Shown: positions 1 through 64,000 of the stretch, piece after piece
Position numbering within the stretch: the stretch's first letter is position 1
How the letters are laid out: each line of letters begins with the position of its first letter
NCBI GenBank assembly: GCA_031431415.1
Contig: JANPDK010000096.1
Location: 157 to 64,156, forward strand
DNA from: Acidobacteriota bacterium
GTDB lineage: Bacteria > Acidobacteriota > Blastocatellia > Pyrinomonadales > Pyrinomonadaceae
DNA length: 64,000 nt
Reading direction: 5' to 3'
Position numbers and translations under genes: made by a program
The notes under the pieces: generated by a model
Seen by the model: the letters and a program-made list of their open reading frames with translations, nothing else
Told to the model about the DNA's origin: nothing
Databases searched by the model: none

Positions 1-1599
1 CTTGAGATTCGCACGCAGGAAGGCGAAACCGTCGAGGTCGGCACTGTTGTCGCGATCGTCGGCGAAGAAGGCGAGGTCTCAGCGGCAGATGCAGCAGCAC
101 CGGCAGTCGCCGAGGTCGAAATGACCACCGCATCAGAACCAGAACCCGAAGCGATTCCAGTGGAACCGGTCGTAGCAGCACCGGCAGTGGCAGAAACGCC
201 TGTTGGACCGACTGCTCCTCCTGCTACTGCTTCTGCCGCTGCTACTGCTACTGGTTCAGCCGCTGAGGTCGTCATGCCCCAAATGGGCGAATCCATCACC
301 GAAGGCACCGTCTCAAAATGGCTCAAAGCCGTAGGCGACAAGATCGAAAAGGACGAGCCGCTGCTTGAAATATCGACCGACAAAGTTGATGCTGAAGTTC
401 CTTCACCTGCGGCCGGAACGCTGCTCGCGATCAATGTTCAGGAAGGCGAAACGGTCGAGGTCGGTTCGGTTTTGGCATTGGTTGGCGCCGAGGGCACGGT
501 TGGCGGTCCGGCTGTCGCGAAAACCGAGCCGCAGCAAATGGCTGCCGCGGCGGAGTCACCCAATGGAAGTGGAGATGAGAAAGCTATGGCGGCAGCAGTC
601 GCGACTCCGCACTCCGCACTCCGCACTCCGCACTCGTTAGATGAACTTCGCCGAACAAAGTCGAGCCCATTGGTCCGCAACATCGCAAAAGAACATGGCA
701 TCGACATCACACGTATCCCGGGCAGCGGAATAAGTGGACGTGTGACAAAGGACGACATCCTTTCGTTCCTCGAAACTGGTGCAGCTCTTAGGCCGCAAGA
801 TCTGCTGGTAAAAGGTGCTCCAACGATGACTAACGTCTCAGCGTCGGCGACGAAACCCACACCGGTATTCACACCGCCGAAAGGCCCGATCCAGACAGAA
901 GACCGCATCGAGAAAATGTCGGTGATGCGTAAGAAGATCGCTGAGCACATGACTTTCTCCAAACAAACTTCGGCCCATGTGACGAGCGTTTATGAGATCG
1001 ACATGACCAATGTCGCGAAATTCCGCACAGCGAATCAGGCTGTGTTTCAGGCCAAATTTGGCACCAAGCTGACCTTTATGCCGTTCATCTTTCAGGCCGT
1101 AACGGCGGCGATCCGCGAGCATCGCATTGTCAATTCGCAGGTCGATGGTGACAATATCGTTTACAAGGGCGATATCAATCTCGGCATGGCCGTCGCTCTC
1201 GACTGGGGCCTGATCGTACCTGTGATTCGCAATGCCGAGACGCTGTCACTCGCCGAAATTGCGGTCAAGGCAAACGACCTTGCCGATCGTGCCCGTACCA
1301 AGAAACTCAGCCCCGACGAAGTTCAGGGCGGGACATTTACAATCACTAATCCCGGCGTTTTCGGTGGCCTTTACGGCACACCGATCATTAATCAGCCGCA
1401 GGTCGCGATCCTCTGCGTTGGCACGATCGAAAAGCGGGCGAAAGTAATGACCTCAGCCGACGGCGACGATTACATCGCGATCCGTCAGATGGCGTATTTC
1501 GCATTGACATACGATCATCGGGTTGTTGACGGTGCGGATGCCGAAAGGTTTTTGGCTTATCTCAAGACTTATCTTGAACAAGCACCGTTCGCGATCTGA
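1..1599 (+). CDS. 2-oxo acid dehydrogenase E2 component (dihydrolipoamide acyltransferase), 5' end outside window
   Basis: Frame 1 is open from nt 1 (LEIRTQEGETVEVGTVVAIVGEEGE, the tail of a first lipoyl domain). It is followed by a second lipoyl domain (VVMPQMGESITEGTVSKWLK..ISTDKVDAEVPS), an E3-binding domain (SPLVRNIAKEHGIDITRIPGSGISGRVTKDD) and the catalytic motif LTYDHRVVDGADAERF. Confidence 0.9.
   Translation, partial: LEIRTQEGETVEVGTVVAIVGEEGEVSAADAAAPAVAEVEMTTASEPEPEAIPVEPVVAAPAVAETPVGPTAPPATASAAATATGSAAEVVMPQMGESITEGTVSKWLKAVGDKIEKDEPLLEISTDKVDAEVPSPAAGTLLAINVQEGETVEVGSVLALVGAEGTVGGPAVAKTEPQQMAAAAESPNGSGDEKAMAAAVATPHSALRTPHSLDELRRTKSSPLVRNIAKEHGIDITRIPGSGISGRVTKDDILSFLETGAALRPQDLLVKGAPTMTNVSASATKPTPVFTPPKGPIQTEDRIEKMSVMRKKIAEHMTFSKQTSAHVTSVYEIDMTNVAKFRTANQAVFQAKFGTKLTFMPFIFQAVTAAIREHRIVNSQVDGDNIVYKGDINLGMAVALDWGLIVPVIRNAETLSLAEIAVKANDLADRARTKKLSPDEVQGGTFTITNPGVFGGLYGTPIINQPQVAILCVGTIEKRAKVMTSADGDDYIAIRQMAYFALTYDHRVVDGADAERFLAYLKTYLEQAPFAI
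604..636. repeat. 7-bp tandem repeat ACTCCGC x4.7 inside the E2 linker
   Basis: Direct reading: ACTCCGC ACTCCGC ACTCCGC ACTCCGC ACTCG. It translates in frame as TPHSALRTPHS. Confidence 0.95.
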
Positions 1600-1879
1600 G
1601 ACAAGCCTGCTTTTATCGGCTTTTTGCGTAAATAAATGTTGTTGGAAAAGGTTCGGTTTTGCTGTATCCTATAGATATTGAGTTCGTTTGGCCGCTCCCA
1701 TATTAGGCCGTTTCTTCCGTTTGTGGTTGGCGACGTATTGCCGCCATTTGCTTTTTCCGGTGAGGTTCACCAATGACTTCGGCATTGAGGACAACATTCG
1801 GCTACAACCTTCGCGGCATTAGCCGCGTCAAATCTGCCGGAGTCTTTTCGATCCTAAAGCTTTCATACAGGAGTTGATC

Positions 1880-2830
1880 ATGTTCAAAAAAATCTCAATT
1901 TTAGTGTTGTCACTCGCCATCGGTGCGGTTGGCGTTTTTGCCCAGAATGCTCAGCTTCGCTCGGCCGTTGCAGGCCAGAAATACAAGATCAAGGGCGTCG
2001 TCGTTAGCAAAATAGATGACACCACCTACATTATCAATGATTCGGTCGGCGTCGACACCAAGATCGTAGTATCGCCAGGTGCCAGCATTAAGCACAATGG
2101 CTTTTTTGGCGGCGATAAATATCCTGTCTCGGCTCTGGTAAAGGGCTTGACCATGGAGGTCGAAGGTGTTGGTGATAGCTCGGGTAGCGTAATGGTAAAC
2201 AAGGTTCGCTTTGAAAAAGCCAACCTGGTCGCTGCTCAGGCGCTCGACAAACGCGTGGCGCCAGTCGAGGAGCGGGTCACCGCCGCTGAGCAGAACGCCC
2301 AGCGTATTTCTGGCCAGATAGACGAACTGATGGCAATCTCAAACGCTGCAAAGGGCGGTGCGAAAGCTGCTCAGGACACGGCCGATGCCGCTGTAGCCGG
2401 CGTTAACGAGACAAATAAGCGCATCTCAACCATGGATGATTACGTCATTCAATCGACCGCGACGGTAAATTTTAAGGTAAACAGTGCTGTTCTTTCCGCT
2501 GAAGCAAAATCTTCGCTTGATCAGGTAGCCGCCACCGCCAAGACGCTCAAGGGCTATGTGATAGACGTTACCGGTTACGCCTCTGCTGAGGGCGACGCTA
2601 AGAAAAACAAGGCTCTCAGCCAAAGGCGTGCTCTTGCGGTCAAAGAATACCTGATCGAGAATCACGACATCGATCTTCGCAGATTCCCGGAATCGTATGG
2701 CTTTGGTGAAATGAAGGCCGTAGCCGACAACACCACCCGCGAAGGCCGCGAGCAGAACCGCCGCGTCGAGGTCAAATTGCTTATCAACCGAGGTCTCAAC
2801 ACAAACGTTGAGATCAAAACCTCGAACTAA
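1880..2830 (+). CDS. OmpA-family protein with signal peptide
   Basis: AGGAG lies 6 nt before ATG 1880. Signal peptide MFKKISILVLSLAIGAVGVFAQ. C-terminal OmpA-like domain (NSAVLS..ALSQRRALAVKEYL..NRRVEVKLL). Confidence 0.85.
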   Translation: MFKKISILVLSLAIGAVGVFAQNAQLRSAVAGQKYKIKGVVVSKIDDTTYIINDSVGVDTKIVVSPGASIKHNGFFGGDKYPVSALVKGLTMEVEGVGDSSGSVMVNKVRFEKANLVAAQALDKRVAPVEERVTAAEQNAQRISGQIDELMAISNAAKGGAKAAQDTADAAVAGVNETNKRISTMDDYVIQSTATVNFKVNSAVLSAEAKSSLDQVAATAKTLKGYVIDVTGYASAEGDAKKNKALSQRRALAVKEYLIENHDIDLRRFPESYGFGEMKAVADNTTREGREQNRRVEVKLLINRGLNTNVEIKTSN

Positions 2831-2932
2831 CTTGTTCATCCGTGAAACGAGGGCGTAACGCGTGGCTGAGATCTATTTACTCAGCCACGCCAAGCCCTCA
2901 TTCTTTTTGTCGCCAGTTCGTATAATATTGCC

Positions 2933-4042
2933 ATGCCAAGTCAGCCTTTCAGATTCGGAATAGTCGGTGTCGTGATACTTACCTGCATGTCGGCCGCATT
3001 TGGGCAAACTCCTACTCCAAAGCCGACACCCGATGACGAGGTGATCAAGGTCGATTCGCGGCTGATCGTTGTGCCCGTGTCTGTTACAGATGCAAACGGC
3101 CAAGCCGTTACGGGTCTTACAGCTGCTGATTTTCGGATCGCCGAAGAAGGCCGTCAGCAGTCGATCGAGAGCCTAGGCAGTGCAGATATCGTGCCGCTCG
3201 AGATCGCCCTGCTATTCGATGTCTCGGCGAGCACCGACCCGATGTTTCGGTTTGAGCAAGAGACGGCCGCAAAGTTTCTCCGCGAGGTGATGCGTGCCGA
3301 CGATAGAGCGACCATATTTACTATCGGCCAGACACCATCTTTGGTCCAGAGCCGCGAGACGGCCGAAAAGGCGATCGACAGCATCTTCCGGCTAGAGACA
3401 ACCAAGGGAGCTACTGCGTTCTTCGATACCGTTAAGTTTGCAGCCGATCACCTGCGAAAAAACTCGCCCGAAGGCCGCCGGCGTGTCATTGTAATCATCT
3501 CGGACGGTGAAGACAATTTTAGTGTCGGTGTTCAAAAGGCACAGCGTGCGGCAGAAAGCCGTCTGGTCGAAAAGGGGCCGGATCCCGAATTTAAGAAGCT
3601 GGGAAAGATCATCGTTCAGGCTCAGGAGATGGCAAAGACTGAGGAGCGGCAACGAGTATTACGCTCGCTACAGGACGCGGATATTGTTCACTATTCCATA
3701 AACCCTGCGGGTAGTTCTTATCTTCTAAACAAGATCAGCGTGTTTGGCCAGGAAAATATGCAGCGATTTTCCACTGAGACCGGCGGAACCGCGTTTCTGC
3801 CAAAATTCCTGCCCGTAGACACGAAGGATCAATATCAAAATAGCAATAACCGTCGCCAAAACTCGGAGACACTCGAACGTATCTTTCGCCAGCTAGCCAA
3901 CGAGCTACGGTCGCAGTATCTGATCCAGTATTATTCGGAGTCCGGGTTTCCTGCAAACAAATTCGTCAAACTGGATGTCGCCGTACCCGGCCGCGGCAAC
4001 GTGCGTGTGCGTTCGCGACAGGGCTATTACGTCAAGAACTAG
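2933..4042 (+). CDS. VWA domain protein, acidobacterial VWFA-related type
   Basis: Signal peptide, then IKVDSRLIVVPVSVTDANGQAVTGLTAADFRIAEEGRQQ, then a VWA-like core (LLFDVSAST..IISDGEDN). The pattern matches what I know as TIGR03436. Confidence 0.8.
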   Translation: MPSQPFRFGIVGVVILTCMSAAFGQTPTPKPTPDDEVIKVDSRLIVVPVSVTDANGQAVTGLTAADFRIAEEGRQQSIESLGSADIVPLEIALLFDVSASTDPMFRFEQETAAKFLREVMRADDRATIFTIGQTPSLVQSRETAEKAIDSIFRLETTKGATAFFDTVKFAADHLRKNSPEGRRRVIVIISDGEDNFSVGVQKAQRAAESRLVEKGPDPEFKKLGKIIVQAQEMAKTEERQRVLRSLQDADIVHYSINPAGSSYLLNKISVFGQENMQRFSTETGGTAFLPKFLPVDTKDQYQNSNNRRQNSETLERIFRQLANELRSQYLIQYYSESGFPANKFVKLDVAVPGRGNVRVRSRQGYYVKN

Positions 4043-4614
4043 CTGTCACTGCTTTCGCCGGCCATTACTTTCATCTTGCCCATTTCAAAATTTGATGGCT
4101 GGCGTTGCGGTGCGACTTCGCCCTGAACTCCCATGGGTTTGGTATTGCTGTTCGCCTTTGAATTTGTGTTCCTTGGCGTCGGGGCTGCTATCGCTCCCAT
4201 CGTGTGCATCTCAGGCGTCGGGGTGGCAAAGGGGATAGCTACGAGTTTTCCTACGATCGTCTTCTGCTTCGAAAAAGCCGAAACAAACAACACGCCCGTA
4301 AACAAAGCCATCAAAAGCGAGGCCACAGCCGTCGCCCACAGCTTGGTTCGCTGTTTAACCTTGGCCCAACCAACCGGACAATCCGCCGTGATCACGCTGC
4401 CATCGGTACGCTTGTAAAACCGCACGCAAAGCCGCCCCTCGGCGTTCATCACCAACTTCTCAGCCTCATCCCGCGTCATGCCAGAGAGGTTGTAAACGTT
4501 GAGTTTGCAATCGCCGCAAAACCGCTTGCGGTCATCGCCATACATCTCATTCCAATCCGCACTACACGGACTCGCGACCGATAAATTATTCAAAGGACTG
4601 TCGAATCTAGGCAT
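4039..4614 (-). CDS. Cys-rich membrane-anchored hypothetical protein
   Basis: 191-aa ORF with CSADW..FCGDCKLNVYNLSGMTRDEA..LCVRFY..DC and one TM helix (LWATAVASLLMALFTGVLFVSAF). Its stop overlaps the convergent VWA gene stop. Confidence 0.6.
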   Translation of the reverse strand: MPRFDSPLNNLSVASPCSADWNEMYGDDRKRFCGDCKLNVYNLSGMTRDEAEKLVMNAEGRLCVRFYKRTDGSVITADCPVGWAKVKQRTKLWATAVASLLMALFTGVLFVSAFSKQKTIVGKLVAIPFATPTPEMHTMGAIAAPTPRNTNSKANSNTKPMGVQGEVAPQRQPSNFEMGKMKVMAGESSDS

Positions 4615-4702
4615 ATAAGAACTCCGTTCAATAAAATGCAGCGTTTGCTGTTGAGTATTGAACGAGGTCTGAAGGAAAAACTTGCACTATAGTTAAGCTA
4701 AA

Positions 4703-4960
4703 TTACTTTCTAACAGTCTGAGGGGTGTCCGAAATGATCGGGATCAGTCGCCGGAGTGCCTTATTAATAGAGATGGAGTCAGGGAAGTGCTCACGAACGT
4801 CGGGTTCGATCGCGGCAAAGTAGTCATCACTTACCAAACGGTCGCCGTCGAAAATACGTACCGAATGACCTGCCTTGTAAGCCGTGGCGTACCTCCCCTT
4901 AATTGCTGCTTTGTCAGTGAAATCGTACTCAGCCAACATTTCATCGTCTTTGTTCTTCAT
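4703..4960 (-). CDS. putative antitoxin partner of BrnT (BrnA position)
   Basis: 85-aa ORF overlapping the 3' end of the BrnT gene by 20 nt in the toxin-then-antitoxin order typical of BrnTA. It has an EYDFTDKAAIKGRY motif. Confidence 0.55.
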   Translation of the reverse strand: MKNKDDEMLAEYDFTDKAAIKGRYATAYKAGHSVRIFDGDRLVSDDYFAAIEPDVREHFPDSISINKALRRLIPIISDTPQTVRK

Positions 4961-5240
4961 AAACTAATCGCTCTTTAGCCGTTGCCCTTCGACTACTAAT
5001 TATTCTGATGATAATTCTCGAGTCCGCGTCGTCCACTTCGGTATGAACAACCAACAACATTCTATCAATTGATGACTTACCAATGCTGATATATCGCTCT
5101 TCGCGTTCAGAATGGGACTCGTCAGCGTATGTGACAAGTGACTCATCTTCAAAAACGGATTTCGCCTCTTCGAAGCTTACCTTGTGTTTTCGTAGATTCG
5201 ATCTAGCTTTGCTAAGATCCCATTCAAAGATCAATTCCAT
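4941..5240 (-). CDS. brnT: BrnT-family (DUF497) toxin
   Basis: FEWDLSKARSNLRKHKVSFEEAKSVFED..YISIGKS..LLVVHTE..IRIISSRRATAKE matches the DUF497/BrnT pattern. Confidence 0.85.
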   Translation of the reverse strand: MELIFEWDLSKARSNLRKHKVSFEEAKSVFEDESLVTYADESHSEREERYISIGKSSIDRMLLVVHTEVDDADSRIIIRIISSRRATAKERLVYEEQRR

Positions 5241-5258
5241 CGCCCAATATCATACCAC

Positions 5259-6926
5259 TCAAGGTAAAATCCTCCGATATTTATGCGTGATCGGCCTACG
5301 CCTGCCAACCCCGATCGCGTTCTTCGAAATGATCAACGTCGGCGGCAATTGCTGCCTTTTAAACTCATTCGCTGGATGCTCGACTTTGTTCAGGATCCAA
5401 AAAACTCGCTCGGCATCGTGGCCGGCAGCGATTATTTCGGCGGGGGAGGCTTTTTGTTCGAAGTACATTTGCAGGATCGGGTCCATCACTTCGTACGGCG
5501 GCAGGCTGTCCTGGTCGAATTGGTTCGGGGCAAGCTCGGCAGACGGTTTTTTGTCGATAATCTTGTTTGGAACGATCTCGCGTCCGGCTTTTTCGTTCAT
5601 GTGCCGGGCGATCTGCCAGACTTCGGTCTTTAGGACATCGCCAAGCACGGCGAGCCCTCCGTTGGTGTCGCCGTAGAGCGTGCAGTAGCCGACGGCGAGT
5701 TCGCTTTTGTTGCCGGTCGAAAGGAGCAATCTTCCCTCGGCATTTGATATCGCCATGAGGATCACGCCGCGAAGCCGCGATTGCATATTTTCGGCCGCCA
5801 GCGACTCGCCGCCCCTAGTCGGCTTGTGCAATTCCATCTGTTTGAGCAGAACTTCGAACGTATCTGAGATCGGCTCGATGCGGCTTTCGCAGCCGAGGTT
5901 TCGGATCAGCTCTTCGCTGTCCTTGATACTGCCCTGGGATGAGAATGGCGATGGCATCATTACGCATACCAGGTTTTCCGCACCCATCGCTTCACAGGCG
6001 AGTGCGGCCACGAGTGTTGAATCAATACCACCGCTCAAACCGAGAACAGCTTTCTTAAACCCATTCTTAGCCGCATAATCGCGTATCCCGAGCACCAACG
6101 CCTTGTGTATCGAATCGACCTCGCCGCCCGTAATTCCGCGGGCATCGGGCTTTCGCACATCGAGTTCGACCGTCTCGACAAACTCCTCAAACGCCGCCGC
6201 CTGCAAGATGATATCGCCCTGTTCGTCCGCGATCAGACTCGCTCCATCAAAGATAATGCCGTCGTTGCCACCAACCAGATTCACAAAAACGATCGGCCGC
6301 TTTTGTAGCTTGGCACGATGCGCGACCATGTCGCAGCGTAGTCGGATCTTGCCTTTGTTATAGGGCGAAGCATTCACCGAGACGATAATGTCGGCTCCCA
6401 TCGCCAGAACTTCGTCGGTCGGGTCGCTCTCGTACAAACGCTCCTTCCAGAACGTCTTGTCGTTCCAAAAATCCTCACAGACAACCACGCCAAGCTTTAC
6501 ACCATTGACCTCAAACAAACGCCTGTTCCGCCCGTCGCTCGGCTCAAAATATCGCGGATCGTCAAAAACATCGTATTCCGGCAGGAGAGTCTTATCCGCA
6601 AAACCAAGCAATTCTCCATTCGATATCACCGCCGCCGAATTGTATAAACGCCTGCCGTCCGTGTCGTCGTTCCGCCTGATCGTCCCCAAGACCGCCGTTA
6701 TACCAATCGTCGCCGGAATAATTTCCCTGAGCGGATCGCCCACATGCTCAATAATATCGCGGTCCTGAAACCAATCCTGCGAAGTATACCCATGCGTAAC
6801 AACCTCAGGAAAAACAACCAGATCCGAACCATCGCTCTTTGCTTTTTCAATAGCAGCGATGATCTTCGAAACATTCCCGGCAATATCGCCGTTGGTCGTG
6901 TTGATCTGGGCGATAGTGACTCGCAT
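5259..6926 (-). CDS. nadE: glutamine-dependent NAD+ synthetase
   Basis: N-terminal CN-hydrolase domain (RVTIAQINTTNGDIAGN..VVCEDFW) and C-terminal NAD synthetase domain (GLSGGIDSTLVAALA). The ORF-track start at 6971 lies in a repeat arm, so ATG 6926 (MRVTIAQ) is preferred. Confidence 0.9.
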   Translation of the reverse strand: MRVTIAQINTTNGDIAGNVSKIIAAIEKAKSDGSDLVVFPEVVTHGYTSQDWFQDRDIIEHVGDPLREIIPATIGITAVLGTIRRNDDTDGRRLYNSAAVISNGELLGFADKTLLPEYDVFDDPRYFEPSDGRNRRLFEVNGVKLGVVVCEDFWNDKTFWKERLYESDPTDEVLAMGADIIVSVNASPYNKGKIRLRCDMVAHRAKLQKRPIVFVNLVGGNDGIIFDGASLIADEQGDIILQAAAFEEFVETVELDVRKPDARGITGGEVDSIHKALVLGIRDYAAKNGFKKAVLGLSGGIDSTLVAALACEAMGAENLVCVMMPSPFSSQGSIKDSEELIRNLGCESRIEPISDTFEVLLKQMELHKPTRGGESLAAENMQSRLRGVILMAISNAEGRLLLSTGNKSELAVGYCTLYGDTNGGLAVLGDVLKTEVWQIARHMNEKAGREIVPNKIIDKKPSAELAPNQFDQDSLPPYEVMDPILQMYFEQKASPAEIIAAGHDAERVFWILNKVEHPANEFKRQQLPPTLIISKNAIGVGRRRPITHKYRRILP

Positions 6927-6933
6927 AGTAAAG

Positions 6934-7036
6934 TATTTACCGCAGAGACGCAGAGTCGCGGAGGAAAACAAAACCGCTGGAATAGACCAAATAAAATCTC
7001 ATTTGCTCTGCGTCTCGGCGTCTCTGCGGTTTTCAC
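6934..7036. repeat. word-repeat palindromic element (word GCAGAGA / TCTCTGC)
   Basis: TATTTACCGCAGAGACGCAGAGTCGCGGAGG ..loop.. TGCTCTGCGTCTCGGCGTCTCTGCGGTTTTCAC. The arms are reverse complements of each other. Confidence 0.8.
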
Positions 7037-7814
7037 TTCGCTTCACCATCGTCAACCGATTTCCGCGCTCGTTGTATTGAACCTCGTCCATGATGTTGTA
7101 GATGAAGAGAACGCCGCGACCGCTGGTTTTGAAGAGGTTTTCGGGGTCGAGCGGATCAGGAATGTTGTTCACGTCGAAGCCCTCGCCCTCGTCCTCGATG
7201 GTGAACTTGGCCTCAGCCTTTGAGACCTCGGCGATGATGCGAACCAGTTTTTGAGCGTCAAATTTATTGCCGTGTTTCACCGCATTCACAAAGGCTTCGT
7301 CGAGGGCGACAAAGAGGTTTGACTCCTCGGGTTTGATAACGCCGAGCTTTTCGACCCGTTTCATCAGATACTCGAGCACGATATGCATCGTCGAGATCGC
7401 GGACGGCAGCTCAAACTCAATATACTCGTGGAGATCGGCAACAGTCTCGATCGTATCGACAAAGCGTATCTTGTAGTCGAGCACGGTCGCGACAAGATTC
7501 TTGAGCTCTTCTTCGTCAAAATTATCACGGCGATAGTTTGAAGCACACAGCTTAAAAGCCTTTACATGCTCCTTCGCCGAGACCGCAGGAAAATCCGGCA
7601 GGCAAACAGGCTCGTCGATATTTACCGAGGCCTCGTCGCCGTGTCGCACATCGAGGTCGGTGATGACGAGGTCGTAACCTTCCATGTTCTTGATCGACAT
7701 CGCAGCACGGCGGCTATCGACGATATTGACCGTATGCCCGACGTGCATAAAAACCTCTTCGAGCGCCGTTGCGAGGTCGTCGTGGTCGTCAATGATAAGG
7801 ATTTGTCGCTGCAT
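6999..7814 (-). CDS. response-regulator receiver domain fused to RsbW-like GHKL Ser-kinase domain
   Basis: REC domain (ILIIDDHDDLA..YDLVITDLDV) plus a C-terminal HATPase of anti-sigma type (VNAVKHGN..FTIEDEGEGFD..SGRGV). The C-terminal tail SENRRDAETQSK is encoded by the repeat arm. Confidence 0.8.
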   Translation of the reverse strand: MQRQILIIDDHDDLATALEEVFMHVGHTVNIVDSRRAAMSIKNMEGYDLVITDLDVRHGDEASVNIDEPVCLPDFPAVSAKEHVKAFKLCASNYRRDNFDEEELKNLVATVLDYKIRFVDTIETVADLHEYIEFELPSAISTMHIVLEYLMKRVEKLGVIKPEESNLFVALDEAFVNAVKHGNKFDAQKLVRIIAEVSKAEAKFTIEDEGEGFDVNNIPDPLDPENLFKTSGRGVLFIYNIMDEVQYNERGNRLTMVKRSENRRDAETQSK

Positions 7815-7902
7815 AAAGCGAGGGAAAGTGCTACTGACAAGTACGATTGAGCTAATACCGTTGTTGCAAATAATACCCCAAATTGGTAGATATCTTCTAA
7901 CT

Positions 7903-8613
7903 GTGCCAGAACAAAACGATCAAGTTTATAAGTTTGTCTCGCTGTCGAACTACTCATTTAAGAAACGGGTATTGATTCGGGTCATCGATGTTGCATTCTT
8001 TTCATTCATCAAAATTCTCGGACGGCTGTCTCGATTTGAGATACAAGGGCTTGAGCGGTTCGACTCGATCATTTCTGACGGTAAGCTGCCGATCCTCGCC
8101 GTTTGGCACGACCGCATTTTGCTCTCAGGATACTTCTGGCAAAAGCGTGGTATCGGTGTCTTGATCTCGCAAAGCACTGATGGCGAGGCTATCGCACGTT
8201 CGTCTCAAAGACTTGGCTATGGTGTGATCCGCGGCTCATCATCTCGCGGAGGAGCTCAAGCTCTGGCCGACATGGTTCGCGCTATGGAGAACGGATTGCC
8301 AATGTCGATGACCGTCGATGGTCCCCGCGGACCGCGATACGTGGCAAAGATCGGCTCAGTCAGTCTTGCTAAAAAGACCGGAAACCCGATACTGCCGTTT
8401 GTAATCGAACCGAAGAAGATTTGGACATTAAAAAGCTGGGACAGAATGCAGATACCCAAACCGCTTTCGCGTGCTGTCGTCATCATCGGGCAGCCGATCT
8501 ATGTTGCTAAAGACGCATCGAGCGCGGAGGTAGAGGCAAAGCTTGGCGAACTGCAAACATCTCTCGATGATCTTGTGGAGCGCGGCAAAGCGTGGAGCGG
8601 ACGCCTGACCTAA
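7903..8613 (+). CDS. DUF374 / lysophospholipid acyltransferase family protein
   Basis: LPILAVWHDRILLSGYFWQKRGIGVLISQSTDGEAIARSSQRLGYGVIRGSSSRGG matches DUF374. The ORF-track start at 7684 overlaps the opposite-strand gene, so the in-frame GTG 7903 is taken as start (uncertain). Confidence 0.7.
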   Translation: MPEQNDQVYKFVSLSNYSFKKRVLIRVIDVAFFSFIKILGRLSRFEIQGLERFDSIISDGKLPILAVWHDRILLSGYFWQKRGIGVLISQSTDGEAIARSSQRLGYGVIRGSSSRGGAQALADMVRAMENGLPMSMTVDGPRGPRYVAKIGSVSLAKKTGNPILPFVIEPKKIWTLKSWDRMQIPKPLSRAVVIIGQPIYVAKDASSAEVEAKLGELQTSLDDLVERGKAWSGRLT

Positions 8614-9578
8614 CCGATCGCATCCTCGATCGTTTCAACCGGTTCCGCCGACAAAAAATTCGCCGCCAACAGCACATAACTGATCCAAATTGAATCAGCC
8701 AACAACAGATGCCCAAGCTGCATTACTATCGGAGCGAGCATAAAAAGCGTGGCAGAACCAACCGCTAGTTGGGCCAAAACGAGCAGCGACAGTACGTTTG
8801 ACCACCGCACCACGCCCTTTTCTTTGCCGCTCTCCTTAGCGAGCCAGCTGGTCAAGAATATCAAAAACACGCTTGTCAGGATCGCCGTGATCGGATGCAG
8901 CAGGCGTAGCCGGAGCAGAATGTTTGACGTTGGTGAAAAATCCTGTGCGACTCCTGCGGCGATCGTTCCGGCGGGAAAGATCATGTGCGAGAGAGCCGCG
9001 ATCGAACCGCTGATGCCGACAATAAACACTGCGGCCACGCCGATCGCAACCACTGCAATATACTTCTTATCGATATTCCACCTTAGTCTCGCCCCGCCAC
9101 TCGCGTATCGCGCAGTCAGCGTTAGAAACGCCAGCAAAATAAATGTGTTTATCAGATGACCAGCCATCCAAAACGGCCGTTCAGGTGTCAGGTTTTCTGC
9201 CGTGTTTCCTGTCAATACGAGTCCGGCTCCAAGCAGGCCCTCGATAATGACAAAAATAAACGATCCCACAGCCATCCGCAGCGTCAGCCGATCTTGCTCT
9301 CCTTTTTGGCGTCGCCAACGCACAAATGCCCAGATGACTAAAACAACTATCAGGACTCCGGCCATCGAGCTTGTCACCCGATGCGAGAACTCGATCAACG
9401 TTTTTATTTCAGGTGCCGACGGAACAACTTCACCGCCGCATGTCAGCCAATGCTGTCCGCAGCCGTCGCCGCTCTTTGACGCACGGAGGAAAACACCCCA
9501 CAGAATGACGATGACGTTCCACGCCACCACCAGCCACGCGTAGCGTGCAAAATTATTTAGCTTTGTAAAACCACCCAT
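8610..9578 (-). CDS. ctaA: heme A synthase (COX15/CtaA family)
   Basis: Polytopic membrane protein with GDGCGQHWLTCGG and EFSHRVTS motifs. Confidence 0.8.
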   Translation of the reverse strand: MGGFTKLNNFARYAWLVVAWNVIVILWGVFLRASKSGDGCGQHWLTCGGEVVPSAPEIKTLIEFSHRVTSSMAGVLIVVLVIWAFVRWRRQKGEQDRLTLRMAVGSFIFVIIEGLLGAGLVLTGNTAENLTPERPFWMAGHLINTFILLAFLTLTARYASGGARLRWNIDKKYIAVVAIGVAAVFIVGISGSIAALSHMIFPAGTIAAGVAQDFSPTSNILLRLRLLHPITAILTSVFLIFLTSWLAKESGKEKGVVRWSNVLSLLVLAQLAVGSATLFMLAPIVMQLGHLLLADSIWISYVLLAANFLSAEPVETIEDAIG

Positions 9579-9613
9579 TTTGCTTAGAATAGCACTTTCG
9601 TCGCTCCGAAAAA

Positions 9614-10534
9614 ATGAAACCTCTCGCTGTAGTTATCGCTCTTCTCCTTGCACTGTCGATCACGGCTTTGTCCGCGTCGCCGTATGTTCTCGTGCTCGGC
9701 ACGGGCCAGGATGCGGGCGTGCCGCAGATGGGCTGCGAGACGCCGTTTTGCAAGCGTGCGTGGGCTGACGAGACACTTCGCGAAATGGTATCGTCGATTG
9801 CTCTCGTCGATCCGGACAGCGGCGAACGCTGGATCTTCGACGCCACGCCGTATCTGCCCGAACAGTTCGAAATGCTCAAGCGATCGACGGCCGACCGCTC
9901 GAACCGCATCGATGGCATCTTCCTCACTCATGCTCACATCGGCCATTACACCGGCTTGATGTACCTCGGCCGCGAGTCGATGAATACAAGTGGCGTCAAG
10001 GTTTTTGCGATGCCGCGAATGCGGCAGATGCTCGAGCAAAACGCTCCGTGGTCGCAACTCGTCAGCCTCAAAAACATCGCGATCCAGCCGCTTGCTGACA
10101 AAACTGAAGTTCGCCTTAATAGCCGCATCACCGTCAAGCCATTCCTCGTCCCGCACCGTGACGAGTTCTCCGAAACCGTCGGCTACCGTATCAAAACGTC
10201 GTCGAAAACGCTCGTCTTCATCCCCGATATCGACAAGTGGAGCAAGTGGCAAACGCCGCTTGCGGATGTCGTCAAGGCCAATGATTTTCTGCTCATCGAC
10301 GGCACTTTCTACGCTGACGGCGAGATCACGAGGCCGATGAGCGAGGTGCCGCATCCTTTTGTAACCGAGACGATGGATCTGCTCAAAGGGCTCAGTTCTG
10401 GCGATCGACGTAAGGTTCATTTTATTCATTTCAATCACAGCAATCCGCTTGTGCAGCGTAATGCAAAGAAGATCCGCGAGGTGCAGCTCAAGGGCTTTCG
10501 CGTCGCAAAAACCGGCCTAAAACTCGATCTGTAA
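9614..10534 (+). CDS. MBL-fold metallo-hydrolase, PqqB-like, with signal peptide
   Basis: IDGIFLTHAHIGHYTGL motif, LVPHRDEFSE, and an N-terminal signal sequence. Confidence 0.8.
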   Translation: MKPLAVVIALLLALSITALSASPYVLVLGTGQDAGVPQMGCETPFCKRAWADETLREMVSSIALVDPDSGERWIFDATPYLPEQFEMLKRSTADRSNRIDGIFLTHAHIGHYTGLMYLGRESMNTSGVKVFAMPRMRQMLEQNAPWSQLVSLKNIAIQPLADKTEVRLNSRITVKPFLVPHRDEFSETVGYRIKTSSKTLVFIPDIDKWSKWQTPLADVVKANDFLLIDGTFYADGEITRPMSEVPHPFVTETMDLLKGLSSGDRRKVHFIHFNHSNPLVQRNAKKIREVQLKGFRVAKTGLKLDL

Positions 10535-11283
10535 TGGCAAAGGAACGCATCGACAAGTTACTGGTCGAGCAAGGCCTGGCAGATTCCCGCACACGGGCCG
10601 CGGCCATGGTGATGGCCGGAATTGTGCTTGTCGGGGAAAGAAAAGCAGAAAAACCGTCAGATAAATTTGAGACGACCGCAACCATTCGGGTAAAAGGTGC
10701 GTCTATAGACTTGAAATACGTCGGCCGTGGCGGTCTGAAATTAGAAGCAGCGTTGCGGGAATATAATGTCGATGTCGAGGGATCAAATTGCATAGACATC
10801 GGCTCGTCGACAGGCGGCTTTACCGATTGCCTGTTGCAGCACGGAGCCAGCCGCGTGGTCTGCATCGATTCGGGAACGAACCAGCTCGTCTGGTCGCTCC
10901 GCACCGATGAACGCGTCGAGGTTCGTGAGCAGACCAATGCTCGCGATCTGGTGCCGACCGATTTTGAAACTCTATTTGATCTTGCTGTGATGGACGTTTC
11001 ATTCATCTCGGTGACAAAAGTTATACCGGCGATCCTGCCATTGCTGGTGGAAAATGGGCGACTGATCGTTCTGATCAAACCGCAATTTGAGGTCGGCCGT
11101 GGCGAGGTCGGCAAGGGCGGCATCGTGCGTGACAGTGAAAAACATGAGCGTGTCGTAAGTGAGATCAACGGGTTTGCCACCGGACTGGGATTGAAAGTGA
11201 GTGGCCTGATAGATTCGCCAATACTGGGTGCAGAAGGAAACAAGGAGTTTTTGGCTCTATATGCAAAAGGAAACCGCGACTGA
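10534..11283 (+). CDS. tlyA: TlyA-family rRNA (cytidine-2'-O)-methyltransferase
   Basis: S4 domain (RIDKLLVEQGLADSRTRAAAMV) and FtsJ-type SAM site (CIDIGSSTGGFTDCLLQHGA). TAATG overlap with the upstream gene. Confidence 0.9.
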   Translation: MAKERIDKLLVEQGLADSRTRAAAMVMAGIVLVGERKAEKPSDKFETTATIRVKGASIDLKYVGRGGLKLEAALREYNVDVEGSNCIDIGSSTGGFTDCLLQHGASRVVCIDSGTNQLVWSLRTDERVEVREQTNARDLVPTDFETLFDLAVMDVSFISVTKVIPAILPLLVENGRLIVLIKPQFEVGRGEVGKGGIVRDSEKHERVVSEINGFATGLGLKVSGLIDSPILGAEGNKEFLALYAKGNRD

Positions 11284-11440
11284 AACCGAAAAAGACCAGA
11301 CCTTTGTCGAAGGGCTCGATTTCTATTTTGACGAAGGCCTGATGGTACTCACACGCAAATACCTGCTCGATCGTGGCACCTGCTGCGATACAGGCTGTCG
11401 CCATTGCCCGTACTCGATCGCATCTGCGGCAAGTTCATAG
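11261..11440 (+). CDS. DUF5522-like small Cys-rich protein
   Basis: FYFDEGLMVLTRKYLLDRGTCCDTGCRHCPY. The second ATG is chosen to limit overlap with tlyA. Confidence 0.55.
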   Translation: MQKETATETEKDQTFVEGLDFYFDEGLMVLTRKYLLDRGTCCDTGCRHCPYSIASAASS

Positions 11441-11902
11441 CATAAAGACCTCGAGGTCGCCATCATTCGTCCGGTCGCCTCCATTATCATTCCCATTATT
11501 CGTACTACTACCAGACTCCGTATCATCTATATATGCGTCTTCATATATATGAGCGGTTGGCTCATCAATAAAGTCAGTGTCCGCCAAGTAGACATCAATA
11601 CCGTCCATCCTCATCACAGCTATCGACGAGATCAGACTCTCCAATATTCGTCGCTGAGCCGCATCGCGTGGATATCTGATGCCGTAGTAGACCCATTTGC
11701 CATCGCGACTTGTCGTCACCATTCCTGCATTGCGTAGATAGGCCAGATGTCTAGACACTTTTGGCTGACTCTCTTTTAATCGGTCTGCCAAAAATCCTAC
11801 GGCAACGGGACCGTCGGCCATAAGTGCCAAAAGCCGAAGCCTGGTCTTATCTCCGAGAGCGAGAAACATTGTTTCCAGTTGTGCAAATGTCGTTTCGTGC
11901 AT
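11435..11902 (-). CDS. ArsR/SmtB-family transcriptional regulator
   Basis: LGDKTRLRLLALMADGPVAVGFLADRLKESQPKVSRHLAYLRNAGMV winged-helix signature. Confidence 0.85.
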   Translation of the reverse strand: MHETTFAQLETMFLALGDKTRLRLLALMADGPVAVGFLADRLKESQPKVSRHLAYLRNAGMVTTSRDGKWVYYGIRYPRDAAQRRILESLISSIAVMRMDGIDVYLADTDFIDEPTAHIYEDAYIDDTESGSSTNNGNDNGGDRTNDGDLEVFML

Positions 11903-12039
11903 CTGACCTCCTGTGTCGGCATCTTTATATTACTGTATCCATATATATTAAGCAACAGGGAATTTCACTCACACTTTCCTCTCCGAATTGATTTGCCCGC
12001 AACTCTCGTTTACGATTAACGCTATTAGCTAACAACACC

Positions 12040-13218
12040 ATGAGCGAACGATCTCTCTTCACCAAATCAGTCCATGCGGGCGACGACCATTCTAGCCATT
12101 TTGGAGCACTGTCGGTTCCGATCTACTGCGCGTCGGTCTTTGCCTTTCCGGATGCTGACGAAGGTGCGGCTATTCATAACGAAGAGAAGGACGGCTATTA
12201 TTACGGTCGCCTCGGCAACCCGACGCAGGGTGCCCTCGAAACGGCGGTCGCCGAACTTGAGAATGGCGAGCAGGCACTCGCACTCGCATCGGGAATGGCC
12301 GCGATCTCTGCCGCCGTATTTACATTGGTAAAAGCGGGCGAACACGTCGTCGCACCGCAGTCTATGTACGCCACGGCGATCAATTTCTTTCACCACATTC
12401 AGGAGCGATTCGGAATCGAGACCACATTTGTCGACGCGACCGATGCCGAGAATTACCGTACGGCTGTCCAGCCTAATACTCGCCTCTTTTGGATCGAGAC
12501 GCCGACGAATCCGCTTGTCTTGATCACCGATATCGATGCCGTTGTGCGAATCGCCCGCGAGCATTCGATCAAGACCGTTGCGGACAACACCTTCGCGACG
12601 CCATTCAATCAACGGCCGCTCGAGCTTGGCGTAGATGCTGTCATCCATAGTGCGACCAAGTATCTCGGTGGCCACGGCGACCTTACTGCGGGTGTTCTGG
12701 TTGGTAGTAGCGAGGTAGTCGATGGCGCGCGTCAAGGTGCCAATAAATTCTACGGCGGCAACATCGCTCCGCAAGTTGCCTGGCTCGTGATACGCGGTAT
12801 CAAGACATTGGCACTGAGAATGGAGCGTCATAATGCAAACGCATTCGCTATAGCGAATATGTTGGGCGATCATCCGAAGGTCGAGGCTGTTTTTTATCCT
12901 GGCCTTGAGTCTCATCAGAACCACGAGATCGCCAAGCGGCAGATGCCCGGGGGGTTTGGCGGTATGATCGGCTTTGATCTTGGTACGGTTGAGCGCGGAA
13001 AGGCATTTGCCAACGCTGTCAGGCTCTGTACGCTCGCAACGTCGCTCGGTGGCGTCGAAACTATCCTGCAGCACTCGGCGTCGATGACTCATGCGACGCT
13101 CCCACGAGAAGATCGGCTTAAAGCAGGCGTCACAGACGGCCTCATCCGCCTTTCGGTCGGCATCGAAGACGTCGACGACCTGATCGAGGATATCACCCAA
13201 GCTCTCGACGCAATCTAA
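12040..13218 (+). CDS. PLP-dependent Cys/Met-metabolism enzyme (methionine gamma-lyase / cystathionine gamma-synthase family)
   Basis: Family-wide similarity including the PLP lysine context [19 protein letters not shown]. Confidence 0.9.
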
Positions 13219-13237
13219 CATATCCGTGTATCGTAAT

Positions 13238-14713
13238 ATGTCGTACATACTCGCACTCGACCAGGGCACAACCAGCAGCCGCTCGATCATCTTTGACCAC
13301 TCCGGCAACGTTGTCTCGGTCGGCCAGCAGGAACATCGGCAGATATACCCTGCGTCCGGATGGGTCGAGCATGATCCTGGAGAGATCTGGGAAACGCAAA
13401 TGGCTACGGTTACCGAGGCCCTTGGCAAAGCCAATCTTTCGGCATCGGACATTGTTGCGCTCGGCATCACCAACCAGCGCGAAACCACCATCATTTGGGA
13501 TCGTGAAACAGGCGAGCCCATCCACAACGCCATTGTCTGGCAAGACCGTCGTACGGCCGCGATGTGTGATTCTATCCGTGAAACGCATGGCAAAATGATA
13601 CGCTTCAAAACGGGCCTTGAGGTCGATGCGTATTTTTCGGCTAGCAAGATCAATTGGCTGCTTGACAATGTTCCCGATGCACGCCGTCGTGCGGACGATG
13701 GTGAGCTCGCATTTGGAACGGTCGATACATGGCTTGTTTGGAAGCTGACGAATGGCAGCTCGCACATTACGGATGCCTCCAATGCGTCGAGAACGATGCT
13801 TTTCGACATCAATACTCTCGCGTGGGATGAGGAGCTGTTAGATATATGTGCTATACCACATGTGTTACTACCTGCGGTTCGGTCTTCGACTGAGATCTAT
13901 TGCGAAGTGGAGACCAGCGAGCTTAAGGGCACTCGTATCGCGGGCATTGCTGGCGATCAGCAGGCTGCATTGTTCGGGCAGGCTTGCTTCGAGGCTGGTT
14001 CAACTAAGAACACATACGGCACCGGCTGCTTTATGCTGCAGAATGTTGGAGACAAGCCAGTTGCGTCGAGCAATCGTTTGCTGTCGACAGTCGCCTGGCA
14101 GATCAACGGGCGAACTGAATATGCGCTTGAGGGTAGCGTGTTCATTGGCGGTGCGGTCATACAGTGGTTGAGAGATTCGCTGGGTATAATTGAGACGTCT
14201 AAGGACGTTGAGGCGTTGGCGGCGACAGATAATGGCGGCGTTTATTTTGTGCCCGCTTTTGCCGGTCTGGGAACGCCGCATTGGGATCAGAATGCTCGCG
14301 GCGTCATTGTCGGATTGACGCGCGGTACAGGTAAAGAACATATTGCACGGGCCGCAGTCGAGTCAATAGCTTTTCAAACGGCTGACCTATTGACCGCGAT
14401 GAATGCCGATTCGCGTGTCGATCTTTCTGAACTGCGGGTTGATGGCGGAGCGTCACGGAATGATTCGCTGTTGCAGTTCCAGGCTGATATTTTGCAGATA
14501 CCTGTCATTAGATCAAAGACTGCTGAGACGACTGCTCTCGGTGCGGCGTATCTTGCCGGGCTAGCAGTTGGCTTTTGGAAGGACAAAGCTGAGATCGCTG
14601 AGCATTGGCAAGTGGATACAAGGTTCGAGCCGCAGATGCCGGCGTCCACGGCGAGTCGTCTGATGGAGCGTTGGCACGAGGCTGTCAGGCGGTCGCTGAA
14701 GTGGGAGAGCTAA
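13238..14713 (+). CDS. glpK: glycerol kinase
   Basis: [25 protein letters not shown] and the FGGY C-terminal domain. ATG 13238 is preferred over GTG 13226. Confidence 0.95.
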
Positions 14714-14762
14714 CTTCAATGTTCGTTGCAGTTTGCAGCCGAGGGTGACTGCGCTCCCGGCA

Positions 14763-15971
14763 TTAGCTTTCCCGTGGATCTTCGCCTTTGGATTTGCTCA
14801 TCACCGGTGCCGCCGAAGCGGTTGGCAATGGCAGGCCGATGCCGTCTGCACTTACCAGAGGCGTGTCATCGTCCTCTCGGTCATCGAGCGTATCAGCGAC
14901 TATCATCTTGCCCGACTGCTTGGTAAAGGTAAGCATCTCGTTCTCAAAATCGACTATGACATAGTCGCCGGTCTCGACCTGTTCGGTGGCGACGAGATTT
15001 GACAGCGGATAGACGAGGAAGCGTTCGATCGCACGCTTTAGGTGGCGGGCTCCGTATTTGAGATCGATACCCTCGCCGAGCAAATATTCCTTGGCGTCGG
15101 TCGTGCATTCGAAAACAAATTTAGTCCCGGCCGACTCAGTGATGCGATTCTGAACGCTGCGAAGCTCGATATCGAGTATCAGGCGCAGATGATGTTCCTT
15201 GAGACTTCTGAACACCACCACCTTGTCGATGCGGTTCATAAATTCCGGTGAGAATTTACGTTTCGCGGCTTCGAGTGCGGTGCGGTAAATTTTGGTGTCG
15301 ATCTCGTTGTCGGCCTTGACCTGATCGGTCTTGGTCGGGGCAAATCCGATGCCTCCTGAGATCATGTCTGACATTTCGCGTGCTCCGAGATTGGAGGTCA
15401 TGATGACAACGGTTCGCGAAAAATCTACACGCCGATTGTCGCCCAGCGTCAACGTTGCCTTGTCCAAAATTCCCAGCAGAAGCTGCCAGAGCGAGTCCGA
15501 CGCTTTCTCGATCTCGTCGAACAGCACAAACGTCAGCTTGTTATCGTCAGTGTGGGCCTTGTCGAGATTCTCCTGCGTGAGCATCGGAGCCGTCTCACGA
15601 TGACCGAGATATCCCGGAGGCGAGCCGATCAGCTTGGCGATCTCGTGCGAATGTTGAAACTCAGCACAGTCGATCTTGACCACCGCGAACGGATCGATGA
15701 ACAGCACTTCGCTGGCCGCCTCGACAACGCGCGTTTTGCCCGAGCCGGTTGGCCCGAGGAAAAGCATCGTGCCGATCGGCCGCGACGGGTTATTCATCCC
15801 GGCGAGATATATCTGGAACAGCCCGCTCATGCGGCGAACGGCGCGTTCCTGGCCGACGATCTGGGCTGTGAGCTTATCCTCAAACTCAGCCGCACGCGGG
15901 CTCTTGCGATCGGGGTCGAGCAAGATTCCTTTATCCGTGTTCTCTTTCTTCTTTGCCGATTCCTGTTTCAT
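14763..15971 (-). CDS. stand-alone Clp/Hsp100 D2-type AAA+ ATPase
   Basis: Walker A LFLGPTGSGKT, Walker B LFDEIEKA, sensor VIMTSNLG and a ClpB_D2-small-like C-terminus. There is no D1 or N-domain. Confidence 0.85.
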   Translation of the reverse strand: MKQESAKKKENTDKGILLDPDRKSPRAAEFEDKLTAQIVGQERAVRRMSGLFQIYLAGMNNPSRPIGTMLFLGPTGSGKTRVVEAASEVLFIDPFAVVKIDCAEFQHSHEIAKLIGSPPGYLGHRETAPMLTQENLDKAHTDDNKLTFVLFDEIEKASDSLWQLLLGILDKATLTLGDNRRVDFSRTVVIMTSNLGAREMSDMISGGIGFAPTKTDQVKADNEIDTKIYRTALEAAKRKFSPEFMNRIDKVVVFRSLKEHHLRLILDIELRSVQNRITESAGTKFVFECTTDAKEYLLGEGIDLKYGARHLKRAIERFLVYPLSNLVATEQVETGDYVIVDFENEMLTFTKQSGKMIVADTLDDREDDDTPLVSADGIGLPLPTASAAPVMSKSKGEDPRES

Positions 15972-16253
15972 CTCTTTACCCTCGTCTGAGAGCGTTTGGC
16001 TCTCAACTCTTAGAACGTAAATTTTACCTCAAACTTGCCAGCAATCGCAGGATGCGCGTCGCCGACAGTAATGATGATTTCAAAAGATGTATCGTTGGCT
16101 GGACTTTAGCAGCGTGGGACTCACGCCCAGATGGCGGCCGCGGGTATGAAAGCCCACGCCAAGATAAGAATTAACATATATATAAACATTGACGCAATAG
16201 GTAAGGCGGAATATTTTTTGCGGGTTTTGTGGAAGAAACGAACGATCTCGACT

Positions 16254-16565
16254 TTAAGATTCGATTTCGATAAACATATTCGGTTGTATCTCGCCCAATG
16301 CGGAGTCTATCTTTGGGAGCAAAGATCTCACGACAGGCACCTGATTGCTGGGCAACAAAACGATCGAGAGATCGAGGGCCGATAGATTTTGTTGGTAGCG
16401 GAGATTCTTGTCGGAGGTGATAAATACGTCGAATTCCGCTGCCACCCTTTTCAGCAGTTCGCCGTTCTTGATACCGGCCCAACCCATGTCTTGCACGGAA
16501 ACAATATCGCGATCCGGTATTCGCTTGACGATGTTGGGCACACATTCATCGATGATAATTCTCAT
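16254..16565 (-). CDS. DUF5615 PIN-like putative toxin
   Basis: MRIIIDECVP..VFITSDKNLRYQQNL. 4-nt overlap with the upstream DUF433 gene. Confidence 0.75.
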   Translation of the reverse strand: MRIIIDECVPNIVKRIPDRDIVSVQDMGWAGIKNGELLKRVAAEFDVFITSDKNLRYQQNLSALDLSIVLLPSNQVPVVRSLLPKIDSALGEIQPNMFIEIES

Positions 16566-16789
16566 GCGGCCAGACTGAGGTCGTTAAGCTCAGCGCGAAA
16601 ATAAGCGAGAACACTTATCGCGTCCTGTCGGCGAACCGTTGGGAAGTTCTCCAGAAACTCATCGAGAGAGACGCCTGCTTCCAGATTTTCCAACAGAGCG
16701 GAGACGGGAACTCTCGTGCCAATAAAAACCGGCACGCCGCTCATTATTTCTGGGTCGATGGTAATCGGAATATTTTCGGTTATAGTCAT
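16562..16789 (-). CDS. DUF433 putative antitoxin
   Basis: IDPEIMSGVPVFIGTRVPVSALLENLEAGVSLDEFLENFP matches DUF433. Confidence 0.8.
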   Translation of the reverse strand: MTITENIPITIDPEIMSGVPVFIGTRVPVSALLENLEAGVSLDEFLENFPTVRRQDAISVLAYFRAELNDLSLAA

Positions 16790-16824
16790 AATTTCGCAAT
16801 TTTACCACAGGGCGATGTCCTCAC

Positions 16825-19800
16825 CTATGGTCTTGCAACTACGAAAGGGCGTGGCTCGGTCTCGCGGCGGTAGAAGACTCGCGGTCGCTGGATGTTGTCG
16901 TTTCCGGCGGGATCGCCCGTCTTTTTCTTTTCTTGAGTCAACTGTGTCAACTGTCTCTTCGCAAGATCGTCCTGCTGCATCTGCGGGACGCGTTCGGTGG
17001 CGAAGTTGAGCCATTCACGCAACAGAACTTGCCCGTCTTTTGGTTCCCGATCTGCGGCCGGCGTTTTTAACCCTTCTTCGACAAGTGCATAGGTGAGAAA
17101 ACCGTGTCCGAGTTTAGCAGTCTCTTTTGCGGCCTGATAGCTCTGAGCCGCAGTCAGAATGTACATTCCTTTTTCGTAAGCAAGCTGCGCAAGGCCCTTG
17201 CTATTCATCGGCCCGCGACGTTTTTCGTCAGCCTCAAGTGCCTGCCCTGAGTTACAAGCGTCGATCACAAGCAACATTTGTCCCGCATCGATGCCCTCGA
17301 CCGCAGCTTCCAACTCCTCGTCAGAAATGCTGTGAGCAAGAATACTCTTCAGCCCAGCCGCATCCAGTTGTGTGCGACTGCCCGCGTAACCAAGATCATG
17401 CGGAATCAGGTAAAAACGATTTTGCTGGGCTGTACCGTGTCCGGCGAAGAATATCGTCAAACTGTCTTCGGGTTGAACCTTTGCCGATAAGTCGTTTAGT
17501 GCCTTTAGAATATTGCCTTTAGTTGCATCCTCGTCATTTAACGCTATGACTTCGACGCGTGCGTAATTGCCGAGCTTCTCTTGTTCCCGCTTAAATTCAC
17601 CCGCAAAATCTTTCGCGTCAGCGACGGCATAGGCCAAATTGTATTGCGTGTTTGAATACTCATTCACACCAACCGCGAGAACATAAGCCGTGCCCTTTCG
17701 CTTGAGACTATCGGCTCCGGTAACAATTAGCGTAGCATCGCTACTTTTCACGTTATCACGGTTAAAAGCGTATGCCGTCAAATTGTTCTCTCCGGCAACT
17801 ATCGGAATAGTAGCATCGAGCGTGACCCTCTGCTGTCCTTTCAAAACATCCCCATGCCAGACCTTTACCAGAGAACCGTTGCGAAAAACTCGGACATCCT
17901 GCGCCCCACTAGGCCTTTTCACATCAGCCTGTCGAGCCCTGTCCTGATTATTGGTTATCTCGACGGTAATATTGACGATTCGACTCGCTGTCGGAATTTC
18001 GTTTGGAGAAGTAGCTGGTTTTCCATCGATTGCCGTGATCTCAACACTTGGCTGTCGAATATCAACTTGCGACAAGTTCGTTAACGGCTGCTGCGGTGTA
18101 CGTCCCGCAAAGATTTCCTGTAGCAGTCCTGGAAAATAAAACTCTTTGAAAAAAGCTTCGACGGGTGCGTTTCTAAAAGTATTATTATCAAATCTCCAAT
18201 TTAGTTGCTTCAAAGCGTCCGGAGTTCCGTCAAATAAACCTTCCGGTGAAATTACTAACCAATCGTGACGCCCAAAGGTAATTAACCTCGCCATTTTCTT
18301 ACCAGTTCGAACGTCCCAGAGACCATTACTCGTAACCAGCAACTTCCCGTTTGGGCTAAACGACATTGAACGAAGCAACATCGAGGATCCGGCAAACTCC
18401 CGCAGTTTCACCCCTCGGCCGAGATCCCACAATTCCACCGCATCATTGGTTTCGCTTGATATCGCTACCAGTCTATTGTCTGGGCTAAACTCAACATTTG
18501 TTGAGAATACGTCTAATTTCCTCCGTATGCGGCCGTTACCGACATCGAACAAAAATATCGCGCCGCCGGTTTTACCTAGTTGGCCTTCGCTCTCTTTCGC
18601 TGCACTGTTAACCATTGTACTGATAACTAGAGATTTACCGTCACGACTAAATGCAACCCCAAGCGGCATGAAGGGATTGATTGGAATCGACAAGTCCCCA
18701 ATTGTACGAACTAGTTCTCCATTGGCAATATTCCAAAGCTTGACTTGAGAGAAGCCCGGCATTGGCAACCCACTTTGGCCCATAAGGCCACAATACCTGC
18801 TGTCTGGACTAAAGATCGCGGTTCCACTTCCAATTGCAAAACCCTCTTCTGACAAAGTCTTGACTTTTGCTCCTGTTGTCACATTCCAAATTTCAACCTT
18901 TGTATTTGTAAAAAAAGTCGCAGGAATACCTCCTGGCTGCATTCCCATTTGCATCAATGCCTGATTCCCCGGTGAACCTATTGTCGCCAAGAATTTGCCA
19001 TTGGGACTGAAAATTATTTGAGAGGTTGTTTGTTGGTCAAGTTGGAGGGTATGAACCGTCGCACCGGACTCAACATCCAATATGCTAACCGTTTTATCGT
19101 TGTTTGATTGTGCCGCAAGTTTGCCGTCGAAACTGACTGTGATAGCGTCCGCGTTTTTACTTATTGAAACCGTTCGTGGCTCCCTGTTATCTAATAGATC
19201 CCATGTTTTAATCGATTTGCCCTCGATAACGCTTCCTCTAATATCGTTCACGCCACTAATCACGGTTACCAAACTCTTGCCATCTGAAGTAAACATTCTC
19301 GATTCTACTCCAGATTCCAGCCCTTTAAGTGAATGGAGAATCTTGCCAGTAACACTGTTCCATATATGAACCTCTCCGCCACGGCTCCCACTCGCAATAA
19401 GCCGACCGTTTGGACTAAAGGTAACCGAAAGACTACCGGTCCGAGGGTCTTCAAGCCGCCGGACTTCAGTGCCCGTTTTTGCACCAACTATTCTAGTCAG
19501 ATTAGTCATATCTGATTCCGCATCGCTTCCGATGGCAATACTCTTGCTGTCTGGGCTAAAGGCAATTGATCCGAAAGTAAAAGCCTTGGCTTTAAATGTG
19601 GCAACTTCCTCTCCATTATCAATTGCCCAGACGTGTAAGGTGCCATCGGGATCAGCGCTTACCAGTTCATTCCCATCAGAACTGATCGCGACTGGCTGAA
19701 CCATCCCCAGGCCTTCCGACGCCTTTCCATAAGTCCGAAGTTCAATACCCGAGGCGACGTCCCAAAACTTGACCGTATTACCATGTGCCCCCGAAACGAG

Positions 19801-20367
19801 CGACTTTCCATCTGGGGTAAACGCAACATAGGCGCCTGCTGCTCCAGGGTTGATGATCTCAAGGACTTTGGTCCCCGTTACGACATCGTGCAAAGTAATA
19901 TGGGTCTTAGACGAGCCTTTTTCGTCCTGTGTCGACGCTCGAATCGCTATTAGCTTTCCGTCCGGGCTAAAAGCAACCGAAAAAACAAAAGATTCCTTTG
20001 CAAAATTACTAAGCCTTTGCCCAGAGGCAACATCCCATAAATAAACTCCGCCTGGCCCACCGCAAGCCAGAATATTACCGTCGGGGCTAAAGGCGACCGA
20101 AAGGACCATCGTTTTTTCAAAGTGGAAAACTCTCAGTTCTGTACCCTCATTGACATCCCAGAGTCTGACAGTACCGTCCCAACTCCCGCTCGCCAGCATC
20201 CTGCCGTCTGGACTGAATGCAACTGCATTAACCACGATCCTGTGCCCCTGGCGAACAATGAGTTCCGGTGTCTGACCAACCGCAATGAGCGTCGTCAGAC
20301 ACAGCAGACCTATCAGCGGTAACGCGGTTTTGAGTTTTTGAATAGATGCGAATGTGTGCATATTCAC
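16825..20367 (-). CDS. secreted WD40-repeat protein with C-terminal caspase (peptidase C14) domain
   Basis: Signal peptide (LPLIGLLCLTTLIAVGQ), about 14 WD40 units (SPDG..LASGS.DGTV.LWDV), then a caspase His/Cys dyad context (IFFAGHGT ... LLVIDACNSGQAL). Confidence 0.9.
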   Translation of the reverse strand: MNMHTFASIQKLKTALPLIGLLCLTTLIAVGQTPELIVRQGHRIVVNAVAFSPDGRMLASGSWDGTVRLWDVNEGTELRVFHFEKTMVLSVAFSPDGNILACGGPGGVYLWDVASGQRLSNFAKESFVFSVAFSPDGKLIAIRASTQDEKGSSKTHITLHDVVTGTKVLEIINPGAAGAYVAFTPDGKSLVSGAHGNTVKFWDVASGIELRTYGKASEGLGMVQPVAISSDGNELVSADPDGTLHVWAIDNGEEVATFKAKAFTFGSIAFSPDSKSIAIGSDAESDMTNLTRIVGAKTGTEVRRLEDPRTGSLSVTFSPNGRLIASGSRGGEVHIWNSVTGKILHSLKGLESGVESRMFTSDGKSLVTVISGVNDIRGSVIEGKSIKTWDLLDNREPRTVSISKNADAITVSFDGKLAAQSNNDKTVSILDVESGATVHTLQLDQQTTSQIIFSPNGKFLATIGSPGNQALMQMGMQPGGIPATFFTNTKVEIWNVTTGAKVKTLSEEGFAIGSGTAIFSPDSRYCGLMGQSGLPMPGFSQVKLWNIANGELVRTIGDLSIPINPFMPLGVAFSRDGKSLVISTMVNSAAKESEGQLGKTGGAIFLFDVGNGRIRRKLDVFSTNVEFSPDNRLVAISSETNDAVELWDLGRGVKLREFAGSSMLLRSMSFSPNGKLLVTSNGLWDVRTGKKMARLITFGRHDWLVISPEGLFDGTPDALKQLNWRFDNNTFRNAPVEAFFKEFYFPGLLQEIFAGRTPQQPLTNLSQVDIRQPSVEITAIDGKPATSPNEIPTASRIVNITVEITNNQDRARQADVKRPSGAQDVRVFRNGSLVKVWHGDVLKGQQRVTLDATIPIVAGENNLTAYAFNRDNVKSSDATLIVTGADSLKRKGTAYVLAVGVNEYSNTQYNLAYAVADAKDFAGEFKREQEKLGNYARVEVIALNDEDATKGNILKALNDLSAKVQPEDSLTIFFAGHGTAQQNRFYLIPHDLGYAGSRTQLDAAGLKSILAHSISDEELEAAVEGIDAGQMLLVIDACNSGQALEADEKRRGPMNSKGLAQLAYEKGMYILTAAQSYQAAKETAKLGHGFLTYALVEEGLKTPAADREPKDGQVLLREWLNFATERVPQMQQDDLAKRQLTQLTQEKKKTGDPAGNDNIQRPRVFYRRETEPRPFVVARP

Positions 20368-20520
20368 AAAGAAGCCTTTGGGGGCTGAGTGAAACAGTAT
20401 TCGGGGGATTGTCAGTTTCAGATGAGAATTCTATCAGAAAAAGGGGTTGGGGGCATTTCCGTGAATCCTCGTCGCTGAAGGAGACAAAGTGTTGGTTCTT
20501 GCGGCTCGCCGCTCTTTTTG

Positions 20521-20738
20521 CGGAAAAGCTGTGCTTTTCCGTCGCATCCGCAACCACTTCCCGCGGCTATGCCGCCGCTCTTACGCGTCGATGAAGGGCG
20601 GCGTAGCCGCTAGGAAATTTCTAGGCGTCTTCGGTGAAGCAGAGCTTCACCGCAAATAGACGGGCAAGCCCGGAAGGACACGGTTTGCCGAAACCTGCAA
20701 CCGTTCCGCACATCGACGGGCAAAGCCCGAAGGTCCGA
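20521..20738. repeat. cluster of consecutive strong hairpins in an intergenic region
   Basis: CGGAAAAGC tgt GCTTTTCCG (20521-41). GCGGCTATGCCGCC..GGCGGCGTAGCCGC (20563-20610). CGGTGAAGC aga GCTTCACCG (20632-52). GACGGGCAAGCCCGGAAGG and GACGGGCAAAGCCCGAAGG are direct repeats. Confidence 0.7.
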
Positions 20739-22055
20739 CTAGTCGTAATACTCCAACCCCAAATGTGTGATCAGCTCTTCGCCTTTTAGGTGTCTTAGGG
20801 TGTTTTTTAGCTTCATTAGTTGGATGAAGATGTCGTGTTCAGGATAGAGGCTCGGGGCGGTTTGGGGGGCTTTGAAGTAGAATGACAGCCATTCCTGGAC
20901 GCCTTTCATGTTGGCTCGCTGGGCGAGGTCCATGAAGAGTGCGAGATCTAACGCCAGCGGGGCGGCGAGGATCGAGTCGCGGCAGAGGAAGTTGACCTTG
21001 ATCTGCATTTTGTAGCCGAGCCCTCCGAAGATGTCGATGTTGTCCCAGCCTTCTTTGTTGTCGCCGCGGGGCGGATAGTAATTGATCTTGACGACGTGGC
21101 TGAAGTCTCCGTAGAGGTCAGGATAAACCTCGGGCTGGAAGATGTGTTCGAGAACTGAGAGTTTCGAAACTTCTTTCGATTTGAAATTCTCAGGGTCGTC
21201 AAGCACTTCGCCGTCGCGGTTGCCCAGGATGTTGGTCGAGTACCAACCGTCGAGTCCGAGCATTCTCGATTTCAAACCGGGAGCGAGGATGGTCTTCATC
21301 AGCGTCTGTCCGGTCTTAAAATCTTTACCGCAGATCGGCATCTTGGTCTCGTCGGCAAGCTCGACGAGAGCCGGGATATCGACTGTCAGATTTGGGGCAC
21401 CGTTGGCGAATGGGACGCCCGATTTGAGAGCGGCGTAGGCATAGATCATCGACGGAGCGACGAGCGGATCGCTGTCGTACATCGCTTTTTCGAGCGACGC
21501 GACCGACTGGTGTATCTCGGTTTCCTCGATGTATATCTCGGTCGAAGCGCACCAGACCATGACCAGACGTGAGCAGTTGTTGTCCGTCTTAAACTTAGCG
21601 ATATCAGCAATTAGCTGCTCCGCCAGGTCCATCTTGTTTTTGCCGGTTTTGACGTTCTCGCCGGTGATTCGCTTGACGTAATTCTGTTCGAAAACGGCGC
21701 TCATCGGCTTGAGGCTTGAGAGCGGTTCGGAGAGCTGATTGAGCAGATCTTTGTCGAGCACACCGGCGTTCATCGCGGCGTCGTAGGCACCGTCGTTAAA
21801 GATGTCCCACGCGCCAAAGACGATGTCGTCGAGGCTCGCGAGCGGCACAAAATCCTTAATAAGCGGCGAACGGTTATCCGTGCGCTTGCCCAGACGGATC
21901 GAGCCGAGCTGCGTAAGGCTTCCGACCGGCTGCGATATTCCACGCTTGACCGCCTCGACACCAGCTACCAACGTCGTGCTGACGGCCCCAAGACCAACCA
22001 GCAAAACACCCAATTTTCCTTCCGCAGGTGCAACACCCGCGCCCTTCTCAATCAT
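20739..22055 (-). CDS. ino1: inositol-3-phosphate synthase
   Basis: GAPNLTVDIPALVELADE..CGKDFKTGQTLMKT..STNILGNRDG is typical of bacterial/archaeal MIPS. Confidence 0.9.
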   Translation of the reverse strand: MIEKGAGVAPAEGKLGVLLVGLGAVSTTLVAGVEAVKRGISQPVGSLTQLGSIRLGKRTDNRSPLIKDFVPLASLDDIVFGAWDIFNDGAYDAAMNAGVLDKDLLNQLSEPLSSLKPMSAVFEQNYVKRITGENVKTGKNKMDLAEQLIADIAKFKTDNNCSRLVMVWCASTEIYIEETEIHQSVASLEKAMYDSDPLVAPSMIYAYAALKSGVPFANGAPNLTVDIPALVELADETKMPICGKDFKTGQTLMKTILAPGLKSRMLGLDGWYSTNILGNRDGEVLDDPENFKSKEVSKLSVLEHIFQPEVYPDLYGDFSHVVKINYYPPRGDNKEGWDNIDIFGGLGYKMQIKVNFLCRDSILAAPLALDLALFMDLAQRANMKGVQEWLSFYFKAPQTAPSLYPEHDIFIQLMKLKNTLRHLKGEELITHLGLEYYD

Positions 22056-22158
22056 CGATTTCCTCCGAAAGATACAAAACTATAAGAATAGCGGTAAGCG
22101 TGGTTCAGCGCAAATGCAGCAGGAGTCTCGGTAGCTTGGTAGTGTCTCAAAGTCGGTG

Positions 22159-22452
22159 TTAAGGAAATATCAAAATTAGAACACCAAAGATAATGAAATT
22201 ATATAAGACAACCACGAGCGCATAGGCCTGCCAAGTCCACGGCCTTTTATCTTTAGTCCATTTGTTTTCACGACCTCGTATATACACTGGGTACAAAATT
22301 ACCGATAAGAGCAGGAGAGAGATTGGAATGGCGAATTTAACGGCGATTACTAATTTTATGATTAGCGTTAGGACAACAGCGCATGTTACAAACAACAGCC
22401 CCATCGCACGCTTAAGTTGTGGATTAGGTTTTCTTGCTCTGCTGATTTCCAT
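22159..22452 (-). CDS. small membrane protein, hypothetical
   Basis: 97-aa ORF with three predicted TM helices in a low-GC stretch. Confidence 0.45.
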   Translation of the reverse strand: MEISRARKPNPQLKRAMGLLFVTCAVVLTLIIKLVIAVKFAIPISLLLLSVILYPVYIRGRENKWTKDKRPWTWQAYALVVVLYNFIIFGVLILIFP

Positions 22453-22468
22453 AACTTTTCAGGAGATT

Positions 22469-22753
22469 CTACGGTGTTAAAGTCTGTTCCGTCTGAATGA
22501 CGTTAACAATCGCAAGTCGGCCGCTAATAAGCGCCGTTTTGCACCACACATTTGTGATCCCATTTATCGGTGTAATCTCGTTTGTTTTCATCTGCTCGAT
22601 GAGTGACGCCTTTCCCTTGTTCCCTAACCCAGTAACTTCTACCACTTGCAAACCCTTAGCACCTTTTACAAGTGCACTGACTGGCGAACCGGAATATATT
22701 TGCGACAGATAGGTTCCGCCTTTGTATTCCAGAATGAAGGTGTAGAGTGGCAT
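22469..22753 (-). CDS. conserved hypothetical protein
   Basis: 94-aa ORF (MPLYTFILEYKGGTYLSQI...) resembling a small protein family of unknown function. Low-GC stretch. Confidence 0.5.
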   Translation of the reverse strand: MPLYTFILEYKGGTYLSQIYSGSPVSALVKGAKGLQVVEVTGLGNKGKASLIEQMKTNEITPINGITNVWCKTALISGRLAIVNVIQTEQTLTP

Positions 22754-22831
22754 ATTAGTACGCGAAATAGATCGCCAGCATATAGTCTAGTTTATCCCAC
22801 TTTTTTCGAAAGTCGTTCGTAAGTCTCGGAA

Positions 22832-24973
22832 TCAAAAGCTGCCGACGAATTCCTTTCGCTCGGATAAACCCTGCACCGCCAGCGAGATCGCGTCGATCTG
22901 GTCGTCGTGGGTACCGGTTGGGAAGGCGGCGGCTTCTTCGACGAGGTCGTGGTTCCAATGGCCGCGGATGAGGAAGACGCGTCCGGCCTCGGCGGCGGCC
23001 ATCCAGCCGATGGCCCGGGAGTGTTTGTCGCCACGCGGTTTTATCCCGCGAAGTGCACGTCCCAGAGTTTGCTTTTCGCGTCCGAGGTCCGCGAGAACGG
23101 CGTGGCCGTTGGCTGACAGCTCGACGATGTGCGATGCGCCGGGCTCGGCGGCGATACGTCCCAGGATATAACGCCGCTGCTCGGGATACTCGATCTTTCG
23201 CCGAAAACCGCCATCGATGTAAATATTCTGCTCCTTATCGACCGCCACACGAAAGCTTGCGGTGTAATCCGAAGTCGCCCCCGCCGAACAAGCCAGATCA
23301 TACGCCCGCACCCACTTCAACCCCGGCGGCGGCGCATTGATCACCTGCCTGAACCAGTCGCGTTTAAATATCCCACCCTCGGCCGGCGAAGGCCGTTGCT
23401 GATAGAGCGAAGCGAATGACCACGTGCCGATCTGTTCGCGGGTGCGTTCGAGTTCGGCAACCGGAAACCGTTCAGGCCAAAGAGCATCGCCGAAACGTCG
23501 GCCGAGTACATCAATCCCGCTCTTTGTCGCTGAAGGCGACAGAGATAATAGCCTGGGGTGAAGCCGTTTCGGCGGAACCCCAGGAACATCAGGTTCAGAG
23601 ACCTCCGCTCCCTGAAGGGGAGCAACTCGCCCCGCGCCTAGTGCGACCCCTTCAGGGTCGGGATCATCTTGGGCGGCAGACCCAGGGTTGCGGCCGTCGG
23701 CCTTACCCTGGGCGATTATCTTTGTCCCCTTCAGGGACATTTCTCCATTCTCGACTCTAAGATCGTTACCGTCTTCCCTTTCCTTCATTCTCAATTCTCC
23801 ATTCTCAATTCTCAATTGGTTCGCCGCTTCGGCGAGCGCCGGCAGATCAACCACTTCCCACTGCTCGCCGCCTTCGTCCATTTGCCGCAGCAATCTCCCG
23901 GCGAGGTCGTCTTCGTGCCAGCGGGTTTGGATGAGGACGACCTGGCCGCCGGGTTCGAGACGCGTGTAGAGGTCGTTGTTCCACCAATTCCAAACCTTGT
24001 CGCGATAGGTGAGCGAATTGGCCTGTTCGCGGTTTTTGACCGGGTCGTCAATGACGATCAGATTCGCACCGAATCCGGTAATGCCCGCTCCGACGCCAAC
24101 AGCCTTGAGCCCGCCGCCCATTGTGGTTTCCCATTCGGACTCGGTGTTCTTAAATCGAGGACGTGCGAATGGGAACGGCGAGCCGGACTCACCAGCAATT
24201 GCCGGAAGAGAAGAATTTTTGCCGCAGATGGGCGCAGATGACGCAGATCTAAGAGGTTTCTGATCTGCGCTTTCTGCGTTTATCTGCGGCAAAATCTCTT
24301 CTGCCGCCTCACGCTCCCGCGATAACATTGCGTCGTCGATCAGTACGCTCTTGATGCCGCGTGAGAATGTGTTCGCCAGCTTCTGGCCGTAGCTCGCGAT
24401 GATCGTGCGCATCGCCGGATCCTTTTTCAAACGCCACGCGGCATAGCGGACGGTGACGAGTTCGGATTTGCCGTGACGCGGCGGCATGAAGATCATCAGC
24501 CGCTTCAGATCGCCCTCGGTCATACGTCGCAAACGCTTGTAAAGATAAAGCTGATGCTTCGCCGTCCATGTCATATTCGGCGAAACAGATATGAGCCATT
24601 GTTTGAACTCGTCGTACTCTTCTTTCGCCGGATCTGGCGGAAGACAGGGAGTAGGGGAGACGGGGAGTTGGGGAGCAGGAACTGCGAACTCGGGTTGCAC
24701 AGCTTCCCCATCTCCCACACTCTCGTTCTCCCCTTCTCCCCCACTCCCCTTCTCCCCCTCTTCTTTGAGCAGCCCGTCCCAGCCGTAGCGTTCGATCCAG
24801 CCGGAGGCGGCTCGGCCGTTCTCGTAGCGTCGGTAGAGCATTCGGCGGTGAAAATCGTCGTAGCCGGCGGAGCGCATTTCGCGTTCGATCTGCTCGTGTT
24901 TTTTACCTCTGTATTTTATATAAAGCTCGCGACAAGCCTCGATACGCTCGAGGTTGCGTTCATGATCGGTCAT
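22832..24973 (-). CDS. phage terminase large-subunit-like protein, orphan, carrying in-frame repeat insertions
   Basis: Walker A IFMPPRHGKSELVT, Walker B NLIVIDDPVKN, VLIQTRWHEDDLAGRL, and C-terminal nuclease motif GTHDDQIDAISLA. The single 713-aa ORF spans three repeat elements. Confidence 0.8.
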   Translation of the reverse strand: MTDHERNLERIEACRELYIKYRGKKHEQIEREMRSAGYDDFHRRMLYRRYENGRAASGWIERYGWDGLLKEEGEKGSGGEGENESVGDGEAVQPEFAVPAPQLPVSPTPCLPPDPAKEEYDEFKQWLISVSPNMTWTAKHQLYLYKRLRRMTEGDLKRLMIFMPPRHGKSELVTVRYAAWRLKKDPAMRTIIASYGQKLANTFSRGIKSVLIDDAMLSREREAAEEILPQINAESADQKPLRSASSAPICGKNSSLPAIAGESGSPFPFARPRFKNTESEWETTMGGGLKAVGVGAGITGFGANLIVIDDPVKNREQANSLTYRDKVWNWWNNDLYTRLEPGGQVVLIQTRWHEDDLAGRLLRQMDEGGEQWEVVDLPALAEAANQLRIENGELRMKEREDGNDLRVENGEMSLKGTKIIAQGKADGRNPGSAAQDDPDPEGVALGAGRVAPLQGAEVSEPDVPGVPPKRLHPRLLSLSPSATKSGIDVLGRRFGDALWPERFPVAELERTREQIGTWSFASLYQQRPSPAEGGIFKRDWFRQVINAPPPGLKWVRAYDLACSAGATSDYTASFRVAVDKEQNIYIDGGFRRKIEYPEQRRYILGRIAAEPGASHIVELSANGHAVLADLGREKQTLGRALRGIKPRGDKHSRAIGWMAAAEAGRVFLIRGHWNHDLVEEAAAFPTGTHDDQIDAISLAVQGLSERKEFVGSF
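23521..23738. repeat. multi-hairpin palindrome, constant TGAAG/CTTCA pentaloops
   Basis: GTCGC tgaag GCGAC (23526-40). GCTCCC tgaag GGGAGC (23607-23). GACCC cttca GGGTC (23645-59). GTCCC cttca GGGAC (23724-38). Also long-range stems CCTGGGG/CCCCAGG and CCCAGGGT/ACCCTGGG. The left and right halves are reverse complements. Confidence 0.85.
23740..23814. repeat. 7-bp direct repeats ATTCTCM (x2, spacer, x4 tandem)
   Basis: Tandem ATTCTCA ATTCTCC ATTCTCA ATTCTCA at 23787-23814, and two more units at 23740-23753. In frame in the terminase-like ORF (RIENGELRM). Confidence 0.85.
24207..24300. repeat. word-repeat palindromic element (word CGCAGAT) inside the terminase-like ORF
   Basis: AAGAGAAGAATTTTTGCCGCAGATGGGCGCAGATGACGCAGATCTAAG..CTGATCTGCGCTTTCTGCGTTTATCTGCGGCAAAATCTCTT. 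Confidence 0.9.
24641..24765. repeat. word-repeat palindromic element (word GGGGAGA) inside the terminase-like ORF
   Basis: GGGAGTAGGGGAGACGGGGAGTTGGGGAGC ..loop.. CTTCCCCATCTCCCACAC..TCTCCCCTTCTCCCCCACTCCCCTTCTCCCCC. Confidence 0.8.
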
Positions 24974-24981
24974 AGGCGGGA

Positions 24982-25108
24982 GAAAAACTGATAACTAATA
25001 ACTAAACAATTGGTAACTGTTAGAAAAAAATGTGCCGTTTAGGATGAAGGTGAAGAGTTTCGTTCAATTCAGTTAATAGTTATTAGTGGGTAGTTGATAG
25101 TGGAAGAA
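24982..25108. repeat. word-repeat palindromic element (word TAACTAA)
   Basis: TGATAACTAATAACTAAACAATTGGTAACTGTTA ..loop.. TCAGTTAATAGTTATTAGTGGGTAGTTGATAGTG. Confidence 0.7.
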
Positions 25109-25156
25109 ACTGGCACGGGATCAACGTAACTGATTTTCTCTCGAATTGAAATACCT

Positions 25157-25217
25157 ATCCGCCGCTAATTCCGATAACGTCGCTATTTGCCGATAATGTA
25201 GCAATCCGCCGATAAAG
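25157..25217. repeat. orphan arm of phased direct words CCGATAA
   Basis: CCGCTAA (25162), CCGATAA (25171), CGCTATT (25181), CCGATAA (25190) and CCGATAA (25209), spaced about 9-10 bp apart. No inverted partner was seen. Confidence 0.7.
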
Positions 25218-25224
25218 AGTTTTT

Positions 25225-25324
25225 AAGAGTTTTGCCCGCGAATAACGCGAATAAAGACGAATAAAGAACTGGCAGAAGTTTTCTTTATTCGTTCTATTCG
25301 CGTTATTCGCGGGCAAAAACTCTT
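25225..25324. repeat. word-repeat palindromic element (word CGCGAAT)
   Basis: AAGAGTTTTGCCCGCGAATAACGCGAATAAAGACGAATAAAG..CTTTATTCGTTCTATTCGCGTTATTCGCGGGCAAAAACTCTT. Confidence 0.95.
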
Positions 25325-25367
25325 CTCCTTTCCCGGCACACCTTCTTAGGTTAAAATCGCCGTGTCT

Positions 25368-25859
25368 ATGAAAACTCTGCTCATCCTACGCCATGCAAAG
25401 TCTAGTTGGGACGATGCCAGCCTTTCCGATTTCGAACGTCCGTTGAATGCGCGTGGTTTGAAAGCCGCTCTGTTTGTGGGCGGGCTGATGCGGCGGCGTG
25501 AGTTGATCCCCGAAACGATCTTGTCGTCGCCGGCTATGCGTGCCCGAACGACGGCGGAATTGGTTCAGCAAGCTGGTGCTTTCGACGCCGAGATCAAATT
25601 TGACCACGACATCTACGAAGCCAGTCCCGGCAATCTCCGTCAGGCTGTTGCTGCGATCGACGACGAATTTACCACTGCCCTCCTCGTCGGCCACAACCCG
25701 GGCATCGAAGGGTTTATCAGATATCTCACCGGGAAATTAGAGCCGATGCCGACTGCGGCTTTGGCAGTGATCGAGCTTGAGGTCGATCGTTGGACGGAGG
25801 TTGATGATGGGTGCGGCGAGTTGAAAGACTTGATAAGACCAAGAGATGAAATGCAGTGA
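25368..25859 (+). CDS. sixA: phosphohistidine phosphatase SixA
   Basis: LLILRHAKSSWDD and LVGHNPG histidine-phosphatase motifs, in a size of about 165 aa. Confidence 0.85.
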   Translation: MKTLLILRHAKSSWDDASLSDFERPLNARGLKAALFVGGLMRRRELIPETILSSPAMRARTTAELVQQAGAFDAEIKFDHDIYEASPGNLRQAVAAIDDEFTTALLVGHNPGIEGFIRYLTGKLEPMPTAALAVIELEVDRWTEVDDGCGELKDLIRPRDEMQ

Positions 25860-25864
25860 AAGAT

Positions 25865-26059
25865 ATGAAGAAACCACCTAAAGAATTACCGATCTTCAAA
25901 ACCGAGGACGAGGAACGCGAGTTTTGGTGGCGACATGATTCGTCCGATTATGTGGATTGGGATAACGCCGTGTCCGTAGCATTCCCAAACCTTAAAAGGA
26001 CGAAACTAAGTGACTCCGACCAGAAACCACAAACTCCTAAAGATTTAACTTCTTTGTAA
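25865..26059 (+). CDS. CopG-type antitoxin-like small protein (no adjacent toxin)
   Basis: FKTEDEEREFWWRHDSSDYVDWDNAVSVAFPNLK resembles the CopG_antitoxin family pattern. Confidence 0.55.
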   Translation: MKKPPKELPIFKTEDEEREFWWRHDSSDYVDWDNAVSVAFPNLKRTKLSDSDQKPQTPKDLTSL

Positions 26060-26142
26060 CACCCTGTTAATACGTCGTTAAGCCTTGGCGGTCAGACTTA
26101 TCGCAATCGGAGCCGAATTTACATACAATTCAGATAAATGCC

Positions 26143-26829
26143 ATGCAGCAAACCATTCTGATCGTCGAGGATGACGCGGACATTGCGGAGAGTCTGCAAT
26201 ACAACCTCAAACGCGAGAGTTTTCGGCCCGTGATCGCTGAGTCGGGCGAGAAGGGCTTGCGGCTGGCGCTTGATGAGAAGACTACGCCTTCGCTGATAAT
26301 TCTCGATCTGATGCTGCCGGGCATGAGCGGTTTGGAGCTGTGCAGGCGTTTGCGGCGAGAGACCTTGACCGAGAAAACACCGATCATCATGCTCACCGCC
26401 AAGGCGGCAGAGGGCGATAAGATTCTGGGCCTCGAGACCGGTGCGGACGATTATGTCGTCAAGCCGTTCTCGATAAAAGAGGTGATCGCACGCGTGCGGG
26501 CTGTGTTGCGGCGGGTCGAGACAGATTCGACGCCGAAGTATAAGGACGAGCAGCTAAAGGTCGACTTTGCGGACATGCGCGTGACCTGTACTGACCGAGA
26601 TGTTCGGCTGACGCGTAAGGAATTTGCACTGCTCGAACACCTCATCAAAAACACCGGCCGCGTCGCCTCGCGCCAGCAGCTGCTCGACAACGTCTGGGGC
26701 TACAGCTACTTCGGCGACACGCGAACGCTCGACGTACACATTCGCCGCCTCCGCCAAAAACTAGACGAATGCGGCTCCTGCATTGAAACCGTCGTCGGCG
26801 TGGGCTATCGTTTTATCGGGTGCAAGTAG
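26143..26829 (+). CDS. OmpR/PhoB-family response regulator
   Basis: REC domain (ILIVEDDADIAESL..LDLMLPGMSG) plus a winged-helix output domain (LTRKEFALLEHL..VGVGYRF). Confidence 0.95.
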   Translation: MQQTILIVEDDADIAESLQYNLKRESFRPVIAESGEKGLRLALDEKTTPSLIILDLMLPGMSGLELCRRLRRETLTEKTPIIMLTAKAAEGDKILGLETGADDYVVKPFSIKEVIARVRAVLRRVETDSTPKYKDEQLKVDFADMRVTCTDRDVRLTRKEFALLEHLIKNTGRVASRQQLLDNVWGYSYFGDTRTLDVHIRRLRQKLDECGSCIETVVGVGYRFIGCK

Positions 26830-26832
26830 TTT

Positions 26833-27000
26833 AAGAAAATTCACCGCAGATAGACGCAGATGGACACAGATAAGAAATTTTTCTGTTGTGGGCGATTAAC
26901 ATTTTCTTTAGTAAAATTCATAGACGGCGCTAGAAGCTGCTTGAAAATAGTCACTTCTTATCTGTGTTTATCTGCGTCCATCTGCGGCTAATTTCCTCTT
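26833..27000. repeat. word-repeat palindromic element (word CGCAGAT), long loop
   Basis: AAGAAAATTCACCGCAGATAGACGCAGATGGACACAGATAAG ..about 75-nt loop.. CTTATCTGTGTTTATCTGCGTCCATCTGCGGCTAATTTCCTCTT. Confidence 0.9.
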
Positions 27001-27007
27001 AATCCTT

Positions 27008-28063
27008 ATGAATTCCACAGCCACAGAGCCAGCGACCACTATGTCGAATCAGATCTTGCAGAAGATACTCGACACGACGCGGGAGTGTGTTTTGGTGGTT
27101 GATCGCGATATGCGTATCGCCTATTGCAACGTGCCGGCGGCGGTGGCGTTTGGGCGGGATGGGTTGGATATTGAGAGTAAACGGCTTAGCGAGATGCTTC
27201 GCGATCTCGATCTGCACGATGCGTACCGCGTGGCAATCGAGACGCAAACTTCGTCGGATGTTCGGCTCGAACTAAATCGCGCTGAGAAACGGCAGTTTGA
27301 CGTTCACGTTGCACCGATCGAACTCGACGGAGCCGCATTCGCGATCGGATTTTTTTACGAGACGACGCAGATCGACCGGCTCGAACTGGTTCGTCAGGAA
27401 TTCCTCTCAAACATCTCGCACGAACTCCGCACGCCGCTCACTTCGATCCTCGCATTCGTCGAAACTCTCGAAAACGGCGCTCTTGAGGACGAGGAAAATA
27501 ACATGCGTTTCCTCGGCGTCATCCGCCGCAACGCCGAGCGGATGAGCAGCCTCATCGCCGATATTCTCGAACTGTCTTTGATCGAGTCGGGCCAGGTCTC
27601 GGTCGATATTCGCGAGGTCAAGCTCCACCTCGCCTTGACGGACGTGATGGCTGCACTCTCGTCAAAGGCCGAGGGCCGCGAGGTAACCTTGCATAACAAT
27701 GTCGCCGAGAACGCGTCGATCTGGTGCGACAGCGTTCGGCTCGAACAGATGCTGACGAACCTCATCGACAACGCCATCAAATTTAACCGCCAGAGCGGCA
27801 GCGTCACGGTCTCGCTCGAACACGCCGCAGGGACCGATAATATCTACGTCGCCGACACCGGCGAAGGAATTTTGCCCGAGCACTCTGGCCGCATCTTCGA
27901 ACGCTTTTACCGCACCGACCGCGCACGTTCGCGTGACCTCGGCGGCACCGGTCTCGGCCTCGCCATCGTCAAACACCTCGCCAAACTCCATGGCGGCGAG
28001 GTCACGCTCGTCTCGGAATTGGGGATCGGAACGACATTCAAGATCGAATTGCCCACAAGATAA
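27008..28063 (+). CDS. PAS-domain sensor histidine kinase (PhoR-like, no TM segment seen)
   Basis: H box FLSNISHELRTPLTSI, N box DNAIKFN, G1 DTGEGI, G2 GGTGLGLAIVKH. Confidence 0.9.
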   Translation: MNSTATEPATTMSNQILQKILDTTRECVLVVDRDMRIAYCNVPAAVAFGRDGLDIESKRLSEMLRDLDLHDAYRVAIETQTSSDVRLELNRAEKRQFDVHVAPIELDGAAFAIGFFYETTQIDRLELVRQEFLSNISHELRTPLTSILAFVETLENGALEDEENNMRFLGVIRRNAERMSSLIADILELSLIESGQVSVDIREVKLHLALTDVMAALSSKAEGREVTLHNNVAENASIWCDSVRLEQMLTNLIDNAIKFNRQSGSVTVSLEHAAGTDNIYVADTGEGILPEHSGRIFERFYRTDRARSRDLGGTGLGLAIVKHLAKLHGGEVTLVSELGIGTTFKIELPTR

Positions 28064-28153
28064 GAAATTTTGGCCGCGGATATGCGCCGATGGAGCGGAT
28101 AAGAAAAGATTCTTGATCTGCGCCATCTGCGCTCATCTGCGGCCAAATCTCTT
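28062..28153. repeat. word-repeat palindromic element (words CGCGGAT/CGCCGAT vs ATCTGCG)
   Basis: AAGAAATTTTGGCCGCGGATATGCGCCGATGGAGCGGATAAG..CTTGATCTGCGCCATCTGCGCTCATCTGCGGCCAAATCTCTT. It starts on the kinase stop codon. Confidence 0.9.
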
Positions 28154-28303
28154 CCGTCCCCGACAAGCCCGAAAATTTAACTACCGCGCAAAACGCTCAT
28201 CGTGCTATACTCGTATTAAATCTGCCCCTGAAGTTTTGTCCGGAAGACGTTGTTTGAACTTCCCGACCTGTCCGTTTCCCAGTTTTTTGGTAGGAGTGCG
28301 GTT

Positions 28304-28840
28304 ATGCATCTCACTATTGGCCAAAAGGTCGCGTATCCTAATCAGGGCGTTTGTCTCGTTGAGGGGCGCCGCGAGCGGACCGTGGGCGAGACTTCGCTCA
28401 ACGGTTACAATCTGCGTGTGCTCGGTGATAATTCGACCATTTTTGTGCCTGAGGACAATACGGACAGCGTGGGCCTGAGGCCGCTGATATCGCGTTCCGA
28501 GTGCCGCAAGCTGGTCGATGAGCTGTCAATGGATTTCGAACCGTGTGCCGACGACTGGAAGACGCGTTCGAAAGAATTCTTTGAAAAGCTGCACTCGGGC
28601 GATGTCTTCGCCGCCGCCGATGTGCTCAAAAAGCTGACCTATCTCAGCTTTGACAAAAAACTCTCATTCCGCGAGCAAACCATGCTCGAAAAGGCCAGAT
28701 TTCTGGTCGTCTCAGAAATCCGCAACGCCGGCCGCCAAAAAAACGACACAACCGAAGCTGAGGTCGTCGATATGGTCCAATCCGCCTGCCTAAATCACCG
28801 CCGGATCGAGCTAAAAGTGTTGTCCGCGTCTGTGCATTGA
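28304..28840 (+). CDS. carD: CarD/CdnL-family RNA-polymerase-binding regulator
   Basis: IGQKVAYPNQGVCLVEG..YNLRVL matches the CarD_CdnL_TRCF N-domain. ATG 28304 is preferred. Confidence 0.9.
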   Translation: MHLTIGQKVAYPNQGVCLVEGRRERTVGETSLNGYNLRVLGDNSTIFVPEDNTDSVGLRPLISRSECRKLVDELSMDFEPCADDWKTRSKEFFEKLHSGDVFAAADVLKKLTYLSFDKKLSFREQTMLEKARFLVVSEIRNAGRQKNDTTEAEVVDMVQSACLNHRRIELKVLSASVH

Positions 28841-28997
28841 TCGTGGCTTATCGGCTGTTCGCATTGCTTGCCGCAGCCGGGCAACGATGTCCGATAGAGG
28901 CCGAACACAACGGTCATCTGTAATTTGAAGTAATACATAGAAAATTGAACGACTTTCATACAAATACCTCGTCGCTGCCAAACTCTGACAAAAAAAC

Positions 28998-29034
28998 GGA
29001 AGGACGACTTTATTTCCAGATAAGCCGTCCTTCC
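28998..29034 (-). terminator. intrinsic-terminator-like hairpin on the minus strand with no annotated gene upstream
   Basis: GGAAGGACG (28998-29006) pairs with CGTCCTTCC (29026-29034). On the minus strand the hairpin is followed by GTTTTTT. Confidence 0.45.
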
Positions 29035-29585
29035 AACATAGCGTTCGCTATCAGTATAAAAAGACGAGTGTCAAAACCGCCTTCGTCAAGGGAATTGGTT
29101 AACACGGGTTGCGTTAATATGAATGCGAGTTTGGTGTGGCACTCAATTTTTGTTCAATTGACCAAGGCTTGAAACCATTTAATCAAATTAAAAGGGCATC
29201 GTCTGTGCGATACCTTACATATAGAATTTAATGAGATCTTATCTTCCGACAGATCAGACCGATCGCCGCGTGCAAGGGGTTAACTGGGCATTGTGCTAAG
29301 GTTTGTTAACGGAAAACATCCGCTAGCCTCAGATCGCGCTAGTCTGAGAATTAAGTAGTATTTTTTTTCGGCCTACGTGCGGTAACACACTTTCACCATT
29401 GTTTTTTTGATTCATATTTAATTTGTGGTTATTTGTGGCCTGTCAGTGTGCCAAATGTAGGGCGATTTACTGAATCGGGCAACTCACCAACAAATCTTCC
29501 ATGCGGCATCGGGAAAGGCCTGGCAAACTACTACCTGTGGCGTCGTTTTGCTTTTTAACACACGACCGAAACTGAGGATACTCCG

Positions 29586-30290
29586 ATGCCAGAAAACGTT
29601 AGATCGATAAATCACATACTCGCGGCCTTGCCCGATCGAGCCTATAAGAACCTGTTCCCGAAGTTCGAACGCATCGCGTTAGTGTATGGCACCACCATTT
29701 ATGAGACGGGAGCTGTTATTAGTGATGTCTATTTTCCCGAAAGCGGCATCGTTTCTCTCCTCTCAACCGTTGACGGCCACTCGACACTCGAGGTGGGCAT
29801 TGTCGGCAGCGAAGGAATGATCGGGATTCCCGTATTTTTAGGTGTAAAAACCTCAAATAATTTTGTTCTCGTGCAAGGCGAAGGTTTTGCGCTGAAAATG
29901 AAAACAGAGGCTTTTCTTGACGAATGTGCATCCGGCGATGAATTGACGCGAATTCTGAAACGCTTTACTCACTCGTTGATGGCACAGACCGCTCAGTCAG
30001 CGGCCTGCAATCGTTATCATCCTATCGAAGCCCGGATGGCGCGATGGCTATTAATGACTCACGACCGGATGAAGAGCGGCAAATTTCAGATCACACAGGA
30101 ATTCTTGTCGAATATGGTCGGGGTCCGCCGCGAAGCGGTAAATAAAACAGCCAAGGGTTTCCAGGACCGCGGCCTGATCAGCTATAACCGGGGAAAACTC
30201 CAGATCCTCGATCTGAAAGGCTTGAAAGCCATTACTTGCGACTGCTATAAGGTAATTTCAAAATATCATCCGGACTACGCAAAAAATTGA
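29586..30290 (+). CDS. Crp/Fnr-family transcriptional regulator (paralog 1)
   Basis: cNMP-binding-like N-domain (VYFPESGIVSLLSTVDG..EVGIVGSEGMIG) and C-terminal HTH (FLSNMVGVRREAVNKTAKGF). GAGGA RBS. Confidence 0.9.
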   Translation: MPENVRSINHILAALPDRAYKNLFPKFERIALVYGTTIYETGAVISDVYFPESGIVSLLSTVDGHSTLEVGIVGSEGMIGIPVFLGVKTSNNFVLVQGEGFALKMKTEAFLDECASGDELTRILKRFTHSLMAQTAQSAACNRYHPIEARMARWLLMTHDRMKSGKFQITQEFLSNMVGVRREAVNKTAKGFQDRGLISYNRGKLQILDLKGLKAITCDCYKVISKYHPDYAKN

Positions 30291-30340
30291 TCTGAAACTT
30301 TAGCCCGCCCTTGTCACCCGTCGCTTGTCACGCGATCTGG

Positions 30341-31063
30341 TTAGACCGGGACCGGATAAGTATTTTCTTCGTTGCGTATGAGTGTGTAGCATTTACAGGC
30401 GGATGCCCGCAGGTTCGGGCGGTCGATGATCTCAAAGCGGTCGTTGCTAAAGCGGATCAGCTCTCTTTGCTTGAGGATCTCAACGGCGTCGGTCGCCTCT
30501 TTAGGGCTCAGGCCGAGGATGTGCGAGAGAAAAGTGTTCGTCACCGGGATATCGCTGTTTTGCAGCCGGTCGCTCGTCATCAGTATCCAGCGGACTAGTC
30601 GTTTCTCGACGTCGTGAAAGCGATGGCACGCCGACGCCAGCGAGGTCTGCACCATTCTAAGCTGTCCAAACCGCAGCATCATATGCCGCAGCGTCTCATC
30701 ACGCTCGCATTCAAATGCAAAGTCCGCCGCCGACATCCGCATCGCCTTGCCGCTGCCCTGTACGATCACCCGAAAGACCGAGATACTGTCGTCCATAAAC
30801 ACCGGAAACCCGACCATACCCTCGCGGCCGACTATACCCATCTCAAGCGTTAATTCGTTCGGCCCGACCGCCAGCAGCGAAAAGATACTGCCGGTCGGAA
30901 AGTAAACATATTCGATCGTTCCGCCGCGTTCGTAGATCTTTTCGCCGAACTTTAGTTCGACCTCTTCGAGCTTCGGCAAAATGCGTTCAAGTTCGTCCGG
31001 CGGCAAAGCGGCCAGAAAGCGGTTTTCTATCGGTGCGTTCGGATCGTACTTGGGATAAGGCAT
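30341..31063 (-). CDS. Crp/Fnr-family transcriptional regulator (paralog 2)
   Basis: Same domain pattern (VYFPTGSIFSLL..EMGIVGREGMVG..HRFHDVEKRLVRWIL). The start could be 31063 or 31072. Confidence 0.85.
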   Translation of the reverse strand: MPYPKYDPNAPIENRFLAALPPDELERILPKLEEVELKFGEKIYERGGTIEYVYFPTGSIFSLLAVGPNELTLEMGIVGREGMVGFPVFMDDSISVFRVIVQGSGKAMRMSAADFAFECERDETLRHMMLRFGQLRMVQTSLASACHRFHDVEKRLVRWILMTSDRLQNSDIPVTNTFLSHILGLSPKEATDAVEILKQRELIRFSNDRFEIIDRPNLRASACKCYTLIRNEENTYPVPV

Positions 31064-31404
31064 AATGCACATTTGCTCAGTCGTGCGGAAAGAAACGTTT
31101 TAACTATAGAACCCGGGGGAAACGACCTTCTGTACGGTAACACACAATTAGATACATAAACCGAAATGCCGGAAGATCATCACTTATGACTGCAATAGGG
31201 TCATTTCAAAAACATCGTCCGGACTGCCCAAAAAGACCAATGAAACCCATCTCCTGATTCAGATCGGATGATTATTTACGTTGGAAATACGCGTTTCCGG
31301 CTCACTGTATGCGTTGGCGCATATATAGGCCGCTTTTTATGGTATGATTAGGTTCACTCAGTTATTCGTAACTAAGTTTTGGGAAAGATCAGACCGGGGG
31401 AAGT

Positions 31405-32142
31405 GTGTCTACTGCGGCCGATCAACAAGATGCGAAAAAGAATTATTTGCTAGGCTCGCTGGCCACGGCTGAGTTCGAGCGCGTTTTGACCAAGCTACAG
31501 CCATTGTCGTTTGCCCTCGGCGATGTTATGCACGAGTCCGGCGATAAAATGGACTACGTCTACTTTCCGACGACCGCGATCATTTCACTGCTCTATATCA
31601 TGGAAAACGGTTCGACCGCCGAGATCGGCGTTGTCGGCAATGACGGGATACTCGGGATCGAGCTTTTTATGGGCGGCGAGACGACGACGAACCGGGCGAT
31701 AGTCCAGAGTGCCGGTCTCGGTTTCAAGATGAAAGCCCGCGACATGAAAGATGAATTTACACTCGGCGGTGCGTTTCAAAAGCTGCTGCTCCGCTATACG
31801 CAGGCGTTGATAGCACAAATTTCACAGACCGCCGTTTGCAACCGGCTCCACAGCGTCGAACAGCAGCTTTGCCGCTGGCTGCTGCTCAGCCATGACCGTC
31901 TCGACTCAGACAAGCTGGTGATGACCCACGACCTGATCTCAAATATGCTTGGTGTTCGCCGCGAGGGCGTGACGCTGGCCGCACAAAAACTGGTAGCACA
32001 AAAACTGATCACAAGTGTCCGTGGAACGATGACCATAATCGACCGCCAGAGCCTGGAAAACGCCGTCTGCGAGTGTTACGAGGTCGTCAATACGGAATAC
32101 AATCGCCTGCTCGGCAGGGGCGTCGCCCGGACATTTGCGTGA
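31405..32142 (+). CDS. Crp/Fnr-family transcriptional regulator (paralog 3)
   Basis: VYFPTTAIISLL..EIGVVGNDGILG..CNRLHSVEQQLCRWLL..MLGVRREGVT. GTG start. Confidence 0.85.
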   Translation: MSTAADQQDAKKNYLLGSLATAEFERVLTKLQPLSFALGDVMHESGDKMDYVYFPTTAIISLLYIMENGSTAEIGVVGNDGILGIELFMGGETTTNRAIVQSAGLGFKMKARDMKDEFTLGGAFQKLLLRYTQALIAQISQTAVCNRLHSVEQQLCRWLLLSHDRLDSDKLVMTHDLISNMLGVRREGVTLAAQKLVAQKLITSVRGTMTIIDRQSLENAVCECYEVVNTEYNRLLGRGVARTFA

Positions 32143-32270
32143 TCGAATTGCTACGGTAAATGAGCAATCAGGGCTTTGTGTTGCTTGTTGGGATGGTTTT
32201 AGAGGAAACTGTCCGCTCTGAACTTCGATAATTTTGCAAGAACCTGTATATTTGACGCTAAAAAAGAAGC

Positions 32271-32693
32271 GTGAAATTCAAATATCGCAGATATAGTCGG
32301 CCATCGCGGCCCGGAACAGAATACGGTGAGTTACCGCTGGTCGAAGTGCGTGTGAAGTGCGGACGGAAACACATTGACCTTTACTGCCTAGTAGATTCGG
32401 GAGCGGATGAATGCATATTCGGCACCGATGTCGCCGCGATCCTCGGCATCGACCTAAGCAAAGCTGAGAAACGTGAGTATTTTGCGTTGGGCGATACGCC
32501 GATCCAAGGCTTTCGCCACAGGGTGTTGATGCGGGTCAAAGGCTTTGACGATTGGATAAGCGCAACTGTGGGATTTGTCGGAGAGAACGATCTTTCGCTT
32601 GTTGGCCAGAAGGGATTTTTTGAGAATTTCGAAGTGACGTTCCGAACCTATCAGAAACGTCTTGAGATCAAGTCGAAACCCGGGAAAGGCTAG
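32271..32693 (+). CDS. retropepsin-like aspartic protease family protein
   Basis: LVDSGADECIFG active-site motif in a 140-aa protein. GTG start. Confidence 0.7.
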   Translation: MKFKYRRYSRPSRPGTEYGELPLVEVRVKCGRKHIDLYCLVDSGADECIFGTDVAAILGIDLSKAEKREYFALGDTPIQGFRHRVLMRVKGFDDWISATVGFVGENDLSLVGQKGFFENFEVTFRTYQKRLEIKSKPGKG

Positions 32694-32908
32694 AGAATAT
32701 ATACCTTGTCGAATGCAGGGACTTTCATAAACGAAACGTCCTTGAACCCTTTCTCGTCCGCTTCGCGTTTCGCGTCAGTGATTCGCTCTCCTGAAGCAAC
32801 GACCTTTTCATTCGAACCCTTTCGAAAGATCGCCACCCAGCGGTTTTCATATCCGCCAAGTTCCTTGGCAAATTCTAATTCCCGCTTCGTGTAGCTCGAC
32901 CGTTTCAT
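32690..32908 (-). CDS. DUF5678-like small protein
   Basis: YENRWVAIFRKGSNEKVVASGERITDAKREA pattern. Convergent with the protease gene, with a 4-nt overlap. Confidence 0.6.
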   Translation of the reverse strand: MKRSSYTKRELEFAKELGGYENRWVAIFRKGSNEKVVASGERITDAKREADEKGFKDVSFMKVPAFDKVYIL

Positions 32909-32941
32909 TGACTTGATAATAACAAATCCACCCTACGTTTT

Positions 32942-33346
32942 CTATACAATATTTGCCTTTTCATAGTTTGCACGCACTACGGTTTTGATGTTGCCGCGCA
33001 CGTTGTAGTCGCCTTCGATCTCGACTTTTATCGGGTCACACGCCTGGACGAAGTCGTCGAGGATGAGATTGACGACGTGTTCGTGGAATATTTTGACGTC
33101 GCGGAACGAATTGATGTAGAGCTTGAGGCTCTTGAGCTCGACGCAGAGTTTGTTGGGTACATATTTCAGCCGGATCACGCCGAAATCGGGAAAATCTGAG
33201 AACGGACAGATCGCCGTGAATTCCGGTATCTCAAATTCCACCCAGATCTCTTTGCCCGGAAACTCGTAAGCAAAAGCGTCGAGCGGATAAAGATCCATCT
33301 CTTCACGCGGCGTCGGGAGGAAGTTTGTTGAGTCTATTGAGTTCAT
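32942..33346 (-). CDS. queF: NADPH-dependent 7-cyano-7-deazaguanine reductase
   Basis: [37 protein letters not shown]. The first 8 codons (MNSIDSTN) lie in a repeat arm, and an alternative start is Met17 (33298). Confidence 0.85.
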
Positions 33347-33770
33347 TGAGTTTATTGAGGTTCAGAATTTCGGAGATGCTGGGCCAGCGTCATGGACATA
33401 CGCGAGATCTCATCAAACAAGCCGTAAATTTCATCAAAGTCTTTCTGGTCAAGATAATCGAGATCGAGAGCAATATACAAGTGAGATTGAACTTCTGCGG
33501 CAGAGCCGTGCGCTTGAACTAGAAAGCTTGCAAAGTCATTATTGGTCCGTCGCCCATTTCCTTCGGCAATATTGGCCATTACCGAGACTGCCGCTCGGCG
33601 AATCTGATTGCAGAGCCCGAAATCCTTCGCGAACGCGGCATTTTTAGACACCTGATAAACGCGAACCGTTCCCACCCTCGCCTTTTGCCACGCCTTTATT
33701 TCCTCAAATCGTTTGAATCCCATATCTCAACAAACTCAATGAACTCAAAACTCAATAAACTCAACAAACT
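33323..33770. mobile_element. candidate cargo-bearing palindromic element: TTGAGTT-word arms bracketing a four-helix-bundle gene
   Basis: The left arm GTTTGTTGAGTCTATTGAGTTCATTGAGTTTATTGAGG (33323-33360) is the inverted complement of the right arm TCAACAAACTCAATGAACTCAAAACTCAATAAACTCAACAAACT (33727-33770). Confidence 0.5.
33352..33723 (-). CDS. four-helix-bundle protein (23S rRNA intervening-sequence protein family)
   Basis: [45 protein letters not shown] matches the TIGR02436-type pattern. Confidence 0.85.
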
Positions 33771-34590
33771 ATCTCACGTACCGATGTTTCCGGTTGCTCA
33801 TCTTCTTCACTCCGGCGAGGTTTTTGACTCCGCCTTCATGCAGCCGTGACAGTAGGTTGATAAATATATGCGCCGTCGCGTGCGCATCCGCGCTCGCCCG
33901 GTGGTGGTTGGTCAGGTCGAGCTTATAAAATTCCGCCATCGTTTTCAGCTTGTGATTGACCGTCTCGGGCACGAGTTTTCGCGACAATTGGACCGTACAC
34001 AGACACGGATTTGCGAGGCGATATTCTGGAAAAACGCGGCTGATCTCGTGGTTCAAAAACCGCATATCAAACCCCGAATTATGCGCCACCAGCACCGAAT
34101 CGCCTATAAATTCAAGAAAATCGACCGCGATCTCTACAAATTTCGGGGCCTCGGCCACCATTTCGTCGGTGATCCCGGTGAGCTGCGTGATGAATATCGG
34201 GATCGGTATCTCGGGGTTGACGAGCGTCTGAAACTCGTCCAACACCTCGCCGTTCTTCACCCTCCAAGCACCGATCTCGGTCACACGGCATGGTGGCGCC
34301 TTTGCTCCCGTAGTCTCGAGATCGAATACGACGAATCCCGTGTCCGACAGATCCTGATCGCCGTAACCTTTTTCAGTAAGCTCAACCGTATCACCATTTA
34401 ACGTCAGCCGAGGATCACGGTCGATAAGGTCCGAAACCAGCAAGGTCGCGAGCAACGGCTGTGGCTTTCTGATCTTCATCACAAAATCCACAACACTCAC
34501 AGCGGACGCCTTGCCGCCAAAAGACCGCAGCAGCGTCACCGTTTCGTTTATTAGCAATGACTCGGAAATTAGGTTAGGATACGGTGTCAC
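33769..34590 (-). CDS. DnaQ-like 3'-5' exonuclease with an N-terminal extension of about 90 aa
   Basis: Exo I FVVFDLETTGA, Exo II VAHNSGFDMRFL, Exo III HRASADAHATAHIF. Confidence 0.85.
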   Translation of the reverse strand: MTPYPNLISESLLINETVTLLRSFGGKASAVSVVDFVMKIRKPQPLLATLLVSDLIDRDPRLTLNGDTVELTEKGYGDQDLSDTGFVVFDLETTGAKAPPCRVTEIGAWRVKNGEVLDEFQTLVNPEIPIPIFITQLTGITDEMVAEAPKFVEIAVDFLEFIGDSVLVAHNSGFDMRFLNHEISRVFPEYRLANPCLCTVQLSRKLVPETVNHKLKTMAEFYKLDLTNHHRASADAHATAHIFINLLSRLHEGGVKNLAGVKKMSNRKHRYVR

Positions 34591-34606
34591 AAGAGAAGTT
34601 TAGCAG

Positions 34607-34637
34607 AGTTTTTTGAGTTTATTGAGTTGGTGAGTCG
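34607..34637. repeat. orphan TTGAGTT-word arm
   Basis: GAGTTTTTTGAGTTTATTGAGTTGGTGAGTC, in the same orientation as the 33323 arm. Confidence 0.7.
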
Positions 34638-34660
34638 CTTTTGACCGACCGGAATTTCAG

Positions 34661-35293
34661 ATGGACATCTTAGAGAAATTTAGAGAGACGAACGCGTTGC
34701 TCGAGGGGCATTTTATCTTGTCGAGCGGGCTGCACAGTCCGAAGTATTTGCAGTGTGCACTCGCGTTGCAGCGGCCCGAGGATGCTTTGTTGTTTGGGCG
34801 AATGATCGCGGAACGTCTTGTCGCAGCGGGGAACGATAGTGACCGGGGCTCGTCTCTAGAAAACGCACAAAGCCCCCTCGCTACCGCGTCGGGTACTGAC
34901 GCTGTTGCTTCGCCGGCGATCGGTGGGCTGGTGATCGGATTTGCCGTTGCGCAGGCATTAGGCGTTAGATTTCTCTGGACCGAGCGGCAGAATGGCGCGA
35001 TGACGTTTCGGCGGGGATTTACGCTGCGTGAAGGCGAGCGCATCTTGGTCGTCGAGGACGTGATAACAACCGGCGGCTCGACGCGCGAATGCATCGCCGC
35101 CCTCGAATCAAACGGCGGAAAGGTAGTCGCTGCAGCGTCAATCATCGACCGCTCGAATGGAACAGCCGATGTAGGAGTGCCGCGAATTTCGCTGGTCGAA
35201 ATGGACGTTCCAAGCTACTCGCCGGCCGATTGTCCAATGTGTGCCGCAGGCATCGTAGCTGTAAAACCGGGCAGTCGAGCTGCTGGTAAATAA
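34661..35293 (+). CDS. pyrE: orotate phosphoribosyltransferase
   Basis: ALLEGHFILSSGLHSPKYLQ and PRPP motif ILVVEDVITTGGS. It contains an extra low-complexity segment (NDSDRGSSLENAQSPLATASGTDAV). Confidence 0.9.
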   Translation: MDILEKFRETNALLEGHFILSSGLHSPKYLQCALALQRPEDALLFGRMIAERLVAAGNDSDRGSSLENAQSPLATASGTDAVASPAIGGLVIGFAVAQALGVRFLWTERQNGAMTFRRGFTLREGERILVVEDVITTGGSTRECIAALESNGGKVVAAASIIDRSNGTADVGVPRISLVEMDVPSYSPADCPMCAAGIVAVKPGSRAAGK

Positions 35294-35392
35294 GAAGTTT
35301 GCCCGCGAATAACGCGAATCTACACGAATAGAAGAAAAGATCTGAGATTCTTTATTCGTCTTCATTCGCGTTATTCGCGGGCAAAAATTCTT
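35292..35392. repeat. word-repeat palindromic element (word CGCGAAT)
   Basis: AAGAAGTTTGCCCGCGAATAACGCGAATCTACACGAATAGAAG..CTTTATTCGTCTTCATTCGCGTTATTCGCGGGCAAAAATTCTT. Confidence 0.95.
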
Positions 35393-35402
35393 GATCTTAA
35401 AT

Positions 35403-36251
35403 ATGAGACCTGTTTGTTTTCTCTCAATGGACGATTTGGGTTGGTATGTAGCCGACGACGATCTGGCGATGCCGCCGCTGAGTGATCTTGGGATTGCGGT
35501 CGAGACGGTTTCGTGGCGGCAAACGGAGCGTGCTTGGAGCGATTTTGAGATTGTGGTGATTCGCACGCCTTGGGATTATCAGTCGTCGCCGACAGAGTTT
35601 CTTGCTGTTCTCGAAACGATCGAGTCTCAGATACGCCTCGAGAATCCGATTGATATTGTTCGCTGGAATCTCGACAAACGCTACCTCCGCGAGATGGAAA
35701 CACGCGGAACGCGGATTGTGCCGACGATCTGGAATGCGAAGTACAACGCGCCGGAATTCGATCGTTGGCTTGGCGAATTTGGCGCCGATGAGATCATCAT
35801 CAAACCGACCGTCAGTGCGACTGCGGAACACACTTATCGACTAAAAACCTACGACGCATCGCTCGAAGACGTTTTCACCATACGCGAATTCCTCGTCCAG
35901 CCCTTCATGCCGAACATCATCGCCGAAGGTGAATATTCGCTCTTCTATTTCAACGGCGAATACAGTCACGCGATCAACAAGTCGCCTAAAATCAACGACT
36001 TCCGCGTCCAGGAAGAACACGGCGGCATCATCACTGAGATTCAGCCGGATAAACATCTGTTAGACGCCGGACGCGAAACCACCGCGACCATCGGCCGCGA
36101 TCTCCTCTACGCACGAGTCGATTTTGTCCGCGACGATGCGGATAATTTTTGCCTGATGGAGCTCGAACTGATCGAGCCCGCATTGTATCTGCGGATGAAC
36201 GACGGTGCACCGCAACGATTTGCTGAGGCGATCATTGCGAGAATTGGCTAA
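35403..36251 (+). CDS. ATP-grasp domain protein
   Basis: VIRTPWDY..NLDKRYL..IIKPTVSATA..FLVQPFMP..GEYSLFYFNGEYSHAI..ARVDFV..LMELELIEP pattern. ATG 35403. Confidence 0.8.
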   Translation: MRPVCFLSMDDLGWYVADDDLAMPPLSDLGIAVETVSWRQTERAWSDFEIVVIRTPWDYQSSPTEFLAVLETIESQIRLENPIDIVRWNLDKRYLREMETRGTRIVPTIWNAKYNAPEFDRWLGEFGADEIIIKPTVSATAEHTYRLKTYDASLEDVFTIREFLVQPFMPNIIAEGEYSLFYFNGEYSHAINKSPKINDFRVQEEHGGIITEIQPDKHLLDAGRETTATIGRDLLYARVDFVRDDADNFCLMELELIEPALYLRMNDGAPQRFAEAIIARIG

Positions 36252-36257
36252 TAAAAC

Positions 36258-36348
36258 CTTTCTTCCTTTGCGTTTCTTTGCGAGCTTTGCGTGAGACACT
36301 CTTTTTTCACGCAAAGCTCGCGAAGGACGCAAAGAAGACGCGAAGAAG
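36258..36348. repeat. word-repeat palindromic element (word CTTTGCG / CGCAAAG)
   Basis: TTTCTTCCTTTGCGTTTCTTTGCGAGCTTTGCGTG..CACGCAAAGCTCGCGAAGGACGCAAAGAAGACGCGAAGAAG. Confidence 0.9.
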
Positions 36349-36351
36349 AAT

Positions 36352-36819
36352 ATGAATTCGGAAGCTATTGAGAAATTTTGGGCGGATTTTTGTCGGACGA
36401 GCGGTGTGGGTGCCGGTACGCCTTACCAGTCCTGGTATTTTGGGAACTCACGCGAGATGGCTCTTGAGTTGGTGCAGTTAGTGATCGCCGGAACGAAGAC
36501 GGCGACAGCGAGTTTGGTCAAGACCAATGAACTCATTCCTGAGAATGCTCCGATCGACAACGGCTACAGCGTAGTGACCGACCTCGATGGCGAACCGATG
36601 TGCGTTATCCGAACCGCCGAGATCCGCCACATTCCTTTTCGCGACGTCGATGCCAAATTCGCCGCTGACGAAGGCGAAGGCGACCTGTCGCTGGAATATT
36701 GGCGCAGAATGCATCGCGATTATTTCGAAAAGGAATCGGCGGAGTTGGGATTTGAATTTGATGAAGACTCGATCGTCTGCTGTGAAAGATTCGAACTCCT
36801 GTCAGAACCGCCTGCGTGA
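36352..36819 (+). CDS. ASCH domain protein
   Basis: 155-aa protein with an ASCH-like pattern (YQSWYFGNSREMALELVQLVIAGTKTATASL). Confidence 0.75.
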   Translation: MNSEAIEKFWADFCRTSGVGAGTPYQSWYFGNSREMALELVQLVIAGTKTATASLVKTNELIPENAPIDNGYSVVTDLDGEPMCVIRTAEIRHIPFRDVDAKFAADEGEGDLSLEYWRRMHRDYFEKESAELGFEFDEDSIVCCERFELLSEPPA

Positions 36820-36833
36820 GCGGGCGGCAGAAT

Positions 36834-36944
36834 GTTTTGCCCGCGAAATACGCGAAAAGAGCGAAAAAGGATTGTCTATATGGCGAATCTGCGGTGACTA
36901 GTCGATTTATATTCGCATTTTTCGTGTATTTCGCGGGCAAACAA
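36834..36944. repeat. word-repeat palindromic element (word CGCGAAA)
   Basis: GTTTTGCCCGCGAAATACGCGAAAAGAGCGAAAAAGG..TATATTCGCATTTTTCGTGTATTTCGCGGGCAAAC. Confidence 0.9.
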
Positions 36945-36990
36945 ATCGACAAATTTTCCAAATATCGCCAAAATTGAAACCGAACACTTA

Positions 36991-37047
36991 GTTCGCTGCT
37001 CTAAACGCTCTTATTTTTCGTAATTTTCGCGTATTTCGCGGGCAAAA
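36991..37047. repeat. orphan right arm (CGCGAAA family) abutting the truA start codon
   Basis: GTTCGCTGCTCTAAACGCTCTTATTTTTCGTAATTTTCGCGTATTTCGCGGGCAAAA, followed directly by ATG 37048. Confidence 0.8.
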
Positions 37048-37803
37048 ATGAATTTCCGACTTCTTATACAATACGACGGCACCGATTTTCATGGGTGGCA
37101 GGTGCAGGAGAATGACCGCTCTATTCAGGGCGAACTCGAGCGTGTGATAGGGATGCTGGTCGATGCTAAGGTGACCCTTCACGGCTCGGGGCGCACCGAT
37201 GCGGGCGTACACGCCGAAGGGCAGGTCGCGAATGTGCATCTGCCTGAGGGAAAGTTCACCGCGGCTAAACTCAAAAATGCGATCAACGGCAATCTGTGGC
37301 GCGACATACGCATAATGAAATGCGAGGTCGCTCCTGACGAATTTCATTCGCGGTTCTCGGCGAAGCGAAAAACTTACATCTATCGCGTCGTGAATGCACC
37401 CGTGATGTCGCCATTCTGGCGGAGGTTCGCGCACTGGGAACACCGTCCGCTCGATGTCGGGCGGATGAATGACGTCGCGAGGCTTTTCCTCGGCGAACAC
37501 GACTGGACGGCATTTGCCTCGGCAAAGGCCGACGGCGAGACGCGTGTGCGAAACGTACTCGATTTTACAGTGGAATCGCACTGGGATGACCGTGCACAGG
37601 CGACTCTTATTGAGTTTCGCATCACGGCAAACGGCTTTTTGCGCTACATGGTCCGCTCGATCGTCGGCACTATGCTCGAGGTGGGTCGAGGCGAAAAGGA
37701 AAGTGATACAATTCAGACGGCAATTATCACAGGCGACCGCAGCCTAGCGGGCAAAACGGCGACGGCGCAGGGATTGACGTTGTATAAGGTCGAATACGAC
37801 TAA
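37048..37803 (+). CDS. truA: tRNA pseudouridine(38-40) synthase
   Basis: LLIQYDGTDFHGWQVQ and the catalytic GSGRTDAGVHAEGQV. Confidence 0.95.
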   Translation: MNFRLLIQYDGTDFHGWQVQENDRSIQGELERVIGMLVDAKVTLHGSGRTDAGVHAEGQVANVHLPEGKFTAAKLKNAINGNLWRDIRIMKCEVAPDEFHSRFSAKRKTYIYRVVNAPVMSPFWRRFAHWEHRPLDVGRMNDVARLFLGEHDWTAFASAKADGETRVRNVLDFTVESHWDDRAQATLIEFRITANGFLRYMVRSIVGTMLEVGRGEKESDTIQTAIITGDRSLAGKTATAQGLTLYKVEYD

Positions 37804-38326
37804 GATTTTTTTTTGCCCGCGAAATACGCGAAAAGGACGAAAAATATTGCGTGATGTCGGAGTTGATCTGTAAGACGAGAGTTACAAGATTATTGGGGCT
37901 TGTTTTGAAGTGTACAAGCTGAAAGGGATCGGCTACACGGAACCGGTTTATCAGGAGTGTTTGAAGTATGAATTTGAGTTGCAGGGAATTCCGTTTGTTT
38001 CTCAGCCGACTTTAGAACTTGAATACAAAGGCAGGATCCTGGAACAGACGTTCAAACCGGATTTTATATGCTACGGAAAGATCGTCATCGAACTAAAAGC
38101 TCTCGAAAAATTAATAGATCCGCATCGTGCACAGGTGCTCAACTACCTGAATACGACCGGATTTGAACTGGGACTTTTAGTAAATTTCGGACATTTTCCA
38201 AGAATAGAATACGAGCGAATAGTTAACACCAAACGCCGTTCCTAAATAAGCGACAAAGAAACCGAAAGTCGCGAAAATTGAGTTTCTTCATTTAGCCCAT
38301 TTCGCGTATTTAGCGGGCAAAAAATA
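37802..38326. mobile_element. candidate cargo-bearing palindromic element: CGCGAAA-word arms bracketing a GxxExxY gene
   Basis: The left arm TTTTTTGCCCGCGAAATACGCGAAAAGGACGAAAAAT (37806-37846) closely matches the reverse complement of the right arm CATTTAGCCCATTTCGCGTATTTAGCGGGCAAAAAA (38287-38326). Confidence 0.55.
37910..38245 (+). CDS. GxxExxY protein (PD-(D/E)XK-like), N-terminus possibly disrupted
   Basis: GYTEPVY motif and KPDFICYGKIVIELKA..AQVLNYLNTTGFELGLLVNFG. The family-typical N-terminal helix (SYKIIGACFEV) is in frame upstream of GTG 37910 but is preceded by a TAA. An ATG at 37854 is in another frame. Confidence 0.7.
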   Translation: MYKLKGIGYTEPVYQECLKYEFELQGIPFVSQPTLELEYKGRILEQTFKPDFICYGKIVIELKALEKLIDPHRAQVLNYLNTTGFELGLLVNFGHFPRIEYERIVNTKRRS

Positions 38327-38328
38327 AA

Positions 38329-38643
38329 ATGCTTATCTACCACATAGTTTTACCCGAAGTGTGGGCGGCTTTTGACACCGGCCTTTACCAGCATGCGAGC
38401 CTCGATAGCGAAGGGTTTATTCATTGCAGTTTTGCCGATCAGCTTGACGGCGTGATCGAGCGTTATTATTCGAAAGAAAGCGAGGTCGTCGTGCTCGAGA
38501 TCGAAAGTGACAGGCTGATGTCGCGAATGATCAGAGAACCATCGACGAACAGCGAGATCTATCCGCACGTGTACGGGCCGATAAATCGCGATGCGATCGT
38601 TTCGGCGACCAAGAAGGATTTGCCCGCGAAACACGCGAAATAG
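38329..38643 (+). CDS. DUF952 domain protein
   Basis: IYHIV..VW..EGFIHCSFADQL pattern. The last 10 or so codons and the stop (KKDLPAKHAK*) are encoded by the next repeat arm. Confidence 0.8.
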   Translation: MLIYHIVLPEVWAAFDTGLYQHASLDSEGFIHCSFADQLDGVIERYYSKESEVVVLEIESDRLMSRMIREPSTNSEIYPHVYGPINRDAIVSATKKDLPAKHAK

Positions 38644-38720
38644 GCGAAATTTATAAAGAGGGTTGGGGAGTCTCGAATTCCTTATTTAGCTTTTTTCGCG
38701 TATTTCGCGGGCAAAAAATC
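38611..38720. repeat. word-repeat palindromic element (word CGCGAAA)
   Basis: AAGAAGGATTTGCCCGCGAAACACGCGAAATAGGCGAAATTT..TTATTTAGCTTTTTTCGCGTATTTCGCGGGCAAAAAATC, followed by ATG 38721. Confidence 0.9.
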
Positions 38721-39476
38721 ATGCTTAAGGGTTTTGAAGGCATTATCAAACCAAATACCGCCGAGGCGAAGCTGCTCGCATCTATCGATGTCGAGCGCAT
38801 GCCGAGGCATGTTGCGGTGATCATGGACGGCAACGGGCGTTGGGCTAAAGCGAAGGGGCAGCCGCGAATTTTTGGGCATCGTGCGGGTGCCGAGTCGGTC
38901 AGATCGATCATTGATACTTGTGCGCGGCTTGAGATACAGGCGGTGACGCTGTTCGCATTTTCGACGGAGAACTGGAAACGCCCGCGTGCCGAGATCCGTG
39001 CGTTAATGTCGATGCTGAAGCGGTATATTCGCACGGATCTTAAAGAAGTTCATAAGAATAATATTCGCTTTCAAGCGATCGGCCATATCGAGGGGCTTTT
39101 CGAAGACGTGCAAAAAGAGATCGCTCGCGCGACCGAGATGACCGCCGAAAACACCGGGATGGTCATGAGCGTCGCCCTCAACTACGGTGGCCGTGCCGAG
39201 ATAGTCGAGGCCGCCCGCAAAGCCGCCGCCGAGGTCGGCACCGACATCACCGAGGCCGACATCGAGCGAAACCTGTACACGCACGGTTTGCCCGACGTAG
39301 ATCTGATGATCCGCACAAGCGGCGAATTTCGTATCTCAAATTTCCTGCTGTGGCAGCTCGCCTACAGCGAGATTTACGTCACGCCAACGCTCTTCCCCGA
39401 CTTTCGCCGACCCGACATTTTCGAGGCGATACTGGATTATCAGAAGCGGGATCGGAGATTTGGAGGCGTGAAGTAA
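38721..39476 (+). CDS. uppS: isoprenyl transferase (undecaprenyl diphosphate synthase family)
   Basis: HVAVIMDGNGRWA, FAFSTENWKRP, and the C-terminal RRFGG. Confidence 0.95.
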   Translation: MLKGFEGIIKPNTAEAKLLASIDVERMPRHVAVIMDGNGRWAKAKGQPRIFGHRAGAESVRSIIDTCARLEIQAVTLFAFSTENWKRPRAEIRALMSMLKRYIRTDLKEVHKNNIRFQAIGHIEGLFEDVQKEIARATEMTAENTGMVMSVALNYGGRAEIVEAARKAAAEVGTDITEADIERNLYTHGLPDVDLMIRTSGEFRISNFLLWQLAYSEIYVTPTLFPDFRRPDIFEAILDYQKRDRRFGGVK

Positions 39477-39587
39477 GAGAAGAACTTTGGCCGCAGATCG
39501 ACGCAGATAAACGCAGATATGAAAAAGACCTAAACATCAGTTCTGATCTGTTTTTATCTGCGTTCATCTGCGGCTAAAATCTCCTTT
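39475..39587. repeat. word-repeat palindromic element (word CGCAGAT, exact 10-bp phasing)
   Basis: CGCAGAT at 39492, 39502 and 39512. ATCTG(CG) at 39546, 39556 and 39566. Flanks are AAGAGAAGAACTTTGGC and GCTAAAATCTCCTT. Confidence 0.95.
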
Positions 39588-39603
39588 CTGAAGGTCATAG
39601 ATT

Positions 39604-40443
39604 ATGAAAACCAGAATTCTCACCGCCCTGATCGCCTTGCCGATCCTGATCGCCGCGATCATTTTGCCGCTTTGGTGGCGTGAGGCGGTTTGGGTTTTTG
39701 TGGCGATCGCGGGGTTTGCGCTTGGGGCCGGGCTGTTTGAATTTTATTCGCTGACCAAGAAGCTTGAGCTAAAGGCGGATGCGGGCATCGGTTATCTCGG
39801 TGCGGCGGTGCTGTTTACGGCGTTTGCACTTGATGCACCGGCAAAGGCTCCTGATCTTGTTTTAATGGCGATCGCCGTGTTTCTGATCGTGCTGCTGATC
39901 ACTCAGACTTTTAGGTTCACAAAAGACTTTTCCAAGATGCTCGCAGGCGTCGGCGTGACGGCACTTGGGGTGATGTATGTCGCTTTCCTCGGCGGCTTTC
40001 TTGTCGCGACTCGTGTCGGGTTTGAGAATACGCCGGGACGGTCAACGCACTTGCTCGCGTACTTTTTCTTGGTGATCTTCGCCTCGGATATCGGCGCATA
40101 TTTCGCCGGACGTACCTTAGGCAACCACAAGCTCGCCCCAATGATCTCTCCCGGCAAAACCGTCGAAGGCCTCATCGGCGGCCTTATAGCTGCCGCCGCA
40201 GCGGCCGCTGTCGCAACCTTCTGGTTCTTCCCGACGCTCCCGTACCAATTCTCGATCCCATTGGCGATCGTTCTGGCCGCCGTCGGCGTCCTCGGCGACC
40301 TCTGCGAAAGCGCCATGAAACGCGGCTCTGGCTCAAAAGACGCCGCCAGCATCCTGCCGGGCCACGGCGGTTTTTTAGATCGACTCGATAGTTTGCTTTT
40401 CGGAGCACCGATACTTTATTACTTTGCACGGTTTTATTTTTAG
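39604..40443 (+). CDS. cdsA: phosphatidate cytidylyltransferase
   Basis: Polytopic membrane protein with SPGKTVEG and GHGGFLDRLDS motifs. Confidence 0.9.
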   Translation: MKTRILTALIALPILIAAIILPLWWREAVWVFVAIAGFALGAGLFEFYSLTKKLELKADAGIGYLGAAVLFTAFALDAPAKAPDLVLMAIAVFLIVLLITQTFRFTKDFSKMLAGVGVTALGVMYVAFLGGFLVATRVGFENTPGRSTHLLAYFFLVIFASDIGAYFAGRTLGNHKLAPMISPGKTVEGLIGGLIAAAAAAAVATFWFFPTLPYQFSIPLAIVLAAVGVLGDLCESAMKRGSGSKDAASILPGHGGFLDRLDSLLFGAPILYYFARFYF

Positions 40444-40461
40444 ATCTCAAACAAAAGGAGA

Positions 40462-41199
40462 ATGCGTATGAGCGAAGAATCTGAGAGACAGGCGTTGGTT
40501 GATAAATTTGAGTTTTTTGCGGCTATTTTGCTTGGTGCGGCGGCGATATGTACGGCGTTGTCGAGTTTTCAGGCGGGGCTGTGGGATGGTATTCAGGCCG
40601 ATAATTATGGCAAGGCCAATACCGAGGCAACGCAGGCGGCAAGCGAACAGGCAAAGGCTGTCGTGCTGATGTCGAAGGACGCGCAGGTCGATATCACCGC
40701 GTGGCGTTTGATCTACGAGGGCAATGACGCGACGAATCCCGTGGATAAAGAGCGTTCGTTCGAGATCGCGACGTATCTGTACACCAAGCAGATGAGCGAT
40801 GCTGGATATAAAGCTCTCGGATTGCCAGAGGATGCGAGGAAGGAGGTCGTCGATGATCCCGACACTCCGGCAGAAGAAAAACAGGAAGCCTTGAAGGAAG
40901 AGATCCTCGAAAAAGCGCTTGAGACCGAACTCGCCGACAGCGAAGAATATCGAAAGGAAATGCTCGCCGCCTCGACCGCGCTTTCCGATCAATCGTCAAA
41001 AACCTTCAAGGCGGGCCAGGACGCGAACGACACGGGCGACAAATTCGAACTCACCAACGTCATCTTCGCCGTCAGTTTGTTCTTCATGGGTATCGCGCTC
41101 GTCTTCAAGACCCAGATCAAATGGTACGTCCTCTACGCCGGCGGATTTCTGACCATTGCCGGCCTGATCTACATGCTAACGCTCTCGTGGACGTTTTGA
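40462..41199 (+). CDS. hypothetical membrane-anchored protein
   Basis: 245-aa ORF with an N-terminal TM, an acidic helical middle, and two C-terminal TM helices (VIFAVSLFFMGIALVF, YVLYAGGFLTIAGLIYML). Confidence 0.6.
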   Translation: MRMSEESERQALVDKFEFFAAILLGAAAICTALSSFQAGLWDGIQADNYGKANTEATQAASEQAKAVVLMSKDAQVDITAWRLIYEGNDATNPVDKERSFEIATYLYTKQMSDAGYKALGLPEDARKEVVDDPDTPAEEKQEALKEEILEKALETELADSEEYRKEMLAASTALSDQSSKTFKAGQDANDTGDKFELTNVIFAVSLFFMGIALVFKTQIKWYVLYAGGFLTIAGLIYMLTLSWTF

Positions 41200-41203
41200 A
41201 CTT

Positions 41204-41304
41204 AGTGGTCTTTGTGTCCTCCCTTCGTGTCCTTTGTGATAAATGGTTTTGAAAAGCCTTTGTTCACAAAGTCCACAAAGGGAAGACACGGAGAGCACAA
41301 AGGA
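41204..41304. repeat. word-repeat palindromic element (word CTTTGTG / CACAAAG)
   Basis: GTGGTCTTTGTGTCCTCCCTTCGTGTCCTTTGTGA..TCACAAAGTCCACAAAGGGAAGACACGGAGAGCACAAAGG. Confidence 0.85.
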
Positions 41305-41417
41305 TTTGCTTTTAGAGTTCGTCTGTTAGTATGATTGCAATTCAAGACGGTTATGAACGCAGTTCGGTTTGACGACAATAATAATACGTAGGCGAGAGTG
41401 TTAATTATCTGACGCTC

Positions 41418-41459
41418 CGCCTTTCGTTTTGTCACAAACCGGAAGGCGTTTTTATTTTT
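41418..41459 (+). terminator. intrinsic-terminator-like hairpin plus T-tract
   Basis: CGCCTTTC (41418-25) pairs with GGAAGGCG (41441-48), including one G-U, and is followed by TTTTTATTTTT. Confidence 0.55.
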
Positions 41460-41466
41460 GTAAGGC

Positions 41467-41565
41467 AATTTAGCCGCAGATTTCCGCAGATGACGCGGAT
41501 CAGAATGAATTCTTGTTTAGATTCTTAATCTGCGCGATCCGCGTTAATCTGCGGCAAAAATTCTT
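41467..41565. repeat. word-repeat palindromic element (word CGCAGAT) abutting the aspS start
   Basis: TTAGCCGCAGATTTCCGCAGATGACGCGGATCAG..CTTAATCTGCGCGATCCGCGTTAATCTGCGGCAAAAATTCTT, followed by ATG 41566. Confidence 0.9.
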
Positions 41566-43410
41566 ATGCTAGATGTATTGGGAACTTTAGAGAGGACGCA
41601 CGGTTGTGGGGAGCTTCGTGAGAGCGAGGTTGGCTCGCAGGTTGTGCTGATGGGTTGGGTGGCGAAGAAGCGTGATTTTGGCGTTTTTACGTTTATCGAT
41701 CTGCGTGACCGCGACGGTGTGACGCAGGTTGTGGTGAGCGAAGAGACCGCTGTCGACGCTCATGCCAAGGCGAAAAATCTGCGCGGCGAATTCGTGATCG
41801 GGGTCAAAGGCGAGGTTGTTCGGCGTGGCGAAGGTGCGAAGAACGTTAAGCTGCCGACGGGCGAGATCGAGGTCAAGGTCAGTGAGATATTGGTTTTGAA
41901 CGACGCCAATGTGCTGCCATTTCAACTTGAAGTTGCAGGTAGTGAAAATCTCGCCGCCGAAGATACACGTTTGAAATACCGCTATCTCGACCTGCGTCGC
42001 CCCGCGTTGCAACACAATATTCGCACCCGTGCCAAGGCTGTCGCGGCGATACGCGAGTATTTTGACACGCGTGGGTTTATCGAGATCGAGACGCCGATCT
42101 TGCTGAAATCGACGCCTGAGGGAGCACGCGATTTTGTTGTGCCTTCGCGGATTCACACGGGCAAATTCTTTGCGTTGCCGCAGTCACCGCAGATATTAAA
42201 GCAGCTCACGATGATCTCGGGCTTTGACAAGTACTATCAGATCGCCCGTTGTTTTCGCGACGAAGACCTCCGCGCCGACCGCCAGCCGGAGTTTACGCAG
42301 CTCGATATGGAGATGTCGTTTGCCCACCAGGAAATGGCGTATCGCGAGATGCAGGGGATGTTCAATCACGTCTTCGCCAAGGTCGGCGGCATTGAATTGC
42401 CCGCCGCGTGGCCGCGGATGACTCATGCGGAAGCAATGCGTCGCTACGGTTCGGACAAGCCAGATCTGCGGTTTGAGATGGAGTTGGTCGATCTGAGCGG
42501 CGAGCTTGCAGGAACCGATTTTGGCCCGTTCGCCTCGGTTCTCGAATCCGGCGGTGAGATCAAATGTATTGTTGCTAAGGGCAAGGCCGATTATTCGCGC
42601 AAACAGCTCGACGAACTGCAGGATTTTGTAAAACGCTATGGAGCGGGAGCCTTGGCATGGATCAAGGTCGGCGAACCCGAGGTCAGTACCGAGAGCGGTA
42701 GCGACCGGGGCACTACATCGTCGCTGATGAAAGTGCTCGGCGAAGAGAAGATCGGACAGCTTGTAGCTACGTCGGGAGCGGAGAAAGGCGATCTCGTTCT
42801 CATCGTCGCCAGCCGTAAGTCTGTCGTTGCCGCATCGCTCGGAGCTTTGCGTATCGAGGTTGCGAAACGCGAAGACCTGATCGACCGCACGGCCTACAAA
42901 CCGCTGATCGTGACCGAGTTTCCGATGTTCGAGCATGACGAAGAGACCGACCGCTACACGGCGGCGCATCATCCGTTTACGTCGCCGATGGATGAGGACC
43001 TGGAGAAATTCACGACCGCGGTGAATGACGAATCTCAACATCATTTGCTCGGCGAGGTCCGCGCCAAGGCATACGACGCCGTCATCAACGGCTACGAATG
43101 CGCCGGCGGCTCGATACGTATTCATCAGAAGGATGTGCAGGCTCTGAACTTCAAAGCTCTCGGCATGTCGCTGGAATCGGCTCGGACGCAGTTCGGGTTT
43201 TTCCTCGACGCATTGGAATTTGGCACGCCGCCGCACGGCGGTTTCGCCGCTGGCATCGAACGCACATGCATGATCCTCTGCGGCACGGAAAACATCCGCG
43301 ACGTCATGGCCTTCCCCAAAACCGCCTCAGCCCAGGACCTGATGATGGACTCGCCGGGCGAGGTGGATGGCTCGCAGTTGAAAGAGCTAGGCATCGAGGT
43401 AACGGAGTAA
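41566..43410 (+). CDS. aspS: aspartate--tRNA ligase
   Basis: OB-fold N-domain, motif 2 FRDEDLRADRQPEFTQLD, GGSIRIH, and motif 3 GFAAGIERTCM. Confidence 0.95.
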   Translation: MLDVLGTLERTHGCGELRESEVGSQVVLMGWVAKKRDFGVFTFIDLRDRDGVTQVVVSEETAVDAHAKAKNLRGEFVIGVKGEVVRRGEGAKNVKLPTGEIEVKVSEILVLNDANVLPFQLEVAGSENLAAEDTRLKYRYLDLRRPALQHNIRTRAKAVAAIREYFDTRGFIEIETPILLKSTPEGARDFVVPSRIHTGKFFALPQSPQILKQLTMISGFDKYYQIARCFRDEDLRADRQPEFTQLDMEMSFAHQEMAYREMQGMFNHVFAKVGGIELPAAWPRMTHAEAMRRYGSDKPDLRFEMELVDLSGELAGTDFGPFASVLESGGEIKCIVAKGKADYSRKQLDELQDFVKRYGAGALAWIKVGEPEVSTESGSDRGTTSSLMKVLGEEKIGQLVATSGAEKGDLVLIVASRKSVVAASLGALRIEVAKREDLIDRTAYKPLIVTEFPMFEHDEETDRYTAAHHPFTSPMDEDLEKFTTAVNDESQHHLLGEVRAKAYDAVINGYECAGGSIRIHQKDVQALNFKALGMSLESARTQFGFFLDALEFGTPPHGGFAAGIERTCMILCGTENIRDVMAFPKTASAQDLMMDSPGEVDGSQLKELGIEVTE

Positions 43411-43420
43411 AAACCCAAGA

Positions 43421-43669
43421 ATGAGGATATCCACAAGAGTATTTCTGCTCGCAATTCTCACATTTGGGGTTTCTCTTGTATTTTATTTGATTGCTAGAAG
43501 TATTTGGATGGTAGACATTGAAAGGTTACAAACATCTCCGTTTTGGAATAGCACCTTGGAGATTGGTCCATACCTTAATTGGGCTCACTACACTAGCTTG
43601 GTTGTTTTTGCAGTAGGCCTGGCCATTTGCATCGCCGGAATCTGGCTACGTCGATCCGAAGACAAATAG
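43421..43669 (+). CDS. small membrane protein, hypothetical
   Basis: 82-aa ORF with two TM helices and lower GC than its neighbours. Confidence 0.45.
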   Translation: MRISTRVFLLAILTFGVSLVFYLIARSIWMVDIERLQTSPFWNSTLEIGPYLNWAHYTSLVVFAVGLAICIAGIWLRRSEDK

Positions 43670-43683
43670 TTGCAAACGGCGAC

Positions 43684-43724
43684 TTTTCTTTTCGCGTCCT
43701 TCCGCGTATTTCGCGGGCAAAATC
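43684..43724. repeat. orphan right arm (CGCGAAA family)
   Basis: TTTTCTTTTCGCGTCCTTCCGCGTATTTCGCGGGCAAAATC. Confidence 0.8.
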
Positions 43725-43774
43725 ATTTCCTCGAACAAACGACCGTAAAATATCGTAAAATCCTAATAGATAGG

Positions 43775-44407
43775 ATGGCGACTAAATACGATACAAATCC
43801 GTTGGATCCGGATTTTCCGGAGAAGTTAAGACGCGAGGCTGAGGCCCAGGCGGCGACGCAGGTTTTGCCGCAAGGGATCGGCAAGACGCAGAGGTTTGCG
43901 CCGGAGACTGAGGAGCAGACGCGACGGTTTGCGGCGGCTGATCAGGCGGCATTTCAGCAGCCATTTAATGGGCAGTTTGTTCCGGCTGTCGCTCAGAACG
44001 TTAACGTAAGCACGACTGACGCGTCGATCTATCGTAAGATCGAGAAGTTGGGCCTGCCTGAGAATATACTTATCGCGGTGCCTTATATTCCGTGGTTTCT
44101 GGGAATGGTCGCAGGCATTTTGCTTTTGCTGCTCGTACCGAAGAGCGAGGCGAAGGTTCGCTTTCACGCGGCGCAGGGTTTGGCTGCTCATATCGGCATT
44201 TTGATCGTTACCACAATTCTCGGCATCGTTAATAACGTCTCGGATATCGCCGATATCGGCGCATTTATCTTTACGCTGGTCACGTCTATAATGCTCGTGA
44301 TCTTTGCTCTAAAAGCATGGCAAGGCAAGCCGGTTCACATCGAGTCGATCGAGGATCTGACTAACTGGCTTGAAGACAAGATCGAACCGAAACTTGCTAA
44401 AAAATAG
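43775..44407 (+). CDS. DUF4870-like membrane protein
   Basis: VPYIPWFLGMVAGILLLLLVPKSEAKVRFHAAQGL pattern. The ORF-track start at 43670 reads through the repeat arm, so ATG 43775 is preferred. Confidence 0.7.
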   Translation: MATKYDTNPLDPDFPEKLRREAEAQAATQVLPQGIGKTQRFAPETEEQTRRFAAADQAAFQQPFNGQFVPAVAQNVNVSTTDASIYRKIEKLGLPENILIAVPYIPWFLGMVAGILLLLLVPKSEAKVRFHAAQGLAAHIGILIVTTILGIVNNVSDIADIGAFIFTLVTSIMLVIFALKAWQGKPVHIESIEDLTNWLEDKIEPKLAKK

Positions 44408-44410
44408 CCT

Positions 44411-44875
44411 ATGTTCTGCCCAAACTGCGCCACGACCGTAAACAAAAAGCTCAAATACTGCAATAGTTGTGGCGAGCGTCTGTCTAAATCGGCCGAGATC
44501 GATAAGGACGGAATGCCGGGCAAAATGCTCGATAATATTCTGACGACGGTGTTTCTCGTGGTGATGTTTGGGCTGGGGATTTTGGTTGGGCTGGTCGCGG
44601 TGCTGTTGGGCAGCGGAATGCCGCAAGGCCCGGTCGTCGTGATCATCGTTGCGTATCTCGCCGCCGTTTTTGGCATCTGCTACACGCTACTCACACAGGT
44701 TCCAAAGCTGATCGATGCCCGTCTCAAGACGAACGAATACGAAGAAGAATCACGCCAAGCCGCACGGCTCACACCGCTAACCACCGCCCAACTCGAAGAA
44801 TATCGCGAACCCGTAATGAGCGTTACCGACCGCACGACAAAGACGCTCGATCGGGTGCCGATCGAACGCAGCTAA
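44411..44875 (+). CDS. zinc-ribbon membrane protein, hypothetical
   Basis: MFCPNCATTVNKKLKYCNSCGERL zinc ribbon followed by two TM helices. Confidence 0.6.
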   Translation: MFCPNCATTVNKKLKYCNSCGERLSKSAEIDKDGMPGKMLDNILTTVFLVVMFGLGILVGLVAVLLGSGMPQGPVVVIIVAYLAAVFGICYTLLTQVPKLIDARLKTNEYEEESRQAARLTPLTTAQLEEYREPVMSVTDRTTKTLDRVPIERS

Positions 44876-45195
44876 CGCGCCGTTGGCGTCTGCGAAGCCG
44901 TATTTTTCAACCGGTTTTGGTTCTCACTGACAGCGTTTCCCTTCCGCATCATCTTTGATAACAACAAAGCCGAGATCGTTGTCAATATCAACATTCCGAC
45001 AATTGCTGTGATAATGAGCGGCACCTTGCTGCGCTTTGTCGGTTTAGCCGCTGGCATCAAAAGCGTCGGCTCGGCCGCTCCGCCACCGATCGCTACGGTC
45101 GGCATAGTGTCGCCATCGACAAGGGCGGTTCCGTCGATCAGGCAAAAACCTGCCTCGTCGCCATAGTCTCGATCGCATTTTGGACAAACCTTCAT
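44872..45195 (-). CDS. zinc-ribbon membrane protein, hypothetical
   Basis: MKVCPKCDRDYGDEAGFCLIDGTAL followed by one TM helix. Confidence 0.6.
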   Translation of the reverse strand: MKVCPKCDRDYGDEAGFCLIDGTALVDGDTMPTVAIGGGAAEPTLLMPAAKPTKRSKVPLIITAIVGMLILTTISALLLSKMMRKGNAVSENQNRLKNTASQTPTAR

Positions 45196-45554
45196 TTACC
45201 GCACTTTGCCTCCGGGTTCATCGTCGCCGCGCATTTCTTGGCACACGTTTCGGTCACGTAGTCGAGCAGATCTTTGTCTTTGAAGATCGACTCCTGCTTC
45301 GACGGCGAACCTGCGGCCTTCCCTTTCGGTGAATCGAGCCAGATACGGTACCTCGCATCGAATTCGGGATCAGCATCCCGGCAGTAATTGTTACAAGCAT
45401 TCAGCTTAGCCTGCTCCGCCGTCTTATCCTTGCCCTCAAACGTCTTGCCCTGATACTGAACCGTGCCGACACATTCCGCGCCGGAACCGCCGCAGCCGAG
45501 CACCGTCACAACGATCAACGCGACCGTGGCGACAAGTGAAGATCTATTTTTCAT
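45192..45554 (-). CDS. putative lipoprotein, Cys-rich
   Basis: Lipobox VTVLGC after a signal peptide. 4-nt overlap with the downstream gene. Confidence 0.6.
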   Translation of the reverse strand: MKNRSSLVATVALIVVTVLGCGGSGAECVGTVQYQGKTFEGKDKTAEQAKLNACNNYCRDADPEFDARYRIWLDSPKGKAAGSPSKQESIFKDKDLLDYVTETCAKKCAATMNPEAKCGK

Positions 45555-45572
45555 CGCGCTTAACCTCTAGTT

Positions 45573-46538
45573 TTATCTACCGCTCGAAAGGAACCATTCG
45601 ACAAATTTCGGTATCCCGTCAGCGATCTTTGTCGTGGGATCGTAGCCGAGCATCTCTTTGGATTTTGAGATATCGGCGAATGTCACCGGCACGTCGCCGG
45701 GTTGTGTGGGCTGTTGGTCGATGATGGCGTGGGTGTCGAGACTGCGTTCTAACAGCGAGATAAGATCTTTTAATTCAGTGGTTTGCGATTCGCCGAGATT
45801 GAAGATCTCGTACATCGAACGGTCGTATTCGATTGCCGCTCTCACGCCCTGGATGATGTCATCGACGTAAGTGTAATCCCGTCGCGCCGAGCCGTCGCCA
45901 AACATCTGGATCGGTTTGCCTTCGGTAATTAGCTTGCTAAATTTGTGTATCGCAAGATCGGGCCGCTGACGGGCTCCATAGACTGTAAAAAACCGTAGAC
46001 ACACGCAGCGAATGTCGTAGAGATGCGAGTATGTGTGGCAGATCAATTCGCCAGCCGCCTTTGTCGCCGCATACGGCGAGATCGGTTGGTGGATGCGGTC
46101 TGCCTCGGCGAACGGGACTTTCGCATTGATGCCGTAAACGCTTGAGGATGAACCAAATACGAACTGCTTGACGCCGTGCTCGCGAGCCAGTTCGAGTAAG
46201 TTTACGGTGCCGTTGATGTTGGTCTCGGTATAAAGCTTCGGCTCGGCAAGGCTCGGCCGCACACCGGCACGGGCCGCGAGGTGTACGATCACGTCAAACT
46301 TTGTCGCCGCAAAAACCTCCGCCATCGCCGAAGCGTCGCGAATATCCGCCTCAACAAGACCGTAATTCGTCGCCTTCAAGTGCTCAGCCACATTCGCCCG
46401 CTTGATCTCGGGCGAGTAAAAATCGTTGAAATTATCGACGACCGTGACGCACCACCCGCCTTCGCCGAGCAATTTATCGACAAGATGCGAACCAATAAAT
46501 CCGGCACCGCCGGTGACGAGAATTTGTTTAGCTGGCAT
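45573..46538 (-). CDS. NAD-dependent nucleotide-sugar epimerase/dehydratase
   Basis: ILVTGGAGFIGSHL Rossmann motif and the catalytic YAATKAAGE. Confidence 0.9.
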   Translation of the reverse strand: MPAKQILVTGGAGFIGSHLVDKLLGEGGWCVTVVDNFNDFYSPEIKRANVAEHLKATNYGLVEADIRDASAMAEVFAATKFDVIVHLAARAGVRPSLAEPKLYTETNINGTVNLLELAREHGVKQFVFGSSSSVYGINAKVPFAEADRIHQPISPYAATKAAGELICHTYSHLYDIRCVCLRFFTVYGARQRPDLAIHKFSKLITEGKPIQMFGDGSARRDYTYVDDIIQGVRAAIEYDRSMYEIFNLGESQTTELKDLISLLERSLDTHAIIDQQPTQPGDVPVTFADISKSKEMLGYDPTTKIADGIPKFVEWFLSSGR

Positions 46539-46681
46539 TGACGTAACCACGGTTCTCCGAACCAATTAGGGACGATAGCATATTTGCATTTTAGCCGCAA
46601 AAAATACTATTTTTAGGAAAGTTTTTCATTCGCCCTATATCATTTAGGCATCAAATCCCATTTTAATGTTCAATAGCTAAA

Positions 46682-48004
46682 ATGTTTTTATCAAAACTCT
46701 CAAAACTAGTCTCACCATTTTTGTTGTTAGTCGGTTTCTTCACATTTGTCCAAATTGTTCACCCCCAAGGTCAAGGATTCGACCGAATTGAGAAAGCTCG
46801 AATGCAGGACATGCTGGGCATCGTAAAAGCCGATCTTAAGAAGAATTATTACGATCCGGCTTTTCGTGGTATTGACATCGAGGCAAGGTTTAAGAAAGCC
46901 CAAGACCGGCTCGAACAGGTGACGTCAACCTCTCAAGCGTTGGCCGTCATCGCACAGGTTTTATTAGATTTCAACGATTCGCATCTGTTTTTTATTCCGC
47001 CATCGACGAACCTTGCCGTCGAATACGGATGGAGAATGCAGTCCGTAGGCGACAAATGTTATATCACATCGGTAAAACCCGGTAGCGACGCCGAGGTAAA
47101 GGGACTCAAACCGGGAGATCAGGTTCTTTCGCTTGGCGGATTTCGGCCTGTGCGAAAAGAGCTTTGGAAAATGCTCTATTTCTATGGCGCAATTAGCAAA
47201 CGGGATAGATTGACACTTAGTGTTTTGAGTCCGGGCGAAGAAAAACCACGCGATCTGGAAATCATGTCGCAGATGAAAAAGCTTCCCCAAGCTGTCACGT
47301 TCAAGACTTTTTTCAGACTTTACGATGACTTTTATGAGGAAGAGAACGACAAACATCGCCTACCTAAAGTAGGTGGCATAACCGTTTGGAAAATGCCTTC
47401 GTTTGGGTATGATCCGGCGCAGGTTGATGAGCTGATGGGCCGCGTTAAAGGTGGCGGCTCACTAATATTGGATCTACGAGGAAACGGTGGTGGCTACGTT
47501 GAAACATTGGAGCGACTGACAGGTTTCTTTTTCGATAAAGATCTGCAGATCGCAGAACTAAAGGGACGCAAGCCCAAAAAGCCAATGGTTGCCAAAACGC
47601 GTGGCAACGAAATGTATAACGGTAGATTGATCGTACTTATCGACAGCCGGTCTGGTTCGGCATCTGAGATATTTGCGCGAGTAATCCAACTTCAACAGCG
47701 AGGCAAGGTGCTTGGAGATGTGTCGGCCGGTGCGGTAATGCAGTCACAGGCTTTCACGGAACGTATGGGCGTAGACAGCGTCGTCTTCTTCGCGGTGAGC
47801 GTTACCGATGCGGATGTAATAATGTCAGACGGCAAAAGCCTGGAAAACGTGGGTGTGATACCTGATGAAGTAATATTGCCAACCGGAGAGGACCTCGCTA
47901 CAGGACGCGACCCAGTCTTGGCAAGGGCTGTCGAACTTCTTGGTGGAAAGATATCGCCTGAAGAGGCCGGAAAATTATTTCGCTATTACTGGAAAAAGGA
48001 TTAG
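46682..48004 (+). CDS. S41-family peptidase with PDZ domain
   Basis: Signal peptide, PDZ (VKPGSDAEVKGLKPGDQVLSLGG), LILDLRGNGGGY, and the catalytic Ser context SGSASEIFA. Confidence 0.85.
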   Translation: MFLSKLSKLVSPFLLLVGFFTFVQIVHPQGQGFDRIEKARMQDMLGIVKADLKKNYYDPAFRGIDIEARFKKAQDRLEQVTSTSQALAVIAQVLLDFNDSHLFFIPPSTNLAVEYGWRMQSVGDKCYITSVKPGSDAEVKGLKPGDQVLSLGGFRPVRKELWKMLYFYGAISKRDRLTLSVLSPGEEKPRDLEIMSQMKKLPQAVTFKTFFRLYDDFYEEENDKHRLPKVGGITVWKMPSFGYDPAQVDELMGRVKGGGSLILDLRGNGGGYVETLERLTGFFFDKDLQIAELKGRKPKKPMVAKTRGNEMYNGRLIVLIDSRSGSASEIFARVIQLQQRGKVLGDVSAGAVMQSQAFTERMGVDSVVFFAVSVTDADVIMSDGKSLENVGVIPDEVILPTGEDLATGRDPVLARAVELLGGKISPEEAGKLFRYYWKKD

Positions 48005-48012
48005 CTCCTCGT

Positions 48013-48864
48013 TCAGTTGAGAAATCTTTGCTTAGTGTGAAATCGGTGTAGGATCTCTTCGAGAAAGCCCTCGTAGGTAAAGCCTTCGACCGAATACGAC
48101 GGTTTTAGTTTGTACATCAGCGGCAGGGCGATGCGCCAGGCCATCCATAGGCGTTGGCGTTCGGTGAGGTCCCATCGGCGGCGAAGGAAGCTCTCGACGA
48201 CCTCGACCTCACGTTCGTTGAGCATCGCGACATTTGCACCGACCTCGACCTTTGCCTGGACACGCGTGAATGCCGAGTCGCGTATCGCATTTGAAAATGT
48301 CTCGGCAAATGTCGGGGCTTCATCCGTGCGTTCGCGAATGACGACGGTGCCGGCAAAGATGTCACCGATCCGCTGATCGCGGTCACTCAGAAAAATTACG
48401 ATCAGCCCGATCGAGTAGACGGGCAAGACAAATCCGGGGGCGGCGTCGGCGATGCGGAGTAGATTGCGGGCGATCGCTTCCCACAGAGTTAGCGGACGTC
48501 CGTCGTCGCGGATGACGCGTAGTTTTAGCAAACGCTTTCCCGGCGTCTGGCCGTTCCAGAGCCATTCGAACAGGATAAAATAGCCCGCAAAGATCAGAAA
48601 AACGATCACGATCAAAATCGCGATCGTCCATTTCGGAGCCTGTGCCAGCAACGCCTCAGGTGCATCAACCACATCCGACGAAGAGTAGCCCGCTATCGAC
48701 AAAAACACCCACGCGATCAGAAACATCGACAAAAACTGAAAAAAATGATCGATCGCCACGGCGAGGAAACGGTTCCCGATCGACGCCAATGCAAACTCGA
48801 GCGGCACGCGCTCCGGCGTCTCGATGATCAACGTTTCTTCGGTTTGGATGATGTGGCGTGACAT
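48013..48864 (-). CDS. RDD-family membrane protein
   Basis: RFLAVAIDHF..GQTPGKRLLKLRVIRDDG RDD-domain pattern. Confidence 0.75.
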   Translation of the reverse strand: MSRHIIQTEETLIIETPERVPLEFALASIGNRFLAVAIDHFFQFLSMFLIAWVFLSIAGYSSSDVVDAPEALLAQAPKWTIAILIVIVFLIFAGYFILFEWLWNGQTPGKRLLKLRVIRDDGRPLTLWEAIARNLLRIADAAPGFVLPVYSIGLIVIFLSDRDQRIGDIFAGTVVIRERTDEAPTFAETFSNAIRDSAFTRVQAKVEVGANVAMLNEREVEVVESFLRRRWDLTERQRLWMAWRIALPLMYKLKPSYSVEGFTYEGFLEEILHRFHTKQRFLN

Positions 48865-48912
48865 TTAGCATTGACAGAACCGCGTTTATTGGATCGCTTT
48901 CATACTCCGTTC

Positions 48913-49335
48913 TCAGACGGCGAAAATGGTTAACTTTGGGAACGCAGCTCTGTAGATTCCCGCGTCGAGTGTCAATAGGCTGTAACCATTTTCAACGGCG
49001 TGTGCGCCGATGTAAAAGTCAGTTAGAATGCGTCGCGGGTCGCCTGCCTTCTGACGGCGGCGGCGAACGGCATATTGCTGGAAAGCTGAACCGGCAGTTC
49101 TCCAAATGGCCTGAGTGCTCGACCAGTCAACTAAAATGTTTGCGTCTAACAGAAATTTATCAACAAATTCCACAGTCCGGCCCGGGCAGGCGAGCAACTC
49201 TCCAAATACCGCCCCGCAGATGACCACGCCGCCGCGAGAGGCGGCACCGTCCAGCATTTTGAGGGCGGCCAAATATGACGGTTCGTCGGCATCCCACAGA
49301 GCGACGATGACATTAGTGTCGATAGCCGATATCAT
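48913..49335 (-). CDS. vapC: PIN-domain toxin VapC
   Basis: ISAIDTNVIVAL N-terminal acidic motif. 4-nt overlap with the upstream antitoxin gene. Confidence 0.8.
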   Translation of the reverse strand: MISAIDTNVIVALWDADEPSYLAALKMLDGAASRGGVVICGAVFGELLACPGRTVEFVDKFLLDANILVDWSSTQAIWRTAGSAFQQYAVRRRRQKAGDPRRILTDFYIGAHAVENGYSLLTLDAGIYRAAFPKLTIFAV

Positions 49336-49574
49336 TCCGGATCACGTAAATTGCGCACAAAACGAATGACTGCTTCGCGGCCCTTGCCAATACCCGGATT
49401 TCCGATACCCGCGTATTTTGCAAAACGACTCTCCCGCTTTTGGGGCCTAACGACCATCTCATCTCCGTTTTGTTCGAATACCAATTTGTCACCTTCCTTG
49501 ACGCCAAGTGCCGTCCTTACTTTGAGCGGTACCGTGATCTGCCCTTTGCTGGTTATTTTTGCGCTTGTTTGCAT
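49332..49574 (-). CDS. vapB: AbrB/MazE/SpoVT-type antitoxin VapB
   Basis: KITSKGQITVPLKVRTALGVKEGDKLVFE swapped-hairpin motif. Confidence 0.8.
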   Translation of the reverse strand: MQTSAKITSKGQITVPLKVRTALGVKEGDKLVFEQNGDEMVVRPQKRESRFAKYAGIGNPGIGKGREAVIRFVRNLRDPE

Positions 49575-49702
49575 GTTACCTCCACGTTCCTTACTTTAGC
49601 ACACTTCGCCTTACTTTTGCATCATCGAGTCAAAAAAATCTTAGTCCTTGCCCATACTGCAAAGCGTTCTCTATACTTGATACAGATGGCAGGTGTCGGG
49701 AA

Positions 49703-50206
49703 TTGAAAACTGAACTACAGCGCAGCGAGGTATCAGCGGCGGACTTTCGGTTTGCGATCGTCGTGAGCCGTTGGAATAGCGAGTACACGTCGCGGCTTGA
49801 GAGCGGTGCTCGTCTTGCTCTGACAGAGAGCGGAGCGGGCGAAGATGCGGTCGTGACGTTTTATGTCCCCGGCGCATTTGAGCTGCCCCTCGCGTGTCGC
49901 GAGGCCGCGAGCCATCGCGAATTTGACGCGATCATCGCTCTTGGCGTCGTTATTCGCGGCGACACACCGCATTTCGATTATGTCGCGGGCGAGGCCTCAC
50001 GCGGTATAATGCAGGCGTCGATGGAGACGGGCGTGCCTGTTATGTTTGGCGTGATAACGGCCGACAATATTGAGCAGACTGAGGCCCGTTGTGGCGAAGG
50101 TGTTGATAACAAGGGGTTTGAGGTCGCCGTCTCGGCGATCGAGATGGCAAACCTGATGCGGGAGATGAAAACTCGCCGAGATGACATCATAGGTATTCCG
50201 TTTTAG
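49703..50206 (+). CDS. ribH: 6,7-dimethyl-8-ribityllumazine synthase
   Basis: FRFAIVVSRWNSEYT and GVVIRGDTPHFDYV. There is no in-frame ATG near the domain start, so TTG 49703 preceded by AGGTG is taken as start (uncertain). Confidence 0.85.
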   Translation: MKTELQRSEVSAADFRFAIVVSRWNSEYTSRLESGARLALTESGAGEDAVVTFYVPGAFELPLACREAASHREFDAIIALGVVIRGDTPHFDYVAGEASRGIMQASMETGVPVMFGVITADNIEQTEARCGEGVDNKGFEVAVSAIEMANLMREMKTRRDDIIGIPF

Positions 50207-50209
50207 GCA

Positions 50210-50686
50210 ATGGCAATTGACAAAGCAGAGAAGAGTTCCGGGACGAGGCATAAGGCACGCGAGTGCGCACTGCAGATGCTGTTTTCGGCGGACATGGCCG
50301 GTTCGGTGGGAGAAACGCTCACGCGCGACTATTGGAACGAACTTGGCGACGCAGCGATCGACGATAAGACCCGTGACTTCGCCAACGAACTCGCCATCGG
50401 CACGCTCGAAAACGTCGCCGCTATCGACGACCGCATCCGCACACGTGCCGAACACTGGCGCATCGAGCGCATGGCGATCGTCGACCGCAATGTTCTACGA
50501 TTAGCTGTTTACGAATTTCTCTATCGCGACACGCCCGACACAGTTGTCATAAATGAAGGCCTCGAGACGGCCCGGCGTTTTTCGACTTACGAGGCGACGC
50601 AGTTTATCAACGGCATTCTCGACGCGATCAAGCAAGATCTAAAGAAGGCCGATGGTGACAAGCACGCAGAAGCCACATCCACGTGA
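50210..50686 (+). CDS. nusB: transcription antitermination factor NusB
   Basis: RHKARECALQMLF..DRNVLRLAVYEF pattern. Canonical ribH-nusB order. Confidence 0.9.
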   Translation: MAIDKAEKSSGTRHKARECALQMLFSADMAGSVGETLTRDYWNELGDAAIDDKTRDFANELAIGTLENVAAIDDRIRTRAEHWRIERMAIVDRNVLRLAVYEFLYRDTPDTVVINEGLETARRFSTYEATQFINGILDAIKQDLKKADGDKHAEATST

Positions 50687-50710
50687 TGAAAGTGAGTCTG
50701 GTTTGAATTT

Positions 50711-50922
50711 TGACCCGCCGCAGGCGGGCATATAGCCCCGTCCTTTAGGGCGGGGTTAGGATCGAACTGGGAATTCAAGGGCGTTTTAACGCCCTTACTG
50801 TCGCACCGATCACGGCAATGCTAAAGCGGCAAGAAGCTAAGCCCGTTAAAACGGGCTGGGAACCAGTGGTCGGCTTCTCCCCGCCCTAAAGGGACGGGGC
50901 TATGTGCCGCGTATGGCGGTCG
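50711..50922. repeat. multi-hairpin palindrome, constant TTTA/TAAA tetraloops
   Basis: CCCCGTCC ttta GGGCGGGG (50736-55). AAGGGCGT ttta ACGCCCTT (50777-96). AGCCCGT taaa ACGGGCT (50840-57). CCCCGCCC taaa GGGACGGGG (50879-99). The two halves are reverse complements. Confidence 0.85.
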
Positions 50923-50949
50923 GAAGACCGAGTGACGCGCTTCGACCTG

Positions 50950-51512
50950 ATGATAAGGCTCACCGTCTTTGCTTTTTTGCTTCTCGCTCTCGCGAGCCTT
51001 ACCTACGCGCAAAAACTTCCCGATAAGATCCGTGGTTACAAGGTCGAGATGTCCCGCTCAAAGTCAGTCACGCGATCCCCGAGGGTAACAAATTCTCCGA
51101 CGATTTCGACCTCTACATCCAACTCAGCAAACCAAAGATCGCGATGCGCGGCCTGCTCTCCGCCTCGATCGATGTCTCGGCCGATTTGGTCTCGACCAAG
51201 CAATCGGGCGAGATCGCGTTTGTCTCATTTCACGATGTCCGCGTAAACGGCATCGCTATCGAGATCGAAGAATACGGCGGCCCGCTCGCATTTAAGAAAG
51301 GCGTCAGATCGTCGTTACCAAGACCGGTCACCGCGAAATTGAACTTCGTTGGTGCCGCTAAAGGTGCATTCAAGGAACTCACCGACTCCCGCGATCAATG
51401 GCGAATTACGGGCACCGCGTTCGTCTTCGGCAAATTCAAGAAAATGGGATTTAGCTTCAAACGCGTCGTTCCGATCAAGATCGATATGTTGGTCAAGAAT
51501 CAGCTGAAATAG
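50950..51512 (+). pseudogene. secreted hypothetical protein, apparent -1 frameshift near 51027-51048
   Basis: Signal peptide MIRLTVFAFLLLALASLTYAQKLPDKIRGYKV is in frame 1, which then becomes R/S-rich junk. A protein-like continuation (DVPLKVSHAIPEGNKFSDDFDLYIQLSKPKIA..) is open in frame 0 from 51027 to stop 51512. Confidence 0.55.
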
Positions 51513-51616
51513 CTAAGCGGATGATCTCCTCTCCCGACTGCGGTATCGCCGTGAAAGCCACCAAGAAATGATGAATACCGTAGACGCAACGCTCATGATC
51601 GTTACTAATGAGAAAA

Positions 51617-53266
51617 CTACTTCTTACAAATGCTACCGGTTGTGTTCAGCGAACAGATCATTTTTTTGAGTTCGTTCAACTCGAGCCGAAGCTCGCTATT
51701 GGTTTCGGCCACCTTCCCCAGCTCTTGCGTTTGCATCTCGGCTAATTTTTGCAATCTTTCGATGTGTGTTTGTTGATCCTTGACGGCATTGATTAGAACT
51801 ACGGTGAGTTTGTCGTATTTGACACCCTCGACTTCGCCTGTTGGATTATAAGTAACAAGCAACGCGTCGATCGCGGCCACCTCTTCAGCAATAAGGCCAA
51901 GATCGTGTGCCTTGCTCTCTCTCCAGTCGAACGTAATGGGCTGCAAGCGTTTTACGATATCCAATCCGCCGCCGAACGAAATAATGTTTTCTTTGTAACG
52001 CCGACTTGAACCGCACAGTGCAAGAGCGCTCGCTAGCGAACAAACGGTTGCCGACCCTCCCGAGGAGAAAAGCCCAACACGGACGACGTCCATTCCGCTC
52101 CGTCCCAGCTGGATCGTATTGCTGGTGGACCCGATAGCCCCAGCGCCAATTACTGTTGAATAACTCAGGCTGTCCAAGCCGTAGACTATACCCCAACCCA
52201 AGGCAGTGTTCTGGCCACCGCTGCCAATTCCGAGACCCGTATTTTGGCCAACAAAGGTGTTTTGATTTCCGGTGCTGAACCTGCCCGCATAGTGACCAAA
52301 GAAGGAGTTGAAGCTTCCTATCGTATTTGATTGGCCGGCGAACATACCAAAAAAGGAATTGTAATCACCACTGGTATTTGCCTGCCCCGCATGGTAGCCG
52401 ACAAACGAATTGTAATCGCCATCATTATTGCTGATGCCCGCTCCCTTACCAAAGAAGGCATTACCGTTAACGCCTCCGAATTGGGTCGCCGCTCCGGCAT
52501 CGACACCAAAGTAGGAATTGTCAGAACCGTTTACGAGTCCCCTGCCCGCTCGATAACCGAAAACAGAATTGTTCTCGCCGCCGAAGCCCACAGCCGTACT
52601 CAGTCCCACGACAGTGTTTTGAATGCCCGGTGCCGCCAAAATGCGTTCTCCATTCAACTGGAATTGCATGCGGGCATTTAGGAGACTCGCTGAACCGGTT
52701 CCGCTGACGTTGAAATTACTTGTCGCTTGCTGCGTAGTCGCGTTCTGAATGTAGCTACCGCTTCCTGCCGGAACCCCACTAACTGGAATAGTTCCCGTCA
52801 CGGCACTGCCGTTCACACTACCGACTTGAGTAGCCGTTACACACCCGACACACGAAGGCGAAAGAGCGTCCGCCGCCGATGCATTGAGGCTCCTAACTGC
52901 GTATGGTGTAGACTGGATCTGCTGTCGCGGAGCAAGTTGGGAGTAAGCTCCTCCACCTACCTCACGAACAGAAATGTCCAGAAACCTGTTAGCACCGGAA
53001 AAGACGCTAGGCCCAAAGTCAAGCGACACTGAGAATACACCGTTTGCGACCGCCACCTTCGGCCTCTGAACGGTCGTGCCTTGCTGGGTTCCACCACTCA
53101 GAGCATCAAACAGTCGGAACTCAAAGTCATAGTTCCCCGAAGCAGGAATTGCGGACGATGTCATAGCCCCTTGATAACTAAAGGCGGTTGTCTGGGCTTG
53201 ACAGGTAGCTGCCAAGACTATTACTAAACAAATGACGTGTAACAAGCTCTCTAATCTATTTCTCAT
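51617..53266 (-). CDS. tail-fibre-like secreted protein with C-terminal S74 intramolecular-chaperone domain
   Basis: Signal peptide, Gly/Asn-rich repeats (NSFFG..AG..NT.G), then SSRRYKENI..PITFDW..DLGLIAEEV and a terminal coiled coil. Confidence 0.8.
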   Translation of the reverse strand: MRNRLESLLHVICLVIVLAATCQAQTTAFSYQGAMTSSAIPASGNYDFEFRLFDALSGGTQQGTTVQRPKVAVANGVFSVSLDFGPSVFSGANRFLDISVREVGGGAYSQLAPRQQIQSTPYAVRSLNASAADALSPSCVGCVTATQVGSVNGSAVTGTIPVSGVPAGSGSYIQNATTQQATSNFNVSGTGSASLLNARMQFQLNGERILAAPGIQNTVVGLSTAVGFGGENNSVFGYRAGRGLVNGSDNSYFGVDAGAATQFGGVNGNAFFGKGAGISNNDGDYNSFVGYHAGQANTSGDYNSFFGMFAGQSNTIGSFNSFFGHYAGRFSTGNQNTFVGQNTGLGIGSGGQNTALGWGIVYGLDSLSYSTVIGAGAIGSTSNTIQLGRSGMDVVRVGLFSSGGSATVCSLASALALCGSSRRYKENIISFGGGLDIVKRLQPITFDWRESKAHDLGLIAEEVAAIDALLVTYNPTGEVEGVKYDKLTVVLINAVKDQQTHIERLQKLAEMQTQELGKVAETNSELRLELNELKKMICSLNTTGSICKK

Positions 53267-53527
53267 TATTGCTCTCCCTGATCAAGATTCTCAGCCTATT
53301 TTAAGGTTACCAAATCTGTGACAACTATAGACCTGATTTGCTAGATATATTGGCGAAATGTCACATTAGCGGGGAATTGTTGTTCCAATCGCGTTTCGTA
53401 TTTGCAGTATGCCCAAGAGTGGTGCATACGATTAGAGGTATTCGAACCTTAAGAAATGACCTGTAAAAATTCGAAATTTAGGCACAATGAATTAAACTAT
53501 TGATTTGCGAGGTCAAAGATAATCACG

Positions 53528-56500
53528 GTGAGCGAAAAAGTGGCAAATCTATCCGAGTTTATTAAAGAAGCATTTGGGTCGAATTCGACTTATGTCGAGG
53601 GCCTTCTGGAGCGATATCGCAACGATCCGAACTTGGTCGATGAGTCGTGGCAGACTTATTTTGCGGATCTTTTGAACGGCACAACGCCGACGCCGAACGG
53701 CCAGACGGCTACTCCGGCTCCCGCCGCGTCAACGCCCGCACCTGCGAAAACGCCCGTGCCTGTCGCATTGACCGCCGACACCGAGGTAAAGCCGTTGACC
53801 GGTGTCGCCAAAAAGATCGTCGAGAACATGGAGCTGAGCCTAACCGTGCCTGTTGCGACCAGTTTTCGCAACATACCGGTCAAGCTACTTGAAGAAAATC
53901 GTCGCATCATCAATGAGCATCTCGCTGCACAGGGCCGCGGCAAGGCGTCGTTCACGCACATTATCGCGTGGGCGATCGTGCAGTCGGCAAAGGCTTATCC
54001 GCATCTTAATCATGGTTTTGGCGTCGTCAATGGCGCACCTTCGCGGCTTGAGCACGAAGATGTGAATCTCGGCATCGCGATCGACATCGAGAAGAAAGAC
54101 GGCTCGCGAAATCTGCTTGTGCCGAACATTAAAGGCGGAAATCGGATGAATTTGGCCGAGTTCTTCGCCGCCTATAACGAACAGGTCAAGAAGGCTCGCG
54201 ACGGCAAGCTTGAGATCGCCGATTTTCAGGGCACGACGATTTCGCTGACCAATCCGGGCACCATCGGAACTGCCGCCTCGAACCCACGTTTGATGTCCGG
54301 CCAGAGTGCGATCATCGCCACGGGAGCTATCGAATATCCGGCCGAGTATCAGGCAATGACCGCCGGAACGCTCTCGCAACTTGGTATAAGTAAAACAGTT
54401 ACGGTCACGAGTACGTATGACCATCGCGTGATTCAGGGTGCGGAGAGCGGACTGTTTCTGGCACGTATTCACGAATATTTGACGGGACAGCACGGTTTTT
54501 ACGAGGCTATTTTTGCCGATCTCGGTATTCAGCTTTCGCCGCTTCGCTGGGCGCAGGATTACAATCCGGGACTGCTCGGCGGCGACCGCTCGAACGAGCA
54601 GGCTGAGAAACAGGCCAACGTTCTACAGCTCATCAATGCCTACCGCATCCGCGGCCATCTGCTCGCCGATATCGACCCGCTCAAGATGACGTCGCAGCAT
54701 GCGTCCGAGCTTGATCTCGAAAATTTCGGCCTGACCATCTGGGATCTCGACCGCGAATTTATCACCGGCGGTTTACATGGCGAAAAGACGGCGACGTTGC
54801 GACGCATTCTCGAGATCTTGCGCAAAGCATATTGCGGTAAGGTCGGCATCGAATATCGCCATATCCAGAGCAAGGACGAAAAGGAATGGATACGACGACA
54901 GGTCCGCGAGCAGTTCGTCGATACCCAGCCGCTTGCGGCGGATATCAAAAAGGAATTGCTGCAAAAGCTGATCGAGGCGGAGCAGTTCGAGCAGTTTCTG
55001 CACAAGAAATACCTCGGCCAGAAGCGTTTCTCGCTCGAAGGTTGCGAGACCGTCATCCCGATGCTCGACCAGCTTGTTGAGGGGGCGTCGGCACGCGGCG
55101 TCGATGAGATCTACATGGGCATGGCCCATCGTGGACGGCTCAATGTGCTTTCAAATATTATCGGCGACGCCGAAACGGGCGACATGGCCGAGCGTATCTT
55201 CACGGTTTTCGAGGGAACTTCGCACCCCGACTTCCCCGCCGACGAAGGCGACGTTAAATATCACCAAGGCGCCGAAGGCAAGAAAATCACAAAGGCTGGT
55301 AAGGAGATTTCGATCAATCTATCGTGTAACCCAAGCCATCTCGAGACCGTAAATCCGGTTGTCGAGGGCATGGTTCGTGCACGTCAGGACGAATTGCGTA
55401 ACGGTGAACAGCGGACACGCGAAGAAGTCTACGCACAGATAATGCCCGTGTTGCTTCACGGAGATGCGGCGTTTGCTGGGCAAGGCGTTGTGATGGAGAC
55501 GTTGCAGCTCGCGAGTCTGCCCGGCTATCGCACGGGCGGCACGATCCATATTGTTATTAATAACCAGATCGGATTCACGACCGGCGTTGAGAACGCCCGC
55601 AGCTCGATCTACTCGACCGACGCGGCTCAGATCACGCAGACGCCGATCTTTCATATCAACGGCGACGACCCCGAGGCCGCGTTTCGCGTGGTGCAGATCG
55701 CGATGGATTACCGTCGCGAGTTTATGAAGGACGTCGTGCTAGACCTCGTCGGTTTTCGACGACTCGGCCATAACGAGGGCGACGAACCGAGCTACACACA
55801 GCCCGTGATGTATGCCCGCGTTAAGGCGCATCCCGGCTCGCGTCATCTATACGCCCGGCAACTCATCCGCGAAGGCGTCATCACCGAAGACGACCTCGCC
55901 GCGATGACCGATAAGACGGTCGAGAAATACGAGCGAATTCTCGCCAGTGCAAAGCAGATCGCGACCGTCAAACCGGCCCGCGCCGAGCTCGCACCGGCGA
56001 TCACGGACGAAGACGGCTCGGCCGTTCTGCCGACCGGAGCTTCGGCCGATGTCCTAAAGACAGTCGCCGACAAGATCTCGCTCGTTCCCGACGCCTTTCA
56101 CATCAATCCAAAAATGGTTGGCCAGCTCGCTCGCCGTGCCAAGATGGGCGACGGCGAAGTGCCGATGGACTGGGGCTTTGCCGAAGCGATGTCGTTTGGC
56201 TCGATGGTTTTAGAGGGCCATCCGGTTCGTGTCAGCGGCCAGGACTCGGGCCGCGGAACGTTCTCGCAGCGTCATGCGTCGATGTATGACACCATGACCG
56301 GCGAACGCTGGACGCCGTTGTCGGAATTGAGAAACGAAGCTATTCCTTCCTCGAGGTTTTACGTTTTTGACAGTAATCTGAGCGAATACGCCGTGCTCGG
56401 TTTCGAATACGGTTATTCGGTCGTAAATCACACCGAATTTGTCGCGTGGGAAGCTCAATTCGGCGATTTTTCGAACGGCGCACAGATCGTCATCGACCAG

Positions 56501-57223
56501 TATATCTCTTCGAGCGAAGACAAATGGCAGCAGCGGTGCCGCCTCGTAATGCTGTTGCCCCACGGTTTTGAGGGCCAGGGCCCGGAGCACTCGTCGGCCC
56601 GACTTGAGCGATATTTGACGCTTTGTGCCGAGAATAATCTTCAGGTTTGCTACCCGACAACTCCCGCTCAGTATTTCCATCTGCTCCGCCGTCAGGTAAA
56701 GCAAGAAGCTATCCGGCCGCTGATCGTGATGACGCCAAAAAGTCTGCTGCGTCTTCCGGCGGCTAGCTCGACGATGGCGGAACTTGAGACTGGCGGCTTC
56801 CAACCAGTCATCGACGACGCCCGTATCGAAGATCGCAGCGATGTAAAACGCGTCGTCCTGTGCAGCGGAAAAGTCTATTACGATCTCGACGCCGCTAGAG
56901 AGACCGTCGCTGATGTCGCCGTCGTCCGGGTCGAACAATTCTATCCGTTCCCCGGTGAAGCGATAAAACAGATCTTTGCCTCGTACCCAAACGCCACTGA
57001 GGTCGTCTGGACGCAGGAAGAGCCGCAAAACATGGGCGGCTGGGCATTTGTCGAACCGCGTCTGCGAGCAATTTTGCCAACAGACACCACGCTCCAATAC
57101 ATCGGCCGCACCGCGTCGGCATCGCCCGCAACCGGCTCGTATGCGATCCATAATCTGGAGCAAGGCCAGCTTGTAAATGATTCGCTGAACATAACGGCGA
57201 CAGGAACGACGGCGGCGGGTTAG
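53528..57223 (+). CDS. sucA: 2-oxoglutarate dehydrogenase E1, long Kgd/OdhA type with N-terminal E2-like acyltransferase domain
   Basis: 1231 aa. N-terminal 2-oxoglutarate-dehydrogenase motif (STYVEGLLERYRNDPNLVDESW), embedded acyltransferase domain (TSTYDHRVIQGAESG), and TPP/transketolase-like E1 core. GTG start. Confidence 0.9.
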   Translation: MSEKVANLSEFIKEAFGSNSTYVEGLLERYRNDPNLVDESWQTYFADLLNGTTPTPNGQTATPAPAASTPAPAKTPVPVALTADTEVKPLTGVAKKIVENMELSLTVPVATSFRNIPVKLLEENRRIINEHLAAQGRGKASFTHIIAWAIVQSAKAYPHLNHGFGVVNGAPSRLEHEDVNLGIAIDIEKKDGSRNLLVPNIKGGNRMNLAEFFAAYNEQVKKARDGKLEIADFQGTTISLTNPGTIGTAASNPRLMSGQSAIIATGAIEYPAEYQAMTAGTLSQLGISKTVTVTSTYDHRVIQGAESGLFLARIHEYLTGQHGFYEAIFADLGIQLSPLRWAQDYNPGLLGGDRSNEQAEKQANVLQLINAYRIRGHLLADIDPLKMTSQHASELDLENFGLTIWDLDREFITGGLHGEKTATLRRILEILRKAYCGKVGIEYRHIQSKDEKEWIRRQVREQFVDTQPLAADIKKELLQKLIEAEQFEQFLHKKYLGQKRFSLEGCETVIPMLDQLVEGASARGVDEIYMGMAHRGRLNVLSNIIGDAETGDMAERIFTVFEGTSHPDFPADEGDVKYHQGAEGKKITKAGKEISINLSCNPSHLETVNPVVEGMVRARQDELRNGEQRTREEVYAQIMPVLLHGDAAFAGQGVVMETLQLASLPGYRTGGTIHIVINNQIGFTTGVENARSSIYSTDAAQITQTPIFHINGDDPEAAFRVVQIAMDYRREFMKDVVLDLVGFRRLGHNEGDEPSYTQPVMYARVKAHPGSRHLYARQLIREGVITEDDLAAMTDKTVEKYERILASAKQIATVKPARAELAPAITDEDGSAVLPTGASADVLKTVADKISLVPDAFHINPKMVGQLARRAKMGDGEVPMDWGFAEAMSFGSMVLEGHPVRVSGQDSGRGTFSQRHASMYDTMTGERWTPLSELRNEAIPSSRFYVFDSNLSEYAVLGFEYGYSVVNHTEFVAWEAQFGDFSNGAQIVIDQYISSSEDKWQQRCRLVMLLPHGFEGQGPEHSSARLERYLTLCAENNLQVCYPTTPAQYFHLLRRQVKQEAIRPLIVMTPKSLLRLPAASSTMAELETGGFQPVIDDARIEDRSDVKRVVLCSGKVYYDLDAARETVADVAVVRVEQFYPFPGEAIKQIFASYPNATEVVWTQEEPQNMGGWAFVEPRLRAILPTDTTLQYIGRTASASPATGSYAIHNLEQGQLVNDSLNITATGTTAAG

Positions 57224-57247
57224 TATCTGACTTTGAGAGGAACGTTC

Positions 57248-58360
57248 ATGAAATACCTACGACTTTTGACGATCACTATCGCGTTCTCACTTTTGATCTC
57301 GCTAGTTCTGGCGTGTCAATCGAAGATGGTCAGTAGCGAAGAATCCAATACTCCGCAACCGGCCGCGACGCCGCGTAATAATGATCCGATCACGATCGTT
57401 GGCGTCGGCGACATCATGATGGCGTCGCCGTTCCCGAATGACAGCCGTATGCCGCCGAATGACGGGGCTGATCTGCTCAAGGATTTCACGCCGATCTTGT
57501 CGGCGGCGGATATCGCGTTTGGCAATCTCGAGGGGCCGATCATCGATAGCGGCATGTCGGCCAAATGCCGTCCTGGTTCGACGCAGTGTTTCGCATTTCG
57601 AACGCCGACGCGTTACGGCAAGTATCTGAAAGCTGCGGGATTTGACGTGATGAGCGTTGCCAATAATCACGCCGGAGATTTTGGACTCGCGGGACGCGTC
57701 AGCACTCAGAAAGTTCTCGACGAACAAGGCATCAAATACGCTGGCAGCCTTGAGCCTATGGTGACGACGACTTATCTTGAGGCCAAGGGCAAAAAAGTCG
57801 CCTTCATCGGCTTCGGCCACAACAACGGAATGCCAAACGTTAACGATCTGGAAGGCGCGCGTCAGCTTGTGACCGAGGCCGCAAAGAAAGCGGATCTCGT
57901 TGTTGTATCGTTTCACGGCGGAGCCGAGGGCACCAATGCCCAACATGTGCCAAACCGCTCCGAGATCTTCCTTGGCGAAAATCGCGGCAATCTTCCCGCT
58001 TTCACTCACACCGTCATCGACGCTGGTGCGGATCTCGTCCTCGGCCACGGCCCGCACGTCATGCGCGGTATGGAGCTATACAAAGATCGCCTCGTTATGT
58101 ACAGCCTCGGCAATTTCTGCACCTACGGCTGGTTCCAGCTCGCGGGCGAAACTGCTCTGACAATGGCCCTCGAGGTCAAGGTCGCAGCCGATGGTAAGTT
58201 CCTCAGCGGCAAAATTCACTCCGGCCGCCAAGAAGGCCGCGGCATCCCCGTCCTCGACAAATCAAACGAAGGCCTCCGCGTCGTCCGAAATCTCTCGGAA
58301 ATGGACTTCGCGACGAATGCACCAAAGATCGCAGATGACGGGATGATCACAGTGAAATAA
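57248..58360 (+). CDS. CapA-family (PGA_cap) metallophosphatase-like lipoprotein
   Basis: Lipobox LVLAC, plus VGVGDIMM and NNHAGDFG motifs. Confidence 0.8.
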   Translation: MKYLRLLTITIAFSLLISLVLACQSKMVSSEESNTPQPAATPRNNDPITIVGVGDIMMASPFPNDSRMPPNDGADLLKDFTPILSAADIAFGNLEGPIIDSGMSAKCRPGSTQCFAFRTPTRYGKYLKAAGFDVMSVANNHAGDFGLAGRVSTQKVLDEQGIKYAGSLEPMVTTTYLEAKGKKVAFIGFGHNNGMPNVNDLEGARQLVTEAAKKADLVVVSFHGGAEGTNAQHVPNRSEIFLGENRGNLPAFTHTVIDAGADLVLGHGPHVMRGMELYKDRLVMYSLGNFCTYGWFQLAGETALTMALEVKVAADGKFLSGKIHSGRQEGRGIPVLDKSNEGLRVVRNLSEMDFATNAPKIADDGMITVK

Positions 58361-58375
58361 CACATTTCTAACGGA

Positions 58376-60277
58376 TCAGTCGAGATTTGCGCGTTGGAGA
58401 ACGTCCTTAAATTGCGGGGCACCGTGAAGATTGCGAAAGAGGGCGTCGCTCTTGAGCGAAACTATCAGGAAATCGCGTTCGTCGAGAGCTTGGTTGAGGT
58501 ATTTGATCGCAGCCGATGTTTCGCCGAGACCGTTATGTATGATCGCAAAATTGTATGGCGACACGTAACCACTGAGAGCCGGTTTTTTGAGGTCCGCCAA
58601 TATTTGCCGCGCCTCGGCTTTTCTGCCGACTCGCACAAGAACGTAAGCCAGATTCGATCGCATGTAAATACTCTGATTGGACGCGCCGACCGCCTTTTGC
58701 GCACAATCGAGGGCGTTTTGCAGGTCCCCTCTTAGCAAAAATCCACGTGACCTATAGTGCAATGCCCACGGAAAACCGGGGTCCATTTTCAAAACCTTCT
58801 CCGTTACGGCCAATCCCCTCTCAATTTCGCCTGCACGCAACAACGGTAACGCCATAGCATTGTTTGCGGAAAGCGATGTCGGATCCAGTTCGCTGGCTTT
58901 TTGCATTTGAACAATGCTCTCGTCGGTGCGCAGCATCAGGGCGAGAAATTCGCCATACCATTGCCGAACGACCGCGTTATTTCCATCCAGATCGATAGCT
59001 CTGAGGTATTCACTCTCAGTGCCAGCCCAGTCAAAGTCGTACTGCAATTTCACCTGTGCGAGCGCCGCGTGGGCGTCTGCGAGATCGGCGTCGAGCTGCA
59101 AAGCCCGGTTCGCCGAGACCTTTGCCATCGGAAAGGCTGTGGGGTCGTGGGTCGTGCCAAAGAGGTTAAGTAACACGAATGTTTGAGCCAGCCCCGAATG
59201 AGCCAATGCAAAATCAGGGTCAAGTTCGATCGACTTATTAAAGTGTTCTATGGCCCGCTGAAAACCTTCGGCGGTACGCTTATTCCAGAAATAGCGACCC
59301 TGTAGATATCGCTGGTATGCTTCGGTATTAGAAGTAGTGCGTCGGTTGAATTTCGCCGCTTCGAAATCGTCCATCTGCAGGGCGAGCGACCTAACTACCT
59401 TTTGACTGATCGAATCCTGAACCGTAAAGAAATTTGTAAAGTCATCGTCAAAATTTTCTGTCCAGATCGTAACATTATCGGACGTCCGGATCAGTTGAAC
59501 GCTGACGCGTATTCGTTTATCGATACGCTGTATCCGTCCGTCGAGGACAGCGTCGACCCGTAGTTCGCTTCCGATCTTGCCTGCTTCCTCGTTGCTGTCG
59601 GCATATTTCAGAACCGTTCGGGTCGGACGTACGGTTATCTGCTTTAACGAACCGAATTTATTTGCCAATGCATCGGCAAAACTGATGCCCAGGTATTTCT
59701 CGGTTTGATCCGCGCTCAGATCATCGAACGGCAATATGGCGATGGAGCGTATCTCGCCTAACGAAGCCGGTTTTGACGATGGAAAAAACCAGTAAAAGCC
59801 CGCCGCAAGAGTCAATCCGGCTGCTACGGCAAGTGCGAGAAGTTTGACCTTTGATCTTCGATCTTTGAGCGGTGGATTTTCATAACTAACGGGGAGCGGG
59901 TCGGACAGGAAGGTTTCGTCCAATATTCCGTCTTCGGAATTTGGTTCCGCTACGTCGCAGATGAACTGATACCCGCGGCCCGGAACCGTCAAAATAAATC
60001 GCGGTTCTCTGGTGTCATCGCCGAGTGCCTTGCGCAGCACAAAAACGGTCTGAGTTAGATTGGCCTGCTCGACGATCGAACCGGCCCACACGGTATCAAG
60101 CAATTCATCCTTGGTCAACAACCGGCCTTTGGCAACCACCAGCGCGGTCAAAAACTCGACTACCTTGTTTGCAAGCGGAATAAACTCGCCGTTGTCACGG
60201 CGGTAGAGCCGATGGCGTTTCGCATCAAGGCGAAACTCATCAAACTCAAATATCCGTGATTCGTTGAGCCTCTGCAT
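58376..60277 (-). CDS. CadC/ToxR-like membrane-spanning winged-helix regulator with periplasmic TPR domain
   Basis: N-terminal OmpR/CadC-type DNA-binding domain (FEFDEFRLDAKRHRLYRRDNGEFIPL..TVPGRGYQF), one TM helix (LLALAVAAGLTLAAGFYWFF), and C-terminal TPR repeats. Confidence 0.85.
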   Translation of the reverse strand: MQRLNESRIFEFDEFRLDAKRHRLYRRDNGEFIPLANKVVEFLTALVVAKGRLLTKDELLDTVWAGSIVEQANLTQTVFVLRKALGDDTREPRFILTVPGRGYQFICDVAEPNSEDGILDETFLSDPLPVSYENPPLKDRRSKVKLLALAVAAGLTLAAGFYWFFPSSKPASLGEIRSIAILPFDDLSADQTEKYLGISFADALANKFGSLKQITVRPTRTVLKYADSNEEAGKIGSELRVDAVLDGRIQRIDKRIRVSVQLIRTSDNVTIWTENFDDDFTNFFTVQDSISQKVVRSLALQMDDFEAAKFNRRTTSNTEAYQRYLQGRYFWNKRTAEGFQRAIEHFNKSIELDPDFALAHSGLAQTFVLLNLFGTTHDPTAFPMAKVSANRALQLDADLADAHAALAQVKLQYDFDWAGTESEYLRAIDLDGNNAVVRQWYGEFLALMLRTDESIVQMQKASELDPTSLSANNAMALPLLRAGEIERGLAVTEKVLKMDPGFPWALHYRSRGFLLRGDLQNALDCAQKAVGASNQSIYMRSNLAYVLVRVGRKAEARQILADLKKPALSGYVSPYNFAIIHNGLGETSAAIKYLNQALDERDFLIVSLKSDALFRNLHGAPQFKDVLQRANLD

Positions 60278-60291
60278 AGCTTTGCTGAGAA

Positions 60292-60328
60292 TTGAGAACT
60301 ATTGAGACTAGTCTTGAGGATTTTTGAG
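60292..60328 (+). promoter_or_regulatory. four phased TTGAG direct repeats in a divergent promoter region
   Basis: TTGAG at 60292, 60302, 60314 and 60324 (spacing 10, 12, 10 bp), between the CadC-like regulator start (60277) and the Kelch-like gene start (60416). Confidence 0.4.
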
Positions 60329-60415
60329 GTCAGGTCAAGCAATACTGGACACTGAGAGAAATAAAGTTCAAATCGTGCTAGTACCGCGATTATGCCGGAG
60401 GCTGAGATAAATAAA

Positions 60416-63400
60416 ATGCAACAAATTTTTTCGAGAACGCGACGGACTTTTTCTCCAATATTCTTGTTAAAATGTTTGATAATTGTTTCTCTGGTCGTGC
60501 CCACAACGGGCTGTGTAAATATTCCCTATCTTATTTGTATTATCTTTGGCGCACCCGGAGAGAAGTGCAAAGAACTATCACCTCAACTAAACCAGAATCC
60601 TCCGGAATCTCAAGTATGCGGAGGCTTTGATCGCCGATTTTACGGATCGGGGGTTCGCGACAATTCTTTTTACCATTCTCCGTCAATCGCGGCAATGGCG
60701 GTGGACGAAAGCGGTAATATTTTCGTCGGAGGTAGATTTACCTCCATTGACAATGTCGTCACGTATAACATCGCTCGTTACGACATCGCCACTGACAGCT
60801 GGTCGGCACTTGCGGGTAACGGATTGAGGGAGTTTGGCGGCCCATATGTTACTGTCGAGGCGATGGCGATCAAGGGCAACGACTTGTTCGTCGGCGGGCG
60901 TTTTTCGGAAACCTTCGATGGCTCGACCACAAATCTGACCAACATTGCCCGCTATGACCTTGCCGCAAAAGCATGGCACCCGCTCACTGGCGGCGGCATC
61001 CACTACGCCTTGAACAACGGCAATGTCAATGCGCTGGCAATCTCAGGCAACGATCTGTATGTCGGCGGCCTGTTCAAGAGAACCGCTGATGACGTAACGT
61101 TGAATCTGAACAACATCGCCCGCTACAATTTTCCTGCCAATCCGGCCAATCCGGGCACCTGGACGGCTCTCACGGGCAATGGCCTGGGCCAGGGCTTTTC
61201 CGGCTCTGTCAGCGCGTTGGCAATTTCCGGTAACGGCACCGATCTCTTCGTTGGCGGGGAATTTACACAGAGCCATAATGGCACGACAACAAATCTGAAT
61301 AACATCGCCCGTTACGCCCTTACAGGCGTGAACGCAAACACTTGGTCGGCACTCGCGGGTAACGGGCTTAGTGACGGCTCTGGAGGCTTTGTCAGCGCGC
61401 TCGCAATTTCGGGCAACGATCTGTTTGTCGGCGGTAGCTTTACGCGAACGCACAACGGCGCGACGCTGAATTTGAATAATATCGCGCGCTTCGATATTGG
61501 GGCCAATGGCTGGTTTCGTCTCGCTGGCAACGGCCTGTCAAACACGGGTTTCGGTGGCTATGTCTTTTCGCTCGCAATCCATGGCAGCGTTTTATATGTC
61601 GGCGGCATTTTTTCACAAACCGCCGATGGCACCACCCTAACAAACATCAACCGCATCGCCCGCTACGCGTTTCCCGCCAACCCGGCCACACTCGGTTCAT
61701 GGTCATCACTACAAGGCACCGGTTTGGACAGTACTGTTAGCTCGATCGCGATCGTAGGCAATCAATTGTTTGTTGGAGGGCTTTTTAAGCAAACAGCCAA
61801 CGGTGTTACGAAAAATCTCAATAGTGTTGCACGTTATCAGATTTCGTTTAACAGTTGGTCGGCCTTAGGCCCGAACAACGGTATCGCGCTTGATGACGCC
61901 GTTAATGCGGTCGCGGTTCACGAAAACGGCAACATTTACGTAGGCGGCAGCTTTACGAAAACACTGGACGGAGCGATCACGAATCTAAATCACATCGCCC
62001 GCTTCAATGTTGCAACCAACGCATGGGAACCGCTTGCGGCGAGCGGGCTGAACGGCAATGTCCATGCCCTCGAATTTATCGGCGACAACCTATATGTCGG
62101 AGGCGATTTTACAATGACCGTCGACGGCGTACCTATTAGTCTGAACCGCATAGCCCGCTACAACACCGTGTCTAATACCTGGTTTCCCCTCACGGGCAGT
62201 GTGCCGAACGGCAACGGGTTAAACAACTCGGTCTTTGCGCTGGAAAAATCCGGTGACAACTTGTACATCGGCGGCACCTTTATGCAAACTATCGGCGACA
62301 CGCCGACGACTCTGAACCGTATTGGCCACTATAACAACGCTACCAACACCTGGTCGCCACTCACGGGCAGCGCGATGAACGGCAACGGATTAAACAATTC
62401 TGTTCATGCTCTCGCCGTCTCCGGTAACAATTTGTTCGTCGGCGGCATGTTCAGTCAGACATTCAATGGCGAACCACCCGATTTGAACCACATCGCCCGC
62501 TACGATATAGCCAACAACACTTGGGCGGCAACGACACATAACGGACTGGACGGTCCAGTTTATGCGTTGTACGCCAACGGCAGCAATCTGTTAGCCCGCG
62601 GCGATTTTACCCAAACCTTTGACGGAGAGAAAAGTCTCGACAAGCTCGCCCATTACGACATTTCGAACAGTCTCTGGACGGCTTTGCCTGACCAGAAGGA
62701 CGAAGTTTATCAGGCGGCAACTTTGGCGAGCGCGATGCAGCCTTCCGGCACGGATTTGGCGATCGGCGGTACCTTTGAACAGTTGAGCTGCGGACCGGCG
62801 AAGTCATTCACCCGCATCTATTTTCAGCAATCAACCGTCGGCGCGGTAGCATCTTCCACAAATCTCATCCCGGATTGGCACAACGGCGCAAATTGGACGA
62901 TGGGAACTGTGCCCGCCGCAAATTCAAACGCCGTCATCGGCGCGGGCGCGGGCAACGTCGGCATCACGTCCGCCGATGTCACGATGAATGATTTTATGCT
63001 CAACGGCGGAACGCTGACCATCGGCGCCGGCAGGACGCTGACGATCAACGGCATCCTTGGTTTGAACGGCGGCACGATCAACGGCCCCGGTACGGTTGTG
63101 ATAACAAACTGCAAACAAGACGGAATTATGGGCGGCGACGCGGCGAGTTATATCCAAACCTCACTCGTCCGTTGTGTAAACAACACGGGAACCTTTAATT
63201 TCCCCGTTGGTACGGCAAATGGTTATTCTCCGGTTACGGTCAGAGACATCACCGGGACCGGGAACATTTTGGTAAAAGCGAATCAAGGCGCGTACACTGC
63301 GACGGCAAACGGCCTGCCCGTAAATCGGCTGGGGCGCTGGTGGCAGGTTGAGAATACCGGCGGCGGGGTGACAAGTGCCGATCTTGTATTTAATTATCTA

Positions 63401-64000
63401 GATGCGGACGTATCGGGCCCGGAAAACAGTCTTGCTGCGTATCGGATATCGGGTGGAACAGCAACATCAGTCACGGGCACGGTCAACACCTTTTCAAACC
63501 GCGTGTTTGCGGAAAACGTAAACGGATTCTCTGACTGGACGCTCGCGTCCAATACCGGCGGCACACCGACTCCTACTGCCACACCGACCGCAACGCCGAC
63601 TCCGACGCCATCAGGATTCGAAGGCGACGTTGCTCCTCGAACTGCTGGCGACGGAGCGATCACTTCGACCGATGTTGTGCAGCTAAGGCGATTTGTCGCG
63701 GGTCTCGACGTTCCAAATGCGGCTACCAACGAAGCACAACGCGCCGATTGCGCACCTTTCTCAACACGCGGCGACGGAGTGCTCACCTCGACCGATGTGA
63801 TCCAGGGCCGACGATATGCCTCCGGTCTCGATCCGCTAACGGCGTCGGGCGGGCCGCTGCCGGCATCGATCGGAGCGAATTCCGTCACCGCTCTGTTCAA
63901 CCTGATAAAAGGCCTTTTTAATGCCCGTATAATCAGTACCGCCTCATCGACGGCTCAGGCAGGGACAACCGTTTCAATTCCGGTCGAGATCGTGTCTGCG
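60416..64000 (+). CDS. very large secreted Kelch-like beta-propeller repeat protein with dockerin-like and cohesin-like C-terminal modules, 3' end outside window
   Basis: My own translation shows the frame (codon phase of nt 60416) open from the stop at 60362-64 to nt 64000. Signal peptide MQQIFSRTRRTFSPIFLLKCLIIVSLVVPTTGC. Twelve units of about 57 aa (A..GN.L[FY]VGG.F......T.LN.IARYD...N.W..L). PT-rich linker. Two GDG..TS.DV.Q.RR...GL dockerin-like repeats. The ORF track omits it because it has no stop. Confidence 0.85.
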   Translation, partial: MQQIFSRTRRTFSPIFLLKCLIIVSLVVPTTGCVNIPYLICIIFGAPGEKCKELSPQLNQNPPESQVCGGFDRRFYGSGVRDNSFYHSPSIAAMAVDESGNIFVGGRFTSIDNVVTYNIARYDIATDSWSALAGNGLREFGGPYVTVEAMAIKGNDLFVGGRFSETFDGSTTNLTNIARYDLAAKAWHPLTGGGIHYALNNGNVNALAISGNDLYVGGLFKRTADDVTLNLNNIARYNFPANPANPGTWTALTGNGLGQGFSGSVSALAISGNGTDLFVGGEFTQSHNGTTTNLNNIARYALTGVNANTWSALAGNGLSDGSGGFVSALAISGNDLFVGGSFTRTHNGATLNLNNIARFDIGANGWFRLAGNGLSNTGFGGYVFSLAIHGSVLYVGGIFSQTADGTTLTNINRIARYAFPANPATLGSWSSLQGTGLDSTVSSIAIVGNQLFVGGLFKQTANGVTKNLNSVARYQISFNSWSALGPNNGIALDDAVNAVAVHENGNIYVGGSFTKTLDGAITNLNHIARFNVATNAWEPLAASGLNGNVHALEFIGDNLYVGGDFTMTVDGVPISLNRIARYNTVSNTWFPLTGSVPNGNGLNNSVFALEKSGDNLYIGGTFMQTIGDTPTTLNRIGHYNNATNTWSPLTGSAMNGNGLNNSVHALAVSGNNLFVGGMFSQTFNGEPPDLNHIARYDIANNTWAATTHNGLDGPVYALYANGSNLLARGDFTQTFDGEKSLDKLAHYDISNSLWTALPDQKDEVYQAATLASAMQPSGTDLAIGGTFEQLSCGPAKSFTRIYFQQSTVGAVASSTNLIPDWHNGANWTMGTVPAANSNAVIGAGAGNVGITSADVTMNDFMLNGGTLTIGAGRTLTINGILGLNGGTINGPGTVVITNCKQDGIMGGDAASYIQTSLVRCVNNTGTFNFPVGTANGYSPVTVRDITGTGNILVKANQGAYTATANGLPVNRLGRWWQVENTGGGVTSADLVFNYLDADVSGPENSLAAYRISGGTATSVTGTVNTFSNRVFAENVNGFSDWTLASNTGGTPTPTATPTATPTPTPSGFEGDVAPRTAGDGAITSTDVVQLRRFVAGLDVPNAATNEAQRADCAPFSTRGDGVLTSTDVIQGRRYASGLDPLTASGGPLPASIGANSVTALFNLIKGLFNARIISTASSTAQAGTTVSIPVEIVSA

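Follow-up and report, generated by a model that had tools for sequence, protein, structure and literature searches.

The window, a 64,000-nt stretch of an Acidobacteriota genome (Pyrinomonadaceae), carries between truA and a DUF952 gene a GxxExxY gene (TIGR04256/PF13366) that is enclosed by two inverted arms made of tandem ~9-nt words. Homologues in many bacterial phyla carry matching arms, so that the gene and its arms belong together as an old unit. We infer that this unit resembles REPtrons/TIRtrons or 23S rRNA intervening sequences (IVS) and that its protein would recognise the arms around its gene. Our favoured reading, which has nearly as much for it as against it, is an old compact unit of ~520 nt that joins the GxxExxY nuclease gene to the family's own word-array arms. 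The GxxExxY family usually has several copies per genome. We know of no function for it or for TIGR02436, the family of a second unit in the window, although both are very large, multi-copy families; the papers found to name the GxxExxY family do not treat its function.

The left arm (37806..37846, plus strand) begins with a T-run and GCC, followed by three words of ~9 nt, CGCGAAATA, CGCGAAAAG and GACGAAAAA, and ends 7-11 nt before the ATG at 37854. The right arm (38291..38327, plus strand) holds the words as reverse complement (...TTTCGCGTATTTAGCGGGC), followed by an A-run, and ends 1 nt before the ATG of DUF952. The stretch behind the stop codon of the GxxExxY gene (38246..38290, plus strand) consists of the degenerate words GCGACAAAG, AACCGAAAG and TCGCGAAAA. 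The arms complement each other at 86% of positions over 37 nt (37806-37842 with 38291-38327). The 448 nt between them hold a single reading frame, the GxxExxY frame at 37874-38245. The first-pass annotation was thus right about the bracket and about its only content. A search of the window for the 22-nt arm word TTTGCCCGCGAAATACGCGAAA with up to 3 mismatches gave 12 copies, compared with an expectation of 0.00 based on 100 shuffles; the bare 7-mer CGCGAAA shows no enrichment there (37 observed vs 34 expected). Single arms are unfolded when taken alone (z = -0.2 and -1.7). For the 541-nt RNA, the predicted minimum-free-energy and centroid folds both close via the two arms (z = -4.0). The left arm is 96% identical to that of the relative L003 despite a dS of 0.44 for the gene, and arm conservation is far above that of synonymous sites. 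A function of the arms as intrinsic (rho-independent) terminators was ruled out. The promoter and terminator scan of 36700-38800 called no terminator, placed no sites in the arms and gave counts not above those of shuffles, and arms and hairpins are not terminators because the T-run precedes the stem and the A-run follows it, on both strands.

Inside the window, neighbouring arms pair with the left arm at least as well as its own partner does: the pairing is 90% for 37012-37053 (42 nt) and 100% for 38693-38718 (26 nt). Such pairing had been named as an argument against the bracket. Together with the two solo arms of the window (37012-37047 and 43690-43723), it could suggest a chance juxtaposition, in which left and right hairpin halves happen to flank an unrelated small gene. 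In the relative L004, however, a 20-nt core sequence taken from the left arm has no matches within 8 kb other than the two arms of this pair. Therefore, the better pairing with neighbours reflects younger local copies and not mis-pairing; the objection is formally correct for the window and fails in L004. The pair is also conserved together with the gene, and about 30 genes, spread over at least five phyla, have a like bracket. We regard a chance juxtaposition as very improbable.

Gene-less members of the arm family are present in the window as hairpins that fold strongly (z = -5.9 to -13) and as solo arms. Two hairpins belong to the gene's own arm subfamily and are located in the ASCH|truA spacer (36836..36941, z = -6.9) and in the DUF952|uppS spacer (38619..38715, z = -5.9). 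The left arm of the latter contains the DUF952 stop codon, an example of a gene end altered by a hairpin. Two more (25230..25318, z = -13, and 35298..35385, z = -11) belong to a second subfamily with GAATAACGCGAAT words, which also make up the arms in a more distant clade of GxxExxY genes (L009 and L010). The solo right arm at 37012..37047, directly before the truA ATG, is the best match to the left arm of the gene (33/36). The sequence upstream of this solo arm is ~74% like the post-stop stretch of the unit, a likeness that is suggestive only since the sequence is A-rich. A second solo right arm (43690..43723) belongs to the CGAA-word arm family. Of the six other CGAA-family elements in the window, four are no more than 2.8 kb away from the gene (P ~7e-4); the short-spacer density of the operon could be partly responsible for this clustering. 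Inspection of the ends of five elements revealed no target-site duplication. Terminal inverted repeats do exist, and the unit-bearing and unit-free spacers are too diverged for a duplication comparison.

The association of arms and gene was examined for 32 GxxExxY genes from Acidobacteriota, Planctomycetota, Verrucomicrobiota, Bacteroidota and others, with 171 neighbouring genes of the same loci as controls. The median inverted-repeat score of the bracket was 38 for GxxExxY genes vs 16 for controls (p = 3e-16), and the threshold of >= 36 was reached by 53% of the GxxExxY genes vs 1% of the controls. Everywhere the arm words are ~9 nt long with a (C/A)CGAA(A/T) core, and their orientation, CGAA upstream and TTCG downstream, is pronounced (3.5 vs 0.74 in controls, p = 6e-12). 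By hand comparison, arms of Planctomycetota are ~79% identical to acidobacterial arms. Other GxxExxY copies are likewise flanked by inverted arms; a lack of arms at other copies is what the first-pass annotation had named as a refutation. Most of the 8-kb GxxExxY loci have arms at the gene only. A regex scan of 305 kb of GxxExxY loci gave a single distinct CGAA hairpin that lacks a gene (in L023, with a duplicate in L024), which is an under-count because the tandem arrays in L021 and L027 and the window hairpin at 36836-36941 were missed; a nine-mer arm search with 1 mismatch was too noisy for use. Since gene-less hairpins are few or missing around the gene in most sampled genomes, the spawning of hairpins is not a general activity of the unit. 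The earlier view of the gene as cargo of an arm element has to be abandoned. CGAA-word arms accompany GxxExxY genes across phyla and rarely occur without the gene in these 305 kb, and at truA|DUF952 gene and arms are present or absent jointly.

The unit is co-oriented with its host operon, which has the order truA, unit, DUF952, uppS, cdsA, and 27 of 30 GxxExxY units share the orientation of their upstream gene (75% in controls). In the window, in L003 and in L001/L004, gene and arms are all at the truA|DUF952 locus, and dN/dS values of 0.023 (vs L003) and 0.045 (vs L001) indicate strong purifying selection. In the relatives L005 and L006, the truA|DUF952 spacer contains neither gene nor arms, and a 79-81%-identical unit with both arms is located upstream of aspS. 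At the aspS site of L001 a relic, ATTCGCGGGCAAAA, is retained. The comparison of this spacer in relatives, which had been proposed as a check, thus revealed a presence/absence polymorphism of gene plus arms. An occasional move of the whole unit to another intergenic spacer may explain the two sites; independent gain and loss of paralogues could do so instead.

The polymorphism is also compatible with homing or insertion into a pre-existing hairpin, in which CGAA-word hairpins would be mobile repeats in their own right, a free-standing nuclease gene whose product cuts their loops would have been copied in and the arms would be the split target. Also in favour of it, the gene sits exactly at the loop position of the gene-less hairpins, and its protein has a predicted nuclease fold. 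However, the gene-free spacers of L005 and L006 do not contain any CGCGAAA hairpin, and in most phyla few or no gene-less CGAA hairpins are found near the gene while the arms are nearly always there. The low dN/dS (0.02-0.05) at a stable locus is also unlike the cycle of gain, decay and loss of homing genes. We therefore consider homing unlikely.

The main frame of the gene (37874..38245, plus strand; DESYKIIGACFEV...RRS*) matches TIGR04256 with 133.3 bits (cutoff 35) over profile positions 2-116 of 116 and PF13366 (PDDEXK_3) with 130.3 bits (cutoff 22), and Pfam and NCBIfam searches of the gene returned these two families only. The translation contains GYTEPVY, KPDF and IELK, with the motifs GYTEPVY, PDF and ELK intact. 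Among 40 homologues, G27, E30, Y33, D70 and E80 are invariant and K82 is nearly so. The 5' end of the gene is damaged. The first-pass annotation described its codons correctly, namely TAA at 37871, an out-of-frame ATG at 37854 and GTG at 37910. The original gene start (37854..37922, plus strand) runs from the ATG at 37854 into MSELICK, where the frame is lost; as it stands, this ATG opens a 22-aa peptide (MSELICKTRVTRLLGLVLKCTS*). At 37874..37875 (plus strand) one G of AAG-GAC is missing (AAGAC). The window reads ...TGT AAG AC GAG... and L003 reads ...TAT AAG GAC GAG..., and the missing G was established against L003 and the homologues P0001-P0014. Close relatives have the N-terminus MSELI[Y/C]KDESYK, and an intact frame from this family start is absent in the window copy. 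Among frameshift, truncation and unusual start, which had been offered as options, only the frameshift holds. The first in-frame start, GTG 37910, is downstream of the invariant residues Y11-V20, and an unusual start codon or a programmed frameshift was ruled out because the close relatives all have a plain ATG frame, one base apart. The Logan contig L050 (SRR20217180), an independent assembly, is 100% identical here, deletion included. Codon 8 lost its G very recently, and the window copy is probably inactive. The right annotation is a frameshifted GxxExxY gene and not a 111-aa protein from GTG 37910.

The AF2 model of the protein shows a confidently predicted, minimal PD-(D/E)XK fold (pLDDT 91, pTM 0.84). 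Foldseek gave Cas4, lambda exonuclease, Hjc and tRNA-splicing endonuclease as top matches, the nearest structures being Cas4 SSO0001 (4ic1, E = 1e-4, TM 0.52), followed by lambda exonuclease (3slp). A sequence search of the PDB found no homologue, and PADLOC gave one weak match only, to Cas4a2 (E = 0.002). Neither PHROGs nor a tblastn search of GenBank phages yielded a GxxExxY match. The GxxExxY protein thus shares its predicted fold with PD-(D/E)XK nucleases of the Cas4, lambda exonuclease and RecB types, but is ~130 aa long and has neither an Fe-S module nor extra domains.

A parallel unit at 33314..33778 (minus strand) contains an Avd-like four-helix-bundle gene of TIGR02436 (33352-33723) between arms at 33314-33359 and 33726-33778 with CTCAATAAA-type words; the second of these arms comprises about five words of CTCAA type. 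This unit is absent from the relative L001, and an IMG/VR scan for the gene gave no match. The window gene and 75 relatives have a matching layout with other words, which have an AGT core. CGAA occurs 2.0 times per flank of GxxExxY genes vs 0.25-0.5 times for four-helix-bundle genes, and AGT words occur 5.7 times in four-helix-bundle flanks vs 0.7-1.1. The first-pass annotation had taken GxxExxY as the second gene family with the same element architecture; the architecture is indeed shared, but the element is not, as the words here are of the CTCAATAAA kind, with an AGT core throughout the family. Because the four-helix-bundle family has a like layout without a nuclease domain, a mechanism shared by both cannot need an element-encoded nuclease.

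Both families would be covered by one mechanism if the unit acted at the RNA level like an IVS. In such a case the arms would pair on a read-through transcript as a stem of 30-45 bp that is cut by RNase III, and the small cistron would be released, limited or insulated. The words would then be a slippage-prone route to a long stem, or autoregulatory sites of the protein on its message, and mobility would be rare and host-mediated. The layout equals that of the 23S IVS of Coxiella and Leptospira, in which an ORF lies in the loop of an RNase III-cut stem (PMC4990558), and the ORF family of these IVS (S23p, a four-helix bundle) is the other word-arm family of the window. The closing of the 541-nt RNA through the arms, the flanks free of promoter-like or terminator-like sites in the scan of 36700-38800 and the co-orientation with the upstream gene in 82 of 90 cases (75% in controls) point in the same direction. 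However, G:U pairs are not in excess among the mismatches of GxxExxY arms (sense 12, antisense 10, other 29), nor in a second count (32 vs 29), so that neither gene family shows a bias. Therefore, nothing specifically indicates an RNA stem. The word cores are moreover kept family by family across phyla, and a stem alone needs no such conservation; the likeness of planctomycetal and acidobacterial arms also speaks against the scheme. The gene-less hairpins of the same words near the gene are also left unexplained. We consider this RNA-level scheme possible but not likely. An Rfam search (E <= 1) of 33000-40000 and 41150-41600 found no known RNA family, and no rRNA at the window unit within 33000-40000. 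The matches below the gathering score were generic miRNA-precursor-like hairpins only.

In our favoured reading, the unit, which is too compact to contain its own promoter, is probably expressed by read-through from the upstream host gene. It would have been inherited vertically for a long time under strong purifying selection and have changed its spacer only occasionally, as a whole. In the lineage of the window the arms may have multiplied as gene-less hairpins, mostly less than 3 kb from the gene. The nuclease may recognise the word arrays, or a hairpin or cruciform formed by them, and may act in cis to maintain or move its own unit and the gene-less hairpins, with RAYT/TIRYT genes and their REP/TIR repeats as the analogue. 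Against this reading, the arms could have a role in expression or RNA processing rather than in mobility.

REPtrons and TIRtrons are RAYT or TIRYT genes flanked by REP or TIR repeats (PMC3733652, PMC5581495). The unit shares with these systems a lone gene framed by inverted repeat copies, the dispersal of further copies as hairpins, vertical inheritance, purifying selection and a proposed expression by read-through. RAYT and TIRYT are HUH/Y1 (IS200-like) tyrosine transposases, which the GxxExxY protein is not, and a second, non-enzymatic protein family has the matching layout. In REPtrons one end of the palindrome carries a GTAG or CGTC tag (PMC3733652), whereas the window arms start with TTTGCCCGCGAAA, lack a GTAG/CGTC tag and are word arrays of 35-45 nt. 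The 23S rRNA IVS with S23p ORF of Coxiella and Leptospira, a suspected mobile element of sporadic distribution (PMC4990558), resembles the unit in its layout of 400-500 nt inside a host transcript, where terminal inverted repeats form a stem and the loop contains a single small ORF. In contrast, the window unit lies between the protein-coding genes truA and DUF952 and not in rRNA, its ORF encodes a PD-(D/E)XK nuclease, its arms are family-specific tandem word arrays, and gene-less arm copies are dispersed in the genome. The unit also resembles MITEs and their autonomous parents, as short non-coding copies (85-105 nt), bounded by terminal inverted repeats, have the same ends as the longer copy with the gene and are clustered and variable between close relatives. 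It differs from them in that the five elements lack a visible target-site duplication, no recognised transposase is encoded and most genomes show the gene-bearing form only.

We speculate, tentatively, that the GxxExxY and Avd/S23p-like families, which are unrelated, have each co-evolved across phyla with their own word arrays and represent a new class of protein plus repeat, of which the IVS would be a special case and the hairpins the offspring. In this class an oligomeric protein would read the array, for example with one word per subunit; S23p is described as a homopentamer (PMC4990558), and the four-helix-bundle arm at 33726-33778 has about five words.

In conclusion, the family-specific word arrays are a candidate nucleic-acid ligand for the GxxExxY protein that is open to binding and cleavage assays. 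The findings link the GxxExxY and TIGR02436 families to the 30-year-old puzzle of ORF-bearing 23S rRNA IVS and offer a possible source for abundant intergenic hairpin repeats that make spurious ORFs and change gene ends. If the wider class exists, the 23S rRNA IVS would be such a unit that landed in rRNA, and units of the class would have given rise to many of the intergenic word hairpins in Acidobacteriota, Planctomycetota, Verrucomicrobiota and Bacteroidota as their gene-less offspring.

The spacer between truA (37048-37803) and the DUF952 gene (38329-38643) contains an inverted repeat with two 37-nt arms (37806-37842 and 38291-38327), which are 86% complementary, lie 448 nt apart and bracket a GxxExxY ORF, as the first-pass annotation had described. 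The frame 37874-38245 matches TIGR04256 (GxxExxY) end to end with 133 bits and PF13366 with 130 bits. Structure prediction gives, with confidence, a minimal PD-(D/E)XK fold whose closest structural matches are Cas4 and lambda exonuclease. The damage suspected at the 5' end was found to be a frameshift. The gene of the relative's locus L003 begins with ATG TCG GAG TTG ATC TAT AAG GAC GAG AGT and that of the window with ATG TCG GAG TTG ATC TGT AAG -AC GAG AGT, so that AAG-GAC has lost one G, at 37874/75, in comparison with L003 and with close proteins. The nearest database proteins have 130 amino acids and all start with MSELI[Y/C]KDESYKIIGACFEV. Out-of-frame reading of TGT-AAG accounts for the TAA at 37871. 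In its present state, the ATG frame stops after 22 codons, and use of GTG 37910, the first in-frame start past the shift, would drop the invariant residues Y11 to V20. Over 1196 nt, L050, a Logan contig of run SRR20217180, matches the window without a difference and has the deletion as well; therefore, the deletion is not an artefact of one assembler. The rest of the gene is undamaged, with the motifs GYTEPVY, PD and ExK all present. Once the missing base is put back, dN/dS amounts to 0.023 in comparison with L003 and to 0.045 with the relative's locus L001; selection on the gene was thus strong until very recently. As a gene, this copy is ordinary, being a recently frameshifted but clear member of the known family TIGR04256/PF13366.

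Scanning one genome per species yielded 46 GxxExxY loci from Acidobacteriota, Planctomycetota, Verrucomicrobiota, Bacteroidota, Gammaproteobacteria and other lineages. For a bracket score, 120 nt upstream of the gene were aligned with the reverse complement of 120 nt downstream. The 32 usable genes had a median score of 38 and 171 control genes from their neighbourhood one of 16 (Mann-Whitney p = 3e-16), and 53% of the GxxExxY genes but 1% of the controls scored at least 36. Flanking arms thus recur around other GxxExxY copies and characterise the gene family as such rather than the truA|DUF952 locus. In the five lineages compared, the arms are made of like words (GCCCGCGAAATACGCGAAA in Acidobacteriota, GAACACGAAATACACGAAATACACGAAAAA in Planctomycetota, CACCACGAAATACACGAAACAC in Verrucomicrobiota, GCCACGAAAGACACGAAAAGGGCACGAAAA in a gammaproteobacterium and GCCACGAATAAACGAATT in Flavobacteria). 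Counts of CGAA upstream and TTCG downstream add up to 3.5 per GxxExxY gene and 0.74 per control (p = 6e-12), while the opposite word orientation is not enriched around these genes. In most 8-kb GxxExxY loci the arm core is confined to the two gene flanks. A regex scan, which under-counts, found one distinct gene-less CGAA-word hairpin (in L023, with a duplicate in L024) among 305 kb of GxxExxY loci; 207 kb of four-helix-bundle loci yielded none. Given this scarcity and the position of the arm core, an abundance of hairpins in the spacers does not account for the association. In some other lineages there are gene-less hairpins with matching words, for example in a Methylacidiphilales MAG (L011, 6511-6600) and, as tandem arrays, in the Bacteroidales loci L021, L023 and L027. 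The arrays (L021 3674-6016, L027 771-1877, L023 4393-4776) flank the GxxExxY gene and consist of short CACGAAT-word hairpins with a period of ~80 nt. Chance juxtaposition of arms and gene is excluded for practical purposes.

A second family shows the same architecture. The minus-strand ORF 33352-33723 encodes a TIGR02436 four-helix-bundle protein, Avd-like by PHROGs, and is bracketed by arms at 33314-33359 and 33726-33778 that consist of CTCAATAAA-type words. The unit 33314-33778 is missing in L001, and a further solo arm of CTCAATAAA words lies at 34607-34628. A metagenome scan gave 80 relatives, and 40% of the 75 usable ones reached a bracket score of at least 36. Their arms are tandem 7-9-nt words with an (A/G)AGT(T/C) core, for example GAGTCTAAGAGTCTAAGAGTC and AAGTCGTAAAGTCATCAAGTC. 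CGAA occurs 2.0 times per flank in GxxExxY and 0.25-0.5 times in four-helix-bundle loci, whereas AGT-type words occur 0.7-1.1 and 5.7 times, respectively. The word cores are thus family-specific. The element architecture described in the first-pass annotation is therefore indeed shared by the two gene families, but the element itself is not, having CGAA words in one family and AGT words in the other.

With up to 3 mismatches, the window has 12 copies of the 22-nt arm word TTTGCCCGCGAAATACGCGAAA, where shuffles predict none; the bare 7-mer CGCGAAA is not enriched there. Elsewhere in the window, arm sequences mostly form short gene-less hairpins (25230-25318, 35298-35385, 36836-36941 and 38619-38715; DNA folding, z of the four -5.9 to -13), besides solo right arms at 37012-37047 and 43690-43723. 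Each arm flanking the GxxExxY gene does not fold alone in DNA folding. These arms are half-hairpins, and the gene occupies the loop position of the short hairpins. The family's other elements cluster near the gene-bearing copy, with four of the six no more than 2.8 kb away (P ~7e-4, uniform placement). In the window, the left arm of the gene matches the solo arm before truA best (33/36, compared with 28/36 for its own partner), and it is 100% complementary to 38693-38718 over 26 nt. To the letter, the arms thus pair better with neighbours than with each other, yet in L004, a relative's locus, the 20-nt left-arm core matches just this arm pair within 8 kb. On the simplest reading, the neighbouring arms would be younger copies nearer to the family consensus. 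The stretch ahead of the solo right arm in 36942-37047 shares ~74% identity with the part of the GxxExxY unit after the stop codon, and this arm pairs with a left arm at 36835-36868 (91% over 34 nt); 36942-37047 may be what remains of a second unit after loss of its gene. The hairpins at 25230 and 35298 form a second subfamily of GAATAACGCGAAT words, which also flank a more distant GxxExxY clade in the relatives' loci L009 and L010; a second paralogue is therefore predicted elsewhere in this genome.

The gene order ASCH-truA-[arm]GxxExxY[arm]-DUF952-uppS is common to the window, L003 and L001/L004. L003 is 83-94% identical to the window in nucleotides (four segments of flanking genes and GxxExxY), and GxxExxY is 98% identical in amino acids in L003 and 89% in L001/L004. 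In L005 and L006 from other Pyrinomonadaceae, the truA|DUF952 spacer has 43 and 82 nt with other small hairpins inside, and the CGCGAAA arm is absent from it. The comparison indicates that gene and arms come and go together at this site. Downstream of cdsA, a GxxExxY gene is present in L005 and L006, where it is 79-81% identical, and likewise in L007, L009 and L010; in L005, read directly, the unit has both arms and lies just upstream of aspS. The aspS site is occupied in the window by a hairpin from a different word family (41469-41559), and L001 retains there only the relic ATTCGCGGGCAAAA. The unit thus appears to have switched spacer inside one gene neighbourhood. Homing of the gene into pre-existing hairpins is improbable, because it agrees poorly with the low dN/dS and with spacers that lack both gene and hairpin. 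The left arm plus spacer is 96% identical to L003 though dS is 0.44, and the arms are ~76-80% identical to L001 (manual column count) though dS is 1.5, so that arm conservation is well above that of synonymous sites. Short hairpins turn over fast: three different families occupy the DUF952|uppS spacer when the window, L003 and L001 are compared. The last DUF952 codons and the stop lie inside whichever hairpin is present (window 38619-38643, L003 1320-1354, L001 10760-10786), so that the C-terminal tail varies (...DLPAKHAK*, ...RIDAD* and ...PVGSAHS*). Between uppS and cdsA, L001 has a 257-aa gene (11600-12498) with a weak Y1_Tnp (RAYT/TIRYT-like) match and, ahead of it, a ~100-nt hairpin from a further family; in the window, this spot is taken by a CGCAGAT hairpin.

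Such CGCAGAT-word hairpins form a third, more numerous family, scattered along the window (6939-7030, 24209-24302, 26834-26997, 28069-28147, 39486-39578, 41469-41559), with ends TTTRGCCGC...GCGGCAAA resembling those of the CGCGAAA family and no gene between their arms in the window. Other long hairpins or inverted repeats are a CACAAAG-word hairpin after ORF 40462-41199 (41198-41307), an inverted repeat in the spacer before the ASCH gene (36261-36338) and a GGCATATAGCCCCGTCC pair (50727-50908). Right arms end in GGCAAAA 0-20 nt ahead of the start codons of truA, DUF952, uppS, aspS and an ATP-grasp gene (37047, 38327, 38715, 41559 and 35385); hairpins therefore supply the A-rich leaders of these genes, and no Shine-Dalgarno-like sequence is evident at the five sites. 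Directly upstream of aspS, a mini-ORF is conserved (window 41353-41455, L001 13335-13435, L005 3853-3950, L007 ~3870-3960). It reads ATG AAC GCA GTT CGG TTT GAC GAC AAT AAT AAT ACG TAG, encodes MNAVRFDDNNNT (MNAFRLNNDNNT in L007) and is followed by a stem and a T-run. This region, without an Rfam match, looks like a leader-peptide attenuator rich in Asp/Asn codons. The GxxExxY unit of L005 is located after this putative attenuator and before the aspS start.

The arms adjoin the ORF directly, and a scan of arms and flanks found no promoter-like or terminator-like sites. Intrinsic terminators were rejected, because the T-run lies ahead of the stem and the A-run after it on both strands. Co-orientation with the upstream gene is seen for 27 of 30 GxxExxY and 55 of 60 four-helix-bundle genes, versus 75% of control pairs (combined p = 1e-4). 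The main rival, a rather unlikely one, is an RNA-level role as in 23S intervening sequences, where RNase III cleaves a stem that terminal inverted repeats form around an ORF (PMC4990558). Mismatches in the arms show no G:U bias, and the unit itself is not an intervening sequence, since those are located in rRNA. The structure of the unit, the specificity of the words for each family and strong selection on protein and arms are established. The best-supported idea is that each protein recognises its own arms, because the encoded protein is the sole family-specific component able to read family-specific words. For GxxExxY we tentatively favour, by analogy, a REPtron/TIRtron-like relation, in which the nuclease would act in cis on its own arms and on gene-less copies. 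Models that need an element-encoded nuclease are weakened by the non-enzymatic four-helix-bundle units. REPtrons and TIRtrons have an HUH/Y1 transposase and a GTAG or CGTC tag (PMC3733652, PMC5581495), and the unit, having neither, is not one; nor is the label of a MITE family warranted so far, as no transposase and, at the five elements inspected, no target-site duplication was detected. Among known systems, the unit would nevertheless work most like intervening sequences, REPtrons/TIRtrons and MITEs.

In conclusion, the first-pass observation is confirmed and its interpretation partly supported. In the literature searched, no description of GxxExxY function or of the arms was found, which is no proof of novelty, and a PD-(D/E)XK survey lists PF13366 as "Unknown"; the word-arm architecture is apparently undescribed so far. 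This architecture, in which family-specific word arms surround the genes of two large families of unknown function and have gene-less hairpin offspring, is general and statistically strong.
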